Counted from the first letter of the stretch, positions 1 through 64,000 are shown. The stretch is 64,000 nt of DNA from Salinispira sp. (GCA_965602015.1 OZ271918.1:3584001-3648000), one strand, 5' to 3'. Notes: generated from the letters alone by a model not told the origin. Made by a program: numbers and translations.

Positions 1-193
1 GGTAGTTAAGGTATATGGCCGCCACAGCGTTGCGGGCGCCGGTATCCGCTTCGAAATTCTGCATTATGTAGCCCGGCACATCGAAGTTCCCGACGGATTC
101 GGGAATGGCCGCATCGGGGTACTCATTTGAAAGGTACAGCACTCCGGCCAGTACCGCCACGACGAAAATGGAAACGAGTATGCTTCGAATCAT
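1..193 (-). CDS. mnhB: Na+/H+ antiporter MnhB-type subunit (partial, runs off window)
   Basis: Own translation from ATG at 193: MIRSILVSIFVVAVLAGVLYL...FEADTGARNAVAAIYLNY; TGA.NAVAAI.LNY is typical of MnhB; overlaps stop of the upstream gene. Confidence 0.75.
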   Translation of the reverse strand, partial: MIRSILVSIFVVAVLAGVLYLSNEYPDAAIPESVGNFDVPGYIMQNFEADTGARNAVAAIYLNY

Positions 194-756
194 GACTCCG
201 CTCCTATTCGGACGAATTCGACGGTAATATCCGAGCTATGGAGTATGAGCAGAAGTTCAAGCTCGTCGACCAGGAAATTGTCCTCGAGTCCGTAAACCGT
301 GAAGTTCTGCCCTTCGGTTTCCACCACAAGGTCAAAGCGGCCTTCGGCGATAATGGTCTCCCGGGTCTCCCTGGAGTACACGATTTCCGGATCCAGTTCC
401 CGGGAAAGGCAGAAGGATTCTATTTCCGTCAGTAGTTTCCCCTGACCTGAGTTCGCCAGCTCGGCAATCTTTGAGTCCTGGAGCCTCTCATCCTGATCGA
501 CAGCCACGATTATGCTGTATGTCCGGTAGCGCTTGATGGCCGTCAGATACAACAGCATTACCAGACCGCTGCCGATAACCGCTTCGGCAATGGCCACATC
601 CGGCGCTCCGTAATACAAATAGAGGAAGGAGCAAATAAAGGAAAAAATACCGAGGAAAATAACCGCGTGCCTCAAAATACGGGTCCACACAGCGACGATG
701 GCAATCATTACGGCCATCAACAAGAGAATGGAGTCCAAGCCGATTCCGAGTGTCAT
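190..756 (-). CDS. DUF4040 / MnhB-related antiporter subunit with soluble C-terminal extension
   Basis: APDVAIAEAVIGSG motif, three N-terminal TM helices, position in mnh operon. Confidence 0.8.
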   Translation of the reverse strand: MTLGIGLDSILLLMAVMIAIVAVWTRILRHAVIFLGIFSFICSFLYLYYGAPDVAIAEAVIGSGLVMLLYLTAIKRYRTYSIIVAVDQDERLQDSKIAELANSGQGKLLTEIESFCLSRELDPEIVYSRETRETIIAEGRFDLVVETEGQNFTVYGLEDNFLVDELELLLILHSSDITVEFVRIGAES

Positions 757-1064
757 TCCGTTGCGCTCCCCTGTCCCCGTTCGACCCGGTAGCCGGCGGT
801 ATAGGCCGATCTGGCGATGGCATGGGTTGAAACCGGTGAGGTCAGCATCTCAAAAACAACGATAATCAACAGCTTCGCCGAGGTGAAGGTGAACCCTTCG
901 ATTAACACCAGACCCAGCATTATGGTAATGAACCCTACCGTGTCGACCTTGGCGGTTATGACTACCCGGGAATAAAACTCTTTGTAGACCAGAACGCTGT
1001 ACACGCCGGTGGCGACGAATAACAACCCTAAAATCACGAGTCCCTGTCCGATCAGCGCTATCAT
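753..1064 (-). CDS. mnhG: Na+/H+ antiporter subunit G
   Basis: FYSR...AKVDTVG...LTSPVSTHAIARSAY motifs. Confidence 0.9.
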   Translation of the reverse strand: MIALIGQGLVILGLLFVATGVYSVLVYKEFYSRVVITAKVDTVGFITIMLGLVLIEGFTFTSAKLLIIVVFEMLTSPVSTHAIARSAYTAGYRVERGQGSATE

Positions 1065-1321
1065 GCATCCCCCTTCCGCTCGATGAACCGGGCAATCAGC
1101 ACGCTTGAGAGGAAGCCGAGGAGACTGTAGATGATGGCCACGTCCATGATAAACGAGCGGTCCAGCATAATCGCCACAATGGCGATGGCGACGATGATTT
1201 TGCTGCTAATCAGTGTCATACCCAAAAGGCGGTCCCAGACGGTGGGTCCAAGCAGAATGCGCGCCACGGCGCCGAAGGACAGTCCGGCTAAAATGAACAG
1301 GCTGATTTCCAGAAAGCTCAT
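1061..1321 (-). CDS. mnhF: Na+/H+ antiporter subunit F
   Basis: RILLGPTVWDRLLG motif; start reassigned to ATG 1321 overlapping the mnhE stop. Confidence 0.9.
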   Translation of the reverse strand: MSFLEISLFILAGLSFGAVARILLGPTVWDRLLGMTLISSKIIVAIAIVAIMLDRSFIMDVAIIYSLLGFLSSVLIARFIERKGDA

Positions 1322-1812
1322 CGTTGTGCCTTCCTGATCAGCTTCTCGAAGGGACCCTTTATGTCCGACGCGATTTCTTCCGCAGTGCCCGGTTGGGGAT
1401 CGAGCCATATGATCTTTAAATTCTGATCTTTCTGTTCCAGGGTTACGGTGCCGGGTGTGAGGGTTATGGAATTGGCCAGGAGGGAGACTGCAAACGGATC
1501 TTTGAGATCGGTGGTTATATCCACAATGCCCACATTGATCCGGCCGGTGAGCATGCGGACCACCGCTCTGAACCCCGCGACGTAAATCGCAATGAGAAGC
1601 CTAAACGCGTAGATCATCATGGGAAGAAAATGAAAATGATATAGCGAGGAATAGCTCTTTTTCAGAATCAGTTTATCCGTAGCCAGGAGGGCCATTATGG
1701 AGGCGATTGCTCCGGTTACTACAGTCTGTACATCGATTTTTTCGCTGTACACAATCCACACGCCGGTCATTATGATCGTCAGTTTCGCATAACTGAGAAG
1801 CTTTTGATTCAT
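1318..1812 (-). CDS. mnhE: Na+/H+ antiporter subunit E
   Basis: LLANSITLTPGT signature. Confidence 0.92.
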   Translation of the reverse strand: MNQKLLSYAKLTIIMTGVWIVYSEKIDVQTVVTGAIASIMALLATDKLILKKSYSSLYHFHFLPMMIYAFRLLIAIYVAGFRAVVRMLTGRINVGIVDITTDLKDPFAVSLLANSITLTPGTVTLEQKDQNLKIIWLDPQPGTAEEIASDIKGPFEKLIRKAQR

Positions 1813-1925
1813 AATACCAGTATAACCAAAGAACCGGGCTCTATATGAAAAAATAATCGGATAATGGAGAATTTTTACCCGGAATGCTTTCAGAAGATTT
1901 CGCCCCGGGCCGGCGCCGGATTTCG

Positions 1926-1954
1926 TTGACGGGATTAATCGCCTGCACTATAGT
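1926..1954 (+). promoter_or_regulatory. Sigma70 promoter giving a leaderless transcript for the PTS-IIA gene
   Basis: TTGACG-17bp-TATAGT, then 6 nt and the ATG at 1961; no SD. Confidence 0.7.
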
Positions 1955-1960
1955 TTTTCT

Positions 1961-2404
1961 ATGCTAAAAGATGTTTTGACCCCCGACCTGGTAACCGTCG
2001 ACCTTCAGGGTACTTCCAAGCGCGCGGTTATCGAATCACTGATATCAATACTTGAGAAAAACGGCGCAATAGACGACCCCAAACAGGCTCTTGAAGATGT
2101 GCTTGACCATGAAGGTCTGACCAGCACGGGAATGGAAAACGGCATTGCCATTCCCCATGCAAAGACCAGTGCTGTAAAAGGCTTGGTTGCCTGCGTTGGG
2201 GTAACCAAAACCCCGGTGGAATTTGAGTGCCTGGACCGAAAACCCGCAAGGATTTTTGTCATGACCCTGAGCCCGAAAGAAGGCACCGGACCCCATGTTC
2301 GGTTTTTGGCGGAGATTGCCAGGCTGTTGAAGGAAAAGTCCGTCAGGAAGAAAGTTTTGGCCGCCGACACTGACCAGAAGCTCTACGAAGTTTTTGTCGG
2401 ATAG
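1961..2404 (+). CDS. PTS EIIA domain protein (Fru/Ntr type)
   Basis: STGMENGIAIPHAK phospho-His motif; H..FLAEIARLL C-terminal motif. Confidence 0.9.
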   Translation: MLKDVLTPDLVTVDLQGTSKRAVIESLISILEKNGAIDDPKQALEDVLDHEGLTSTGMENGIAIPHAKTSAVKGLVACVGVTKTPVEFECLDRKPARIFVMTLSPKEGTGPHVRFLAEIARLLKEKSVRKKVLAADTDQKLYEVFVG

Positions 2405-2416
2405 GTACGGGCAATA

Positions 2417-4057
2417 ATGGTTTTTCCCCTTTGGCTTCCGGTAATCGGACCGATTGCCGTAGCTTCGCTGGGGTACTTCCTCAATCGAAAGGTATTCTTT
2501 TCACTTCAGCTGCTCTATCAGCTTTTCCACGTTTTTGTTGTGACATCGCTTCTGGTTGCCGTTAGTCGTTCGGGACCTGTAGAGTCAGTGTTGGGCTCAC
2601 TGCCCCAAGGGGTCGGGGTGCTTCTGCGAGCTGATGAGATCGGCGCTCCCATGGTTGCCCTTGTCGGGTGGTTTTTCCTGCTGATTCTGAGCTTTAACAC
2701 CCAAAAACGCTACATGAGCAGACTTTTTCTCTTTCTTCTGGGGACCTTGCAGGGGCTGTTGACGGCTATTGTCCTGGCCGGCGACCTCTTTAATATGTAC
2801 GTGCTGCTTGAACTCTCCACCCTGGTAATCGCCATACTCATTATGTTCAAACGGGACAAGCAGGCCCTGTACAACGGCATGATTTACATGACGCTCAACC
2901 TCGCGGGAATGAGCTTCATGCTGTTGGGCATCGGCTTTGTGTACCGCACATTCGGTACCCTGGATATCGAGCAAATCACCATGTTGGCCGCAGGGGCCGG
3001 CAATCCGAGGGCGCTGATACTACCCTTTGCCCTTGTCATTACGGGCCTCGGAGTAAAGTCAGCGCTATTCCTGGTTTTCGGCTGGCTTCCCCCGGCACAC
3101 GGCGCACCAAGCGCGCCATCGGTGGTATCGGCGGTGCTCTCGGGGCTGCAGATTAAGGCGGGGATTTTCCTTCTCATACGGGTTCAACAGGCGTTTATGG
3201 TTCCCCTGCCCACGGAAAACCTTTTCCTGATTCTGGGAGTGCTGACGAGCGTCACCGGATTTGTCCTGGCCATTGCCCAATCCGACGCGAAGCTGATTCT
3301 CGCCTATCATACGGTTTCCCAACTCGGATTAATAATAATCGGACTCAATACCGGCAGCGAGACCGCGTGGTGGGGTTCCGTGTATCATATTTTTAACCAT
3401 GCCTTTTTTAAGGGCCTGCTATTCCTCACCGCGGGGATCGCCATCAATGTGTACGGCACCCGGGATGTGTACAAAATCCGGGGTATCCTCCAGCGAATGC
3501 CGATTGTGGGAATTGCGATGTTTGCGGGAATTCTCGGCATTACCGGTACCCCTTATTTCAACGGCAGCGTGAGCAAGTATCTCATCCAGTCGGGTTGGGA
3601 TTTTACTCCCGGTGAGTGGGCCCTACACCTGATAAACCTGGGGACGGCGGTTTCATTTGTGAAATTCTCCCTGATGCTTTTTGGAAAATCCACGGCACCT
3701 CCGGTTTCCGAAAGCTCGGAAAAACCCGGGAGTCATTCACGGCAGCCTGATCCGTTCACTGCAGGCGTCGCCCTGCTGATGGGGGCGGCGTGTTTTGCCG
3801 GGGGTATCGGTGCGGGAAGCGTCATTCCCCTGATATTCCCGGTTTCGCCGTCGGTATCCGGAGCCTATTCAGCGGAGAAATTCACCAGTTTCGCCATAAC
3901 CCTCGCGGTGGCTGTGGCGCTGTATTTTTTCGTAATCAAACGAGTTTCGCTTTTCCATAAAATCCGAAGTTTCAAAATTCGTCTGGTAGACCTGTCCGTA
4001 GGGGTGTTCGCCCTCTTCGTCACCGTTGCGGGCTACCTGATGCTCACAGTATCCTGA
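2417..4057 (+). CDS. mnhD: Na+/H+ antiporter subunit D (complex I subunit 5 family)
   Basis: GDLFNMYVLLEL, GVKSALF..FGWLPPAH, KLILAYHTVSQLG, HAFFKGLLFL motifs; many TM helices. Confidence 0.88.
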   Translation: MVFPLWLPVIGPIAVASLGYFLNRKVFFSLQLLYQLFHVFVVTSLLVAVSRSGPVESVLGSLPQGVGVLLRADEIGAPMVALVGWFFLLILSFNTQKRYMSRLFLFLLGTLQGLLTAIVLAGDLFNMYVLLELSTLVIAILIMFKRDKQALYNGMIYMTLNLAGMSFMLLGIGFVYRTFGTLDIEQITMLAAGAGNPRALILPFALVITGLGVKSALFLVFGWLPPAHGAPSAPSVVSAVLSGLQIKAGIFLLIRVQQAFMVPLPTENLFLILGVLTSVTGFVLAIAQSDAKLILAYHTVSQLGLIIIGLNTGSETAWWGSVYHIFNHAFFKGLLFLTAGIAINVYGTRDVYKIRGILQRMPIVGIAMFAGILGITGTPYFNGSVSKYLIQSGWDFTPGEWALHLINLGTAVSFVKFSLMLFGKSTAPPVSESSEKPGSHSRQPDPFTAGVALLMGAACFAGGIGAGSVIPLIFPVSPSVSGAYSAEKFTSFAITLAVAVALYFFVIKRVSLFHKIRSFKIRLVDLSVGVFALFVTVAGYLMLTVS

Positions 4058-4184
4058 ATACGCGCATAATCTGCCTTCTGCGCAGGTATCGGGGACAACG
4101 AGCAGAACTCACTACATGGGAGCTGCTGTTCAAAACTGACTTCTTCACTTGCCAGGAGCCGATACCCGGTAGTATCATGATTAA

Positions 4185-5108
4185 ATGAGTGAACAATCTG
4201 TTGGAGTAATAGGCGTAGGCCGTCTTGGTTCGGATGTTGCATTCGCGCTTGCCGAACAGGATCTTGGAGACCTGGTTCTGTTCGATAAAGACCATACCCG
4301 GGCGCAGTATCTGGCAACCGACCTCTCGGATACCAGCTTTGGCCGGGCGTACAACCGGAAAATACATTCGGTGGATAATATGAGGGATCTGGCAGATTGC
4401 GATGTAATTCTCGTCGCTGCCGGCGCTCCTATCGACGCATCCGAAGCGGTAGAAAAGGTTTTTGCGGCGAACAAATCCATTGCCGAGGAAGTTGCCCAGG
4501 CATTTGCAGGAAGTTCCAGCGTATTCGTCGTCGCGAGTGAGCCCGCGGACCTTATGACCGCGTATTTACAGCAGAAAATGGACATTCCAACCTCCCGCGT
4601 GCTTGGAATCGGCGGAATCGTCGACGCCTTTGTTGCGCGGAACGCCATCGGCGATGTCCTGGATGTCAGTCCCGAATATGTCCGCACTCACGTCGTCGGC
4701 CCTCATGGCAGCGGCGCTCAACTTGTGTGGAACTATACGAGTCTTAACGGAATATCCGTCGATCAAATCGCCGATGATTCCCAAATCAAGGCTATAGAAC
4801 AACACGCGAAAAAAGAACTGGAAGAGCGGAAGAGCAGACTCGACCACAGCAACGCCCGTTTTGCTCCGGCCATGGCCTGCGTCGAGTTGATACGCTGCAT
4901 TGTGAGAAATGACCGTCGGGTACTGTCGGTTACCGTCGTCGTCGACGAAGCCTATGGAGCCAAGGGTGTGGCAATGAGCATGCCCTGCGTAATCGGCCGT
5001 TTCGGCGCAGATCGTCGCTACACTCCTGAAATCGGATCCGCAGCAGCGGAAAAAATCAAAGAAGCGACCAGTTCGTTCAAGTCGGTCCTCGCCGGAGGTG
5101 CAGCATGA
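4185..5108 (+). CDS. Lactate/malate dehydrogenase-like protein (divergent active site)
   Basis: GVGRLG Rossmann motif, DCDVILVAAG, RVLGIGG, VVGPHG, DRRVLSV...SMPCVIG. Confidence 0.8.
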   Translation: MSEQSVGVIGVGRLGSDVAFALAEQDLGDLVLFDKDHTRAQYLATDLSDTSFGRAYNRKIHSVDNMRDLADCDVILVAAGAPIDASEAVEKVFAANKSIAEEVAQAFAGSSSVFVVASEPADLMTAYLQQKMDIPTSRVLGIGGIVDAFVARNAIGDVLDVSPEYVRTHVVGPHGSGAQLVWNYTSLNGISVDQIADDSQIKAIEQHAKKELEERKSRLDHSNARFAPAMACVELIRCIVRNDRRVLSVTVVVDEAYGAKGVAMSMPCVIGRFGADRRYTPEIGSAAAEKIKEATSSFKSVLAGGAA

Positions 5109-5992
5109 GAAAGGTAACGATATTCGGCGCAGGAAAAATGGGATCCAGAATCGCCTTCTTTTTATCAAGGAGCCGAGACATCGCACGAATCCGGGTCGTG
5201 GACGTCGACCGTGACCGAGCACGGGCCACCACCATGGACTTTCTCGAGTCCAGCATAGCATTAAAATCAAAAATCGAAGTTGTTGACTATGAGGAGCCGA
5301 AAGAAATAGAACTCAGCGACGTGGTTATCATCGCTGCAGGCGTAAAACAGCACACAGACGACAGGATTGAATATCCCACCGACGCTGATATCGCCCGGAT
5401 GGAAGAGATTGGCGGTCACATCGGGCACTTCGCCTCTCAGACCACCGTTGCTGTTTTTTCCCAGCCGGCTGAAATATTCTGTCCCATCATCGCACGGGCG
5501 GGGGATCTTAAGAAGGAGCAGGTTTTTGGCTTCCCGTTGCTCATCTACCGTGAGTGGTACCGGGCCGGAATTGCCAAACTCGTGGGCCTGAGCAATCACG
5601 ATGTGCGGATAACAACTGTGCGGACCTTGTCCGGTGAAGAACTGGTGCCTGAGCAATGTACTGTCGGAGGCATTCCCCTGCTTGATCTTGTTGACGAATC
5701 CCAACTTCCCGCGCCCCCTTCCAGGAAGATAATGGAGGAGCGTTTGGCGCAGATCCACTACGGTCCCGCCGCCGTGGTATCCCAGGTTGCCAGCGAGATT
5801 GTCGGCAAGAGGCGTCAGGTTGCTACGACAATTTGTCCCGATCCGGAAACCGGACTCTACACCGAGGCGAAGTCGATTATCGGACCGGGAGGTTTTGAAA
5901 AACGAATACCGATGAAGCTGTCCAAGGAGCAAAACGCCCGTCACCAGGAATATGTTGATGCGGTGAAAGCCCTTACGCAGAAGATGGGATGA
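5105..5992 (+). CDS. Second, more degenerate lactate/malate dehydrogenase-like protein
   Basis: KVTIFGAGKMG, SDVVIIAAG, TVGGIPL; ATGA overlap with previous gene. Confidence 0.7.
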   Translation: MRKVTIFGAGKMGSRIAFFLSRSRDIARIRVVDVDRDRARATTMDFLESSIALKSKIEVVDYEEPKEIELSDVVIIAAGVKQHTDDRIEYPTDADIARMEEIGGHIGHFASQTTVAVFSQPAEIFCPIIARAGDLKKEQVFGFPLLIYREWYRAGIAKLVGLSNHDVRITTVRTLSGEELVPEQCTVGGIPLLDLVDESQLPAPPSRKIMEERLAQIHYGPAAVVSQVASEIVGKRRQVATTICPDPETGLYTEAKSIIGPGGFEKRIPMKLSKEQNARHQEYVDAVKALTQKMG

Positions 5993-6003
5993 GTAAAACG
6001 GTC

Positions 6004-6039
6004 AAAAAAAGCGGCGGAAGTAACTCCGTCGCTTTTTTT
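6004..6039. terminator. Bidirectional intrinsic terminator
   Basis: A7-GCGGCGGA...TCCGTCGC-T7 between convergent genes. Confidence 0.85.
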
Positions 6040-6067
6040 ATGCCTTGTGAGTCTGTTTACCCCCGGT

Positions 6068-6286
6068 TCACATAAACAGCCCGACCACGCTCACCATGGC
6101 GACCATGTAGACAAATGCACCGATTACCGCAGTTTTTTTGGCGCTTTGTATCAACTGAGCCTTTGCCTTGCCGTCGGCGTCCTCCCGGGATCGCAATCCG
6201 GACAGGCCAATGGCGTAACGGATCAGCCCAACAATCAGCATCACCAGCAAGACGGAAATTATTCGTACAATTGAATTATCAAACAT
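6068..6286 (-). CDS. Small two-TM membrane protein
   Basis: AGAGGT RBS, two hydrophobic segments, downstream of rnfD. Confidence 0.65.
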   Translation of the reverse strand: MFDNSIVRIISVLLVMLIVGLIRYAIGLSGLRSREDADGKAKAQLIQSAKKTAVIGAFVYMVAMVSVVGLFM

Positions 6287-6322
6287 ATGGAAACACCTCT
6301 CTTTGAATCTGCCATTCCCAGC

Positions 6323-7222
6323 CTATGCTGGGGCAGGGCTGAGTTTTTTCTTCGGTTTGGGCTTGAAGCGCTTGGTGTTGAAGAAGGGAACGAAGAGATT
6401 CATCGTCAGCACAGCGAAGGTCGTCCCCTCGGTGAACACGTAGGCACCCGGCGTCTGCCACCCCCACCAGCGCATGCTGATGATGATTGCGCCGACTCCC
6501 GCCCCGAAAAGAAGCTGACCCTTGGGAAACTTCGGCGAAGACATCGGGTCGGTCGCCATAAAGCATCCGCCGAGCATCAGGCTTCCGGCGAAGAAATGGT
6601 ATAGCGGATTCTGCCCGGCTACGAGAGACGCGACGAGCACCACGGAGAATGCCGCCAGTGGGATGCGCCATCTGACAAAGCGCCGGTATACCAGGTAAGA
6701 AAACCCAATGAGCAGAGCTATAGTGGATATTTCCCCGATGGCCCCGGGGTTCCGTCCGAGAAACATGTCGAGAAGCGGCACTCCGCCGGTTTGGCCGGTC
6801 TCCCTCAGTACCTCCAGGGGCGTAGCTGACGAAACCGCATTGAATGGCGGGCGCCAGGGCAAAATTGAATCGGGGAACGCAAAAAGATAAAAAATCCGGC
6901 CGAACATAGCGGGATTAAACAGGTTCTTTCCGAAGCCTCCCAATAGCTGTTTGCCAAAAATAATACCGAAGGCAACGGAGGTCATCAGGGCATAGACAGG
7001 AGTCGAGGTCGATACCGCCATGGACAGCAATAACCCGGTAACCGCCGCACTGCCGTCCTTAATGGTTATTTTCTGCTTGGTGAGCTTCTGATACAAGGCT
7101 TCGGCAATCAGCGCTGTGCTGACGCCGGCCACAATGCGAATCAACGCATCAGTGCCAAACGCAAAGACTGAAAAAACCGCGGCCGGAGCAAGGGCCGTGA
7201 GCATCCCGTACATTATTTTCAT
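6323..7222 (-). CDS. rnfD: RnfD/NqrB family electron transport membrane subunit
   Basis: DGSAAVTGLLL, KQLLGGFGKNLFNPA, SSATPL FMN-attachment motif, FMATDPMSSP; start set at ATG 7222 after TATAAT. Confidence 0.9.
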   Translation of the reverse strand: MKIMYGMLTALAPAAVFSVFAFGTDALIRIVAGVSTALIAEALYQKLTKQKITIKDGSAAVTGLLLSMAVSTSTPVYALMTSVAFGIIFGKQLLGGFGKNLFNPAMFGRIFYLFAFPDSILPWRPPFNAVSSATPLEVLRETGQTGGVPLLDMFLGRNPGAIGEISTIALLIGFSYLVYRRFVRWRIPLAAFSVVLVASLVAGQNPLYHFFAGSLMLGGCFMATDPMSSPKFPKGQLLFGAGVGAIIISMRWWGWQTPGAYVFTEGTTFAVLTMNLFVPFFNTKRFKPKPKKKLSPAPA

Positions 7223-7346
7223 GGATATATTATACGCGGTTTGCTTACTTTTGAAAAATAAAATAATAAGAGTTCGTTTAATGTGAAAAAGTCGCAAAAA
7301 CACCGGGCATGTGCCCGATGTTTTTGCTTATTTGGGTCAATGGCGC

Positions 7347-9494
7347 CTAATCAAAGTCAAAGCTGGCCAATACCGGATCGTGATCCGAGAACCGCGTTGC
7401 ATATTCAAATTCCGAGTAGCGATGGACTATGTCTATCTGGGGATTTTTCGCGCTCAATCCGTCCGAAATGAGAATGTGGTCCAGGACTTGAGCATTCCCG
7501 TCAAAGTGATAGCTGTAGCGTTCAGATACGGGGAGTTTTTCGATGAGATTTACCAGCACATCGCCTTTTAACACTGCTAAGGGTTCTTCGAAATCGAACT
7601 CATTCAAGTCACCCAGGACAATTACATTCGCCCCGCTGTCTACCGACAGAATATCATCGACGAAGCTATTGATCACTTCAGCCACTGCGATTCTTTGCTC
7701 CTCCTTCCCGTTATAAATCGGCTGGCTCATACCAAACAAATCATCGCTGCCGCTTTTCGACGGGAAGTGATTGTTGATGACGTACACCCTCTCGCCGCTA
7801 AAGGAAAACTGGGCGACCAGAGATCTCCTTGAAGGGGGAATAGAATCCCCTTCCCGGGAGCCCCCGAGATAACTCAGTCCCTCCCCGGTAAAAGCCGGGT
7901 TTCCCGGATCGATTCTGCCGGGATTCAACGTGAGGTTGCCGTCTGCTGTGACTGAGGTGGCATCGGACGGACCAGCTTCACCCGAATCGATGAATTCAAC
8001 CCGATCGCTCCTAAATAAAAATCCGACCCGAATGTTCGCCTCGGGCCAGCCGCCTTCGTTGCCTTCATCGGCAGGACCGTTAGGATCTATCTGCCGGAAA
8101 TCATAGTTCAGGTTTGGATCGATGGATGTTATCGCATCGATCAGCAGGGCATAGTTTTGATCCGCACCGATGACGCCCTCTCCGACGCCGTCGGGATCGT
8201 CGGTTGCACCGTTGTCATCGCCCATTTCCTGGAGGCCGATGATATCAGGGGCATTCAGGGCATGTACGATGGTTTCTGCGAGATCCATGGTTTTGGCCTC
8301 GAAATCTTCGAACCCGTCGTCCTGAGCAGGGTAATTCAAAATGTTAAACGAGGCGACGGTGAGGGTGTTTTCGTCACCCATCAACTCAGATTCCTCCCGG
8401 GCAAGATCGACGGATGTCAACTCAGGCATACTGGTCGCCGCAATCACATAGTTGCCGAAGGTGTAGTGCAAGGGTCCAACCACCGGACCATTGAGGATAT
8501 CACCGGTTTTTGCGATTCGGATCGGTTCAAGTCCGGCTCCATCGGTATCGATATACATCCGTTCCGGATTGAAATCGCCGGGGCTTAACAGAAGGCTTCC
8601 CCGATCATTTAATCCACTGGCGTGTTTCCCCCGGTCTGCGACCACGGCAAGCTCGAAGCGGGTAAAGCCAGAAATAATCATTGGGTTATTTATGTGGACC
8701 AGCATGCCTTCCAGGCTTTCGTAGAAGTCCAGACCCTCATTCTCAACATCGAAGCTGCCGTCGATGGGGCCGTCTGATATCACTTCATGAGGGATCCGTC
8801 GGCCGCCATCACCCAGCAGAGTAGGCTTGATCTGCAGATCTCCGGAATAAATCGGTTCGATGGCGTCAAAATAGGCGAGCTGGGAGTTGCCAAAGCGCTC
8901 TTCAGCATTTGCGCTGGGAAGTACGACCCAGTCACCCACCGAGGGAGCGGTGTTATCGTTTCCGATAAATACATAGATGCCTTCCGAGCTATTTATGTCT
9001 CCGTCCTGTTCGGGGCTCTGCATCCAGAATGCATTCCCTCGGCCGGCGACAGCGGTCACAACTCCGATTACATTTGCAAAGCGCTCGCCGGTAACCGAGT
9101 ATCTATCTCCCTGGATTTCATGGATGAAGGTGAACTCCGGATAGGCTGACGTTTCTATAGCCAGGAAGTCAACCTCAGCGCCCTCGCTGTTTAAAACAAC
9201 ATCCCTGAAGCCCGTGACGGGGAAGACATGGTAATCTTCTGCCGATGTGGAAAAGAAATAGGTTCCGGCTGCCAGGGGGCCGACTTTTGCCGATCCGCTT
9301 TGATCCGTCGTATAGGTCCGGTCTCCGACGGTTATTCTGACCTCCGGAATCGGTTCTCCAGCCAGGTCGAGCACTCTGACCATCGCGGTGGAATCCGCGA
9401 CCGGGATTTCCGATTGGGGGGTTGCGCATGCAGTGGCAAAAAGCGCGGTGAGAAACAGCACCAACGCCGCGCAGGACAATGCGAAGTTCTTCAT
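7347..9494 (-). CDS. Extracellular endonuclease/exonuclease/phosphatase family lipoprotein (OB fold plus EEP domain)
   Basis: Lipoprotein signal; IHEIQG, SSEGIYVF, ESLEGMLV, VASFNILN, DIIGLQE, NNHFPSK, GDLN, LDHIL, SDHDPV. Confidence 0.9.
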   Translation of the reverse strand: MKNFALSCAALVLFLTALFATACATPQSEIPVADSTAMVRVLDLAGEPIPEVRITVGDRTYTTDQSGSAKVGPLAAGTYFFSTSAEDYHVFPVTGFRDVVLNSEGAEVDFLAIETSAYPEFTFIHEIQGDRYSVTGERFANVIGVVTAVAGRGNAFWMQSPEQDGDINSSEGIYVFIGNDNTAPSVGDWVVLPSANAEERFGNSQLAYFDAIEPIYSGDLQIKPTLLGDGGRRIPHEVISDGPIDGSFDVENEGLDFYESLEGMLVHINNPMIISGFTRFELAVVADRGKHASGLNDRGSLLLSPGDFNPERMYIDTDGAGLEPIRIAKTGDILNGPVVGPLHYTFGNYVIAATSMPELTSVDLAREESELMGDENTLTVASFNILNYPAQDDGFEDFEAKTMDLAETIVHALNAPDIIGLQEMGDDNGATDDPDGVGEGVIGADQNYALLIDAITSIDPNLNYDFRQIDPNGPADEGNEGGWPEANIRVGFLFRSDRVEFIDSGEAGPSDATSVTADGNLTLNPGRIDPGNPAFTGEGLSYLGGSREGDSIPPSRRSLVAQFSFSGERVYVINNHFPSKSGSDDLFGMSQPIYNGKEEQRIAVAEVINSFVDDILSVDSGANVIVLGDLNEFDFEEPLAVLKGDVLVNLIEKLPVSERYSYHFDGNAQVLDHILISDGLSAKNPQIDIVHRYSEFEYATRFSDHDPVLASFDFD

Positions 9495-9557
9495 TTCTTC
9501 CTCCTTTTTGGCCAGCCTATCGGCCTTATTCCGTTATACCGCCGATTCGGCGGCGTG

Positions 9558-9851
9558 TTAACGGGAAAAGCTGACAGAATTAATGGTCACCGGCGTGCCC
9601 CACTGCTGGATGGTTGCGATATCTTCTTCAACGGAGTAGGTAAAATAGATGAGCATTCCGTTTACTTGATGTTCCTCGCTGAGATTAAGAGGCAACAAGC
9701 TTTCCCCGTCGTCAGTAATGATTCCGTAAAAACCGCCTTCCATCTCGAGGTAAACTACGGTGCCTCGAATAAATCTTCCTGAAAATGAAACACAGGACAT
9801 TATCGATGTAAGCGTCAGCAAAACTGCGAGTAAAACAATGTACTTTTTCAT
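9558..9851 (-). CDS. Small lipoprotein
   Basis: MKK-hydrophobic-IMSC lipobox; G.V.YLEMEGGFYGI..DDG..LLPLNL. Confidence 0.75.
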   Translation of the reverse strand: MKKYIVLLAVLLTLTSIMSCVSFSGRFIRGTVVYLEMEGGFYGIITDDGESLLPLNLSEEHQVNGMLIYFTYSVEEDIATIQQWGTPVTINSVSFSR

Positions 9852-9976
9852 TAGACAATGGTGCCCTTATTCCGGGCGGCGGTCAATGCTTTGCCTGGAC
9901 AACGTCGCATTGGCATGGCGACCCTATGGAGGGGTAGCGTTTACCTCATAAAAAACGTTTTTTGGATCGGTTCTTC

Positions 9977-11977
9977 TTATTGGGTCTGTTCAGGACAGGC
10001 ATCGAGGGGCCATCTGACCTCAAACATGCTGCCCTCTCCCGGCCTGCTGTGAACGCGAATTTCGCCGCCAAGACTCTGCTCCACCAGATTCTTTACAATG
10101 CTTAATCCCAGTCCGGTTCCCCCGTCGGTCGGCCGGGTTGTGAAAAACGTTTCGAAGGCCCGGTCCCGTACCTCTTCGCTCATACCGGCCCCGTCGTCGG
10201 TAATTCGCAGCACAACTGATTCGTCGTCAAGCTCGGCGCTAATGCTGACATTGCCTTCTTCCCCGTCGGGGTATGCGTGGGCAAGGGTGTTGAGCAGCAG
10301 GTTAGAAATAATCTGCCATACTGCGCCGGGCAATAACCGGGTGGCCGGAATGTGGCTGAGGTGCATATCAAGGCTGACGGCGCTGCGCGTGAAGCGCGGA
10401 GCCAAACTTTCCACAACCCGGGGAATGTACTCTTCAAGGCTCACACAGCGTTTTTCCTCGACCATTTGGTCCCGTGCGCTGTTGCGGAAGTTATCTAGGA
10501 GCCGGTCCGCCCTGGCCAGACTTTCGGTCACCCCGGCGAGTCCGTTCTCGCTTTTATCCAGATAGTCCTTCATCGATGATAGCGTCAGGGCGCGTTGACC
10601 GAGTTCCCCTTGTATTCTCCGGGATTCCTCCTGGAGAAAGCTTGCTGCCAGCATGGCGTTGCCGATGGGAGTGCGCACCTCATGGTGCACCCCGGCCACC
10701 AAACTTCCGATGAGGGCCAGGCGTTCGTTTGCCAACAGTTGCTTTTCGCTGAGTTCAAGGGTCCGGATGTTCTGCTCAAGCACAGCAGTCTGGGCTGCGA
10801 TGGTCCGGCGGGCTTTGACGAAATTTGCGGCATATGCCAGGAAAATGATGACGATAAATACAGTGAGGCCCATGAGGTTTGTGTAAACCACCGGAGTGAT
10901 CCCCCGCGAAGCGAGAATAACATCCCGGCCGGCGCTAATGACGATTATCATGATGCCGGCCATCAGCGCCCACCGGGCATCGAGTCCTCGGCGAATCCCG
11001 ACCACGCCCAGGGCAATGGAATACACGAGCATCGGTGCGGTAAGTCCAAGGTATACAACTGTGTCGTTAAGAAATACTGCCTGGGCGATAGTTCCTGCAC
11101 TGCCAATCAGTATCAGGGCTGCAACTGTTCCGCCGATGAAGAGGTTGCGAACCCAGGACCTTTGGTGGATTTCGACGAATTCCTGCACAAACAACACCAT
11201 CCCCAATACCCCGATGTGGAGCCCAAAAACCTGAATTTTGAACATTGTCAGATAGGAAAAAGGACTGCGAAGCACAAAGAGGATGGTGGCATTGACCGCA
11301 AAGCCCAGGGAGGCAAATGCCATAAAGGCTCTGCCGCTTTTATCAGGCTCCATGATAAAAATCACCATAAAATACAGGAATGTCAGCACCCCGATAGCGC
11401 TGACCGCGAGACCCTGTCCGCGATTGACCAGGCTTTCAAGGCGGGCCCGGGGCGCCACATGCTTCCACTCTCCCACCGTCATTGTCCCGTAGGTGATGAT
11501 GTTTTTCCTGCTGTAGGTTCTGATTGTGAGATTAAGGGATTCCCCGCCTGCAATCAGATCATCGGGAATCAGAATGGCGTGGGAGAAGAACATATTGCTA
11601 TAATACTTGTCCGGCGGGCCGCTGCCGCTTATCAGGATCAGGCGACCGTTTATAAACACCCGGGAGTAATCCGGCAGGCGGCCAATATATATGCCCGGTT
11701 GAGATAATCCTGAAAATGCGTGTGCCGGGATTTCTCTTTGAAGCCATATGGTATGTGCCCCACCGGGAGGAAGCAAAAACCGCGGTGCAGGAAGCTGGAC
11801 ACACTCCGGAATTTCGTCAACGGGAAAGCGATCGGAGATCGGGTCGGCGGTAATGGCAAGCAGCCAGCTGCCATCGAGGTCATACTCCCCTTCAACTGAT
11901 TCCCTCGTACCGGCGGCAAACAATGGACCGCTGAGCAGTAGCAACAGTAAATAAAGCCATACGACGGTCCGACTCAC
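9977..11977 (-). CDS. Membrane sensor histidine kinase (extracellular beta domain plus 7TM)
   Basis: LVAGVHHEVRTPIG H-box, NLLLNTLAHA N-box, DDGAGM, FFTTR..GGTGLGL. Confidence 0.9.
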   Translation of the reverse strand: MSRTVVWLYLLLLLLSGPLFAAGTRESVEGEYDLDGSWLLAITADPISDRFPVDEIPECVQLPAPRFLLPPGGAHTIWLQREIPAHAFSGLSQPGIYIGRLPDYSRVFINGRLILISGSGPPDKYYSNMFFSHAILIPDDLIAGGESLNLTIRTYSRKNIITYGTMTVGEWKHVAPRARLESLVNRGQGLAVSAIGVLTFLYFMVIFIMEPDKSGRAFMAFASLGFAVNATILFVLRSPFSYLTMFKIQVFGLHIGVLGMVLFVQEFVEIHQRSWVRNLFIGGTVAALILIGSAGTIAQAVFLNDTVVYLGLTAPMLVYSIALGVVGIRRGLDARWALMAGIMIIVISAGRDVILASRGITPVVYTNLMGLTVFIVIIFLAYAANFVKARRTIAAQTAVLEQNIRTLELSEKQLLANERLALIGSLVAGVHHEVRTPIGNAMLAASFLQEESRRIQGELGQRALTLSSMKDYLDKSENGLAGVTESLARADRLLDNFRNSARDQMVEEKRCVSLEEYIPRVVESLAPRFTRSAVSLDMHLSHIPATRLLPGAVWQIISNLLLNTLAHAYPDGEEGNVSISAELDDESVVLRITDDGAGMSEEVRDRAFETFFTTRPTDGGTGLGLSIVKNLVEQSLGGEIRVHSRPGEGSMFEVRWPLDACPEQTQ

Positions 11978-12047
11978 ATCATTTCCTCGCTATTTTATAT
12001 GTAGAAAAATAGCATAAGTGAACAGACAGCGCAGCATACAGTCGATA

Positions 12048-12082
12048 AAACCGCACCTCTATTAGCAATAAAAGGTGCGGTT
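12048..12082 (-). terminator. Intrinsic terminator after ferritin
   Basis: AACCGCACCT...AGGTGCGGTT inverted repeat. Confidence 0.65.
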
Positions 12083-12105
12083 GTCTGCTCTCAGTATTTC
12101 GAAGG

Positions 12106-12615
12106 CTACTCCGCTGGAGCTGCCGGTGTAGATCCGGCGAGTTCGGCATCGAGGACCATCAATCCAACAGGGGAGTACTCGGTGAGCTTCATCCTTTTCA
12201 GAAGAGTTCCCACGACCATTTCCTCCTCTTTTTGCTCTTCTACAAACCAGTCCAGGAGAATAATTGAGGTCTTATCGTTTTCCTCGCTCGCAAGGTCGTG
12301 AATTTCATGGATTTTGGAGGTAAGCCACTGCTCGTGAGCCATCGCGGCTTCGACGGCTTCCTTCACACCGTCCCAGCTTTTATCGGTCATATCAACCTTG
12401 CTGAGACTGACCTTCGCGTCCTTATCTTTCAGATACTCGATAATCTTCTCAGCGTGGCCATATTCTTCCCGGGCGTGCTGGTCCATCCAGGCAGAGAACC
12501 CAAGGTAGCCCTTGTCATACAGGTCCAGGGCAATGGCCCGGTACAGGAAATGGGCGGTAAACTCCCGGCCAATTTGCTGGTTGAGTGCTTTATGTAGTTT
12601 TTCGCTGAGCTTCAT
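12106..12615 (-). CDS. ftnA: Ferritin (non-heme)
   Basis: ALNQQIGREF, EEYGHA, HEQ, LDWFVEEQKEEE ferroxidase motifs; AAGGAG RBS. Confidence 0.92.
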   Translation of the reverse strand: MKLSEKLHKALNQQIGREFTAHFLYRAIALDLYDKGYLGFSAWMDQHAREEYGHAEKIIEYLKDKDAKVSLSKVDMTDKSWDGVKEAVEAAMAHEQWLTSKIHEIHDLASEENDKTSIILLDWFVEEQKEEEMVVGTLLKRMKLTEYSPVGLMVLDAELAGSTPAAPAE

Positions 12616-13392
12616 ATATGTCTCCTTGTTGTGTGCGCGTATTAATTAAAAGATAGGTGCTGACCATGGTTGAGTCAAGAATTCAATCTGCCCAGGCGGA
12701 GCAGATATACCTTGGTCCGGGGCTAAGCCAGGAGCGATGCGTTCAATGCCCGGGGTAACTATCATGAAAGACCTGAATAAAAGCCCGGATGCCGGGTGTG
12801 TCGGTTTTTACTTGTTCACCCGATCTATCAGGTTGATATTTGCCTATTTTTGCTCTGCTTTGGTATTTTTCATCCATGGACAGCATCAGCAGCATTCCGA
12901 CAGTTTCAGCCCGCGTGGTGTACCGCAATTCCATTTCGCTGGGATCATATGCAATCAGGCCGACAAATTTTTATCCGCGATATGGTGAGGCGAATGACCA
13001 AGTCGACCCTGTCTCTCCCGTTGTTCCGGCTGCCTTTCAGGAGGTAGTTCCCCGGTACCGCACCTCGACCAGCGAAACCAGGGATTTGGGTACCGGTCCC
13101 CTCTATGAAGGTCAGCTGATAAATATTCTTGTGTGAAAAGTGGTTTTACCATGGCTAACTCTAATGTGAACTCTTCAGTGATGGGTCTGCTGCACCATAT
13201 ACTTCCATCAGAGCGAAAATAGGAAGTAATCAAGGAACCGTCGGATTTTTTGTATTCAATGCGAAAAACCTGGCCGGGTTCAATGATCATGGGATAGTTG
13301 CCGTAAGGAAGCTTGGCAAGACTATAAAATCATATCTCTCATACTGAAGATCTCTTTGTGATAGATTTTGCTATGAAGGTGAAATTGTATTC

Positions 13393-14127
13393 ATGATCAA
13401 CAATGGTATTGGCATTTATTTCGATCGCAGTGTGGTCAGAAGTATTGTGAAGGTAATCTGGATATCTTTGCTTATGCTCATTGTGTTTGTCCAGACATCG
13501 TGTAATGGTAGATTACGAGACCCGGTTGAGTTAACAGAAGAAGAGTTCGATATTTTTTTATCTGTTATACTTGAAACAGAATTTGGTGATTATCTGGATG
13601 AAAAGGTAACCAAATGGTCTGAAGATATGCATATCTACGTGTTGGGTAACCCTGAGCAATACCTCAATCGTGAACTGAAAAAAGTGATATCCGAGCTCAA
13701 TGTATTGGTAAAACCTCTGATGTTAAAATTGGTGAATACCGTATCGGCTGCTAATTTTTTTGTTGTATTTGGCTCAGTCGAGAATTACATAAAAATAGAC
13801 CCATCATCAATTGGCCTTATAGAGGATAGTAATGGATTAGCTAGTATTGCAATCAACGATCATGATGAAATAGAACGTGGTGCTATGTATGTAGCTACGG
13901 TTTCGACCACGGTAACAGAACAGAAACATGCAATCAGAGAGGAGTTGACTCAATCACTTGGTCTTACAAATGATATATATGACTTCCCGGAGTCCATTTT
14001 TTATGAACCGTGGAGTACGGTTACTGAGTTCACTGAGTTAGATCGCAAGTTTATCAGATTATTATATAGCCCAGAGATAAATAGCGGAGATGATGCGGAT
14101 ACAATCAGATCAAGGATTATGAACTAA
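13393..14127 (+). CDS. DUF2927-like lipoprotein (true start probably later)
   Basis: KW...IYVLG, IREELTQSLGLTND...ESIFY...TELDRKFIRLLY; AT-rich relative to flanks. Confidence 0.75.
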   Translation: MINNGIGIYFDRSVVRSIVKVIWISLLMLIVFVQTSCNGRLRDPVELTEEEFDIFLSVILETEFGDYLDEKVTKWSEDMHIYVLGNPEQYLNRELKKVISELNVLVKPLMLKLVNTVSAANFFVVFGSVENYIKIDPSSIGLIEDSNGLASIAINDHDEIERGAMYVATVSTTVTEQKHAIREELTQSLGLTNDIYDFPESIFYEPWSTVTEFTELDRKFIRLLYSPEINSGDDADTIRSRIMN

Positions 14128-14257
14128 AATTTCTTGTACAGTCAGATTTTTCAAAAGTGGTCATAAGCAGTGAGACTTGGCGTTTGTTCATATGCGGATT
14201 TAATCACAGGCCCCCATCCCGGAATCGATTTCGTTCCGGGAATAGTGGGCAGCCAGA

Positions 14258-15565
14258 CTAGGGCGTTAGCCTCTTCCCGTCCCGGGGAAAAAGACTGGCC
14301 ATTCTGATATTCGGCAATTCTAAAAGCGACTGAATCCAGCGCTCAAGACCGATGGCAAAACCGCCGTGGGGCGGCATACCGGCATCGAATGCTTCGAGGT
14401 AGGATGCAAAGCCCGAAGGATCCATTCCCCGGGATTCCATCGCCCGCAGATATTGGTCCTTCCGATGCAGCCTCTGACCGCCGGTTATCAGCTCCTGACC
14501 GCGGAATAGCACGTCAAAGCTGCGGCTGCGGTCTGGGTTATCGAGGTCGGGATGGGTATAAAACGGACGCTTACTCATGGGATAGTACTCCACGAACAGA
14601 AAGTCGCTGTGGTGCTTCTCAAGCGACCACTGACCTAGGGCTGCCTCCGCTGCCGGCGAAAGGTCCGCAACCCTGGTCTCTGCCCCGAGTTCTCCGGCAA
14701 GCGCCAGGGCTTCGCTGAAGTCCAGCCTGGGAATTCGATCCGGCACTTGGGGCCAGGCAACGGGAAAGCGCTCGTCCCAGTCCAGCACCAGTTCGTACAA
14801 CCGTTTGGCCATGAATGCAATAAGGCGGTTCGCCAGTTCCATCACATCACCATGATCCCGGATAAAACCAATTTCCACGTCCAGGGAAGTATATTCATTC
14901 AGATGCCGGGAGCTAGCATGGGGTTCGGCCCGAAACACCGGTCCGGTTTCGTATACCTTCTCGAAGACCCCGACCATTATCTGTTTGTGCACCTGGGGGC
15001 TCTGAGCAAGAAATGCCGGAGTACCGAAGTAATTCAGGGCAAACACATCACTCCCTCCTTCCATGGTTCCGGCGTTGAGTTTCGGCGTATGTATCTCGGT
15101 GAATCCTTCGGCATCTAAAAAGCTGCGGAAAATCCCAACACTGACCGATGCAAGCCGGTGGCGAAAACGCAGCTGGGGCCTGCGCAGCACCAAGGCGGCG
15201 TGGTCCAAAATACCGTTCTGATGCAGGGCCAATTCCTTTTTAGAGATATCGATGGATATTTCATTCGAGCCTGAGCCCTCATAGCGAATGGCCTCGGCAA
15301 TGAACTCGCAGCCCGAATCGGTCTGTTCGCTGGCGACCACGGTTCCCAGCAGCTCTACGGCACTCCCCCGGGGAATTTGATCCAGACGCGCTCTCACCCG
15401 CTGATCAATAAACACCGCCTGAGCGACGGATTTACCGTCCCTCATGGTGGCGAAACTTATGGTTTTCTGTTTCCTGACCCGGTACAGCCAAGCGCAAAGA
15501 ATGGCCTTCTGTCCGATACGATATTCCATGCCGGTTATTTCTATTCGTTTCATCCTGTTCTCCAA
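14258..15565 (-). CDS. aspS: Archaeal-type, probably non-discriminating aspartyl-tRNA synthetase
   Basis: 435 aa, OB fold, FTEIHTPK, EGGSDVF, LAQSPQ, FRAE, ELITGGQR, PPHGGFAIGLER; no GAD insertion. Confidence 0.9.
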   Translation of the reverse strand: MENRMKRIEITGMEYRIGQKAILCAWLYRVRKQKTISFATMRDGKSVAQAVFIDQRVRARLDQIPRGSAVELLGTVVASEQTDSGCEFIAEAIRYEGSGSNEISIDISKKELALHQNGILDHAALVLRRPQLRFRHRLASVSVGIFRSFLDAEGFTEIHTPKLNAGTMEGGSDVFALNYFGTPAFLAQSPQVHKQIMVGVFEKVYETGPVFRAEPHASSRHLNEYTSLDVEIGFIRDHGDVMELANRLIAFMAKRLYELVLDWDERFPVAWPQVPDRIPRLDFSEALALAGELGAETRVADLSPAAEAALGQWSLEKHHSDFLFVEYYPMSKRPFYTHPDLDNPDRSRSFDVLFRGQELITGGQRLHRKDQYLRAMESRGMDPSGFASYLEAFDAGMPPHGGFAIGLERWIQSLLELPNIRMASLFPRDGKRLTP

Positions 15566-15602
15566 TATGGTGTTTTTGTCGGCATCGGCCCGCCCCCAGT
15601 GA

Positions 15603-15914
15603 CTATCGGGAGAAGGCCTGAATATCGTCTACAAGTCCATATTCCCAGGCTTCAAGAATCGGAAGCCGTTCCTCCCGGCGCCTGAAGTAATGTACCGCGT
15701 AATTCCGCTGCATGCCGGTTCCGTGAAACAGGTAGTGGGAAATCCGTTCCTGACCGGTTTCAGCTTCCACGAAACCGAGAGCCATATCGGCGGCTTTGAT
15801 TGCAGTGAGCCCCGTATCTGGATTCAGGAGCTCCATGATCCGATCCACGTCCCCAGCCGTTCCCCGCCGAGCCAGGTCAACGAGGACATTTGATTTGCTT
15901 CGTCCAGACATCAT
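15603..15914 (-). CDS. Hypothetical protein co-transcribed with aspS
   Basis: GAGGAGG RBS, 103 aa ORF between attenuator and aspS. Confidence 0.7.
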   Translation of the reverse strand: MMSGRSKSNVLVDLARRGTAGDVDRIMELLNPDTGLTAIKAADMALGFVEAETGQERISHYLFHGTGMQRNYAVHYFRRREERLPILEAWEYGLVDDIQAFSR

Positions 15915-15959
15915 GTTCCTCCTCTTGAAAGAATATTGCCGGATTTGTCATCCGGACAT

Positions 15960-15990
15960 AAAAAAAGGACGCGATCGATATCGCGTCCTT
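15960..15990 (-). terminator. Attenuator terminator in aspS operon leader
   Basis: AAGGACGCGAT...ATCGCGTCCTT stem followed by a U-run on the minus strand, upstream of the first gene. Confidence 0.8.
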
Positions 15991-16010
15991 CAAGGGTTCG
16001 GAATGCAGGG

Positions 16011-16109
16011 TCAACGTTCACCCGGAATCACCGCCCGACGCGAAAGAAAGAGAAAATCGGAATCATAGTCCATGGAAATGTCGACGCGGGTGTTCACGGG
16101 AAATATCAT
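16011..16109 (-). CDS. Putative Asp-rich leader peptide MIFPVNTRVDISMDYDSDFLFLSRRAVIPGER
   Basis: ATG 7 nt after a -10 box; Asp cluster D..MDYDSD; stop 20 nt before terminator; alternative start at 16073. Confidence 0.65.
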   Translation of the reverse strand: MIFPVNTRVDISMDYDSDFLFLSRRAVIPGER

Positions 16110-16116
16110 AAACGCC

Positions 16117-16145
16117 AGTATCCTCCTGAACGCGGCGATGGTCAA
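16117..16145 (-). promoter_or_regulatory. Sigma70 promoter for leader/aspS operon
   Basis: TTGACC-17bp-GATACT. Confidence 0.65.
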
Positions 16146-16246
16146 GATCTGCATCGGCCGGCTTCGGCCCTTAAATCGCCATCCATGGCGATTTGCCCTC
16201 CAAGTATTCGGGCCAGGACTGCGCTTCAAGACCTTCGTTTAGACAC

Positions 16247-16280
16247 AAAAAAAGCAGATCGGTCTGTGGCCAATCTGCTT
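16247..16280 (-). terminator. Terminator downstream of the displaced tRNA-Leu 3' end (original chromosomal flank)
   Basis: AAGCAGAT...ATCTGCTT stem plus U-run just after the tRNA 3' fragment. Confidence 0.7.
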
Positions 16281-16286
16281 CTTTGA

Positions 16287-16714
16287 TGCCCAGAAGAGGA
16301 CTTGGCCCTATGGTCGCTGACATCCTGTCAGCTCCCGCCGGGCCGCCTCCGTCGCTAAATTGGCATCCCTGCTATTTTGCGCTCGCAGCGCTCGCGCCGG
16401 AGACTGCGCGCAATGTCCGATGGACATGGCCCTCCACGGGGTTGGCCCTGGAAGCATGCTCGAGCAGGAAGCGAAGCTTCCGACCAGGGCCCACTATAAC
16501 CTGAAATATGTGCCTGTCCTTATGTTGTCCATATACAGCTATATACAGCTGCATACTGGGAGCTTATGTCGTCAGCTATCCATATATTGCTTATACGCTC
16601 ATATAAGCGAAAGCTCTTCGAGCTTTCGTACTCTGCGCTCACTCGGCAATGCCCAAGCAGGCATGGTCACTGCGCTCGTATCGCTTGAGTATAAAGGCGT
16701 CGATACTGGCGTCA
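16287..16714 (-). repeat. att copy 1: tRNA-Leu 3' half interrupted by palindromic inserts, plus arm region
   Basis: TGCCCAGAAGAGGACTTG (16287), CCTCCACGGGGTTG (16431), CCCACTATAACCTGAA (to 16505), GGCGTCGATACTGGCGTCA (16696); collinear with 27751-27926. Confidence 0.85.
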
Positions 16715-16718
16715 AAAA

Positions 16719-17033
16719 TCACGATGCCTTTGGGTGAATCTTTTTGTACTCATCCTGATGTTTTTCCTTCGCAATATCCAGATCATAGAGCGACTGTAGA
16801 TTGATCCAGTATTCTGCTGAAGTTCCGAAAAACCTGGAAAACCGAATTGCAGTATCAGCGGTAATCTTGCGCGTGCCATTGATAATTCTGGAAATTCTCA
16901 TTGGATCAACATCGATTCCTTTTGCCAATTCGTATGCAGTCACACCCATGGCATCAAGGAAATCTTCCTTTAGTACTTCTCCGGGAGTAGTCAGTTCAAT
17001 CAGCTCATCGCTGTACTCATTTTTTTCACCCAT
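16719..17033 (-). CDS. higA: HigA family antitoxin (HTH)
   Basis: TPGEVLKEDFL...RISRIINGTRKITADTAIRFSRFFGTSAEYWINLQSLYDL. Confidence 0.92.
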   Translation of the reverse strand: MGEKNEYSDELIELTTPGEVLKEDFLDAMGVTAYELAKGIDVDPMRISRIINGTRKITADTAIRFSRFFGTSAEYWINLQSLYDLDIAKEKHQDEYKKIHPKAS

Positions 17034-17044
17034 ATCACAACACC

Positions 17045-17125
17045 TCAATGATAATCGCAAAATTCCACATCATATGCATGTCCATTTTCCCAGCGGAAGC
17101 ATATGCGCCATTGATCATTACGCAT
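17045..17125 (-). pseudogene. higB: C-terminal remnant of HigB toxin
   Basis: Own translation: RNDQWRICFRWENGHAYDVEFCDYH*; N-terminus lost next to IS. Confidence 0.8.
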
Positions 17126-17236
17126 TATAGCTTCTCAGGCTAATAGCGTGAAGAGCTATTGTTGTCAATCATAGAGGAAAACTTACTGCATGTGTGTCTA
17201 GTCAAATTAGAAAAAATTCTGATATATTCCCCATCC

Positions 17237-18526
17237 ATGTCAAAAAACAGTTCCTACTCCCGCTACTCAACAAGCTTCAAACTCGCAGTAAATCTCGGTA
17301 TTGCCGATCAAGTGGAAATTACATCGCTTCCATCTTCAACCAGGCACAATTTCAGGAATGCCAATTTCACTGATATTGTCGGCAAAGAATATGAAGGGCT
17401 CACTATACGTCTTGAGGAAATTGAAGACATCCTCGATTATAGAACGGCAACAGCAGTAGCGTATTCTATTGCCAGGGTTGCATTCTTCATAAAACAGCTT
17501 GGTAAGAATGCTCACCGGCTGAAAAAGATAAAATCACCTCAAATCCGCGATACCTTCATTGATCTGATAGAACGCACAAAGGTATTCAAACCGGAGAAAC
17601 AGATTCTCAAGTTCTTTGATGTGACACCTCGGCGTTTCAGCCTCTGGAAGGCCAACCCTATCGGGTGCACCAGAGCACCCCGCTTTGAGTGTGTTGCATC
17701 TTATCCGACCCAGCTGACCAATAATGAAATTGCCAAAATCGTAAAAGTATTCCGGGATCCGATCAAATCTGCATGGTCTGCATTTGCAATAGCCGCAACT
17801 CTGGTTCGGGAGCGGATTGTCATCTCCAGCATCCCGACTATTTTGAGGTATGCCCGTGATCTGGGGCTGCATAAACGGAAAGTTAAAAAGAAGAAGCAGA
17901 GGCGCGGCAGCATTGAAGCTGAGGATGTGGATGAAGTATGGCACATGGATTTTACGCAGGTAAAATCCAAAGAGGGGATAGTTCATTATCTGCATATTCT
18001 GATTTATAATTAGCCACGCAAAATTCTGACCTGGCATCTGTACACCAAACTCAGAGCCCGGACTTCTCGCGTTGTCACGAAAAAGGCAATAGACCAGATG
18101 GCTGACAGAAAAAAGTCGGCTATGCCGGTTACCGACGGCGGAAGTGAATTCGATAATTTAATGATGCGGGCGAAATTGGCTGGAACAGGTTTGGAACTTA
18201 TAATTACCGGGAAGGATGTTGAGTTTTCCAGTTCAATGGTTGAGGCTGTATGCAAATCTCTGAAGTACCGGCATATCTTCCCTCGGGAAGTTTCGACGGC
18301 AAATCGGCTATGGGAAACATTGAATCATTATAGTGAGGAGTACACTTGTCGGCCCCATACAAAACTAAAAGGCCCAACTCCCATTGATTTTTATGCCGGA
18401 TATGAACTTGATGAAGAGCTGTACAAGCTTCTCATGTCGGATTCCCGAGAGAAACGGATTGCTGTTAATAAGAAATCTTGTCCACCGTGCCAGGTTGTTG
18501 TCAACACCGGTGTATCCATTCGATGA
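17237..18526 (+). pseudogene. rve-type DDE transposase (IS3/IS481-like) with in-frame TAG at 18011-18013
   Basis: WHMDFT, TDGGSEF, SMVEA..KSLK, RPH..LKG.TP; both ORF pieces in the same frame. Confidence 0.8.
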
Positions 18527-18736
18527 GCCCGTAGTCGAGATCCAGGTATATAGAGGACAGGAAATTGATAATACCTGTAAAGCAGGTACGTGCAGTAAGG
18601 TGAAATCCGGAGGAGATTGTAGTTCATGCTCGGATTAAGATGGGTAGTTGGAAATTTACCTAATTTTTATACTGCAGGTATGGAGACGGAGAGTGTTCTA
18701 AAATTGGGACGAAAGGGAGATTATCGTTATGAATGT

Positions 18737-19056
18737 TGCCCGGCTGACATCCTGTCAACTCCCGTTGAGCCGCCTCCGTCGCTAAAATGGCATCCCTGCC
18801 ATTTTGCGCTCGCAGCGCTCGCGCCTGAGGCTGCGCGCAATGTCCGTTGGATATTGCCCTCCACGGGGTTGGCCATGGCAGCATGCCCGAGCAGGAAGCG
18901 AAGCTTCCGACCAGGGCCCACTAGAACCTGAATTATGTGCGTGTCCTTATGTGGTTCATATACAGCTGTATAGAGCCGCATAACAGGAGCTTGTGCCGTC
19001 GGCCATCTATATAGAGCTTTTGGGCTTATATAACAAAGGCGTCAATACTGGCGTCA
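18737..19056 (-). repeat. att copy 2: tRNA-Leu 3' half with palindromic inserts, plus arm region
   Basis: TGCCC...CCTCCACGGGGTT...CCCACTAGAACCTGAA, then arm ending GGCGTCAATACTGGCGTCA. Confidence 0.85.
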
Positions 19057-19057
19057 T

Positions 19058-19309
19058 TTATTTGGCATAATGCTCAGTGTAATTATCGAGCACTTTTCTG
19101 ATGAGCTGTTGATATGGGATGTCATTTTTTTCAGCTGCATCCTTAAAAAAATCTACACTGCGCTTTGATAGTAGAATAGTGATTTTGCGAGTTTCTTCCT
19201 TAGCAATCAGCTGCTCCGGAGGAGGCAAAAAATCCTCAACTACCTCACCTTGCAGGATTGCATCCTGAATTTCCTCAGGGGCATCAGTGTAATGTATTTT
19301 GCTCTTCAT
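19058..19309 (-). CDS. BrnA/CopG-like antitoxin
   Basis: EDFLPPPEQL...KITILLSKRSVDFFK..A...IPYQQLIRKVLDNY; overlaps toxin gene. Confidence 0.85.
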   Translation of the reverse strand: MKSKIHYTDAPEEIQDAILQGEVVEDFLPPPEQLIAKEETRKITILLSKRSVDFFKDAAEKNDIPYQQLIRKVLDNYTEHYAK

Positions 19310-19565
19310 ATTTCTCTCTCCCTTGTCTCCAGAAACCAGCGCCGAAGATTCGGATATTTTGATTCCTCATGGTAAATCGTACTGTTACGATCCCGCCATT
19401 ATCCAATTGCCCTATACAGAAGAAGCGTTCCTCAGTTTGACTATGCTTATCATCCCGGACGATGATTCGATTCTGGTCAAAGAAAGCATATTGGGCATCG
19501 TTGAATGAGATGTTGTGCTTCTGCTGATTCTCAATATTCTTGTTTTCATCCCACTCAAATGTCAT
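19284..19565 (-). CDS. brnT: BrnT family toxin
   Basis: MTFEWDENKN..N..KHNISF..A...F.D...HSQTEERF..IG...VRFT.R...IRIFGA. Confidence 0.92.
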   Translation of the reverse strand: MTFEWDENKNIENQQKHNISFNDAQYAFFDQNRIIVRDDKHSQTEERFFCIGQLDNGGIVTVRFTMRNQNIRIFGAGFWRQGREKYEEQNTLH

Positions 19566-19684
19566 ATTTCAAATATACCATATTTTTAGCCATATACCAA
19601 TATGGTTTGTATTGAAGGCTAATGCGATAGCATAAGGTAAGTCAGTAATTCGGAAAAAATTCTGAATTGGATTAATCTATAGGT

Positions 19685-20710
19685 ATGCTCGCCCTTCAAT
19701 TTAAAATTCTCATTACACTGTCTGAGGTTCTCTGCAAATCCAGGAAGGACCTCATTTTTACATTGCTTGTTTTACGAAAAGAAAATGCGAATCTCCGACG
19801 ACAAATCAGAGAGCGGAAAATCCGGGCCAACAGCAGAGACCGGAGGTTTCTATCTTTGATTGGATCAATATCAAAACGTGCCTTGTCACAGCTATCAATT
19901 GTGTCTCCTGCAACGCTTCTTGCCTGGCAGAAAATGATAATAGCAAAGCGCTGGAAATATAAGCAGCAAAAACCGGGCAGGAAATCGACCCCAAAAGATT
20001 TGAAGAAGCTTATTCTGGAGATGAAACAAGACAATCAGTTATGGGGATGCCAGAGGATCGCAGATGAGCTGAAGAAACTGGATATTGCCATTCATCATAC
20101 TACAGTAAATCGCATCATTCAAACATATAGAAAAGAGTGCAGAATTAAAGCCTCCGGAGCCTGGAGAAAATTCCTGAAGGCACATTAGAATTCGCTCTTC
20201 GCAATGGACTTCATGAGTTTAGATACTATTCTCGGGAAGAGATCGTACCTGTTTTTAATTCTGGAGCTGAAATCCAGGAGAATATGCCAATGGACTGTTA
20301 CCGAACATCCAACGATCGAATTCGTTAAGCAACAAATGATTTATTTCGAAGAATATTGACCTCCAGATGCTGTTCTCATTCACGATAACACCCCGCAATT
20401 TACCCTGGTCGATTTTTCTCTTTATGGCGTTATGTCAAAGAATATAGCTTTGGCAGCGCCGAATATGAATGCATATGTCGAACGAACATTCGGTTCAATC
20501 CGACGAGAATCACTGGATAACTTTCTAATATTCTCGGAAAAGCAGGTTCGAAAAATTCTGTCTGAGTACATTGAATACTATAATCACTTGCGGCCTCATC
20601 AGGGTATAGGTCGTATTCCTGATGGGGGAAGGGAAAAATGTTCTGGTGAGATCAAGAAAGTGCCTGTATTGTCTGGTTTGCACCATCATTATTATCGAAG
20701 CAGCTCATAA
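19685..20710 (+). pseudogene. Integrase-core transposase pseudogene (paralogue of 21572-22597) with two in-frame stops
   Basis: Collinear with 21572 protein; TAG replaces W at ~20186, further TGA ~20357; ends GLHHHYYRSSS. Confidence 0.85.
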
Positions 20711-20818
20711 TATTTAAAAAGCTACGGCACAGGCGTCAAATCTCGTTCAAATATAGCGACTATAAATTACTCCGATCATCCTAAAACTAGCATAATCCAG
20801 CATCGGTATCAAGTGTAT

Positions 20819-21091
20819 TTATTGAACTGCTAAGTCTCTGAAATCCATGTTCAATGCCGCCATTGCTTTAAGATATGTATCGATATTGCAATTTTCACCA
20901 TTCTCAATTTTGCTGATCTGCTGTTGTGTGAGGTGCGCAATGCGAGCGGTTCCAGATTGGGATAACCCTTCATTTTCCCGCTTTCTCGCGATAGCAACGG
21001 CGAGATCGACTCTGAGTTTTTCCGCTTTTACCCTGCTATCAAGTTCCGGGTCGGATTGACGCAGACTCTCTTTAAAATCACTGAATTTCAT
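20819..21091 (-). CDS. XRE-family HTH antitoxin
   Basis: GLSQSGTARIAHLTQQQISKIENG; overlaps RelE-like gene. Confidence 0.85.
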   Translation of the reverse strand: MKFSDFKESLRQSDPELDSRVKAEKLRVDLAVAIARKRENEGLSQSGTARIAHLTQQQISKIENGENCNIDTYLKAMAALNMDFRDLAVQ

Positions 21092-21443
21092 TCTTCAACC
21101 TCTCTATATACTCAGACCTGATATTTTGGGCCCTCTTGATTTCTTTTTCAGGCACCTTTGAGGTATTCTTGATGAAGCGGTGGGTGAGCACAATGCGATT
21201 TTCAAGGATGAAGAAGTATAGAATACGTACCTGATTGTGAGCGACTTTGACTCGCAGTTCATGTATCCCATCCTTGAGAATGTCAGCATATGGTCGAGGC
21301 AGTAATGGACCTTCTTCCTGGAGCTTATCAATCCATGCCAAGACCTTATCACGATGCGACGGCTTGAGTTTTGTTAACCAATCTGCAAGCTCGCAGGAAC
21401 CATTCGTATCAGAATACAGCTCGATATCCCATCGTTTGTCCAC
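21078..21443 (-). CDS. RelE/ParE (Gp49-like) toxin
   Basis: LQEEGPLLPRPYADIL.DGIHELRV....RILYFF....IVLTHRFIKNTSKVP..EI.RA. Confidence 0.9.
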   Translation of the reverse strand: MDKRWDIELYSDTNGSCELADWLTKLKPSHRDKVLAWIDKLQEEGPLLPRPYADILKDGIHELRVKVAHNQVRILYFFILENRIVLTHRFIKNTSKVPEKEIKRAQNIRSEYIERLKNEIQ

Positions 21444-21495
21444 AAGTTAATTTACATCATAAAAGATGTGATTTCAATCGCTGAAAATCATAAAC

Positions 21496-22620
21496 GCGTG
21501 CTATAGTTTTTTTGACTGCAGACCTGTAATGCAGAAAATTTTCCTCATTCCGAATCTGCGATACTGAAAGTATGTTTCACTTCCTGATAAATCTCCTACG
21601 GGGAGTTCTGTTTCTATCTACTACAAAAAGAAAAGATTTGCTCTTTACTCTTTTGTTACTCCGGAAGGAGAATGAAATCTATCGACGTCATCTGAACCTT
21701 CGGAATGAAAGACTGCAAATGCGACGATCAGACCGGTTATCTCTCTCATTACTGTTGGGATTATCCAAGCGCGTAATTTCGCATCTGACAATTGTAAAAC
21801 CTCGGACACTGCTTGATTGGCAGCGTCAGTTCATCAAGAATTTCTGGACATATAAGCACAAGAAGTCCGGGAGAAAACCTGTTTCAGCAGAGATTAAAAA
21901 TCTGATCCTCGAAATGAAGCTGAATAACCAGATCTGGGGATGTCATCGAATCGCAGATGAACTCAATAAGCTTGAGATTAGACTACATCCGACAACCGTG
22001 AACAGAATCCTTCAAACTCATCGAAAGAACGGAAAGATTCAGTCGGTTGGAAGTTGGAGTAAGTTTCTGAAGATGCACTGGGATTCATTATTTGCCATGG
22101 ATTTCATGACTATTGATACGCTTTTCGGGAAACGACTCTACCTTTTCCTTGTCCTGCAGCTCAAAACCCGGAAGATTGCACACTGGAGTTTGACTGAGTA
22201 CCCGACCAGAGAATATGTGAAGCAGCAGTTGATTGATTTTTCTGAAAGGTATTCCCGTGCTTTGCTGATTCATGATAACGCACCACAGTTTTCAATCGAT
22301 TTTTCACTGTACGGTTTGAAGGGTAAAAACATAGCCATTGCCGCTCCGAATATGAATGCATTTGTCGAACGGGTTTTCGGCTCTGTTCGCAGAGAAGCGC
22401 TGGATCATTTTTTGATTATTTCAACGAAGCAGGTGCTGAATATTCTGAGAGAATACATTGAGTACTACAACTATCAACGCCCGCATCAGGGAATTGATCG
22501 GATTCCAGGTGCCGATAATGAAGTCGGGGACGGTGTAATCAGGAAAAATTCTGTATTATCCGGATTACACCATCATTATTATCGGAGTAGTGCTTAGCAG
22601 TTGAAAAAGCTATAGCACGC
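21496..22620 (+). mobile_element. Insertion sequence bounded by 24-bp imperfect inverted repeats
   Basis: GCGTGCTATAGTTTTTTTGACTGC (21496) vs GCAGTTGAAAAAGCTATAGCACGC (22597), 21/24 match; no clear TSD. Confidence 0.65.
21572..22597 (+). CDS. Integrase-core (rve) domain transposase
   Basis: WG..RI..EL.KL, AMDFMT, LIHDN, APNMNAFVER..GSVRRE.LDH, YYNYQRPHQGI, SGLHHHY. Confidence 0.9.
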   Translation: MFHFLINLLRGVLFLSTTKRKDLLFTLLLLRKENEIYRRHLNLRNERLQMRRSDRLSLSLLLGLSKRVISHLTIVKPRTLLDWQRQFIKNFWTYKHKKSGRKPVSAEIKNLILEMKLNNQIWGCHRIADELNKLEIRLHPTTVNRILQTHRKNGKIQSVGSWSKFLKMHWDSLFAMDFMTIDTLFGKRLYLFLVLQLKTRKIAHWSLTEYPTREYVKQQLIDFSERYSRALLIHDNAPQFSIDFSLYGLKGKNIAIAAPNMNAFVERVFGSVRREALDHFLIISTKQVLNILREYIEYYNYQRPHQGIDRIPGADNEVGDGVIRKNSVLSGLHHHYYRSSA

Positions 22621-23990
22621 CAATAAACCAGCTCAATCATAGTCGCATTGTGTTGCATATCAATATTGCTTAATAAAGCTTGAATCTGATCATAGTCAAT
22701 TTGTGTAATCCTTTCTTCAGTCAGTGCTTCATCAGCATCTGAAGCAACAAGCTGGATATCTTCTCTTAAGTCAATTATTTCAACAAATTGGTTGTTCAAT
22801 CGCTCTCTATCAGCTTCCATTGTTTGAGCAAAAATCTCAGCATCTCGATGAATCTGTGAGATTGCATTTGTACTAATAGACTGCAGATTGAATATAATTT
22901 CATTGGATAGACGTTTCTCCTGCCTATCCTGAGGGCGTATTACAAGTGATAGGTTTAACACTGGATAAATATTACCCAATCCAGAATCTCGAATAAGCTC
23001 TGGAAATGTGTTGGCTAAACCAGGGGAGTTGCTGAGTAGCAAATCAGTAGAAAATGAAAGCGATGAGGTATTACCTGTATTTCCCTGGTATCTGGAATCG
23101 ATTAAGTATGTGATCTCCACCGATTGAATCCTGAGGTCATAAATGTTCTGCACCCCTGATCTGACAAGAGCCGTAGAAATATCAGAGGGAGTCCAGTCAC
23201 TTAACAGACCTAATACCACAGCGGTTACCTGATAGCTGGCATAAAACGTGACTGAAAGCTCGCGTAGAGTGTTTTCCTTTTCGAAAAGTTGGTTTTTTGA
23301 TTCTAGTAACTGCAGTCGGGTATTGATGAGATCTATTTCATTGATCTGACCTAACTCTGAGAGTCGATGGTTGTCGCTCAATCTACGCTCTGGTTGTTGA
23401 ACAGAGTTGCGGAGGGACTCAACCTCTACTGTTGCGAGTGAAAGATTCTTCCAGTCCGTAAGAAAATCAGTAAAGAAATTTGTTATCGCAATCTTTCTTT
23501 TCACCTCTGCCCGTTGAGCAAGGAGTTCAGAAAGTGGGAGATTGCTGCGTTCAACTGTAAATATTGGGGTAGAAATGCCAATGCCGACGCCGATCTGTTG
23601 AGATAGGCCTGGCTCAGATTGATTCAAGGCATCTGTGGCAGAAAGTTCATGGGATACCTGTGCTGTTATATTTCCACCATTGGGAGTGGGGCGTGAGAGC
23701 TGGTGTTGGTATGCCAGAGATAGTGGCAATTCCGTTGACCTGTCATTAAAGGCATTGGGTACCGACATATTTAGTATTGAGGGGGCTGAAAAAGCATACT
23801 GAAGTGTCTCCTTTCCTTTTTGGATTTCAGCCTCAGAAAGTGCAATATTGTATTCAAGTTCAATCGTCCGAATCTCCGGTGCATTTTGAAGAACAATGGT
23901 TAAAAGTTCTTCGATTGACCGATGGCTATCCTGCGCAAAACTAAAACTCGATATCAGGATTAAGAGAACAAGCGAAACGTTTTTGATCAT
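22539..23990 (-). CDS. TolC family outer membrane protein (C-terminus runs into IS)
   Basis: Signal peptide, long helical segments, ELGQINEIDLINTRLQL motif, follows hlyD. Confidence 0.75.
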   Translation of the reverse strand: MIKNVSLVLLILISSFSFAQDSHRSIEELLTIVLQNAPEIRTIELEYNIALSEAEIQKGKETLQYAFSAPSILNMSVPNAFNDRSTELPLSLAYQHQLSRPTPNGGNITAQVSHELSATDALNQSEPGLSQQIGVGIGISTPIFTVERSNLPLSELLAQRAEVKRKIAITNFFTDFLTDWKNLSLATVEVESLRNSVQQPERRLSDNHRLSELGQINEIDLINTRLQLLESKNQLFEKENTLRELSVTFYASYQVTAVVLGLLSDWTPSDISTALVRSGVQNIYDLRIQSVEITYLIDSRYQGNTGNTSSLSFSTDLLLSNSPGLANTFPELIRDSGLGNIYPVLNLSLVIRPQDRQEKRLSNEIIFNLQSISTNAISQIHRDAEIFAQTMEADRERLNNQFVEIIDLREDIQLVASDADEALTEERITQIDYDQIQALLSNIDMQHNATMIELVYWRAIAFSTAKHYSDNNDGVIRIIQNFS

Positions 23991-25153
23991 GTGAGAAAAT
24001 CCAGCTTCTTCAATATTAGACGCAAAATTGTTGTTCGATCGGTTACAATCCTTGCTTCTGCTGCCATTCCAGCCCGCAGAGGAAATACCGTTCCTTCTCT
24101 GTTACTTACTTCATGAGCTGACAGATCAATTTGTGCTCGAAAAACTCTGTCGCCGTTGATATTCAGATCTGACTCGTTCGGAATGTAGGATAGGGTACCC
24201 TTTAACGATTGAAACTCAGAAACAGGAAAGCTCTCGAAACGGAGCACAACCTGCTGGCCAGTTTTAACAACACCGATGTCCTTTTGCTGGATAATAAGCT
24301 CTGCAGTAAAAGAGTCCAAATTTTCTGGAGTGATACGAATTAGCTCTTCATTAGAACCCACAATCTCACCAGGTGAGAATTCTTTAAGAAACTCCACGTT
24401 TCCAGTAATCGGTGCTGTGACTACAGACGCCTCCACATTTTCCAAAGTAGCTGTTTGTTCTTCCTGAAGTCTTGCTAATTGGGTTGAAAGATTCCGAATT
24501 TCAGATATCAGAAGAGCTTCATGTTTTGGGATGTACGCTTGTTTTTGGCTCTCCAGAGCTAAGTATGTGTATCGAAGTTGCTCAACTTCTGATGTGCTGC
24601 GCATTGCAGCCGGTAGCTGGTCGGCTTGAATCCATGCTAGACGCCCATTCTCGGTTTGAGCGGATAATTGGTTGAAAGAATAAAAAATTTCCTGGCTGCG
24701 AGCAAACGCGTAGGTGGATTGATGTGCCAGGTCAGGATTTCCTGCCTGTATCGCTGATAGAATTATTTGATTATCCGCGATGGTTTCCTCAATAGTTTGT
24801 ATCTCTTGGTTTATTCGCTGTAAGGAGGCGAGCAAAGATGTTGCTTCGATTGACCAAAGTAAATCGCCTTTTTGTACATAATCACCATTGTGGACGGCAC
24901 GTTCATTTATTCTTCCCTCCACTTCATTTTTAACCGTGATAATTTCTACTGTTGGACGAAGGATGGCCCTTGCTGGTACCCACTCATCAATCTCTCCGAA
25001 TAATGCCCAAATGAGTCCGATTGAGAAAATGGCGAGGATTGTGTACAGAAAAATAGTGCTGCCTGATTTGACATTCGTGGAGAAAAAGATGCTTGAATGT
25101 TTTAGCTTTTCTAATGGCAGTGTGTTGAATTTCAATTGAGGTACGCCTCCCAC
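23987..25153 (-). CDS. HlyD family membrane fusion protein
   Basis: TM anchor, VHNGDYVQKGDLL, VVTAPITGNV, DIGVVKTGQ, LRAGMAAEARI. Confidence 0.92.
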   Translation of the reverse strand: MGGVPQLKFNTLPLEKLKHSSIFFSTNVKSGSTIFLYTILAIFSIGLIWALFGEIDEWVPARAILRPTVEIITVKNEVEGRINERAVHNGDYVQKGDLLWSIEATSLLASLQRINQEIQTIEETIADNQIILSAIQAGNPDLAHQSTYAFARSQEIFYSFNQLSAQTENGRLAWIQADQLPAAMRSTSEVEQLRYTYLALESQKQAYIPKHEALLISEIRNLSTQLARLQEEQTATLENVEASVVTAPITGNVEFLKEFSPGEIVGSNEELIRITPENLDSFTAELIIQQKDIGVVKTGQQVVLRFESFPVSEFQSLKGTLSYIPNESDLNINGDRVFRAQIDLSAHEVSNREGTVFPLRAGMAAEARIVTDRTTILRLILKKLDFLT

Positions 25154-27281
25154 AGTCGAGAGTATGTTTTACCTGCATTGATTAGTTCTTCATGAGTTCC
25201 AGACTCTTGAACTTCTCCATCTGCCAGGAGGATTATCTGGTCGCATTTATTGATTGAACTCAGTCGGTGGGCCACCATGATAATAGTCATCCCGGTGCGC
25301 TTTAATTCAGAAATCGTCTGATGCAGCTCAAATTCTGAGAATGCATCGAGATTACTGGTTGCCTCATCAAAAATGAGGATATCGGGCTTAGTAACCAATG
25401 CACGTGCAATGGCTATACGCTGCTTTTCCCCTCCAGATAATCCTCCACCTTGTTCTGATAGCTCGGTGTCGTAACGCTGAGGCAGCTCGGAAATAAAGGT
25501 ATGAGCACCACTTCGTTTTGCTGCCTCGATGATCTCCTCCGCGTCAGCTCCCGGGTTCCCAAATGCGATGTTCTCTCGGATCGTTCCACTAAACAGAAAA
25601 ATATCTTGATTGACATAGCCAATCTTCTGTCTGAGGTGTACGGGATCAATATCCTCGATATCAACCTCGTTTATGGAAATTTTTCCACTTTCAGCTTTGT
25701 AAAGCTTCATAATGAGTTTGATTAGAGAAGATTTTCCACTGCCACTTGAGCCGGCGATGCCTACCGTCGAACCACCATTAATTTTGAATGCAATCTTCTT
25801 GAGCACCGTTTTTTTGAGCCGTATCGAAAATCTACATCCCGAAAAACGATATCACCGGATAATTCTTTGGGTTTAATCAACCTTCGGGATTCATCAATTT
25901 CGGTTTCAATATCGAGTATTTCACCGACACGACGAGCGGCTACAAAAGCTTCTTGTAGATTGGGCTGAAGATGGATAAGGTTTTGAAGTGGTCCAAGAAA
26001 ATATCCAATGAGGGCATTGAAGCTTATAAGCTGACCGAGAGAAATTTGATTTCCAAGGATCAAGGTGCTGCCAATCCAAAACAGAAGGTTGCGCCCCCAA
26101 CCATCAATGAGCCCAACAAGAGATTTTTGAATTATACCCATTTTGCTAGCATGATAAACCGGCCATGTTCGCTTCATGATTTTACTTTCAGCCTTATGAT
26201 AACTCTCTACCTCAGCGACCTGAGCTTTTACTGTCGCCATACCAGAAACGGTTTCTACAAGATTTGCCTGACTTTCCGCGTGTCCACCAAGGATTTGTTG
26301 ATATTTTCTTTTGAATGGGCCAGCAAACCCCCATACTATACCTGCGGAGAATGGTACAAACAGCAGTGCTATAAAAAACAGTGTTAGATTTTGTACAGCC
26401 AGGACAATGCCGATGCCGACCACCATGATGGTATCAAAAAACACCGAGAAGGTGGCCGAGGAGAGTGCTTCACGTATTCTCACGGTGTCACTTAGGCGCG
26501 AGAGAATTTCTCCGACCTTCCGTGAATCAAAAAATGAAAGTGGAAGCTTAAATAAATGGCTCAGATATCCTAGACTGATTGATAAATCAACTTTCATGCT
26601 GAATCCCACAAGTAAGCGGGATCGCACGGCTTCAAGCAATACTTGAAGAAGGGTTACCAGCAAAACTCCGATGGAAACCACATTCAGAGTAAGTTGTGAT
26701 TCAGAGAATAAAATATCATCAACCAGTATTCTGAAGTACATGGCACCGGCTATCCCCATGACAGTGATGAGAAGGCTGGCAATTACGGTGTGAAGGATGG
26801 TTTTTTTATGTGGCTGCAGTAATGGAAGAAAACGCTGGAAGAGCCCGAGACTTTCAGAACCCCGCTTAAAATCTGCACTTGGCGAAATGAAGACAACATA
26901 TCCTGTCCAGAGCTTAAGGAAATCTTCGATAGGCGTTTTGATATTTCCATCTGCGGGGTCCGCATAAGTTACTGTTTTTTGTGTTATTTTAGTGACGACG
27001 ACAAAATGAAATAAGCCTTCTTTGCTCAGATGAGCGATAAACGGCGTTTCAAGATCAGGTGTGAGAGCCTCGGCATCACCTTTCAGGGCTTGTGCATCGA
27101 AACCAATCCGTTCAGCAGACTCGATTAACCCTTTTAAATTTGTACTGTTCTTATCCGTACCAGCCCATTCCCGTGCTTGGGTAAGCGAAATGCGCTTCCC
27201 GTGATAGTTGGCAATCATGGTAATGCAGGCTGGACCGCAATCTGAGGAATCAAACTGTTTAATAAGCTTTACTCGGGACAT
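25132..27281 (-). pseudogene. C39 peptidase-containing ABC exporter, frameshifted at an A7 tract (25809-25815)
   Basis: QFDSSDCGPAC and HFVV C39 motifs plus TMD in one frame; GSSGSGKS, LSGGEKQR, DEAT in the next; one extra A gives FRYGSKKTVLKKI. Confidence 0.88.
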
Positions 27282-27559
27282 TATTGAGTCAAAACCTTTG
27301 AAATATGAGTTGCGAATTGTTGTTGATCTTCCCTGCTGGGGTTTAATCCATAGGCTTTTTTTATGGCTGATTCTAAACTGACAATTGCAGCAATGCTCCA
27401 GCCATATCTTTTTGCCTGGGCGTATGCTTCTACCGGCTTTATATACATTCCATTGTTTATTAGTACAGAGAGTGCAGTTTCGACTTTTTTTGAACTCCAG
27501 TTAGAATCTGGTGCGATCTTGTTTGGTACAGCAGAGTTCAAATATTCAATTAAGTCCAT
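27281..27559 (-). CDS. Hypothetical protein, first gene of the T1SS operon
   Basis: TAATG overlap with ABC start; no double-Gly leader evident. Confidence 0.6.
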   Translation of the reverse strand: MDLIEYLNSAVPNKIAPDSNWSSKKVETALSVLINNGMYIKPVEAYAQAKRYGWSIAAIVSLESAIKKAYGLNPSREDQQQFATHISKVLTQ

Positions 27560-27652
27560 ATCTGATGATACATTGGAATTTCGTATTGGGTCAATGAATT
27601 GGTTTTATCCGGAAAAATTTCCACATTCCAGAAGCATATTTATAATTGAAAA

Positions 27653-27926
27653 GGCGTCAATACTGGCGTCAGTAGCCAATTGACGCCAATAAAAAAGGAG
27701 TTTGGCCAAATGACCAAACTCCTAATCTCTTCCCCCGAAAGGGATTATGTTGCCCAGAAGAGGACTTGAACCTCCACGGGGTTGCCCCCACTAGAACCTG
27801 AATTATGTGCATGTCCTTATGTTGTCCATATACAGCTGTATATAGCCGCATAACAGGAACTTATGTCGTCCCCCGTCCATATGAAGCTTCTGGGCTTATA
27901 TAATAATGGCATCAATACTGGCATCA
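27653..27926 (-). repeat. att copy 3: attP-like junction with arm repeats on both sides of the core
   Basis: GGCGTCAATACTGGCGTCA (27653), inverted TGACGCCA (27681), core 27751-27802, GGCATCAATACTGGCATCA (27908). Confidence 0.85.
27751..27802 (-). pseudogene. Uninterrupted 3' half of tRNA-Leu(CAG) (att core; not a full tRNA)
   Basis: TTCAGGT anticodon loop, long variable arm GGGG-GCAA-CCCC, T-arm GGAGG-TTCAAGT-CCTCT, acceptor strand TCTGGGCA; 5' half absent. Confidence 0.9.
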
Positions 27927-28012
27927 GTGTTGTGCTTTTTGAAGTAAGCTTCAGTTCGTGCTAGCATATAATTAACTATATTTCGGGTCGCTTTATTTGA
28001 ACGAGGATATTA

Positions 28013-29962
28013 ATGGATTTTCGAGAAATAATGCAAAAACATGGACTAGCTAAGAGTTGGACCTACGAACCAGAACCAGATATTGATTTTGGGTACAAGG
28101 AGGGCCTGACCTGCTTAGACGCTGGATACACTGAGGCAAATGCTAAAGCCGTTGCGATGGCTATTATAGGTACCGCATTATTACGGCCAATGTGTGAGTA
28201 TGAAATCATTGAGCAAGAAGTTACATCCTTTGATCCATCGACTGGAAAATATTACACGGAAGTCAGTCGAAGTGACGAAAGCTCAGTGGGAAAAGCGACT
28301 GGAACCCTTGAGCAGATAATCATCCTCTGCTCGATTAGCTTTATAAAATGGCCTTTGAGAATGATGGACATTCCTTTCGCAGGTAGTATTAGTATCGGAT
28401 TATTTGCCAGGAGCGAATTAGCTGAAGTTGATGGTTTCTTTACGATTAAGTCAGGTAGAGTACTACCCTCTAAAAAGTGTAATCATCTTATAGGCGACCT
28501 TTCCGCCTGGCTTGGACAAGATAAAATCCAAAAATTTATGACCACCGTGCTTCCTGAGTATGCCGATGCCCCACCATTCTTTGACCTGAAGATCGTCTCA
28601 TATTCAATTGAGCCTCCTTTCTACATTATTGAGAACTCGAGAATGGATGATAATAATCTGTCTATTGAACAGAAGAGGATATATCAGTATTTCACCCAAT
28701 TATATAGCTGTGTTATCGGAAATTTCGAACAAGGGAGAGCTAATTTTCGAGAGCTTGAAGCTGAAGCGAAAACTCGACATCACACAAGGATTACCGCTTG
28801 GGAGTCGATGACTGATGCGCTCGATGGGATTGATCAAACTGAAGAATGGAAAGCATGGCGTGAGAATGGCCCTATTGAAAGCGAAACAAAAAGTACCTGG
28901 AAACGAACCAATGCTAAAGTCTTCCGGGGCCAGGTAACAAAGGGAGACATTGAACCAGATGATTGGTTTTGGTACGAGTATGAGTTTTCATACCAGGGTG
29001 AAAACGGACAAGTAGTCAAAGGTCGCTGGAAGCGACGAATCTTTCAGTTGATTGGTCCGGATAACGATTACCTCAAAGAACTCACGACTATAGACCACCA
29101 ATTTGAAATCTTGTATCGAATCGGGGAAATAAAACATTTCGCCATAGACTTTGAAACCAACTTCCGACATTTCCTGGAACAGCAGTATCTGGCAGGATCT
29201 GAACAATTCACATCGACCGGACTTCCTTCTCGCTTGGGTAATTTGATGCTTGAGTATGATCATAATGATGACAGGATAACGGTACGTTTTATTCAAGGTG
29301 AAGGGAAGAAAAATGATTTGATCAACTTCACCTGGACAATGATTGCATCCGGCTACAAAAATATATGCTTCTCATTTTCTGAAGACGCAAAGGTGGCGGG
29401 ATGGGGTCGTATGCATCCAATTGGATCATCGCTTGGGTTCGCTGCACTGAAGAAGTACCTTGAGTTGATCGGTGGAAGCTTTTCTGAAGAGTCAGAACTT
29501 TTTGATTTTGACTCAGTGTTGAATAAAGTAATTGAAGATACTCGTGCCGGCAGGTTCATTCGACCAGAAATCAATTGGGAAAATCCTGATGACTATATTC
29601 CAATGGGCCCTCGACCAGAACACTCTGTATCTGAAATACTCAAGCAGATTTATTTTGATTATGGGAAACTGGGCCAATTTATGTATTGGACGCTTTTTTT
29701 AAAACCAGAACCGGGTAGTGAAATATCAGGTTTTGTGGAGCTGCCAGCGTGTATAAATGATGAAGAAAAATTTTGGTATTCGATGTGTTATCTAAAACAC
29801 GGAGAAAACAAGCACCCTGACTTGGTTAAAGTATTGATAAGGGTTGTTCAAGATAACATAGATATAAATCCTTCAGAGGTGGCAAAAACAGTATTATCGG
29901 CAGATTATCCTGATCTGGAAAAAGCACGGGAAGAAATACGAAAACTAATCCAAGAAGACTAA
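28013..29962 (+). CDS. Hypothetical protein (649 aa)
   Basis: Long uninterrupted ORF with GAGGA RBS; no family recognised. Confidence 0.8.
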   Translation: MDFREIMQKHGLAKSWTYEPEPDIDFGYKEGLTCLDAGYTEANAKAVAMAIIGTALLRPMCEYEIIEQEVTSFDPSTGKYYTEVSRSDESSVGKATGTLEQIIILCSISFIKWPLRMMDIPFAGSISIGLFARSELAEVDGFFTIKSGRVLPSKKCNHLIGDLSAWLGQDKIQKFMTTVLPEYADAPPFFDLKIVSYSIEPPFYIIENSRMDDNNLSIEQKRIYQYFTQLYSCVIGNFEQGRANFRELEAEAKTRHHTRITAWESMTDALDGIDQTEEWKAWRENGPIESETKSTWKRTNAKVFRGQVTKGDIEPDDWFWYEYEFSYQGENGQVVKGRWKRRIFQLIGPDNDYLKELTTIDHQFEILYRIGEIKHFAIDFETNFRHFLEQQYLAGSEQFTSTGLPSRLGNLMLEYDHNDDRITVRFIQGEGKKNDLINFTWTMIASGYKNICFSFSEDAKVAGWGRMHPIGSSLGFAALKKYLELIGGSFSEESELFDFDSVLNKVIEDTRAGRFIRPEINWENPDDYIPMGPRPEHSVSEILKQIYFDYGKLGQFMYWTLFLKPEPGSEISGFVELPACINDEEKFWYSMCYLKHGENKHPDLVKVLIRVVQDNIDINPSEVAKTVLSADYPDLEKAREEIRKLIQED

Positions 29963-30077
29963 ACCACTATCCTCGTACTTTGGGTGACTTTTTTATCTTC
30001 GTCTGTTTACATTTTCTAAGTGGGGGGGCATTACCCGCCATAAAAGAGTAAGACCAATTCGACAAGTAGAATTAAAA

Positions 30078-30758
30078 TCAGTTTGATAAATAATCGATAT
30101 AATCATCAATGTCTTTGGTGATCATATACGTGAAATAGTATGATGGATCAGCAATGGGATTTTCAATTCTTATAATGATTGGAAATTCTAACAACGTATC
30201 GAAAGGTACTGTTACCATCCTTCCCCAGGGTAGATCTGACTCATCAATTTCATCTGAGTCTATTTCATTTTGTTCAGCCCTTTGAGCGTATATCCAGGCT
30301 TCATCAGCGTTCAACTTCAAAATATCTTGATATTGAACCACTTCATTTGCATCAAATATTGTAACGAGAAAATTCTGTGGATCAATGTACTCAAATGCTG
30401 TGGCCATGAGATCAAATGTTAGCTGTCCACCGAGAGGAAGCCAATCGAATTCTTCGATACCTGGTTTCGAGGCGCTTCCAATCAATTCATAGCCATCGAA
30501 TAAATTTTGCTGACTAGAAAATACAACATACGCATACCAGGGGCCGGTTTGAATGTCCTCACCAATTAAATAGGTGAAGAACACATCAGTGTCCGAGCTA
30601 AAGGATATTGCCAGCTGAAACTCATCAAGCCATGAATTGTAAATTGATTCAGAGGTTGTGCAGCTACTTAGTACAAATGCAACGATCATCATTATTATGA
30701 TCGAGCTTATATACCTGTGTGCTCGGAAAAAATCAATATGTGGCCGATGGCTTTTCAT
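30078..30758 (-). CDS. Hypothetical lipoprotein
   Basis: Hydrophobic stretch ending LSSC; AAGGAA RBS. Confidence 0.7.
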   Translation of the reverse strand: MKSHRPHIDFFRAHRYISSIIIMMIVAFVLSSCTTSESIYNSWLDEFQLAISFSSDTDVFFTYLIGEDIQTGPWYAYVVFSSQQNLFDGYELIGSASKPGIEEFDWLPLGGQLTFDLMATAFEYIDPQNFLVTIFDANEVVQYQDILKLNADEAWIYAQRAEQNEIDSDEIDESDLPWGRMVTVPFDTLLEFPIIIRIENPIADPSYYFTYMITKDIDDYIDYLSN

Positions 30759-31237
30759 AACATTCCTTTGGGAAATATGTCGCGTTATTTAAGTATAAAT
30801 TGATTTTTGAACTCACGTGCAGATCAAGGCCTCAATGCTGGCGTAAGTCGAAAAATTATGCGACTAAAAAGGAGCCGGGCCATCTGACCAAACTATTATT
30901 CTCAGAGTAGTGCTTAGTGAGTAAAAACCATAAGATGAGGCGCTGTCGCCCGATGCTGAAATCCTTTTTAGGCATCAGATTATGCACCTAACTATGCTTG
31001 TAGGGAGCTGGGAATGCGGAAATGTTTCTGCAATCGTTGTAGCCTCTCAAATTAAATTGATCAAACCAGCATAGAAAATCTCACAAACAGTTAAACAATC
31101 TCTCATTCCACTTAGACCGGAAATTTTATCTGCCGACAAAAAAAGAGCAATGGTGTTGAAGTTTGCCGACTCCCCATTGCTCTTAAAACCTCACCCCCAA
31201 AGGGGGCAAATAAACGTTACTTATTTGTCGGATAGTT

Positions 31238-31735
31238 TTGGAAAAACTTCAAGCGCTTGGGAAACAGTTCCACTGGAAAAAACCTGAATGTTGTCCCGAG
31301 TGTGGAAGCATACGGCTATGGGGGCACGGCTTCGTTCTTCGGCAGTTTGTCGGGTTTGCCCAAGGACTGTGGATGAAGCGGTATCGATGTCCGGACTGCC
31401 ATGGGGTTCATACCTGTAGGCCACAGCAGTTCTTGCCGGGGATGCAATATCCTGTTCAAACTCAAATCTCCAGCCTGGAAGCAAAGCTTGCAGGAAAGCC
31501 GTTCCTTCAAACTGTGTCGAGGCAGATCCAGCAGCATTGGTGGAAGACATTTCTCAACCACTGCCGCCGTAGCGGCAACTGGACTGCCCCACATTCGGTT
31601 TTCCTCCGCAGGCAGAGCGATGATCAAATACCAGTAACAACCAGGCGAATATACCGTGAGATCTGGTCAGAAGCCTGCGTACCCTACCTGCCTTTTGCGC
31701 TGACAGTGAAACCGCGTCCATTTAGCCTTGAGTGA
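31238..31735 (+). CDS. Zinc-finger (DUF6431-like) transposon protein; start uncertain
   Basis: CPECG..RLWGHGF..R...KRYRCPDC..VHT.RP. Confidence 0.75.
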   Translation: MEKLQALGKQFHWKKPECCPECGSIRLWGHGFVLRQFVGFAQGLWMKRYRCPDCHGVHTCRPQQFLPGMQYPVQTQISSLEAKLAGKPFLQTVSRQIQQHWWKTFLNHCRRSGNWTAPHSVFLRRQSDDQIPVTTRRIYREIWSEACVPYLPFALTVKPRPFSLE

Positions 31736-33048
31736 GAAAACGTATCACTCTCAAGGAGGAGAAAATGGACAGAGAAAAGAAAGAAAAGATCGCAGTATTC
31801 CGCTTCGGGGTCATCTTTCCGCTTGTGGAGAAAGACCTACACCAGTATTGGGGAGAGAAAGAGCGAATCCTGCGGGAGCTGGTCAGCAAGGAATGGGAGA
31901 TTCCCTTTTCAAACCGAAACTACATCAGCAAGGCCACCATCCTGACCTGGGTAAAGCGCTACGAAGATGGCGGGCGGAAGATTGAAGCCTTGTTTCCTGA
32001 GAATCGCGGCGACAAGGGCCGGATGAGAAGCATTTCCGATGAACAAATCGATGCGCTCATGCTGCTTCGAAAAGAGCATCCAAAACTCTCCACCCCGCGT
32101 CTGGTTGAAATTGCTCAAGGAAACGGCGTCTTTCCGTCCGGAAAAGAGGTCTCCATGGCCAGCATTTACCGGCTCATGAAGATCCGCAAAGCCCAACGGG
32201 TCAAAGTCGAGTCTGACATGAGGAAGTTCGAGGTACAATTGCCCAACGACCTGTGGCAGTCAGACTGCATGCACGGTCCGAAAGTTCTGCATGGCGGGAA
32301 ACTGAGAAAGACCTATCTGTTTGCAATCATTGACGACCATTCAAGGCTCATTACCCATGGCCAGTTCTACCTGGCTGAAACACTGGAAAATTACCTGGAC
32401 TGCTTATGGACGGCGTTACGCAAGCGGGGAGTTCCCCGAAAGCTCTATGTCGATAACGGGGCATCATTTAAGGCGCACAGGCTCCAGTTGGGATGTGCTT
32501 CGCTGGAAATCGGGCTGCGCTATGCACGGCCGTACCGACCCCAGGGAAAGGGCAAGATTGAACGGTTCTTTCGTACCGTACGTAGCCAGTTTATCCCCGA
32601 GCTGCCTGATGAACTTCCTCTGGATGAGATCAACCGGCTGTTTCACCACTACATTGAAAACGGTTATCACCAGAGGATCCATGGCGGTACGGGGCAGAAG
32701 CCCCTGGAGCGTTACCTGCAGGATGCCCATGCCTTGCGAAAAGCGCCGGAGAACTTGCCTGAATACTTTCGAAAACGCGAGGAGCGAACGGTAAACAACG
32801 ACCGGACGGTGAAACTCGATGGCCGTTTGTATGAAGCCCCTGCGGGATTGGTTGGCATGAAAGTCGTCCTGCGTTTTGAGAATTACGACCGGATTGAAGT
32901 CTTTCTCGAGAATCAGTCAAAGGGATTCTTAAGGGATCTGGATCAGGGAGTGAACAGCCGCATTAAGCGGGACGGCACGGGTCCGGTCATGCCGTCGGCT
33001 TCGGGGGGAGCTCTTTTTGAAAAGCTGGGCTCAAAGGCAGGTAGCTAA
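31732..33048 (+). CDS. DDE transposase with Mu-transposase C-terminal domain
   Basis: LWQSDCMHGP, IDDHSR, LYVDNG, PQGKGKIERFFRT, RTVNNDRTVKLDGRLYE. Confidence 0.92.
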   Translation: MRKRITLKEEKMDREKKEKIAVFRFGVIFPLVEKDLHQYWGEKERILRELVSKEWEIPFSNRNYISKATILTWVKRYEDGGRKIEALFPENRGDKGRMRSISDEQIDALMLLRKEHPKLSTPRLVEIAQGNGVFPSGKEVSMASIYRLMKIRKAQRVKVESDMRKFEVQLPNDLWQSDCMHGPKVLHGGKLRKTYLFAIIDDHSRLITHGQFYLAETLENYLDCLWTALRKRGVPRKLYVDNGASFKAHRLQLGCASLEIGLRYARPYRPQGKGKIERFFRTVRSQFIPELPDELPLDEINRLFHHYIENGYHQRIHGGTGQKPLERYLQDAHALRKAPENLPEYFRKREERTVNNDRTVKLDGRLYEAPAGLVGMKVVLRFENYDRIEVFLENQSKGFLRDLDQGVNSRIKRDGTGPVMPSASGGALFEKLGSKAGS

Positions 33049-33854
33049 TGGATACGCTGCGCCACCACTTTGGATTCCGGCACAACCCGTTCCCGCAGAA
33101 TGTAGCGGTAAAGGACCTGTACCCCTTACCGGCATTGGAACCCCTGCGGCAGCGGGTGTTCTTTGCCCTGGAGCAGAAAGCCATTGCCGTCATCACCGGA
33201 GATGTGGGGTCGGGAAAGTCTACGTCATTGCGCTATGTCTCAAGCAAATGCCATTCGAGTGAGTATGAACTGATTACCATTGTCGGCGGGAACTTCTCAC
33301 CCATGGAACTGTACCGGCAGATCCTGCTCACTTTCGGCATGAGCTATATGTCGTTCCAGGTATCGATCATGATCTCGAAGATCCGGGAGCTTATTCTGGA
33401 AATTGCATCCCGCAATGTCATCCCGGTGCTGGTAATCGATGAGGCTCATCTGCTGAAACGGTCAGTGTTTACCCAGCTGCATACCCTTGCTCAGTTTGAA
33501 TTCGATTCCAAACCGGTCATGCCGATGATTCTCTGCGGTCAGGATTTCCTGCTCGATCATCTGATGGCTAACTCAGTTCGGCCTCTGGCGTCCCGGGTGC
33601 TGGGCAAGAATCATCTGGAGTCTATTAAGAAGGAGGTGATGGAAGATTACCTGAATCATCACATCACCCTGGCCGGGGGAACAAAGAAAGCATTCAGTGA
33701 TGAGGCGATCTTTGCCATTCATCAGGGATCCGGTGGTCTCTTGCGGAAAGCCAACTCCCTGGCGAAAACGGCTCTCCTTGCCTGCGCCGGAGATGGTGGA
33801 CAGACTGTTTCTGCAGAACACGTCCGGGTCGCTTCCACCGAGATTTTTATGTAA
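33048..33854 (+). CDS. ExeA-family AAA ATPase (transposition helper)
   Basis: GDVGSGKST Walker A, VIDEAH Walker B, ILCGQ. Confidence 0.9.
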   Translation: MDTLRHHFGFRHNPFPQNVAVKDLYPLPALEPLRQRVFFALEQKAIAVITGDVGSGKSTSLRYVSSKCHSSEYELITIVGGNFSPMELYRQILLTFGMSYMSFQVSIMISKIRELILEIASRNVIPVLVIDEAHLLKRSVFTQLHTLAQFEFDSKPVMPMILCGQDFLLDHLMANSVRPLASRVLGKNHLESIKKEVMEDYLNHHITLAGGTKKAFSDEAIFAIHQGSGGLLRKANSLAKTALLACAGDGGQTVSAEHVRVASTEIFM

Positions 33855-34016
33855 ATGCTGCCCCTGCCGCGAATGCGGCAGGGGGTACCCTTCGTCAGTT
33901 TTACTTGTAAAATTGTTTGTCTGTACGTGCGAGGGTTAGGCTAATTTAATGTGCGAAGCTACAATCGTTTTTCGCGATGGAAGTTAAGCTAAGGAAAGTT
34001 GTGGTAAATTATAGAG

Positions 34017-34247
34017 ATGCAAGATACACCTGAAGAAAGATTATGGAATATTACCCCTTCTTCATTGAGAACGATCACCGAAGAAGAGTGTTATAAAATC
34101 TTGTTGGATTGCCAATATGCCCTTCGAGATCTGCATAATCAGGGTGGAACCCAGCTAAATATAGACCAGCGCAAATTGAAGTTTGATTATTTGAGCCGGA
34201 CTATTAATGTGGTATACACGAGGCTTCATAAAATAAATCGAGAATAA
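34017..34247 (+). CDS. Small hypothetical protein in a cassette-like unit
   Basis: Flanked by GTTAAGCT (33983) and AGCTTAAC (34254). Confidence 0.55.
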   Translation: MQDTPEERLWNITPSSLRTITEEECYKILLDCQYALRDLHNQGGTQLNIDQRKLKFDYLSRTINVVYTRLHKINRE

Positions 34248-34276
34248 AACCTCAGCTTAACAGGTTTTAACTGCAT

Positions 34277-34380
34277 GGAATCAATACTGACGTAATCAGT
34301 CTCGCTACAGTTATGAAGCCGGGGAGTGTCCCAATATTTTCGACTAATAGGAGATTATCTTAGTGAATGTTGCCCAGAAG
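34277..34380 (-). repeat. att copy 4 (truncated)
   Basis: GGAATCAATACTGACGTAA arm variant; GGAGATTATC...TGAATGTTGCCCAGAAG matches flank of copy 2 and tRNA end. Confidence 0.7.
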
Positions 34381-34613
34381 ATCCATTATGTTTGAACCAA
34401 GGTGGTTCCATGATTAATGATGATGAAGTTACACTCTATGTCTACTCTGATAATTAAGGTGATACGCATCTCCTGAACATCTACGAGCGAGTTTTGGTAT
34501 AGCGTATTCTCTTCTTCTTCGTTTGTTCAACAACATAAAGCCTGTTTTCTCAAAAAGCCAGTATTTAGTCGAAATAATCCCAAGAGACCATTTATCTAGA
34601 TTATATTCTATGC

Positions 34614-35132
34614 ATGAAACGCATAGCTATCATGATGATAATCCTTGTTTCTGCCTTAATTGCCGCCCAGGAAGTAACTAGGGATTCTGAAACTGGTACT
34701 CTTGAGCCTGGTACATATACGATGGATATATTACTTCTAGAGGACGATACACCCAGTGGCCTTCGGATTGAAACCGTATTTCCGGAATATTTGAGAACGG
34801 GACGGCTCACCCTAAGGGCCGATGGCTCTGGCTGGATGCTATTTCCAGAGAACGCTCCACTGAATCGGTTTTCATGGGTAATTGAATCTATGGAAACGTT
34901 TCCCGGTCCGGCGGGGGGCGAGATCATGAATGTAGGCACAAGACAGCACCCAGTTTATCTCCGCCCGCCGGTAATGCGGCTTAATTTCGATCGTTTAGAT
35001 CGTCCACCGCCTGGGTTCATGGTCTTTAACCAGTTTCCCGGTGTTGAGGGAGTCCTATACGCTATTTTGTACCGGCCAATTGATGAAAACGATTTTACAC
35101 TCAGCGCCTACCTCCTAAAGCGGGTAGATTGA
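34614..35132 (+). CDS. Hypothetical secreted protein
   Basis: MKRIAIMMIILVSALIAAQE signal peptide. Confidence 0.7.
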   Translation: MKRIAIMMIILVSALIAAQEVTRDSETGTLEPGTYTMDILLLEDDTPSGLRIETVFPEYLRTGRLTLRADGSGWMLFPENAPLNRFSWVIESMETFPGPAGGEIMNVGTRQHPVYLRPPVMRLNFDRLDRPPPGFMVFNQFPGVEGVLYAILYRPIDENDFTLSAYLLKRVD

Positions 35133-35460
35133 AAAAACCGGAGGCGTAAACCTCCGTGCTGGTTGTTTGATACAAACCAGGATTGGCGATAGTTCAACGG
35201 GGCCCCAGTCAAGTTTCCCACGAGAGACACTGCGAGATTGCAGCAATTGAATAGCTGTATATGAAACCATCTCCCACACTTTTATCCCAATAACCAAATC
35301 GCATAATAAGAATCACTTGAACGCGAGCCGTAATTGGCGCGAATCCTTGCAGGCGCAGCCGAAGCAAGGACCCGGACAATTGGCGAATAGTGTGGGGGAG
35401 AGGGGTGATTATTGTGGTTAACGTTGCACTGCACTACAATATTGGTTAGTACTTCGGAGG

Positions 35461-35770
35461 ATGATATCGCAATATATGGATAATCACTCAGTCCTAACTG
35501 GAAGGTGGTACGATGTTCTCGATTCAGAGAGTCCGCACTATCAGACATACAACTTAGAAAATGATGGAACTGGTAACTGGCATGACGACTGGGGTGGCTC
35601 CGCATTCACATGGTCAAGTCAGACATCAGATATAAAATGCATGAAAGGCGTGTTAGTCTTTTTTCACCCAGCTATTACTGAGAAGTACATTTTTCATCTA
35701 GATAATGATCTTCTATTTCTTTCCCCAACAGAAGACACATCCGATACTTATAAACGAACAGAAATAACCT
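35461..35770 (+). pseudogene. Small gene interrupted near its 3' end by the IS3 element
   Basis: GGAGG RBS; removing the IS restores ...RTEITFYRSIDFLFTGNE* ending ~37123. Confidence 0.55.
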
Positions 35771-35820
35771 TGAACCGCCCCGGCTTTACCGGAGACAAAA
35801 TCTTGTGAGAGGATGGAGTC

Positions 35821-36147
35821 ATGGTAAAGAAAAACAGCAGGTTTTCTGAGGAAGTTAAGGAGCGGGCAATCCGCATGGTATTCGCCGCCAAAGGTGAATA
35901 TGATTCTCAGTGGGCCGCAATTGAGTCGATAGCTGAAAAGATAGGCTGTACTGCAGAGACGTTACGGCGGTGGGTTCGCCAAGCCGAGAAAGATAATGGT
36001 AGTCGGGAGGGACTTACAACCGACGAGAAGAAGCGAATCAAGGAGCTCGAGCGGGAGAACCGGGAGCTCAAGAAAGCCAATGAGATTCTACGTCTGGCTT
36101 CCGCATATTTCGCGAAGGCGGAGCTCGACCGCCAACACAAGAAATAG
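35821..36147 (+). CDS. IS3 transposase OrfA
   Basis: RFSEEVKERAIRMV...ETLRRWVRQ...KANEILRLASAYFAKAELDR. Confidence 0.93.
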   Translation: MVKKNSRFSEEVKERAIRMVFAAKGEYDSQWAAIESIAEKIGCTAETLRRWVRQAEKDNGSREGLTTDEKKRIKELERENRELKKANEILRLASAYFAKAELDRQHKK

Positions 36148-36203
36148 TCTGCTTCATTGATGAACACCGCGATGACTATGGGGTCGAGCCGATTTGTACT
36201 CAG

Positions 36204-37043
36204 GTGCCAATCGCTCCTTCGGTGTACTACGAACAGAAAAAGCGAGTAAAACACCCTGAAACAGCTCCCGCAAGGGTAAAGCGCGATGAAATCCTGAAGC
36301 CAGAGATCCAGAGGGTTTGGGATGAGAATTATGAGGTTTACGGCGTTCGCAAGGTCTGGCACCAGCTGAAGCGAGAAGGATTCCAGATCGCACGATGTAC
36401 CGTGGCCCGTCTCATGGCTGTCATGGGGCTTAAAGGCGTCATACGAGGCCGCAAGGTGCGAACCACAGTACCGGACCCGAAAAATGAACGTCCGCTCGAT
36501 TTGGTGCACAGGGAATTCAGTGCCGACCGTCCGAATCAGCTGTGGGTGGCGGATTTCACTTATTGCGCGTCTTGGGTGGGTTTTGTATATGTGGCATTTA
36601 TCATCGATGTATTTTCACGAATGATCGTCGGATGGCGTGCCTCGAGGTCCATGAGCGCAGAGCTGACGCTGGATGCTCTGGAACAAGCCCTGTGGGCAAG
36701 GCAACCTGAAAATGGGCTGATCCACCACAGTGATCGTGGGAGCCAGTATCTGTCAATCCGGTATTCTGACCGCTTAGCAGAAGAAGGCATTGCCCCATCT
36801 GTTGGGAGTGTAGGCAGCTCATATGACAACGCGCTGGCTGAAACCATAAACGGACTGTACAAATCCGAAATGATCTACCGTAAAGGACCGTGGAAAAACC
36901 TGGATGCTATTGAGGCTGCTACGCTGGAATGGGTAAGCTGGTACAACAATAAACGGATTTATGAAATCCTGGGATATATGCCTCCGGCAGAGTTTGAGAA
37001 GGCATATTATGATCAACTGCAAGACGCAGCCAGCGGGCTGTAG
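36204..37043 (+). CDS. IS3 transposase OrfB
   Basis: YGVRKVW, LWVADFTY, HHSDRGSQY, YDNALAETINGLYKSE. Confidence 0.93.
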   Translation: MPIAPSVYYEQKKRVKHPETAPARVKRDEILKPEIQRVWDENYEVYGVRKVWHQLKREGFQIARCTVARLMAVMGLKGVIRGRKVRTTVPDPKNERPLDLVHREFSADRPNQLWVADFTYCASWVGFVYVAFIIDVFSRMIVGWRASRSMSAELTLDALEQALWARQPENGLIHHSDRGSQYLSIRYSDRLAEEGIAPSVGSVGSSYDNALAETINGLYKSEMIYRKGPWKNLDAIEAATLEWVSWYNNKRIYEILGYMPPAEFEKAYYDQLQDAASGL

Positions 37044-37540
37044 TCATACAAAACACTCTCCGGGATTCCCGGGGCGGTTCACCTTTTACCGCTCGATTGA
37101 TTTTTTATTCACTGGTAATGAATAAGAGTGTTCAAGCTATTTGAGCAATAACCCCAACCTTTTTGAGCTTGAGTCCTTAGATCATACTTCGTCCACGTTC
37201 TCGCCATCCATGCTCTGGACGTGGCGTGATTAAGTACTCAACGCGCACTTCGGGATAACTGCAGTGTGCAAATGAACGGAAAACTCATCAGTTAGAGATT
37301 CCACTCACCTATTAGGTGTTTTCCAGAGATGGATGGGGCATACAAAGCTTTTCCCTCAAAATCACTTAACTTAAATGCACGTGCTTTTATTGAAAAAGTG
37401 AGGACATAATCTTCCGAATTTTCACCACATAATACCGATTATGTAGCCACCGCTATTTATTGAGCTGACTGGATAATGAAAGCGCTGGTCTTTCTCAGTC
37501 TTTAATTGAATTATAGTGCATCTGAAATGTAGAATTAGGG

Positions 37541-38494
37541 ATGCCAAAATTCCGACTCTATTTGGATCACAATATCATCCAATACGTCATAGAAGGGCGA
37601 CTCATTTTGCCTGCTTCATCTGACATCGAATACGTGTATTCAAACGAGCATTTCGCTGAAATCTCTCGAAGTGAAGATGAACGGTTTTTCGGAGCTATAA
37701 GACGGTTACAAGCTCGGATAATTGACGTCTCACTCGACGAACACAATAATTTCACCGATCAAGGTTTTTTACATGACTATATGGATCCAGAAGAAGCATA
37801 TCTGAACTACAAGAAAACATTGGAAGATGTGCCGGTAGATGCAGTTGGAATGTTCCGCGACATACAAGTGCTAATGAATGGAAATAAAGAGACTTTGTCG
37901 CCCTCCGAAATTAGTGAAAATTTTGTAAAGACATTGGGCGATCTGATAGGTGATATTGACCTGCCTGAGGGTTTGGATTTCGTGAAAGCGCCCTTAATTA
38001 ATCAGGTTGAAAGTATTGCTATGGAATTTGAAAAGACCCTTAGCAAACATATCCCTGACATAAAGCCTCTTGAAGAAATGAGAAAAGCAATGAGTCCCCA
38101 TTTATTCAGTGGTTTGGACCCTGCAAATGGGTTGATACTCGACCAAATTTGGCAGGAGATACAGTTAAAAATGAATGGAGTATCAAAAGAACAGTTTTAC
38201 GGACATACCTCTCAGCCAGGCAATCAGAAATGGCGGTACTCCAAATATGGCCAAGTTATTCATCTCCATGGATTATTAAATTTCTTGGGTTACTGGCCTG
38301 ATAAGGGACTCAACAAAATGAACAAGATTACAGGCATAAATAGTGATGCCTCACACCTAGCACATGCGATTTTATGTAATGGCATACTAAGTGCTGATAA
38401 ACGACTTTGCATGAAGGCAACAGCAATTTATAAGTATTTAGGATTAAATACATCTGTTTTGCGGCTTGATTTTAGGAGCAAAAATACTGACTGA
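37541..38494 (+). CDS. Putative PIN-like domain protein with large insertion
   Basis: N-terminal LYLDHNII and C-terminal DASHLAHA..CNGILSADKRL resemble PIN acidic motifs. Confidence 0.55.
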   Translation: MPKFRLYLDHNIIQYVIEGRLILPASSDIEYVYSNEHFAEISRSEDERFFGAIRRLQARIIDVSLDEHNNFTDQGFLHDYMDPEEAYLNYKKTLEDVPVDAVGMFRDIQVLMNGNKETLSPSEISENFVKTLGDLIGDIDLPEGLDFVKAPLINQVESIAMEFEKTLSKHIPDIKPLEEMRKAMSPHLFSGLDPANGLILDQIWQEIQLKMNGVSKEQFYGHTSQPGNQKWRYSKYGQVIHLHGLLNFLGYWPDKGLNKMNKITGINSDASHLAHAILCNGILSADKRLCMKATAIYKYLGLNTSVLRLDFRSKNTD

Positions 38495-38723
38495 GGCGAG
38501 GGGCTGTATGCATCCATTAGTTCAATTGGGAATAGATGGTTTGAGTATAAACACGATCAAGTCGTTCATTTTGTTGAAGTGACCAATATAAAATAGAGAG
38601 CTTTTCAATACGATCTTATTATTACCATGAAATCATGGACCTATACATCGAAAAATATGTATACATATTCAAAGATGTTATTTCAAAGTATATTAGTAAA
38701 TGTATAATCACTTTGGAGTAATC

Positions 38724-39884
38724 ATGCCTACGTTCTATGAATTTTTTGCTGGTGGTGGAATGGCTCGTCTTGGCCTCGGCGATAACTGGCAATGTCTTTT
38801 TGCAAACGATATTTCGGAAAAAAAAGCAAAAGCTTATGAAGATAACTTCGGAAAAGAGGAAATACTTTGCGAAGATATTCATCGACTAAATACTCAACAG
38901 CTCCCCGGTAAACCAGATTTGATTTGGGGTTCATTCCCTTGTCAAGATTTATCGTTAGCAGGAAATGGTGAAGGATTAAGTGGAAAGCGAAGTGGAACCT
39001 TTAATAGGTTGATTGATATTATCTGTCTTTTAAAAGCTGAAGAACGAGACCCATCGCTCGTTGTAATTGAAAATGTCATAGGTACACTCTCCACACATAA
39101 CGGCAAAGATTTTAGAACAATTGTTGGTAAATTTATAAATATAGATTATAGCGTGGGTGCTGTAATTGTAGATGCTATTCATTTTGTTCCTCAGTCTAGA
39201 CCAAGGTTTTTTTTAATTGCAATTAAAAACAAGTATGCAAACCAGATCCATCAAAATAAGACATTTAAACCTGATAGTACATGGCATCCTCCAAGATTAA
39301 TTAAGGCATATGAAACATTGTCTGATGAAGCAAAGGAGAAGTGGATATGGTGGGATATGCCCATCCCCGCACCAAGGCAGACCGAGCTAATAGATATTAT
39401 TGAAGAGAATCAGACTGATGTTGAATATTTTTCTGCTGAACGGGTTGAAAAGCTAATTAATATGATGAGTGAAACCAATCTGTTAAAGTTATCTTCAGCA
39501 AAATCTCAAGGGGAGAAAATTGCTGGCGGATTATATAAGCGCATTCGAGTAAATAAGTACGGTGAACGTTCTCAGCGCGCCGAAGTACGGTTTGATGGAA
39601 ATGCAGGCTGCCTTCGGACGCCAACTGGTGGGTCAAGTAAACAAACTTTAGTGATTGTAGAGGGAGATGAAGTCAAAGCAAGATATTTATCTCGTAGAGA
39701 GACCGCGAGATTGATGGGTGTGCCAGATAATTATATCCTTCCACAACTGAACAATGAAGCGTATTATCTTTTTGGTGATGGGTTGGCAGTTCCCGCTGTT
39801 AGATGGATTGAAACTCACATACTCCGTGGAGTCTATGAAAATTATATTTCTGTTTCACCTGAATCGCGCATAAAATCTGCATAG
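38724..39884 (+). CDS. DNA cytosine-C5 methyltransferase
   Basis: EFFAGGGM, GSFPCQDLS, IENV, PQSRPR, RETARLMG, GDGLAVP. Confidence 0.95.
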   Translation: MPTFYEFFAGGGMARLGLGDNWQCLFANDISEKKAKAYEDNFGKEEILCEDIHRLNTQQLPGKPDLIWGSFPCQDLSLAGNGEGLSGKRSGTFNRLIDIICLLKAEERDPSLVVIENVIGTLSTHNGKDFRTIVGKFINIDYSVGAVIVDAIHFVPQSRPRFFLIAIKNKYANQIHQNKTFKPDSTWHPPRLIKAYETLSDEAKEKWIWWDMPIPAPRQTELIDIIEENQTDVEYFSAERVEKLINMMSETNLLKLSSAKSQGEKIAGGLYKRIRVNKYGERSQRAEVRFDGNAGCLRTPTGGSSKQTLVIVEGDEVKARYLSRRETARLMGVPDNYILPQLNNEAYYLFGDGLAVPAVRWIETHILRGVYENYISVSPESRIKSA

Positions 39885-40417
39885 TATTTTTCCATTCTTT
39901 TAAAGTGCACCCTTAACATTCGTCGTTGCTCCTGGTTATTCTTTACTTCCAATATATGTGTGAAGAGGCTAGTCAGGTGATTAAGCTGCCTTGGCAGCCG
40001 TTGAATTGGATTGAGGCGCATATCTCTTTCTTCTTCAGACATTATTTGAACAATTTCTTTATTGGGTATGTTTTCAGGTGTACTGCTTGTTGTTGGAAGT
40101 TTGCCATTTACCAAGGCAGATTGTTGATCATATTCATTAATTAGGTAGTCTTCTAAATTATTGATCAAGGCTGATTCAACTTCCCCCTTCTCGCCTAGTG
40201 GCCAAGCCCAAATTTCATAGACTTCCCAAATATCTAACTGTCTATTGGCTATCACATCACTACGAGCACTAGTGATATGTCGATTTACCCTTCTCCGAAT
40301 TCCATCTGTTGACTGACCTATGTACAATGGTATCTTGTTCAAATCACATAAAGCATAAACACCAACCTGGTTTGTTAAATCCTTGAGAGCTTGCTTTCGG
40401 TAGTCTTTTATATCCAT
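39842..40417 (-). CDS. GIY-YIG nuclease
   Basis: GVYALC...LYIGQS...IRRRVNRH...LEDYLI; convergent and overlapping with the MTase. Confidence 0.85.
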   Translation of the reverse strand: MDIKDYRKQALKDLTNQVGVYALCDLNKIPLYIGQSTDGIRRRVNRHITSARSDVIANRQLDIWEVYEIWAWPLGEKGEVESALINNLEDYLINEYDQQSALVNGKLPTTSSTPENIPNKEIVQIMSEEERDMRLNPIQRLPRQLNHLTSLFTHILEVKNNQEQRRMLRVHFKRMEKYYADFMRDSGETEI

Positions 40418-40621
40418 TATATTAAGGATGATCTTTATCTTCGTATGAGTCAATCACAGAGCACATAAACACCATTATGCGCTCAGTTTCCTAAGCGCTT
40501 ATGCGCTAGAAAACGGAAATATTTCTACAAATCCCGACACAAATCCTGTCAGTGGATTGTCCATATAATTCCACTCCTCGGCGTTCTATAGTCATAGTAT
40601 CAAAACAACGAGGAGTGAATT

Positions 40622-40753
40622 ATGGCAAAAAAGACAAACCATAACTCAGACATTCAAAACCGGAACAAAGGGACAAAAGGTACCAACTCAACCTATGATA
40701 AGAATCAGGGTAATCGTGGAAAGCAGAAGAATCCAAATCAGAAGAACAAATGA
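40622..40753 (+). CDS. 43-aa Asn/Lys-rich small protein (below ORF-track cutoff)
   Basis: GAGGAG RBS; MAKKTNHNSDIQNRNKGTKGTNSTYDKNQGNRGKQKNPNQKNK. Confidence 0.7.
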   Translation: MAKKTNHNSDIQNRNKGTKGTNSTYDKNQGNRGKQKNPNQKNK

Positions 40754-40792
40754 GGAGAATGAGGGGCAGCCTAGCTGCTCCTCAAAGATTTT

Positions 40793-42097
40793 ATGTATCC
40801 AACAATATGGAAATTCATTGGTCAGTTGGCCATCTTCTTTGTTTATGATCTGATAAATGAGAAAAAGGATAAAGACCGAATCCAACAACTCGTAGATAGG
40901 TTGAGAGATGAGGATGGCAACTTAAGGCATGATGTCGATGAAATACTTGAATCGTATGGCGAGTACTTGCTTGAGACATTTCAAAGCAATGAAATAGCAG
41001 CATTATTTAACCGGTTATTTTACGCCCAGACCGAATTATATCGAAAGCTTATAATGGACCAGCCTTCGTACTTGAGTAACATCAATGCTGAGCATGGGTT
41101 CTGGTCCCAGTACGTTATTTTCTTTCTTGGGTTTTGTATTCAATCAATCTTTCCTTGGATGGACGAGCACGAGCTATATGTTCCTGATGAGATATTCTCT
41201 ATCTTGTTTCCATTTATGGAGAAAAAGCAGACATCATCCTTCAATGAAATGATTAATTGGCTCATTCGTGAACATGGAAACAACAAACGGCAGTTTGCAT
41301 TAACTTTGGCACCTGATGATGAGCAGGTTGATTCATATGTGAAGAAGGTGCAGCGTTGGAGTACACGGCGATCAGTCCCAAATTTCATAGAAGTAAACAG
41401 TATCTTAAAACCAATCTGGGACAAATATGATGACTCAAAATTCGCAACAGGACTCCAGATATGTTTGTACTTAAGTATTGCGATTTCCAAGCAGCAGAAA
41501 GAATTTATAACACAGGAAATGGGATTAGAAATAAAAGCTGCTGTGATCGACCAGAGCTTCGGAATGCTTAGTGATGAAATGAATAAGAAAGCTCTTGAGC
41601 AGCAAAAGCAATTCGAGATTTATCAAGAGCAGGTATTCCAGCCTGTATATTCTCTTCTGGAGGATGTCAAAAAACAAAGCAGTTCTTTTGCTGAATTAGC
41701 TCAAGAAATATCTGCATATTGCGATTCGCATGAGCAGTATATCCAAGATTTTAATGCACAACCGCTCATCTCTTTTTTACAGGGGAGAATGCTCTATATG
41801 CAAAATAAATATTCTGAAGCACTTCCATTTTATCAGGATGCATATGACCTCGGTAGATATCGTATAGGTCGGAAGATTAAGGTTGTCATCTATGAATTCA
41901 TGCATTGTTGCAGAAAAATTGAAGATATACGTACCTTTACTCGGTTGTATGATTGGTCGAGCTACATCCTTGGTCAGCAATATAAGGATGCTCTTCAGAC
42001 AAGGGTAAAAAGTGTAGATGAGGTCTGGTCTGATTTTGATCATGATGAAAAACAGTTTGTGTTCATCAACCACCAGACGGGGACTATCTACTCGTAA
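40793..42097 (+). CDS. Hypothetical helical protein with TPR-like C-terminal segment
   Basis: FLQGRMLYMQNKYSEALPFYQDAY TPR-like repeat. Confidence 0.7.
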   Translation: MYPTIWKFIGQLAIFFVYDLINEKKDKDRIQQLVDRLRDEDGNLRHDVDEILESYGEYLLETFQSNEIAALFNRLFYAQTELYRKLIMDQPSYLSNINAEHGFWSQYVIFFLGFCIQSIFPWMDEHELYVPDEIFSILFPFMEKKQTSSFNEMINWLIREHGNNKRQFALTLAPDDEQVDSYVKKVQRWSTRRSVPNFIEVNSILKPIWDKYDDSKFATGLQICLYLSIAISKQQKEFITQEMGLEIKAAVIDQSFGMLSDEMNKKALEQQKQFEIYQEQVFQPVYSLLEDVKKQSSSFAELAQEISAYCDSHEQYIQDFNAQPLISFLQGRMLYMQNKYSEALPFYQDAYDLGRYRIGRKIKVVIYEFMHCCRKIEDIRTFTRLYDWSSYILGQQYKDALQTRVKSVDEVWSDFDHDEKQFVFINHQTGTIYS

Positions 42098-42150
42098 ACA
42101 GTAATTTCAATATTTTGATTATCTCTCAAATCTTTTTAGGAGGGACAGGT

Positions 42151-42441
42151 ATGTTCGGAAATAATTCCATCCACAATCAAGGTCTTATCTATACGAATCA
42201 CGCTGTCGCAAGAATTAATCAAAGACATATCACACGAGAAGCTGTCGAATTCACCAGGAAATATGGAACGGAAATAGAAAATGATGGCGCTCACAAAGTC
42301 ATGATTGACTATGATGCCTGCTTAGCTGCAGAAGGTGATGGGGTTAATCTCTATCCATACTATGCAACGACAATTGTTGTCTCAGAGGATTATGTGCTGA
42401 AGACTGCATATTTGAAGGAGTCTGAGCTGCTGAGTTCATGA
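42151..42441 (+). CDS. DUF4258-like small protein
   Basis: YTNHAVARINQRHIT; AGGAGG RBS before ATG 42151. Confidence 0.6.
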   Translation: MFGNNSIHNQGLIYTNHAVARINQRHITREAVEFTRKYGTEIENDGAHKVMIDYDACLAAEGDGVNLYPYYATTIVVSEDYVLKTAYLKESELLSS

Positions 42442-42491
42442 GATAGAAGGGAATGATTTATTAGTACGAACTCAGTACAATAGTATTCATC

Positions 42492-43085
42492 ATGACCATC
42501 CCCAAAACCCCAAAAGGCATATCCAGCAAAATCACCAAAGTTCGCTCCCAGCTCTCAGCCTTTAAACGAGAATACGGCGGTCATGATGATTCTGGCGGTG
42601 CAAGGTACTACCTTGCCTATCTCTACTTTCTGCTGGGTGATAACCGCCGCTCATCTGAATATATGAGATGGTTTCAGAAAGAATTTCCAGATGATATGGG
42701 AGAGCCATTCCAGTTATTGTGCTGGACGATGATGTTGAAACGGGCTGGGAAGGATACTGATTTCGCTTTCGGCAAAATGATGCTCTCCAACATCTATCTC
42801 ATTCCATATGTCCTGGGTGAAGAAGTCGTTCGGAAGGATATGTCACACGGCTCGAACTGGAAGGAGCCATCATACCTGGACTATCTCCCTGAGCGGATTC
42901 TAAGTGAGATTACAGATGATGAGCTGGCTTGGTTGCGTGAGAGATTTGAGGCTGAGGTATTTCAGAAGATTCTGAATCGACACATCGAGATCGAAACTGA
43001 ATTGCAGAATACTCCAGTAGGTGATAAGCGGTCAGCATTGGTTCGTGAGTTGTATTCATTGTTGGATGTATTGAACGGCACATAA
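42492..43085 (+). CDS. Hypothetical protein
   Basis: Clean ORF; DDSGGARYYL...WFQKEFPDDMGEP. Confidence 0.7.
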   Translation: MTIPKTPKGISSKITKVRSQLSAFKREYGGHDDSGGARYYLAYLYFLLGDNRRSSEYMRWFQKEFPDDMGEPFQLLCWTMMLKRAGKDTDFAFGKMMLSNIYLIPYVLGEEVVRKDMSHGSNWKEPSYLDYLPERILSEITDDELAWLRERFEAEVFQKILNRHIEIETELQNTPVGDKRSALVRELYSLLDVLNGT

Positions 43086-43183
43086 CGGCAATTATGTGTT
43101 TTGGAAAACAGTTGGTTATGGAGTGCCTTTCGGTGATGCGGAGTAACGTGAGTAATGATTTGTATCCATGATCTCTGCTCTTA

Positions 43184-44311
43184 TCACCGTGTGGGACGGA
43201 GAATCTGTTCTAAGTAAAGTGACTTTCCTGTTTCATTCATATTTTCTGTACAATCATCTTGAGTTATAAATAGTATTAAATTCTTTTCTGGGTAATTTTT
43301 AACACTGCTGTATATGAACCCATCCAGCAAAGGTAATTCATTTCTTAACAAAGCTATAGCTATTTGGGTGGGGACATATTCAACATTGCCTGCGGCATAA
43401 TCTATTGGCTGAGAAACCATAGATGCGAGTGAGTTCAAAAATTTACACTCTTCAATGAGGGTTGCATTTTCACCGAATAATCCTGGGATCTGAATGTCTC
43501 CGGAAAGATCTGCAATATGAAGGGGCTTTTTTGTGGTGAATAGTCCTATTGTGACGAGTTCATCTTCTTTCACAACTTCAGAAATCGCAGTCTCTTGTAG
43601 GAAGGAACCGTAAAATACCGGAATACCAGCAGGTGAAAAACGATTATTAAATTTGCAGTACTCTTTAGGTGGTGGTCCAATTGAGGATATCGAATCAACA
43701 ATTTTATTCTTTTGGTGTGACCTCGCTCGATATAATACTGTGTCCACAGGTAATTCCGAGATTCTGTTATTTTGCAATAGAATGGTTTTTATCCGTTTGA
43801 AAAGAGTTTGCGGATCGACCACCTGAGGTTCCCAGAAATTGAAATCGACATTTTTCAATAAGAAGTCATATCGGGATACATGTTTTACGTAGTCTGAAAA
43901 TTCCTGCCATGAAAGCGCAAGGGCATCGCTGTCACTGTGATAGTAATTAGTCTCTTTAAACCATTGGAGTTCTCTTGTCTCTTCAACGAAATATTCAGCG
44001 AAACCTTCCGATGATGATGGAAAATCGAATTCCATTAGAAGTTCATCAGAATTGAGTACCTGGCTCCAGCCATAATCGTCACTCGAGAATAAGAGTTCAC
44101 CTGGATCGATGTATAGTCTCCTAAGACCAACAACAATTTGATCAATTATTTTCTCAGCATCGGCTGATATGTATCTTTCAGAAGTGGCTTTGCAGAAATC
44201 ACACACATTATTTTCAAGATTGTCCTGAACGATAGCTTGAAGATCTTGATCAGTGAGGCAATCTTTACAAATCCACTTAGTCACTACTGAACTTCCTGCT
44301 TTGCATGACAA
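43184..44311 (-). CDS. RES domain protein with Zn-binding / HEPN-associated N-terminal domain
   Basis: ICKDC..D...CDFC; LYRAR, GPPP, NRFSPAGIPVFYGS, TAISEV, YVPTQ, DGFIYSS. Confidence 0.88.
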   Translation of the reverse strand: MSCKAGSSVVTKWICKDCLTDQDLQAIVQDNLENNVCDFCKATSERYISADAEKIIDQIVVGLRRLYIDPGELLFSSDDYGWSQVLNSDELLMEFDFPSSSEGFAEYFVEETRELQWFKETNYYHSDSDALALSWQEFSDYVKHVSRYDFLLKNVDFNFWEPQVVDPQTLFKRIKTILLQNNRISELPVDTVLYRARSHQKNKIVDSISSIGPPPKEYCKFNNRFSPAGIPVFYGSFLQETAISEVVKEDELVTIGLFTTKKPLHIADLSGDIQIPGLFGENATLIEECKFLNSLASMVSQPIDYAAGNVEYVPTQIAIALLRNELPLLDGFIYSSVKNYPEKNLILFITQDDCTENMNETGKSLYLEQILRPTR

Positions 44312-44379
44312 ATTCTCTCTTTATTACTCTGAGCATTTATTGGCATGCTGCATCTGATTTCCAATTATCCAATTTCGAA

Positions 44380-44766
44380 TTACTGTACTGCTTCAATCCT
44401 ACCTGAAACAGGTAGTCGGAATGACCTATTTTTCCGATATGACTTTTTAATATCCGGCCAGCGTTTTATAAATTTCCATGCAAGTTCCCATAATGGTTGG
44501 TTATTCCAAGACTTTTGCATGAAAAATACAGACAACTTTGTTTCATACCAAAGTTTTTGCTCTGCTGGGTTTCTTAATATTTTACGATCCTTAGTGATCA
44601 TGAAACAATCATCAAGTTTTGAAAGTGTTTGTATCCATTCTGTATCTGGTGTTCCCTTCGGGAACATATCTAAGATATGCCTCACCTCAATTCCGTTAGG
44701 TCCTTCGAGCTCGGTAAGAACCCGTGCGAATTTTTTAGGTAGGTTTTCATCAAGGACGCAAATCAT
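44380..44766 (-). CDS. PIN-like toxin (VapC45-type)
   Basis: LDENLP, GTPDTEWI, ITKDRKILRNPAE. Confidence 0.85.
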   Translation of the reverse strand: MICVLDENLPKKFARVLTELEGPNGIEVRHILDMFPKGTPDTEWIQTLSKLDDCFMITKDRKILRNPAEQKLWYETKLSVFFMQKSWNNQPLWELAWKFIKRWPDIKKSYRKNRSFRLPVSGRIEAVQ

Positions 44767-45440
44767 GCAGCCAGTTTTTCTTCGAAATCAATTGCAAGTT
44801 TTATACTCTGAGCGCTGATTTCATACCAGTTAACGATATCCTCTATTGAGTGTCCAGACTTATAGAGGTCATAGATGACATCTGTGGACATGTTGGCTTC
44901 ATCGACAATAGGTCGACCAAAATGCCTATTGGGATCGATCACTATTCCTCCGCTTTTACCACGAGGCCACCAACGCTGTGCAATATCAAATGAATTGAAA
45001 TCCAATGTTTCAGATAGCGTAGGTAGTACAATATCAACAATTTGAAATTGTTCCTTGATAAGGTCCAGGAGATCAGATTCACCTGTGCTATTCGCCAGTT
45101 CAGCAAATATAGCCTTCCCATCTGTATATAGTTTTTTCATTGCGAATGGGTGATCTGCACCAAGGATCCTACTCGCGCCATTGATTGCTTTGCGTATGGT
45201 TTGAATGCTCACGCCTTCATCATTGAAAGCTTTGATAAAGAGTACCTCAATGAGGTCAATGAAGCTGAGAGCGTGTAGATTCTTGTCATCAGAATATGAA
45301 TTATTGAATACGGGCGGAACTATTTGTTCTGTTTCTTTTCGTGAATAACCTTCGGTCCAGCGACGGATTTTTCCGACACTGATTCCGGCTAAATGAGATG
45401 CTTCTCTGTATGTATAAACACCATTTCCAATTAACGTCAT
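44763..45440 (-). CDS. HTH plus DUF433 antitoxin (VapB45-type)
   Basis: GVYT..EA..L, LSFIDLIEV, IVIDPNRHFGRPIV...SIEDIVNWYEIS. Confidence 0.88.
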   Translation of the reverse strand: MTLIGNGVYTYREASHLAGISVGKIRRWTEGYSRKETEQIVPPVFNNSYSDDKNLHALSFIDLIEVLFIKAFNDEGVSIQTIRKAINGASRILGADHPFAMKKLYTDGKAIFAELANSTGESDLLDLIKEQFQIVDIVLPTLSETLDFNSFDIAQRWWPRGKSGGIVIDPNRHFGRPIVDEANMSTDVIYDLYKSGHSIEDIVNWYEISAQSIKLAIDFEEKLAA

Positions 45441-45579
45441 GGTAATTACCTCGGTGACTTTTTGCTCTGTGTTGATCTAAAAATTATACACACATTAGAG
45501 TGAATCGTATATCTGATTAAGCAGGAACCATAATGGGTATTATGTGTCACAGGGGACTCAAGTTATGAAGTAGAAAAAG

Positions 45580-46239
45580 GTGCTTTTCTGCCTACAATCC
45601 TGCCATTTTGATACACTGAAATTTATGAGTTGGATCATTGAACAAGCTGGAAAGCAAGATGAGAGGAAGAGCAGAATCATTCTTGAGAATCCTTTATTGG
45701 TTGAGCGGTTGGATAGCGTATTAGCAGATGAATACTATCCATCTATCAGAAATGAAATGGAGGATGTTCTCTATCCCTTTGAACCAGATGGAAGTGAGCT
45801 CCACCTTGAGTCTTCTTTTTTCACCCCTACTGAACTTGGAAGAACACTGACATTTATGCTCTTTGATGAGAGAGGATTTCTCTTCTTTCGTGGACGTTTA
45901 ACCGTAGGTGCATCCGGTTTTATGCTCAACCGTACATTTTTTCTCGACCTTCCACAGGATACAAAACCAGCGCATCTCTTCCGCATTTTAAAGGATGAAC
46001 GCTTTTCTGCCATGCCACCGACATTAGAAATACAGAATAATCAATTCATTATTTCTTTCGAGGCTGGTGATGGTTTTGAGTTTTCTGGCTGGTCACTGAA
46101 TGAAATGGCAAAGACCAATATCTCATCAGTTATCCAGGATAATGTTGCCATGTACGAGAACAGCATTGATGGATTTTCAAGCATGGATGATGTTAAGCGG
46201 TTCTTGAAGGTTGCGTTTCGGTCTTATGGCGCAGAGTAG
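45580..46239 (+). CDS. Hypothetical protein (start probably ~45625)
   Basis: Clean ORF followed by a terminator. Confidence 0.65.
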   Translation: MLFCLQSCHFDTLKFMSWIIEQAGKQDERKSRIILENPLLVERLDSVLADEYYPSIRNEMEDVLYPFEPDGSELHLESSFFTPTELGRTLTFMLFDERGFLFFRGRLTVGASGFMLNRTFFLDLPQDTKPAHLFRILKDERFSAMPPTLEIQNNQFIISFEAGDGFEFSGWSLNEMAKTNISSVIQDNVAMYENSIDGFSSMDDVKRFLKVAFRSYGAE

Positions 46240-46251
46240 TGAACTGGATAT

Positions 46252-46280
46252 AAAAAAAGAGTTCGCGTTTGCGAACTCTT
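46252..46280. terminator. Intrinsic terminator between convergent genes
   Basis: AAGAGTTCGC-GTTT-GCGAACTCTT with an A-run on the left. Confidence 0.75.
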
Positions 46281-46323
46281 GATGACTGAATAATAACAGA
46301 TTTAGATTTTCTTGTCAAATGCC

Positions 46324-46524
46324 TTAATCATCTTCAACCTTAAATCCAAAATCACCCCATTGGATTTCTCCCTCATCAATGTCCCACGTCTCATCAATTC
46401 CTTCACAATCATTGATAAGCTGTTCAGCGATTTCTTTCGCCTCAGCTTCTGACTCAGCTTCAATTTCAAAAACCTTTGAGTAGGTTTTTACTACACCAAA
46501 ATACGCATTTACATTGTACTTCAT
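46324..46524 (-). CDS. Small acidic protein (DpnD/PcfM-like)
   Basis: AAGGAG RBS; KVFEIEAESEAEAKEIAE. Confidence 0.7.
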   Translation of the reverse strand: MKYNVNAYFGVVKTYSKVFEIEAESEAEAKEIAEQLINDCEGIDETWDIDEGEIQWGDFGFKVEDD

Positions 46525-46599
46525 CGTTAATACTCCTTATTCCTGGTTCGATTTCAGATCACATTGCGGAGCCCCCCGAGGGGCTCCCACAAATCACTT

Positions 46600-47043
46600 C
46601 TATGCGGCTACACGTTGAATCCTTTTAATAATCGAAGAAGGACCGACTGTTATATCGATTCCAGTGTCAACTCCTCGCAATGTTATGCAATCATCACCAC
46701 GGGTCTTGGCAATCAGAAACTGATTGACTATGTTCTCGTTTGTATAGTCACCACAAGGTGAATGAAAGTCCTTGCTTCTAATGCCATGCACCTGTTCAAA
46801 CCAAAGCTGCATGGCTTTCGATTTGACTTTCTTCATCTCTTCAATGAGAGTTGCTCTGGTTGCATAAGAGACTATGAGTGTTTCGCACGTATTACTAAGA
46901 ACGGTATAGTCTTCATAGGGAAGGTCTTTCCCAGTCCAATTAGTCAAACTCGCTATAGGCTCATTCTCCTGTCTTCTCCCTTTCAGTGATTCCCGATACG
47001 CCTTCTCTTTCAAAGGATTTCCGTACTTGCGCTTCTTACCCAT
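46600..47043 (-). CDS. Hypothetical protein
   Basis: GAGGTG RBS; ends QRVAA. Confidence 0.75.
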   Translation of the reverse strand: MGKKRKYGNPLKEKAYRESLKGRRQENEPIASLTNWTGKDLPYEDYTVLSNTCETLIVSYATRATLIEEMKKVKSKAMQLWFEQVHGIRSKDFHSPCGDYTNENIVNQFLIAKTRGDDCITLRGVDTGIDITVGPSSIIKRIQRVAA

Positions 47044-47205
47044 ACAAACACCTCACTATAAGTTTTGTATTCATATATGCACCGGAAGGCACACATTTTT
47101 GAAATTCATAAGGAAACTTATGAAATACATACCACCGACTTATTGTTTTCGTTCAGAAATAACTTGGATGACCCCGGCAGCGGGTAATTGCGAGATTCTT
47201 CATGA

Positions 47206-47430
47206 TTACGCAGCCACCTGACTGGTAGCAGGATCATCGGGATCAAAATCCCAGCTGTAGCTGGGGAAGGGGATGATGTCGATTTCTGCATCCATCTCGG
47301 CTTCAACTAAATGAAGATCATCGAGGAATGCAGAGCTGTACTCTTTTTCAAGCCAGGGGGCAGAGGCATACTCGGCTGCCAGAATGGCTTCGAGTTCCTT
47401 GTTGGTGATTCCATGGGTAATCAGGGTCAT
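47206..47430 (-). CDS. Small acidic hypothetical protein
   Basis: GGAGGA RBS; ends SQVAA. Confidence 0.7.
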   Translation of the reverse strand: MTLITHGITNKELEAILAAEYASAPWLEKEYSSAFLDDLHLVEAEMDAEIDIIPFPSYSWDFDPDDPATSQVAA

Positions 47431-47469
47431 ATCGTCCTCCTCTACAGACGTCCGTTTGTTGGTTCCGCT

Positions 47470-47647
47470 TATATGAACGAAATATAGAAACCGGAAACAT
47501 TGCCGGTTTTTTTCGCTTGAAGCAGGTCAGCAAGCGATTCTTGCTGACGGTTATATGGACGAAAATTCTGGAGGCTTTTTGGGAAGAAATTCAGAAATGT
47601 TTCTGAATTATTCTCCTCACTTCCATCCATACGCTTATATGAACGAA
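47470..47647 (-). promoter_or_regulatory. Three copies of the TTCGTYCATATA motif
   Basis: Plus-strand TATATGAACGAAA 47470, TATATGGACGAAA 47552, TATATGAACGAA 47636. Confidence 0.7.
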
Positions 47648-47673
47648 GGCAAGGAGTGGTATGTAAAAAGAAA

Positions 47674-48582
47674 CTACAAGATTTGTGTATCTTCGGGGGT
47701 CAAAGATGCATGGGAATACACATCCAAGGTTGTCTTTACCGACGCATGTCCCAGATATTTGCTAACTGCTTTGATGTCCTTCTTCTGGTGGACGATGGAT
47801 TCTGTTGCAAACCAGTGTCTGAGCTGGTGGTTGCCGACTCCCTCACGGTGAGCATAGCGGGAGAACGCCTTTCTCACTTGGCGGTAGAGGTTGGTCCGGC
47901 TGAGTTTTTCTCCAGACTTGGACGCAAAGAGGTAAATGGAATCTGAGTCGAAAGTATTCTTAACCTCCTGATAGAGGTCATAGGAGAGAAACACAAACCT
48001 GATTTTTCCCCCTTTCCCAGTTAATTTGATGCGGAGGAAATTGGAATCGAACGCTTCAATGTCAGATTTTTTAATCGACAGCATTTCACTGACCCTCATT
48101 CCGGTTTGAGCCATTACCTTAACCGGGATAGCGGTACGTGGTCGGGCATTGGCACAGACAGCTTCAACATCATGGCGGGTGATGACATCCTTAACATGAG
48201 TGGGGACGGGTTTATAGATCCGGGTTGTGGCGGAGAGTGTTTGAACTGGATTTGCTTGAAGTACGCCGAGCCGTATGAGGATGCTTATCACCTTGCTCAA
48301 AGATGCCAGCTTTCGGTTGATAGAGCTCGGGGCGTACTGCCTCTGCTCCAGGAATGAGATGTATCTGAGCACATCATCTTCTGTCATCTGCTCAAAGTTC
48401 TTGTGACTGAATGAGTACCAGGTGTTCATATCGGCTTTATAACTTCGAACCGTTGCTGGTGACGAAGTAGACAAATAGCGCTCTACGGCAAGAGAGATAT
48501 CGTCTTCTCTATTTATATAGGATGGTTTTGCTGGAGTCTTATCTTCATGCTCTTCGGGGAGTGGGATTACATACTGGCTCAT
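47674..48582 (-). CDS. Tyrosine recombinase (XerC/D-like)
   Basis: TGMRVSE, GKGGKIR, HQLRHWFAT, YLGHASVKTTLDVYSH. Confidence 0.95.
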   Translation of the reverse strand: MSQYVIPLPEEHEDKTPAKPSYINREDDISLAVERYLSTSSPATVRSYKADMNTWYSFSHKNFEQMTEDDVLRYISFLEQRQYAPSSINRKLASLSKVISILIRLGVLQANPVQTLSATTRIYKPVPTHVKDVITRHDVEAVCANARPRTAIPVKVMAQTGMRVSEMLSIKKSDIEAFDSNFLRIKLTGKGGKIRFVFLSYDLYQEVKNTFDSDSIYLFASKSGEKLSRTNLYRQVRKAFSRYAHREGVGNHQLRHWFATESIVHQKKDIKAVSKYLGHASVKTTLDVYSHASLTPEDTQIL

Positions 48583-48622
48583 AACGCCTCCTTCTTATGT
48601 AGTAGAATTCTACCAAGCGTGA

Positions 48623-49195
48623 TTAATCCTCCAAAATCAACAGGTATTTTGCGGACTCCGCGACAAAAACTTGAAACGCTGTTTTTCCGTCTGGTTCATA
48701 CCAGAGGTGATAGAGATATGAGGCTGCGTCTTGTAAAGGGGACATGTCATCACTGGATTCATCCTCGATGATTGTGACCCCCTCAGCGGTAAAAACTTTG
48801 AGCATATTGCAGCTCTTGAATCGGGTCCCGCTATCTATCAAGTAAAAGAAATAGATGCCAACTGAAGCCTCGAATTTTCTAACCTCTTCTTTTATCTGCT
48901 CTTCCAGCCAAGGCATCTCAGCAATCTTAATCGGGGATTCTGTCTCGATGTCGATACGGATCAGGTTATATCGGTCTTTCACGATAATTTCACTCATGTC
49001 TTCACCATCTGGATTGCGTTTCTCGACCTCCTCAAAGAGGTGTGCCAACAATGCATCGTGTTGTCCTCTGACACCGACAATCTTGACACTTTCTGGGGTT
49101 CTGAATGAGAGCATATTTTCAGCAAGTTCATAATAGAAATCAGACCGGTAGTATTTAGAGACAATCATGATGGGTATGTAGATAACTTGTGTCAT
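48623..49195 (-). CDS. Hypothetical protein
   Basis: GGGAGG RBS, overlaps upstream stop. Confidence 0.7.
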   Translation of the reverse strand: MTQVIYIPIMIVSKYYRSDFYYELAENMLSFRTPESVKIVGVRGQHDALLAHLFEEVEKRNPDGEDMSEIIVKDRYNLIRIDIETESPIKIAEMPWLEEQIKEEVRKFEASVGIYFFYLIDSGTRFKSCNMLKVFTAEGVTIIEDESSDDMSPLQDAASYLYHLWYEPDGKTAFQVFVAESAKYLLILED

Positions 49196-49752
49196 ATAGC
49201 CCTCCCGGTGAGCATCCACTTTGCCACTTCAACCGTGTAGGATTCAGGAACATTCCCTGTTTCAAGGTATGACTCCAACAGGGTTGTATAATCCTGCAGA
49301 TGCTCGTAGGTGTAATTTTCAGTATCAGTATTGGTATTGAAGGTATGCATTTTGGCGAATTGCCGGATGCCGGATTCAGTGACGTAGTATTGAAGGCTGG
49401 CTATAAAGGAGAACTCCTCATGCAGGAGCTGAAAGATGAACTCAACATCAGGGAGAATCTGTTTTGACAAATCCCACTCAGATTCAATCTCAAGATGATA
49501 ATAGCCAGTTTCTAAATCAGCCCCCTTCTGCTTGAAATCACCCAGGGATTCAATCTGGTCTCCCAGGATGCGGGTGATAAAGCCAGTGACAACACTGTCA
49601 GTTTGATATGAGATTGATTTCAGCGTGCGTCCGGGCAGGAAATGATCTTTGGCACATGCCGCATACTCTGATATCACGAACTCATGAAAATGACTCTCAT
49701 CTCCGTGCTTTTGAATCGTGGTACATGTAGGGATATAAATGTTTGAAATCAT
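49192..49752 (-). CDS. Hypothetical protein
   Basis: Coupled by ATGA overlaps in operon. Confidence 0.7.
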   Translation of the reverse strand: MISNIYIPTCTTIQKHGDESHFHEFVISEYAACAKDHFLPGRTLKSISYQTDSVVTGFITRILGDQIESLGDFKQKGADLETGYYHLEIESEWDLSKQILPDVEFIFQLLHEEFSFIASLQYYVTESGIRQFAKMHTFNTNTDTENYTYEHLQDYTTLLESYLETGNVPESYTVEVAKWMLTGRAI

Positions 49753-50294
49753 AGCCGTACCACCTTTCCGGTAACCAGTGCCATCTTTGAAATATGAGCT
49801 ATATCGGATTCAGTATAAGGCGCAAGGTAGAAATGCCGGAAGAATAGATGAGGCTGCCCAGAAATAAGCCCATCCATGTTCAGATGGTCATCATCAGATA
49901 CTTTGCTTTTATAGAGGTTCCTGGACACCTGGTGGAATATTATCTCACCTCCATCCTGTACCAAATAGAAACAAGTCGCATGGATTGGTTCCTCACATTC
50001 TGAAACGCTACTGAGGAATATTTCATCAATGATGGGATTCACATGGAGCGGATTGTGCTGATATCTCAGCTGGAAGATGTGGGTACTGCATGATTTGCGG
50101 ACTAAATCTGACAGATCATGCATCTCAAAGAGGTAGGCAATGGAGACCGATGTCAGGTCACTTACTGCTTTTCTGATATAGGTAAAGCCAATCTCCTCTT
50201 TGTATTTTTTAAGACTGATATAGAATCTATTTCCCAGCTGATTACGGGGATGAGCGGTTCCTGCAAATGTGATGATGAACTGGTGATAGTGCAT
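49749..50294 (-). CDS. Hypothetical protein (start uncertain)
   Basis: Fills operon gap; MHYHQF start assumed. Confidence 0.6.
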   Translation of the reverse strand: MHYHQFIITFAGTAHPRNQLGNRFYISLKKYKEEIGFTYIRKAVSDLTSVSIAYLFEMHDLSDLVRKSCSTHIFQLRYQHNPLHVNPIIDEIFLSSVSECEEPIHATCFYLVQDGGEIIFHQVSRNLYKSKVSDDDHLNMDGLISGQPHLFFRHFYLAPYTESDIAHISKMALVTGKVVRL

Positions 50295-50335
50295 AATGCT
50301 TATCTTATGCGGTATGAGCAAAAACGTGCTGTTTC

Positions 50336-50695
50336 TCAGTCTTCTTCCGGTAACATTATTGTCAGGACAGGCGCCGGTGTATCCCCTGGACAAATGACAG
50401 CCTTTATCTTGGCCCGTTCTAATTTATCTTCTTCAACCTGGAAGAAGACCTCAAAGATGATTGTATCAGATTCGCTGCCCTTGGCTTCCAACCTGAGGAT
50501 GGTAAGCAGGTCCCATAATCTCCCGGTTTCATCTTGTCCAGGGATATCGCATGCAATCCATTGCTGGTAAAGATTGCTTGTGATAGCCACAGGTATTTTG
50601 AACCCGGCTTCTTGAGCAAGGGCAGATACATCAATGAGAACACCGTCCTCGATCGCTTGGGCCCTTGTATATGAATAGATAATATCCCAGTCCAT
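50336..50695 (-). CDS. DUF6573-like plasmid/ICE protein
   Basis: IYSYTRAQAIEDGVLIDVS..A.EAGFKIPVAIT...GQDETGRLWDLL...PVLTIMLPEED. Confidence 0.8.
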   Translation of the reverse strand: MDWDIIYSYTRAQAIEDGVLIDVSALAQEAGFKIPVAITSNLYQQWIACDIPGQDETGRLWDLLTILRLEAKGSESDTIIFEVFFQVEEDKLERAKIKAVICPGDTPAPVLTIMLPEED

Positions 50696-51414
50696 TACTT
50701 TACCTTCCTTGGTTCCAGGTCTTTGAGATACCATTTCTCTACCGCCTTGATGACAGCCGTACGGATAGCATCATTTTCAGAATTGAAGGTGAGGATAAGA
50801 GTGTTGCCAACCTTCAAATCATTGCCTTCCAACTTTACAGAAGTCTGTTTGGGTTTAGGCTTTGCCTTCTTCTCAGGTTTCTGTAGCAAAGTCTCAGCAG
50901 TGATATTCTCTCCAGCAAGTAGCTGGTCTATGACATCATATTTAGAATCATCCTTCCGGGCTGAGAGAATGATGAGCTTCTTAATACCAATCTCTTCAAT
51001 GGAGGAAGTAATCTCCTCCATGAATTTGCCAATGTCATCAGTCTGATTTCCTTTGTGGATGAAATACTGGTTGAGTAGCTCGACTGAATTTATTATTCCA
51101 TACGCATGAGTTCGAGAAATCCCCAAGTCCTTGATGTACCTGCTGAAACTATCTTCACGCGAGTAGAAGCCAGTCCAGTTCTGATATATAAAAAAGAGGT
51201 CGAGCATAGCTCCAGTTGAAGCCCGGTCGATATCTGAAAACCGACGCTGAACCCTTTTTGATATTGCATCGAGAGCAATGGGCTCGCCTGTTTTCAAATC
51301 GAAGTAATCTTTATATAGCCTACTCTTCTGAGGGGTTGAATTCGGAAGATTTTCCACATTCACACTTTTCTTCTGAACAGCCTTGAGAGCTGCATCTTTC
51401 AATCCATCAGTCAT
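50695..51414 (-). CDS. ParA partner / putative centromere-binding protein
   Basis: Directly downstream of parA; SFSRYIKDLGISRTHAY..I HTH-like segment. Confidence 0.6.
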   Translation of the reverse strand: MTDGLKDAALKAVQKKSVNVENLPNSTPQKSRLYKDYFDLKTGEPIALDAISKRVQRRFSDIDRASTGAMLDLFFIYQNWTGFYSREDSFSRYIKDLGISRTHAYGIINSVELLNQYFIHKGNQTDDIGKFMEEITSSIEEIGIKKLIILSARKDDSKYDVIDQLLAGENITAETLLQKPEKKAKPKPKQTSVKLEGNDLKVGNTLILTFNSENDAIRTAVIKAVEKWYLKDLEPRKVK

Positions 51415-52183
51415 CTGTCTGCCCCTCCAGTAATTCATTCACAAGGTTGAGGTATTCCTGGTAGGGCTTGGAGTCCTGTTTTAACTGAGCTTGAGGCTGG
51501 GCGAAAACTTGCGAAATTTCCGTTGTGCGATGGATAACTGTATCAGCGAGATAATCGGTGTACCCCTGACGGAGTGCATAGTGGAAGGACCGGGTTACAA
51601 CCAGGTTGTCGACATAAAAGTTTGGAGCGATAAGGATACGCTCAATATTTTTGCCGATATAACGCTGAGATCGCCTCACGCCCTCTATCAGAGAAAACGC
51701 CAAATCTAAGGCCATCACTGGCCATCCCTCTAATAATACGGGACAGATTACATAATCAGCAGCAGTCAGCGCCGACCTCGTCATCAATCCCGTGTTGGGG
51801 CTTGTATCAATAATTGCATAGTCGTATTCGGAAGCGACTTCCTCAAGGACGTCATTGAGGATGAAGATGGGATTATTCTCCGATGCGAGCTCAACCTCGA
51901 TATTCTGCAAACGCAGGTCTGCCGGAGCGAACGCTACATTCTCCCAAGGATGTACCAATATATCCTTGAGGTAAGCTTCACCGAGAAGAACTTCTCGGAT
52001 AGTGCGGTCATAGTTGTATTCTGGATCTTCATCCACAACCATATGCTGTGTTGCACTGGCCTGAGGATCCAAATCAATGAGAAGGACTTTAGAGCCTGTC
52101 TGGCTGAGTACTTGCGCAAGCGCAAGCGAGGTGGATGTCTTCCCACACCCACCTTTCACAGAGACGGTAGCAATTGTTTTCAC
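51407..52183 (-). CDS. parA: ParA family ATPase
   Basis: KGGCGKTS, KVLLIDLDPQAS, YDYAIIDTSP; GTG start after GGGAGG. Confidence 0.93.
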   Translation of the reverse strand: MKTIATVSVKGGCGKTSTSLALAQVLSQTGSKVLLIDLDPQASATQHMVVDEDPEYNYDRTIREVLLGEAYLKDILVHPWENVAFAPADLRLQNIEVELASENNPIFILNDVLEEVASEYDYAIIDTSPNTGLMTRSALTAADYVICPVLLEGWPVMALDLAFSLIEGVRRSQRYIGKNIERILIAPNFYVDNLVVTRSFHYALRQGYTDYLADTVIHRTTEISQVFAQPQAQLKQDSKPYQEYLNLVNELLEGQTDD

Positions 52184-52256
52184 TTGGGACCTCCCAAGCA
52201 ATAAATTCTACCGTGATTTCAGATTCTCCAAAGCCCCTGAATTGAGAATCAAATTA

Positions 52257-53738
52257 TTAGTTTGACAATGGCACCTTTGAAAAGAACTCAAAAGTGTCAT
52301 CAATCATTTCATTCTCCCACCCGTGACCAACACCTGGATAGATTTTGAATTCAGCTGATCCTCCAACCGAATTAACAATTTCAGCAAAGACCGGTACTCT
52401 GTCTCGTGTTGTCATGCCAAAGTTTGCCATATAGAAATCCGCAAGTCCTCCATACAGGCTTACCGGGTCATTATGAATGTCGCTCTCACCAACAAAAATG
52501 AAATGTTCGACTGTCGTGTATTCGTCCAGCGAGAAGTGATTACCATCTATAGCTTGGATATTTGCAATTCCTATTTGATAGTTCAATTCCCTCCCACTGA
52601 TACTTGAAATGGGGAAGGTGTAAGCACCGGCAGCACCAATAGCAGTTGCTTCAACAAGGTCAGGATGCAAGAGAGGAAATACATTTGCCTGTATTCCACC
52701 ATTTGAGAAACCGGTAATGAACACTTTGCTGTGCATATCTAATCGCTCTGCTCGTGCTCGCTCAAGAAATCCAACTATAATACTCCGTATTTCGAGGTCA
52801 GGACGGGCCAGTGGATCATCTGAGTCTAGATCAGTGAGCATATACTCTTCGAGCATATATTGGGCCTGCCCTGGAATAAGCAGCTTTATCATGACATATC
52901 CGTACTCTTCACAATATTCTGAAAATGTCTCTGCATTGTTCTGCATACCGAATGCCAAAGCATCATAACTATCATGCCCCGGTAAACCATTCCCAACAAC
53001 CAGTGTCCGTATTGCAGAATCTCTTTTCAATGAAGATGGAAAAAAGTACATGAAGGCATACTTGCTGATTTCCGGGTCATTAACCAGTGTCAGTTTATCG
53101 AACATGAGAGTATCAAAGGATGATTGCTGAATGTTATTTATATTGGGATCAGAAGCAGCGTCTGAATCGACATCTACACCAAAACTGCCTTCAACAGGGT
53201 TCCTCGCAATTCTATCTAACATCTCCTGCAATAGAGGATTTGAGGTTAGCTGTTCCTCGAAAGTGGCTAAATCTGTAATCGATATAAATAACGTTTCTGG
53301 ATCATGCTGCCAAAAGACAACGCCGTACTCCTTGGTGAGCTCATCCAATAGCTCGAGATCGATGCCTTGAAATAAATCTACAGGGAAATCCCTGTCCCCG
53401 ATTCTTCTGATATATGTACTGTTCCCATCCTGAGGATACCAGTTACTTCCGCCAACAAGGTTTTCCAGAATTGAATAGAACTCTTCAACAAAGGGATACT
53501 CGGCATGTACCCAATATCCACGGATGCCAAAATCTTTATAGCTTTCGTCTACTCCCAATGGTTGGAACTGCAGCGATTCAACCAAGCCTTGATCGGTTAC
53601 GACGATCTCCTCAGGGGCGACTATTGCGGGAGTATTTTCAATATCAGGCTCTATGTTTTCATTTAACAAGTCTTCGGTGGTCGCGCATGAACCCAAGATG
53701 AGGGTAATGAGAAATAGTACGAGTGTAGCCTTTTTCAT
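52257..53738 (-). CDS. Lipoprotein with alpha/beta hydrolase domain
   Basis: LGSC lipobox; GFSNGG nucleophile elbow, VGESD, YPGVGH. Confidence 0.8.
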   Translation of the reverse strand: MKKATLVLFLITLILGSCATTEDLLNENIEPDIENTPAIVAPEEIVVTDQGLVESLQFQPLGVDESYKDFGIRGYWVHAEYPFVEEFYSILENLVGGSNWYPQDGNSTYIRRIGDRDFPVDLFQGIDLELLDELTKEYGVVFWQHDPETLFISITDLATFEEQLTSNPLLQEMLDRIARNPVEGSFGVDVDSDAASDPNINNIQQSSFDTLMFDKLTLVNDPEISKYAFMYFFPSSLKRDSAIRTLVVGNGLPGHDSYDALAFGMQNNAETFSEYCEEYGYVMIKLLIPGQAQYMLEEYMLTDLDSDDPLARPDLEIRSIIVGFLERARAERLDMHSKVFITGFSNGGIQANVFPLLHPDLVEATAIGAAGAYTFPISSISGRELNYQIGIANIQAIDGNHFSLDEYTTVEHFIFVGESDIHNDPVSLYGGLADFYMANFGMTTRDRVPVFAEIVNSVGGSAEFKIYPGVGHGWENEMIDDTFEFFSKVPLSN

Positions 53739-53870
53739 AAGATCTCCATTTTATTAAGAAAGGCACCCATTAATTCTAAGCAACTGAGAGAGTTTTTCAA
53801 ATAGGATTTATTCCCATACGCAATAAAGCATAGTTCTTCCTAAAGATAATCCTATCTATGGGAGGGAATA

Positions 53871-54248
53871 ATGCAGAATCCAAGAAACCTTGATCCAGAT
53901 ATACACATCTACTATCCATTGCTCATCCACTACGGCGTGAATGCAGCAGTCCTCTGGGGCTGGGTTCAGTACCAGCTAATGGTGAAAAAGCTCCACATTA
54001 CCGACATCGGGATGGATACCTATCATATGCATGTCTCCAGGTGGCAGATAAAAGAAGAGATTGGCCTGTCCTTTGGAGAGCAAATAGATGCTGAGCTTGC
54101 ACTACTGGGTGCAGACCTGGTGACCAGTAGCCCAGTCAAATTTGATGAGGCAAGTTATTACGCTATGCCCTTGAATGAGGAAAAGCTCCGGTATTTTGTG
54201 AATAGCAAACGGCAGAAGTGGGATGTGAAGGCATATTTATTGCCATGA
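53871..54248 (+). CDS. Stand-alone Rep N-terminal-like winged-helix protein 1
   Basis: YGVNAAVLWG...RWQIKEEIGLSFGEQIDAELAL aligns with Rep N-terminus. Confidence 0.7.
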   Translation: MQNPRNLDPDIHIYYPLLIHYGVNAAVLWGWVQYQLMVKKLHITDIGMDTYHMHVSRWQIKEEIGLSFGEQIDAELALLGADLVTSSPVKFDEASYYAMPLNEEKLRYFVNSKRQKWDVKAYLLP

Positions 54249-54451
54249 GGACGTTCAAGGAGTACATCGACGCCAAGTTCGATGGACAGACCTATATCAT
54301 GGTATCGCTGACTGAAATTCAAAAGGATTGGAATATCGTCCTCAAGGATGTTTTTTACATGCTGGCAACCCTGCCATACCATCTGCGGCTTCATGAATCT
54401 GACCCAGAGATAATAGTCATAGTTGATCAGAAAAAGCTGTCCCACCGGTAA
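54245..54451 (+). CDS. Small hypothetical protein
   Basis: ATGA overlap with previous stop. Confidence 0.55.
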   Translation: MRTFKEYIDAKFDGQTYIMVSLTEIQKDWNIVLKDVFYMLATLPYHLRLHESDPEIIVIVDQKKLSHR

Positions 54452-54474
54452 AACACTTGGGTAAAGGAGGAATT

Positions 54475-54852
54475 ATGCGAGATATGCGCAGCGAAGAGCC
54501 AAAAATAGAAATCAATTATGCGTTATTGAAAACCCATGGTGTGGATGCTGCAATGCTCTACGGTTATCTGAAGTCAGTAGTTATCAGCTCTGATGCGACC
54601 ACGTTGAGTGATTTGACTGACCAGATATTTGATTTAGTTTTTAAACGAAAGAGCATTCAAGAAGCTATCGGCTTAAGCCCCGGTCAACAGCTTGATGCTG
54701 AACATCGGCTGCTGGGGACAGGGCTTTTGATTAGTAATAGTGATGATGAGCAGAATGTAGAGTATTTTCTTTCACCGGGGCATGAAGACGAATTCACCAG
54801 GTGGGTTTATTCCCGTGCTGCCGTCTGGAAACATGAACTTCTTCCAATGTGA
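54475..54852 (+). CDS. Stand-alone Rep N-terminal-like winged-helix protein 2
   Basis: AGGAGG RBS; HGVDAAMLYG...RKSIQEAIGLSPGQQLDAEHRL. Confidence 0.75.
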   Translation: MRDMRSEEPKIEINYALLKTHGVDAAMLYGYLKSVVISSDATTLSDLTDQIFDLVFKRKSIQEAIGLSPGQQLDAEHRLLGTGLLISNSDDEQNVEYFLSPGHEDEFTRWVYSRAAVWKHELLPM

Positions 54853-55027
54853 AAAACTTTAACCAAAAGCGCAACGAAAAGCATAGTTAATTACAAGATA
54901 ACTACATGGTCCAGGACAAGACGGGAGAGCAGCTCGTCATGGATCACGTTATTCGCCCTTACCATGCTCTCACAGGGAAACCTGATGGTAAGGGCGATTT
55001 TATTTCTATGTAAAAAGGATGTGACTT

Positions 55028-56230
55028 ATGGAGTATCGTGATCCCAGACATGAATTGATAAACAAATCTGGATTTAACAAGTATCTACCTAAAATTGCCG
55101 CCAATATCGGCCCTCACTCAGCTATCTTCCTCTCTGAGCTTCTCAACTCAGATTCTTACTGGTACAAGAATCCAGAAAAATATTACGAGAAGACAGGCAA
55201 ACCATATTGGGGGAGATTTTACCACAGCCGAGAGATGATTGAAAAACGCACCGGTTTATCACCTTCTCAGCAACGAAAAGCACAAGAGGCTCTGAAGGAC
55301 TTTGAAATAATCTCTGTTATTTCTAAAGGTTTGCCCAGAAAGAATTACTATCTCATCGATTATCAGACTTTGAATGCCTTTCTCTCCAGTTGTTCTTACG
55401 ATGATGAAGAAGACTATAGTCAGATTCTTGAACAGCAAGAGGCTGAAAAACTTAACGACAAGACGTTAGAAAACTCAACATCAAGAGGTGAAGAAACTGC
55501 ACATCAAGACGTTAAAAAACTGCACATAAATAATAATAAAGGAATAATAAAAAAGAATAAGAATAAAGTAAGTAACGCAACTGACGGTGCTGAAGCACCG
55601 AAATCCAGCTTAAACTCTGTAAAACAGCAAAATTCATGCATTAAAGATGATATAGGTGGATCCCCGCCCGGCGCGCACGCGCAAAATCGGGCTACTGAAC
55701 CAATCAATCAGCCAACCAACTCTGAAGTTGATAGACTTATCCAGAAATATAACGCGGCAATGGGCATCGAATGGAATTATGGCGACAGAAAATCAGTTGC
55801 AAAGAACCTGTCCCGTATTCAAGCTGTGGAAAAGTATTTCACCCCGATAGCACTTTCCTATGCGTGGAAGAATATGGGAGATAAGGCCTGCAGAGAGCTA
55901 AAAGATAAGCGTATTTCGGGGTTTATTGGTTACTTTCTGCTTGATGAGGTCGAAAAACGAGGAGGGGAGATCTATGCCTATTGTGCTGATCATCTCGACT
56001 TCCAGCTTGATAGGGTGTTTAGGCGTTTTGAAAATTATATAAATGAGCAAGTGAAGCCGAAGGGGTATATCTGCGAGGGAGCAGACCTTGAGCCGATTGA
56101 TATTAAGGCAGACCTTAACACAAAGCAGCATAGGGAGCTGAGATACCAGATCTACAAACAGCATCTTGAGCCATTGCTGCTCGCAGAGGATGACTTTTAC
56201 GACATGATGATTACCTTGGAGGCAGAATAA
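55028..56230 (+). CDS. Phage/plasmid replication initiator
   Basis: GPHSAIFLSEL...FYHSREMIEKRTGLSPSQQRKA...KGLPRKNYYLID wHTH; internal iterons and N/K-rich linker. Confidence 0.8.
   Translation: MEYRDPRHELINKSGFNKYLPKIAANIGPHSAIFLSELLNSDSYWYKNPEKYYEKTGKPYWGRFYHSREMIEKRTGLSPSQQRKAQEALKDFEIISVISKGLPRKNYYLIDYQTLNAFLSSCSYDDEEDYSQILEQQEAEKLNDKTLENSTSRGEETAHQDVKKLHINNNKGIIKKNKNKVSNATDGAEAPKSSLNSVKQQNSCIKDDIGGSPPGAHAQNRATEPINQPTNSEVDRLIQKYNAAMGIEWNYGDRKSVAKNLSRIQAVEKYFTPIALSYAWKNMGDKACRELKDKRISGFIGYFLLDEVEKRGGEIYAYCADHLDFQLDRVFRRFENYINEQVKPKGYICEGADLEPIDIKADLNTKQHRELRYQIYKQHLEPLLLAEDDFYDMMITLEAE
55436..55575 (+). repeat. Putative replication origin: 4 x 23-bp iterons plus AT-rich tract
   Basis: CAAGA(G/C)G...AAACT... 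units start at 55436, 55459, 55482, 55505; A/T run 55528-55575. Confidence 0.8.
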
Positions 56231-56532
56231 TGGCATACATACTTGTACGATCAGATCAGATTTCAAAGCACTCATGGGATTCGCAGTTATTTATCATTAC
56301 TGATAGTCCCCAGGAGTTCCTGCTATCTTTCAGCGGGTTTCTCGATGATAAAAAGGCGAACTTATCTGCAAATTTTGAAGTGAGTGAAACGATTATATAT
56401 AGCAAAGCTCGTGCAGCTGGAATCAAGGCTGATCTGAAGAAACAAAATCTCCGTCAGATAGAAATAACATCATCCTTGAAAGTCAAGATTGCAGATTGGA
56501 TCATGGAGTCGCCGGTACTCTTAACCCTGTAG
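56230..56532 (+). CDS. Hypothetical protein coupled to rep
   Basis: TAATG overlap, GGAGG RBS. Confidence 0.65.
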   Translation: MAYILVRSDQISKHSWDSQLFIITDSPQEFLLSFSGFLDDKKANLSANFEVSETIIYSKARAAGIKADLKKQNLRQIEITSSLKVKIADWIMESPVLLTL

Positions 56533-56566
56533 TAAAAAAATGCTCCCCGAAGGGAGCTTGCACAAA

Positions 56567-57316
56567 TTATTTCTGAAATCCAGGAGGAAACTCATTCCAT
56601 TCTAAGCCATCCAGGACACGAATGCTTTGTTTATGATTAACGTTGAGCTGTTTGATGAAAAATGGCAGGCCAACGGTTTTGACTATATCCCGGATTGATC
56701 GCACCCAATCCAGGTTAAGAGGTCGGGCATTCTTGCCTGTCTCTGAACCAACCACTACCCAATCAACCTGATTGATATAATCACCGAGCACTATCTCATC
56801 CAGTATCGGCTCAACCGCTATGACCCTGGTGCCATTGATTGAACAGAGATGAGGAAGCCTCTCGTCGGCACTTTTCTGATTTTCAATGGACACTGAAAAT
56901 GCCATGTAATCAGGAGCTCCGTTGGGATACCTCTGATTGACTATTGAAGCCATCCGTTCAGCCCTCTTCGTCCAGAAGAGGTACTTGGGAATCGACCGCT
57001 TCCTGGTTACAGTAGCCTCAATCAAATCAAACACACGATGAATATCGTTGGTCGCAACCTTGTCCCAAAATAAATCCCCATTCTGACAGATTCCGACAAT
57101 GCCACTCTTCAGCTTAAGATTACTTGTTGTCATGCGGTTCTGGAAAATTGTTGCCTCATTGGGCTGCACATGGGCTGGGATTAGCCCCATCCTCTGGTGC
57201 CATGGGAAGATGCTATCCAGATACCAACAATTCTTACAGGCTGAAGAATATCGCTCACAGCCTATCACTGGATTCCAATCGCAGGTGAGAATATCACCGG
57301 GGTTATGTTTCGCCAT
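56567..57316 (-). CDS. DUF5131 (phage Gp37/Gp68) three-Cys protein
   Basis: WNPVIGCERYSSACKNCWY, GDLF, TKRAER, SVSIENQ, VEPIL, DWVVVGSETG..ARP, FFIKQ. Confidence 0.88.
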   Translation of the reverse strand: MAKHNPGDILTCDWNPVIGCERYSSACKNCWYLDSIFPWHQRMGLIPAHVQPNEATIFQNRMTTSNLKLKSGIVGICQNGDLFWDKVATNDIHRVFDLIEATVTRKRSIPKYLFWTKRAERMASIVNQRYPNGAPDYMAFSVSIENQKSADERLPHLCSINGTRVIAVEPILDEIVLGDYINQVDWVVVGSETGKNARPLNLDWVRSIRDIVKTVGLPFFIKQLNVNHKQSIRVLDGLEWNEFPPGFQK

Positions 57317-57376
57317 ATAGCCTCCTATTTGTAACCTCAGTTATATAGACGAAATCAGGAACTCGCCGGATAGAAA

Positions 57377-58162
57377 TTAGCGGAGCCAACGTAATTTAAA
57401 TTTTCCGTGTTTCTCAAAGTATTCAGTCCGTTCAATAACCTTCCCCATCTCACAGGCGCTGTGTTCGAGGATGGAAAATTGGGAAATTCCAGATTCTTCT
57501 TTTAGCCTATCAATTTTGTACTGAAGGTTCTTATGGCGGTAAATGCGGTTGAGAAAGACAAAGGTTCCTGTATTGAAAGGTACTGAGCTGTCTGGATTAA
57601 TTCGCTCCGGGTACAAGGTGCTTAAATCCTTAGCTATTTCACTACCCAGAAAAATCAATCTCATCCCATGTGAGGCCTTGAAGTCTTTTGCAATTTCCTC
57701 AGCGGCATATGAGATTGATACTTCATCCCATGTCTGGAGTTTTCGATGGAGCTGATCGACGACAGGAAGAGCTGTTGAGACAAGGAAGTCAGCCATGCTC
57801 TGATCAGTCTTCAAGTAAATCTGATATGCCATCCGTCCAAAGTTTGGAAGCGGCTGGTTTTGGATGCGTTTGAGATCAGCCCGCCAATCTTGGGAGAGCC
57901 AATTTAAAAATGGTTTGGATGAGTATGCACTACGGTACATCACTGAATACAAGATAGTGGAGTGCATATCCATCCCTGCCACATGGGCAAACAGCATCTT
58001 GGTACCGCGATCATGATTGCGATCGAGGTTGGTTATACGGGTGTCTCTGAGAACTGGATTGGAAGTCCATGGCTCTGGCCAGCCAGCCTCTTTTTGAAGA
58101 CGGATGTTTTCTCGCTCATTAACAAAAGAAAGGAAGTCATGTACAGTCCAAATTCGACACAT
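57377..58162 (-). CDS. aGPT-Pplase1 / 5-hmdU DNA kinase helical-domain-like protein
   Basis: FVNERENIRLQKEAGWPEPWTSNPVL...ITNLDRNHDRGT; later FLGSEIAKDL and LEHSACE..K. Confidence 0.75.
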   Translation of the reverse strand: MCRIWTVHDFLSFVNERENIRLQKEAGWPEPWTSNPVLRDTRITNLDRNHDRGTKMLFAHVAGMDMHSTILYSVMYRSAYSSKPFLNWLSQDWRADLKRIQNQPLPNFGRMAYQIYLKTDQSMADFLVSTALPVVDQLHRKLQTWDEVSISYAAEEIAKDFKASHGMRLIFLGSEIAKDLSTLYPERINPDSSVPFNTGTFVFLNRIYRHKNLQYKIDRLKEESGISQFSILEHSACEMGKVIERTEYFEKHGKFKLRWLR

Positions 58163-58222
58163 GACTTCCCATCTTATCGTGATGAGCAATTCATGCGAGC
58201 CGGAAACCGGAATTATTTCCGC

Positions 58223-58588
58223 TTAAGCCGCTGATGCAAAGTTGTCATAAACCAGCTCACGGTCAGAAAACTTGTGAAACATTGAACCCTGCTGGATGAA
58301 AGGTTCAACTTTAAATGCTGTGATGATGTATAGCCACTCAGTGTTATGTCGATTTCGACCCACGACTATCCGATAATCAGTTCCGGCAATGCGACAGTCA
58401 AGCTGTCCGTAGTGACCCTGTGAATTAAAGCCAGTGGTGTATTCTCCCTCTTTCGCCATCAGTCGAACAATGGGCAAAACCTCCCCAATCCCCGAATCAA
58501 CCAGACGCTGTTTCGCATGATATCCCATGCCAAACTGACGATCCTGAAGTTTCTGCCGGACTTCTTTCTCGGTAAAAAATCTATTCAT
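58223..58588 (-). CDS. Hypothetical protein (DUF4258/RelE-like pattern)
   Basis: AAGGAG RBS; YHAKQRL...YIITAF; ends FASAA. Confidence 0.65.
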   Translation of the reverse strand: MNRFFTEKEVRQKLQDRQFGMGYHAKQRLVDSGIGEVLPIVRLMAKEGEYTTGFNSQGHYGQLDCRIAGTDYRIVVGRNRHNTEWLYIITAFKVEPFIQQGSMFHKFSDRELVYDNFASAA

Positions 58589-58644
58589 CTGTTAACTCCT
58601 TCGTGGTATATGAACGGAATCTCCGGCCCTAAGGCCGGAGTAGC

Positions 58645-59226
58645 TTAGGCTGCCTTCTGAAGTGGTGGCCTCCAGAAACCATAATCTTCGGTGATGTCAC
58701 AGGCGTCCTGACCGGTTCTGCCGTCTGCTGTGACCAGCTCGTTACCCCAGCTGTGCCATCCCTCCCGTTTGTTACGGGCAAAGATTTCAAGGTAGGGACC
58801 AGGTGAAGCCCGTTCGATGAGTTCATAAAACTCATGGGGTTTAGCGCTGTGCTCCAACCGAGGAGCATGGATGATGGACTCAATTGCCGACATCTCTTTT
58901 GGCTTTCTCGGCTTACCTCTCACCCCAAAGAGCAGCAGTTCATGCTTGGTGCGAAAGTAATACCCAAGACCGATCTTGTCCTTCACCCAGGCAAGATTGG
59001 TGACGTAGCGGAATCCCCAGTCTTCTATGACCTGAAGAGCTTCGGGCAGGAAGTTACTGACTGTCCACATGTACAGATGGGACCTAGGGTCTGCGATCTC
59101 TTTCACCCAATCACCCATCAAAGCGATAGAATCAACGGACATCGTGGTGTAGTAGTTTGCTGCACCTTTGATTCCTCCGCTCTGCTGGGGCCAGGGGGGA
59201 TCTGTGTAAATGGTTTTGTACTTCAT
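58645..59226 (-). CDS. MT-A70 family adenine methyltransferase
   Basis: KYKTIYTDPPW, HLYMW, WGFRYVTNLAWVK, GLGYYFRTKHELLLFGVRG, HSAKP, LEIFAR, GWHSWGNE. Confidence 0.93.
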   Translation of the reverse strand: MKYKTIYTDPPWPQQSGGIKGAANYYTTMSVDSIALMGDWVKEIADPRSHLYMWTVSNFLPEALQVIEDWGFRYVTNLAWVKDKIGLGYYFRTKHELLLFGVRGKPRKPKEMSAIESIIHAPRLEHSAKPHEFYELIERASPGPYLEIFARNKREGWHSWGNELVTADGRTGQDACDITEDYGFWRPPLQKAA

Positions 59227-59281
59227 ACAACCTCCAGGTGATATGAACGAAATCCCCAGCCCGGAGGCTGGGGCGAATAGG

Positions 59282-59683
59282 TCAAGCAGCAAGAAATGCC
59301 TGGTCAGTTTTTGCCTTTCTGGCGGTCTTGATGATCTTTTGATAGTGCATACTACCTGGTAGGAGTACGTTGACCGCCATGATGTCGTGATCGAAATTGA
59401 ACCCGAATGTGCCATCGTTGCGAGCATGTTCGATATGACGATCAAACTCCTTCTCCCAAGTCGACTTCGACTCAGCCATGACAATCGAAAAACCAGAAAG
59501 TTGTTTCCAATCATTGATGACAGCCAGCATGTTGGTATACAACCGCTCACGTGAGCTAATCCGACCAATCACCCCTCCGTAAATCTTGTCATAAACAAGG
59601 ACCATAAGCAGTTCATTGCTCTGCCGCTGCTTTGCCTGTTTGACTCGTTCTTCATATGAGCCTCTGCGCTTTGCTTCTCCCAT
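59282..59683 (-). CDS. Hypothetical protein
   Basis: AAGGAG RBS, MGEAKRRG start, ends AFLAA. Confidence 0.7.
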   Translation of the reverse strand: MGEAKRRGSYEERVKQAKQRQSNELLMVLVYDKIYGGVIGRISSRERLYTNMLAVINDWKQLSGFSIVMAESKSTWEKEFDRHIEHARNDGTFGFNFDHDIMAVNVLLPGSMHYQKIIKTARKAKTDQAFLAA

Positions 59684-59744
59684 ACCTGCTCCTTTGTGCT
59701 GGCAAAGATGCGTCTGCAGGTAACCCTGCAGACATCTCAATTTC

Positions 59745-60032
59745 TCAATCCAGGTAGTAACAGAGCTCTTCATCCGACATAGCGTCTGCTACCTCATACA
59801 ACTTGATAATGGGATCAAAATCTGCAGTCTCAGAATGAATCTGCTCCAGACCGGGAATATGGTTGTGGGTTTGGAACTTGTGCCTTTGCAGTAACAGGCC
59901 AACAATGTAATCTGCCTGTTCGTAGTCAAACGTATAATAGTTTCTGAGGCTGCGTATCGCCTGTTCATAGGCCCTGTGAAGTGGCTTGAGTCGAGGTTCG
60001 TTTTCAACGAGCGTGTTACTCCATGTGTTCAT
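59745..60032 (-). CDS. Hypothetical protein
   Basis: AGGAGGTG RBS. Confidence 0.7.
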   Translation of the reverse strand: MNTWSNTLVENEPRLKPLHRAYEQAIRSLRNYYTFDYEQADYIVGLLLQRHKFQTHNHIPGLEQIHSETADFDPIIKLYEVADAMSDEELCYYLD

Positions 60033-60100
60033 CTGAACACCTCCTGATAAAGGGGTTTATTTAACAACTGCTGTTCTGTCTGGTCTCGAATCTTGTGCAT
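60029..60100 (-). CDS. 23-aa ORF coupled to next gene
   Basis: AAGGAGGT RBS; MHKIRDQTEQQLLNKPLYQEVFR; ATGA overlap. Confidence 0.45.
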   Translation of the reverse strand: MHKIRDQTEQQLLNKPLYQEVFR

Positions 60101-60256
60101 AATCAACCTCCTTTTCTTTTTAGGCTTTGAATTTCAAAACCACGGATTGCCTGCTTAACTCAGCTGTGAAGTGCCGGCAATCCTTTTGGATGAAACCTCA
60201 CAACCGTTTGGAGTCTCTTGCTGGCTCCGGTTATATGAACGAAATCTCTCCCTTCC

Positions 60257-61243
60257 TCAGGCTGCCAATAGCGGAAAGTTTTCCGGTTTTTCATCCTCCG
60301 CTGCTCCTGAGAGCAGGGAGGCATTGGGGATGAGAAGTGTCTTCACCAGGTGTTCAGCCAAGGTCTGGATAGCAAGGGGAAGAACCGAATTTCCGAGCCT
60401 GGCATGGATGGCCGAGTCAGAACCGATGAACTTGAACTCAGGCGGGAAGGTGCTCAAGATTCGCAGCTCTTCGATGGTGGGTTTGCGGGGTATCCCGTTC
60501 TGGAAAACCTGCAAACCCTGGCTCTTGGTTATGGTTGGACAGGGTTTTGAGCCTGGAATGATAGCTTTTGAAAACTGACCCAACTTCGTAGCTTCAAGCC
60601 ACGGGCAGGCATCAGTGAGGGAGACTACCTTATCGACAGGTTTGGGTATGGTGATCTCTCCCACAAGATCAGCCCGCTTACCGAGAATCCAGAGGCGGGG
60701 CCTGAGTTGTGGCGCTCCATAATCTGAAGCGTTCAGCTTGAAGACTTTCAATTCATACCCAGTAGCTCGAAGTGCCTGGACCATATCGTAGAGGGCAGAT
60801 TTCATTATGCCTTGGGAAAGTCCGACCACGTTCTCTCCCATAACCAGAGCCGGTTTTACTGCTTCAATATGACGGAGGCTTTCATAGAAGAAGTCGTTCT
60901 TCTCGTCCTCCAAGGACCGCTTGGTGTTGGCCATGGAAAACGACTGGCAGGGGAAGGACGTTTGGAAGATGCTGAGTTGGCCAGTTTGCAGCTTGATGGT
61001 GTCGAGTACTTCCTGAGTAGATACATCCCTGATGTCCTTGTTCAGAATCTGCCCTCGTTCATACAGGTCGGGAAAGTTGGCTACCAGATGCTGGTATGCA
61101 TTTTGCTTCTTATCGAAGGGGTCATACTCAAGGGCCATGACGCAGCGAGGATTCACTCCGGGTACTAAGATTTGAGAGAGGCCAAGCGAAGAACCTCCGA
61201 GGCCTGAAAATTCAGTCAGGTATGTAAGGTCGATATTTTCCAT
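60257..61243 (-). CDS. Orphan DNA cytosine-C5 methyltransferase
   Basis: EFSGLGG, SFPCQSFS, GENVVG, PQLRPR, ELRILSTFP, RLGNSV. Confidence 0.93.
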   Translation of the reverse strand: MENIDLTYLTEFSGLGGSSLGLSQILVPGVNPRCVMALEYDPFDKKQNAYQHLVANFPDLYERGQILNKDIRDVSTQEVLDTIKLQTGQLSIFQTSFPCQSFSMANTKRSLEDEKNDFFYESLRHIEAVKPALVMGENVVGLSQGIMKSALYDMVQALRATGYELKVFKLNASDYGAPQLRPRLWILGKRADLVGEITIPKPVDKVVSLTDACPWLEATKLGQFSKAIIPGSKPCPTITKSQGLQVFQNGIPRKPTIEELRILSTFPPEFKFIGSDSAIHARLGNSVLPLAIQTLAEHLVKTLLIPNASLLSGAAEDEKPENFPLLAA

Positions 61244-61428
61244 AACACACTCCTTTCAATTGGTTTCAGGTATATGAACGAAACTTCTCTCTTCCCCGCT
61301 TGGGAGAAAGCAAGCCATCTCGTTCCTGACGGTTGTATGAACGAAAAAAAGGAGCTCTTCTCAAAAAAGTTTTTACAAATATGAAGCAGGAAGCATTTTC
61401 TTCTGGTGTATAGGGTGGAGGTACTGCA

Positions 61429-61599
61429 ATGACAAAGCACGAAATCTATCTGGAGGTGGTTGATATTATGATTATCAATCTGGGGTGGGATGAGGTATCG
61501 GTACCTGAATTTGGAGAGGTGGTAATCGACATTTATCAGCTGTTGAGAACAGAGGACTGGACCGAACTGACGAGGTTCATCCCAGAGGTGTTCAATTGA
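61429..61599 (+). CDS. 56-aa acidic small protein (below ORF-track cutoff)
   Basis: GGAGGT RBS; MTKHEIYLEVVDIMIINLGWDEVSVPEFGEVVIDIYQLLRTEDWTELTRFIPEVFN. Confidence 0.6.
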   Translation: MTKHEIYLEVVDIMIINLGWDEVSVPEFGEVVIDIYQLLRTEDWTELTRFIPEVFN

Positions 61600-61875
61600 G
61601 GGAAGGTGTTATTTCATACCCGGAAGGATAACGAATTCCCCTCGGATGAACCTCGGCTGACTGGGATGGATATAGGATGTAGTCTCAGATGTTAAATCGC
61701 TCCATCTGGAAGGTGTGAATTTACACATTCAAACCTGAAATTCACAATAAGCTCCAGGTTCTTCCCGGTCGCATCCGCTTAGCCAGAGGGATATGCAGAT
61801 GCTCCTCTTTGACACGAATTCATCTGGGTTGAACCTCGGAGACCTGGGATGGATTGGGAGACGATGCCAGATATA

Positions 61876-61901
61876 AAAAATGCCTCCCAGTTAGGGAGGC
61901 A
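61876..61901 (-). terminator. Intrinsic terminator
   Basis: TGCCTCCC...GGGAGGCA stem with U-run on the minus strand. Confidence 0.75.
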
Positions 61902-61907
61902 GATGAT

Positions 61908-62366
61908 TTACGCAGGAATGACAACCTCATAGATGATATTCTTAAACTCAGGGAAATCCAGTTGGACGATGGTGTTGCCATCATCATCCTTGAAGTGCCG
62001 TTTATAGTACATCGAATCGATGTCCACTTCAGCATTCTCAAGTTTCTTGAGAGCACGCTTTTCTCGCGCTTCCTCAAGCCACTCTTCATCACCGATTTCA
62101 TACCGGCGAAGCCAATTATCGGCAGTTCTTACCCGGTCCTCACCGAGGACCTGTTCAACCCAGGCTTTCCAGGTCTTGTTGTTGCCATGGGGTCGACCTC
62201 TCCTGCTCAGCTGGCGTTTTGCCTGATACATCTCTTCCAGTAGCTCACGGCTGACCTTGCGGTAGCTTCCAACCCAGATCCCCCGAACCTTGGCTACCGA
62301 AGTATCCCAATCCCATGAAGATTTCTCTTCATCCGTCAGCTGAGTGTTTACAGTGATATCACTCAT
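61908..62366 (-). CDS. Hypothetical protein, paralogue of 62437-62907
   Basis: AGGAGG RBS; W.WDTSV...ELLEEMYQAK...TW..WVE...RTADNWLRRY. Confidence 0.75.
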   Translation of the reverse strand: MSDITVNTQLTDEEKSSWDWDTSVAKVRGIWVGSYRKVSRELLEEMYQAKRQLSRRGRPHGNNKTWKAWVEQVLGEDRVRTADNWLRRYEIGDEEWLEEAREKRALKKLENAEVDIDSMYYKRHFKDDDGNTIVQLDFPEFKNIIYEVVIPA

Positions 62367-62436
62367 ACAACCTCCTGTAGGTTAAATAGAAATGTTTCGG
62401 TTTTCCCCTCCCCTCGTCGGGGGAGGGTGGTGAAAA

Positions 62437-62907
62437 TTAAGCTGCAGGGATGACAATCTCCCTGAACTTATCCAGCGGCGCTACATAGACCTTGAGACGA
62501 GTATCCTCGTTCTCGAGTTCCTGATGTTCCACATACCTGACGACTTTGGGGTCACGGATGATACGAAAAGTCACATGAGGAGGTTTGATATACCCTTCCT
62601 CGGTGTAGCGGCGAAGGTAGTTATCTACCGTTTTAAGACATGGACCTCCTACCTCTTCCAGGCTGACCTTTACAAATTCTGCCCAAGTGTGTTCACCTTT
62701 CTTGGCTCTTCCAGCGGATCTGGAAAAATTGTCTGTGAGCACCTTCTTGGCTAAGTACAGTTTCCGAAGTAACTCTTCGGAAAGATTTTTCCAGTTGAGG
62801 TAGAGTCCTCGCGCCGTTCTTACACTTGTCCAGAACTCCCAGTTGGGATCAAGTTTGGTTTTGATCTGCAACGCATCCGGCCGGATTTCCTGTAGTGCTT
62901 GTTCCAT
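62437..62907 (-). CDS. Hypothetical protein, paralogue of 61908-62366
   Basis: GGGAGG RBS before ATG 62907; WEFWTSV...ELLRKLYLAK...TW..FV...KTVDNYLRRY. Confidence 0.75.
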   Translation of the reverse strand: MEQALQEIRPDALQIKTKLDPNWEFWTSVRTARGLYLNWKNLSEELLRKLYLAKKVLTDNFSRSAGRAKKGEHTWAEFVKVSLEEVGGPCLKTVDNYLRRYTEEGYIKPPHVTFRIIRDPKVVRYVEHQELENEDTRLKVYVAPLDKFREIVIPAA

Positions 62908-63006
62908 AAGCACCTCCCTGATTCTTTGTGATAGATAGAACGATGGAACTCGGTGTGATCCCCAAAAAAAGGTGAAAAAAATCTTAACCGGATTTATACT
63001 CAAAAT

Positions 63007-63753
63007 ATGAGTAATGAACGACTAACGAAACTTATACCTGTAAAAACTGCTGTAGGATTGTGGGGGAAAACGAGCATCATTGTAGATGTTGGCAAAATCT
63101 GGAAGATTTTTGACAAGATTGCTAAGGGAACAGCTCTTAGCCCGGATGATATTGCTGAACTCTTTGATTTTTTTCTATCAATCGGGATTGTTGTGAATCG
63201 AAGCATTTATCCTGATAAGGCGGTTATTTATAATCCTAAAACCGGGACAATGACAAACGATCATCAAATCGATGAACTCATGCTTGCCATAGAATGCGTT
63301 TTCAAGTTTTATACTTCCGATCCGCAAATACGGGTCATTGATTATTTCCCTACTGAGCCGTCAGATGAATCAATGAAGCGGCGATTTTATGCTCACGTCC
63401 GGACAAAATTGAGGAACTGTTGGATAGATGTCCTCAGGAAAATGAAAAACGATTCATTGGATCGAATCTTGGAAAAACTAAATGAATCGTTCTCAGATGG
63501 TGAGGATGGTCTCAAGCGGAAACATGAGGTTGCACAGGAAGCAGGGTTGATGATTTCCGCCAAACCTGTCGGGGATGTATCAGAAAAATCAGATGAATTA
63601 GTGATCTACACTGAGATAGATTTTGAAACTGAAGAAATCTATAAGCTCTTCAATCAGAAATATCGGGAGATAAAAGATGGTCTTAAAAGTGAAATATATG
63701 CGCTTGAGAACAAGGGAAAACCTGGTGAGAAGTATTCGGGCCTAATTGGGTAG
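63007..63753 (+). CDS. Hypothetical protein with sigma-70 region 2-like segment
   Basis: FYAHVRTKLRNCWIDVLRK resembles sigma 2.3-2.4; TATACT 6 nt before ATG (leaderless). Confidence 0.55.
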   Translation: MSNERLTKLIPVKTAVGLWGKTSIIVDVGKIWKIFDKIAKGTALSPDDIAELFDFFLSIGIVVNRSIYPDKAVIYNPKTGTMTNDHQIDELMLAIECVFKFYTSDPQIRVIDYFPTEPSDESMKRRFYAHVRTKLRNCWIDVLRKMKNDSLDRILEKLNESFSDGEDGLKRKHEVAQEAGLMISAKPVGDVSEKSDELVIYTEIDFETEEIYKLFNQKYREIKDGLKSEIYALENKGKPGEKYSGLIG

Positions 63754-63774
63754 TATCCCTCAGTATTTCAATAT

Positions 63775-63801
63775 GCGCTCTCCAGTTGGAGGGCGTTTTT
63801 T
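63775..63801 (+). terminator. Intrinsic terminator
   Basis: CGCTCTCC-AGTT-GGAGGGCG followed by T6. Confidence 0.8.
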
Positions 63802-64000
63802 ATTTGTCCGGTCGTTCGGACAGGTTAAGCGGAAAGATTTCCATTATCCAGAAGTTGTCCAGACGTCTGGACACTTTTACTGCATGTGGGCTGGTATATC
63901 CGAATCAGTCATCTTCAACCATTCTTGGATGGTGGAGCGGTTCCAGCGCTTTTTGCCACAGACAAGTGCGTCAGCTTTACCAAAGCTTGGTTGATATTTG

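Follow-up and report, generated by a model that had tools for sequence, protein, structure and literature searches.

A private box and a candidate domain-2-only sigma factor in an integrative element of Salinispira sp.

Results

Landmarks of the box-bearing element

The window, that is the whole stretch of DNA analysed, comprises 64,000 nt of Salinispira sp. (GCA_965602015.1 OZ271918.1:3584001-3648000; host genome 3.87 Mb). The boxes described here are carried by a self-replicating-type integrative element within a tRNA-Leu island, the landmarks of which are listed below in window numbering, including those beyond the window's end.

27751..27803, minus strand: duplicate of the tRNA-Leu(CAG) 3' part, left end of the island
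47674..48582, minus strand: XerC/D-like tyrosine recombinase
51407..52183, minus strand: ParA-family ATPase, without a box in front
55028..56230, plus strand: O-like replication initiator; three 23-nt repeats lie within the gene at 55431-55522
62972..63000, plus strand: sigma70-type promoter GTGAAA-17-TATACT, which stops 6 nt short of the ORF 63007 ATG
63007..63753, plus strand: ORF 63007, 248-aa protein with a predicted sigma-domain-2 fold at residues ~25-150, candidate reader of the box
63775..63796, plus strand: terminator-like hairpin between ORF 63007 and xis
63877-64164: xis, convergent with ORF 63007
64191-65366: int, next after xis
67230-67313: tRNA-Leu(CAG) itself

No relaxase or T4SS family was found among the 36 proteins scanned (the ORFs at 30-39 kb were read, outside that scan), nor was a plasmid match to the element. 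In one sample, contig depth was similar inside and outside the element.

The genes of the candidate regulon and its neighbors are the following:

46600..47043, minus strand: 147-aa ORF, C-terminus RVAA
47206..47430, minus strand: 74-aa acidic ORF, net -14, C-terminus QVAA
56567..57316, minus strand: DUF5131 protein, weak radical-SAM likeness
57377..58162, minus strand: 5-hmdU DNA kinase helical-domain protein
58223..58588, minus strand: 121-aa ORF, no family, C-terminus ASAA
58645..59226, minus strand: MT-A70 methyltransferase, C-terminus QKAA
59282..59683, minus strand: 133-aa ORF, no Pfam family, C-terminus FLAA
59745..60032, minus strand: 95-aa ORF, no family
60257..61243, minus strand: C5 DNA methyltransferase, C-terminus LLAA
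61908..62366, minus strand: ORF 62366, paralogue of ORF 62907
62437..62907, minus strand: ORF 62907, first gene divergent from ORF 63007, C-terminus IPAA

Ala-Ala C-termini were counted in six of 10 regulon ORFs and in 10 of 3140 distinct host ORF ends; the host tmRNA tag ends in AMAA, like the regulon tails.

Nine class I boxes are confined to the element

An earlier note on this DNA had described nine near-identical boxes, all intergenic and all directed to the minus strand. Every copy was borne out in position, placement and orientation:

47470..47481, minus strand: class I box, exact, 39 nt before ORF 47430; predicted +1 at 47466
47552..47563, minus strand: class I box; the predicted +1, 47548, opens a 9-bp hairpin
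47636..47647, minus strand: class I box, exact, just past the resolvase gene; predicted +1 at 47632
57342..57353, minus strand: class I box, 25 nt before the DUF5131 gene; predicted +1 at 57338
58607..58618, minus strand: class I box, 18 nt before ORF 58588; GC hairpin 58621-58640 directly upstream
59240..59251, minus strand: class I box, 13 nt before the MT-A70 gene; terminator-like hairpin 59254-59273 directly upstream
60232..60243, minus strand: class I box, exact; predicted +1 at 60228, with a structured leader of 130-200 nt after the box
61271..61282, minus strand: class I box, exact, 27 nt before the C5 methyltransferase gene; predicted +1 at 61267
61334..61345, minus strand: class I box; the 61271 copy follows 63 nt downstream; predicted +1 at 61330

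Four copies are exact, four carry one mismatch and one carries two. The predicted transcript of the 47552 copy would be either an ORF-less RNA or a long leader.

Motif matches at up to two mismatches numbered 21, against 6.5 +/- 2.7 in 100 shuffles, none of which reached 21. The first 46 kb, where the note had seen no copy, hold no match with fewer than two mismatches and nine with two, which is the chance level. The comparison of element and host that it had proposed showed the copies to be confined to the element: with a matrix built from the nine, all of them fell within the top 12 matches of the 3.87-Mb genome, the three others being one match inside two overlapping ABC-transporter genes and two in one duplicated stretch. 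When each copy was left out of the matrix in turn, three of the nine had no equal-scoring host site and the remaining six had 3 to 9 such sites.

Five copies stand 13-39 nt upstream of an ATG with an RBS, as had been claimed. No column is conserved upstream of box position -5 and therefore the box has no -35, again in agreement with the note; nor was a sigma70 consensus promoter found overlapping any of the nine sites. At the 59240 copy the 13 nt to the ATG are too short for a separate promoter. The hairpins said to abut the box directly are not a general feature: strong ones adjoin the 58607 and 59240 copies (-18.2 and -17.5 kcal/mol), moderate ones lie upstream of the 61271 and 47470 copies, and none of note was found at the other five. 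The class I box contains no palindrome, and an opposite-strand GTT core is present in just four of the nine copies.

A second box shares the start-site geometry

The inventory of the earlier note, right for class I, had overlooked a second private box, class II (AAGCATAGTT), which precedes int, xis and rep with the same geometry as class I. Six of its seven genome copies fall in the element. The class II features, and two weaker variants that the note had placed near 47074 and 62932, are listed here:

53826..53835, plus strand: class II box AAGCATAGTT, preceding the small ORFs in the replication operon
54879..54888, plus strand: class II box in front of the replication initiator gene
30990..30999, minus strand: class II box within a ~70-bp repeat
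about 65337-65409 and 65629-65702, beyond the window: the other two copies of the ~70-bp repeat, before int
47066..47085, minus strand: weak variant before ORF 47043, better described as a class II-like box (CATATATG, Y-1/R+1)
62929..62944, minus strand: weak variant before ORF 62907, keeping CGTTC and Y-1/R+1 but not T-7/A-6, back to back with the ORF 63007 promoter

As class I boxes the two variants scored just 2.3 and -4.3 bits, yet both keep C-R-T and the start-site spacing.

Common to both classes is C-R-T-n-n-n-T-(A), followed 12-13 nt past the C by a pyrimidine-purine step, which matches the expectation for a start site. A Y-G step stands at the same place in seven of the nine class I copies and one base later in two (background 0.21 at either position). 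Among 21 further sites that were not used for the definition, Y-R falls at the exact offset in 15 (background 0.25) and at other offsets in 1-8; the binomial value of 1e-5 is overstated, because the relatives are kin and some of the sites are orthologous.

ORF 63007 has a predicted sigma-domain-2 fold

Since its sigma70-type promoter ends 6 nt before the ATG, the ORF 63007 mRNA is predicted to be leaderless; no box was seen before the gene on its own strand. Residues 21-140 were modeled by AlphaFold with a pLDDT of 81-97. A VIA structure search gave T4 gp55 as the best match (rmsd 2.9, 96 aligned residues) at Z 8.6, a value in VIA's ambiguous range for helical proteins and obtained with a predicted model as the query. 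Sigma factors made up 20 of the top 21 rows, and the first unrelated row came at Z 5.3. The top Foldseek row was gp55 too (E 0.61), and the Atlas lead was Sigma70_r2 at 0.94.

Sigma homology is not evident from the sequence: ORF 63007 matched no family in Pfam, PHROGs or NCBIfam and no sequence in the PDB, did not group with the gp55 sequence family, and is absent from the genome's 15 Sigma70_r2 matches. Compared with host sigma-2 by hhalign, the protein reached 1.4% at E 0.037, and the alignment kept the register of regions 2.2-2.4. Neither PF08281 nor PF04545 matched ORF 63007 at E<=1, and there are no sigma-4 Pfam matches between the att sites, which fits the missing -35; a diverged region-4 partner could have escaped these scans. 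A separate model of residues 146-248 was of low confidence (pLDDT 49.5) and gives no structural word on sigma-4.

The predicted complex of ORF 63007 with host RpoC scored 0.67, a score that may stem from likeness to solved sigma-clamp structures; the best of three controls scored 0.00. The runs agreed in at least 46% of contacts with a partner pLDDT of at least 59, and one of the three scored 0.08; the mark for such scores is reached by 116 of 157 solved pairs and by 2 of 215 mismatched ones. ORF 63007 is thus predicted, from modeling, to dock on the beta-prime clamp helices of host RNA polymerase through residues 49-57 and 85-100, including D89, M92 and E96, an interface resembling the acidic helix of gp55 (PMC7892883).

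Relatives travel with related boxes

Relatives of ORF 63007 adjoin a recombinase in three other spirochaete genomes (G524, G527 and G497), accompanied by related CGT/CAT boxes. In G524 a homologue (hhalign 96.7%) is carried by a syntenic element, and the G527 relative lies in a full prophage in which an ORF 62907 homologue occupies the same place. The predicted leaderless layout of the sigma70-type promoter recurs in G527 and G497. The natural variants include a single domain that goes with TTCGT boxes, a form with two domains in tandem (G524) and one carried by a prophage (G527). Relatives were found solely through the integrase plus a 15-row alignment, in 5 of 400 class genomes, of which two marginal ones (G609 and G768) were kept outside further analysis; 2- and 7-row alignments returned none in viral, metagenome or genome contigs, 400 phylum genomes or 98 order genomes.

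A core matrix derived from the nine sites and applied blind had its top three G524 matches all intergenic and on the early-gene strand, as happened with 0 of 300 column-shuffled matrices, and no such intergenic same-strand pattern was seen in five control regions. The same matrix gave one intergenic top match in G527 and none in G497. Only the core without the leading TT yielded a cluster in the G524 element, the full 16-column matrix yielding none, and across the whole genome a loose G524 pattern occurs no more often than expected by chance. In G497 two TTCGT sites were spotted by eye, with the Y-R step 3 nt later. Class II copies number seven in G524, all on the same strand, three in the G527 prophage, and 0-1 in each of 11 other scanned loci. 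Ala-Ala ends were found on two ORFs in G497 and on none in the G524 element and G527.

Exact-motif scans returned scattered single matches only: 0 and 23 viral loci, and 118 loci in the 26 genome parts covered out of 64. Of 400 phylum genomes, 97 hold the exact motif, with at most 3 unlinked matches each. In the literature outside subscription papers and preprint supplements, neither the family nor the box was found described.

Discussion

A probable one-block promoter and its predicted sigma factor

The box is probably a one-block promoter, and ORF 63007 is predicted to be a domain-2-only sigma factor that would steer host RNA polymerase there. A promoter dedicated to the element and tied to ORF 63007, which the earlier note had suggested, is the best reading because of the predicted sigma-2 fold and clamp docking, the start-site geometry, and the relatives that travel with related boxes; we hold it with moderate confidence. 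Both the promoter activity and which box ORF 63007 reads are what we infer. The affinity to ECF sigma factors that had also been raised was not supported and amounts to resemblance: ECF promoters have CGT at the -10 position, like the element box, and several ECF domain-2 structures match the ORF 63007 model at Z 4-6, whereas the region 4 of ECF sigmas and their -35 element were both looked for here and not found, and the closest fold is gp55.

If the box is such a promoter, host sigma70 would make a leaderless mRNA for the ORF 63007 factor, which would load on the core polymerase and open promoters at -13..-6 without -35 contact, as T4 gp55 does. Expression of the methyltransferase and base-modification genes, of the small acidic proteins and perhaps of three short RNAs would then start at the class I sites. 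The Ala-Ala tails would hand most class I products to ClpXP, and the burst, thereby kept brief, would suit an element that has just reached a new host or is leaving the chromosome. An ssrA-like tail is not necessarily the degron, as in the PdeH case (PMC12974527). It also counts against the preferred reading that the use of two different boxes by one factor has no explanation and that the ORF 63007 gene occupies the position of a phage repressor.

Alternative readings

The boxes could be promoters of which ORF 63007 reads class II alone, class I being served by a host alternative sigma or depending on another protein of the element, for instance the 62907/62366 pair. Class II is better conserved across the homologue-bearing elements, the host carries 15 sigma-2 genes, and CGT boxes are typical of ECF promoters. 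However, targets in the host would be expected of a host sigma, and no such target was seen; class I-like CGT boxes accompany the gene in G524, in G497 and in the leader of G527, and C-R-T, T-7 and the start spacing are common to both classes. We regard this division of labor as unlikely.

It is quite unlikely that the box is an operator at which a repressor (ORF 63007 as a blocking sigma mimic, or 62907/62366) silences host-sigma promoters until a new cell is reached. None of the nine sites is overlapped by a sigma70-type promoter, the asymmetric box keeps strictly to one orientation, and a fixed Y-R step is unexpected of an operator, although the leaderless host promoter of ORF 63007 stands back to back with the early genes, which is the layout of a phage repressor. 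The establishment genes of pLS20-family plasmids are likewise controlled by repeated upstream sequences (PMC8708921).

Action in RNA, as a terminator tail or as a processing or translation signal between cistrons, would account for the two copies that abut strong GC hairpins, one of them called terminator-like, for the three copies 63-84 nt apart without ORFs, and for the ability of RNA past 61334 to pair with the next copy. Five of nine copies have no notable upstream hairpin, though, a U-tract needs no invariant CGT and ATA, and such action would not explain why the box goes with a sigma-fold gene; this we consider very unlikely. That the XerC-like recombinase uses the box to recombine DNA or to join cassettes is most improbable, for while the copies mark gene borders, three come after the recombinase gene and two non-element matches lie in a duplicated stretch adjoining an integrase-like ORF, there is no inverted repeat, the integron-core GTT is on the other strand in just four of nine copies, and the contigs of one sample, which drop rare forms and so argue weakly, hold no joint between copies.

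Comparison with known systems

For the one-block promoter and its sigma-like reader, the closest counterpart is T4 gp55, the best structural match to the ORF 63007 model, at 9% identity and without a family match. The gp55 protein resembles sigma70 in domain 2 only and places an acidic helix on the clamp helices, and the T4 late promoter is an 8-bp -10-like block with no -35 and an AT-rich downstream region (PMC7892883, PMC2988020). The geometry of the element box would fit a -10-only promoter about one turn before the predicted start. In contrast to T4, it occurs in spirochaete temperate integrative elements and a prophage, precedes early and accessory rather than late genes, begins with CGT or CAT and comes in two classes; a gp33-like partner or own clamp was not found in the element. 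Since gp33 is without sequence likeness to sigma-4 (PMC2988020), one of the unnamed ORFs could encode a gp33 mimic that the Pfam scans overlooked.

SigN (ZpdN) of Bacillus subtilis pBS32 is likewise an element-encoded sigma with a regulon confined to its element (PMC6751061); its promoters have both -35 and -10 and SigN autoactivates under LexA control, whereas our box lacks a -35. Tn916 Sig7-Sig8 belongs, as proposed here, to an integrative element in which the excision genes need the element's own non-canonical sigma (bioRxiv 10.64898/2026.10.01.756105). Sig7-Sig8 and SigO-RsoA put region 4 on a second subunit, while the present element has no sigma-4 Pfam match, many promoters instead of one, and no conjugation genes that we could find. 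In the pLS20-family EGeRS, repeated upstream sequences join scattered, variable operons into a transiently expressed set (PMC8708921); in the present element a box of 12-16 bp, tied to a sigma-fold gene, takes the place of that repeat, and no transfer genes were detected. Overall, the system would be a variant of element-encoded sigma regulons, which are already known.

Implications

This work defines an unannotated sigma-fold family missed by every family library used. With candidate promoters, predicted starts and natural variants in hand, a domain-2-only regulon without gp33-like help becomes testable, and the variants allow box-protein co-variation to be put to the test. The data suggest a private sigma, and not a repressor, as the switch of some temperate elements. 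More tentatively, and with considerable doubt, spirochaete temperate elements and prophages may have swapped the repressor switch for a stand-alone domain-2 sigma with a leaderless promoter in the cI position, no region-4 partner and two -10-only promoter flavors, one for excision and replication and the other for an Ala-Ala-tagged, self-destructing burst of DNA-modification and anti-defence proteins plus short RNAs.

Compact orthogonal promoter-sigma pairs are also on offer, and the combination of box and Ala-Ala tail provides a route to anti-defence genes in spirochaete elements. The 74-aa acidic ORF had no Atlas match, and our guess is that it encodes an anti-defence protein.

Class I boxes and their geometry

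The nine copies of the class I box reported at 47470..61346 proved correctly placed without exception, all on the minus strand and all intergenic. The window holds 21 box matches at ≤2 mismatches against 6.5 expected, and the nine copies are the excess. When a matrix built from them, with the consensus (A)TTTCGTYCATATA(A)C, was run over the 3,869,486-bp genome, all nine ranked within the top 12; the other three matches were a site inside a pair of overlapping genes and both copies of a duplicated stretch. In leave-one-out scans of the genome, three of the nine copies had no equally good host site and six had 3-9, which amounts to <0.1 expected per 39.5-kb stretch. As the earlier note had seen, there is no conserved -35, since the matrix shows no conservation upstream of the box. 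Scored with the class I matrix, the weaker variants it proposed at ~47074 and ~62932 both fall below background.

With the conserved C numbered -13, a pyrimidine at -1 and a G at +1 occur in 7/9 copies, while the remaining two have this step shifted downstream by one base; box 59240 lies only 13 nt from its ATG. This Y-R step was noticed post hoc and was therefore retested on 21 sites outside the discovery set, where 15 have Y-R at the same offset (other offsets 1-8/21; background 25% among 17,278 C-R-T words of host intergenic DNA). The binomial value of 1e-5 for this offset is too strong, because the test sites are partly orthologous.

Behind boxes 47552, 47636 and 61334 there is no ORF but, after 63-84 nt, a further box. 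These tandem boxes (47470-47647 and 61271-61345, 63-84 nt apart) would yield short RNAs with structure: the RNA from 47552 begins with a 9-bp hairpin, and that from 61334 can pair with the box that follows. A box look-alike is also found in a ~200-bp stretch present in two copies 13.5 kb apart (L002 9070, L003 4556), one of them directly upstream of a 419-aa ORF resembling, by eye, an integron integrase.

A second, element-private box

The class II box, AAGCATAGTT, has seven copies in the genome, six of them in the element:

Class II boxes of the element
Window 53826: class II box before the replication operon
Window 54879: class II box before rep
Window 30999 and locus L001 4191, 5379, 5672: class II boxes before xis, before int and in two other 70-bp repeats

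All six have Y-1/R+1 and T-7. Ten other integrase-related loci hold 0-1 copies each.

ORF 63007 and the proposed mechanism

ORF 63007 (63007..63753, plus strand) had no match in Pfam, PHROGs or NCBIfam. A profile search returned 13 representatives that have a ~160-residue N-terminal part in common and variable C-terminal parts. Family members P0005, P0006, P0007, P0010 and P0004 carry extra C-terminal domains, a sigma-2 fold fused to others, with one weak Mrr-nuclease match (E 0.24).

The predicted model resembles sigma domain 2, with T4 gp55, the late sigma, as best match in the structure comparison; sigma factors fill 20 of the top 21 rows and the first unrelated row has Z 5.3. Because a Z below ~13 may, by the tool's own caveat, be a common helical arrangement, we give the uniformity of this list more weight than the score. 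Profile comparison with host sigma-2 was not significant. Sigma-4 had no match in ORF 63007, whose C-terminal model is of poor quality, or in the element; with nothing conserved upstream of the box either, the factor does not pass as an ECF sigma, and the analogy drawn by the earlier note is only a resemblance. In a predicted complex with the host RpoC clamp region ORF 63007 scored 0.67 (runs 0.80, 0.67 and 0.08; best of three controls 0.00), with contacts agreeing at least 46% between runs and partner pLDDT of at least 59; the score mark was reached by 116/157 solved and 2/215 mismatched pairs, and a score of this kind can stem from likeness to solved sigma complexes. The predicted interface uses helix 85-100, including D89 and E96; in the accessible text of PMC7892883, H3 of gp55 uses three acidic residues in the corresponding interface.

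The most likely reading, and a probable one, is that the host would make the ORF 63007 factor from a leaderless message and that the factor would bind core polymerase and open -10-only promoters on the element. From the class I boxes, modification proteins and small proteins would be made in a brief burst. Both box classes fit C-R-T-n-n-n-T-(A); that the factor reads class II only has a small chance. It is improbable that the class I box is an operator for a repressor, and no sigma70-type site overlaps any copy. An RNA signal is very unlikely: the hairpin that the earlier note saw directly upstream of several copies is strong in two of the nine and moderate in two more, and because folds of -15 or lower are reached by 12% of the host stretches that follow a stop codon, we read these hairpins as the preceding genes' ordinary terminators. 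Least likely of all is a recombination site.

Relatives in other spirochaetes

The integrase search had matches in 10 of 400 class genomes. The G524 element is syntenic with this one (int 64%, ParA 77%, recombinase 45%), contains both box classes, and carries in the same place and orientation an ORF 63007 homologue with two tandem sigma-2-like domains (L160 7059-8729). When a core matrix from our own sites was run blind on its 21 kb, all three top matches were intergenic and on the early-gene strand, a pattern equalled by 0/300 shuffled matrices and not seen in five control regions. Its boxes read AGCGTY instead of TTCGTY, and seven same-strand class II copies include one at the orthologous pre-xis place.

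The prophage that houses the G527 homologue (L179-L180; G527:C1 about 216000-245000) has genes for terminase, portal and capsid; the homologue adjoins a serine integrase and is divergent from an ORF 62907 homologue and a C5 methyltransferase. The blind matrix gave one intergenic top match there, and three class II copies are present. In this prophage the sigma-fold gene stands where a repressor usually does, and the class I cluster is absent. The G497 homologue adjoins a serine recombinase, and the divergent leader contains two TTCGT sites; the blind test was negative and no class II box was found. A sigma70-type promoter whose spacer is 17 nt precedes the gene in the host (G000), G527 and G497, with its end 6-7 nt from the ATG; none was seen for the G524 gene. 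Another homologue comes from the same source as an integrase relative, on contigs of equal length (4157), which only hints at linkage.

Comparison with known systems

The proposed system would be a new form of an already known type, the element-encoded sigma regulon. The C-R-T-n-n-n-T-(A) layout of both box classes is close to that of the T4 late box, an 8-bp element in the accessible part of PMC2988020. The letters of the late box and its -13..-6 numbering agree with the positions of the flipped A (-12, -9 and -8) in the available part of PMC7892883. As far as excerpts of the sources describe them, the element's system would work like T4 gp55 (PMC7892883, PMC2988020) and resembles pBS32 SigN (PMC6751061) and Tn916 Sig7-8 (bioRxiv 10.64898/2026.10.01.756105) in biology; membership is claimed for none. 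The literature searched gave no account of the ORF 63007 family.

Box-linked genes and the island

Downstream of the boxes lie a C5 methyltransferase, an MT-A70 methyltransferase, a 5-hmdU-kinase helical-domain protein, DUF5131 and 5-6 small unnamed ORFs. Of the ten ORFs that follow class I boxes, six have an Ala-Ala C-terminus, against 10 among 3140 distinct ORF ends of the host (simple ORF caller). The host tmRNA tag ends AMAA, and ClpXP recognises such Ala-Ala tails. An ssrA-like tail need not be a degron, as one case in the accessible part of PMC12974527 shows. Neither the G524 element nor G527 has the tails; G497 has two divergent ORFs with them.

The boxes lie within an island of low GC that is bounded by tRNA-Leu(CAG) and by a second copy of the tRNA 3' part (27751-27803), with tyrosine integrase and xis just outside the window. 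A 70-bp repeat, with one copy at 30962 and two before int, is an alternative candidate pair of element ends. The island carries an O-like initiator with internal 23-nt repeats, ParA, an XerC-like recombinase, insertion sequences and defence-type cargo; virion or conjugation families were not among the island proteins scanned. The host is a spirochaete, its genome having three FlaA genes (0/14 control genomes).

Several partial tRNA-Leu duplicates with repeated flanks (window 16300-19060 and 27620-27930; L001 7100-7314) point to islands stacked at one tRNA. At L001 2780, a separate contig in 4/4 runs matches ORF 62907 over a short piece before diverging; the assembled genome has no second copy. 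The defence-type cargo at 38700-45440 comprises a C5 methyltransferase with a GIY-YIG nuclease, a HEPN/RES protein and a DUF433-PIN toxin-antitoxin pair whose antitoxin also has an Ala-Ala C-terminus. By eye, two overlapping ORFs (25132-25806, 25761-27281) in the stretch 19685-27281 together encode an ABC transporter of peptide-exporter-like type, and their neighbours resemble HlyD and TolC. Finally, a 41-nt direct repeat (61631-61671 and 61814-61854, 183 bp apart) occupies non-coding DNA between ORF 62366 and box 61334.
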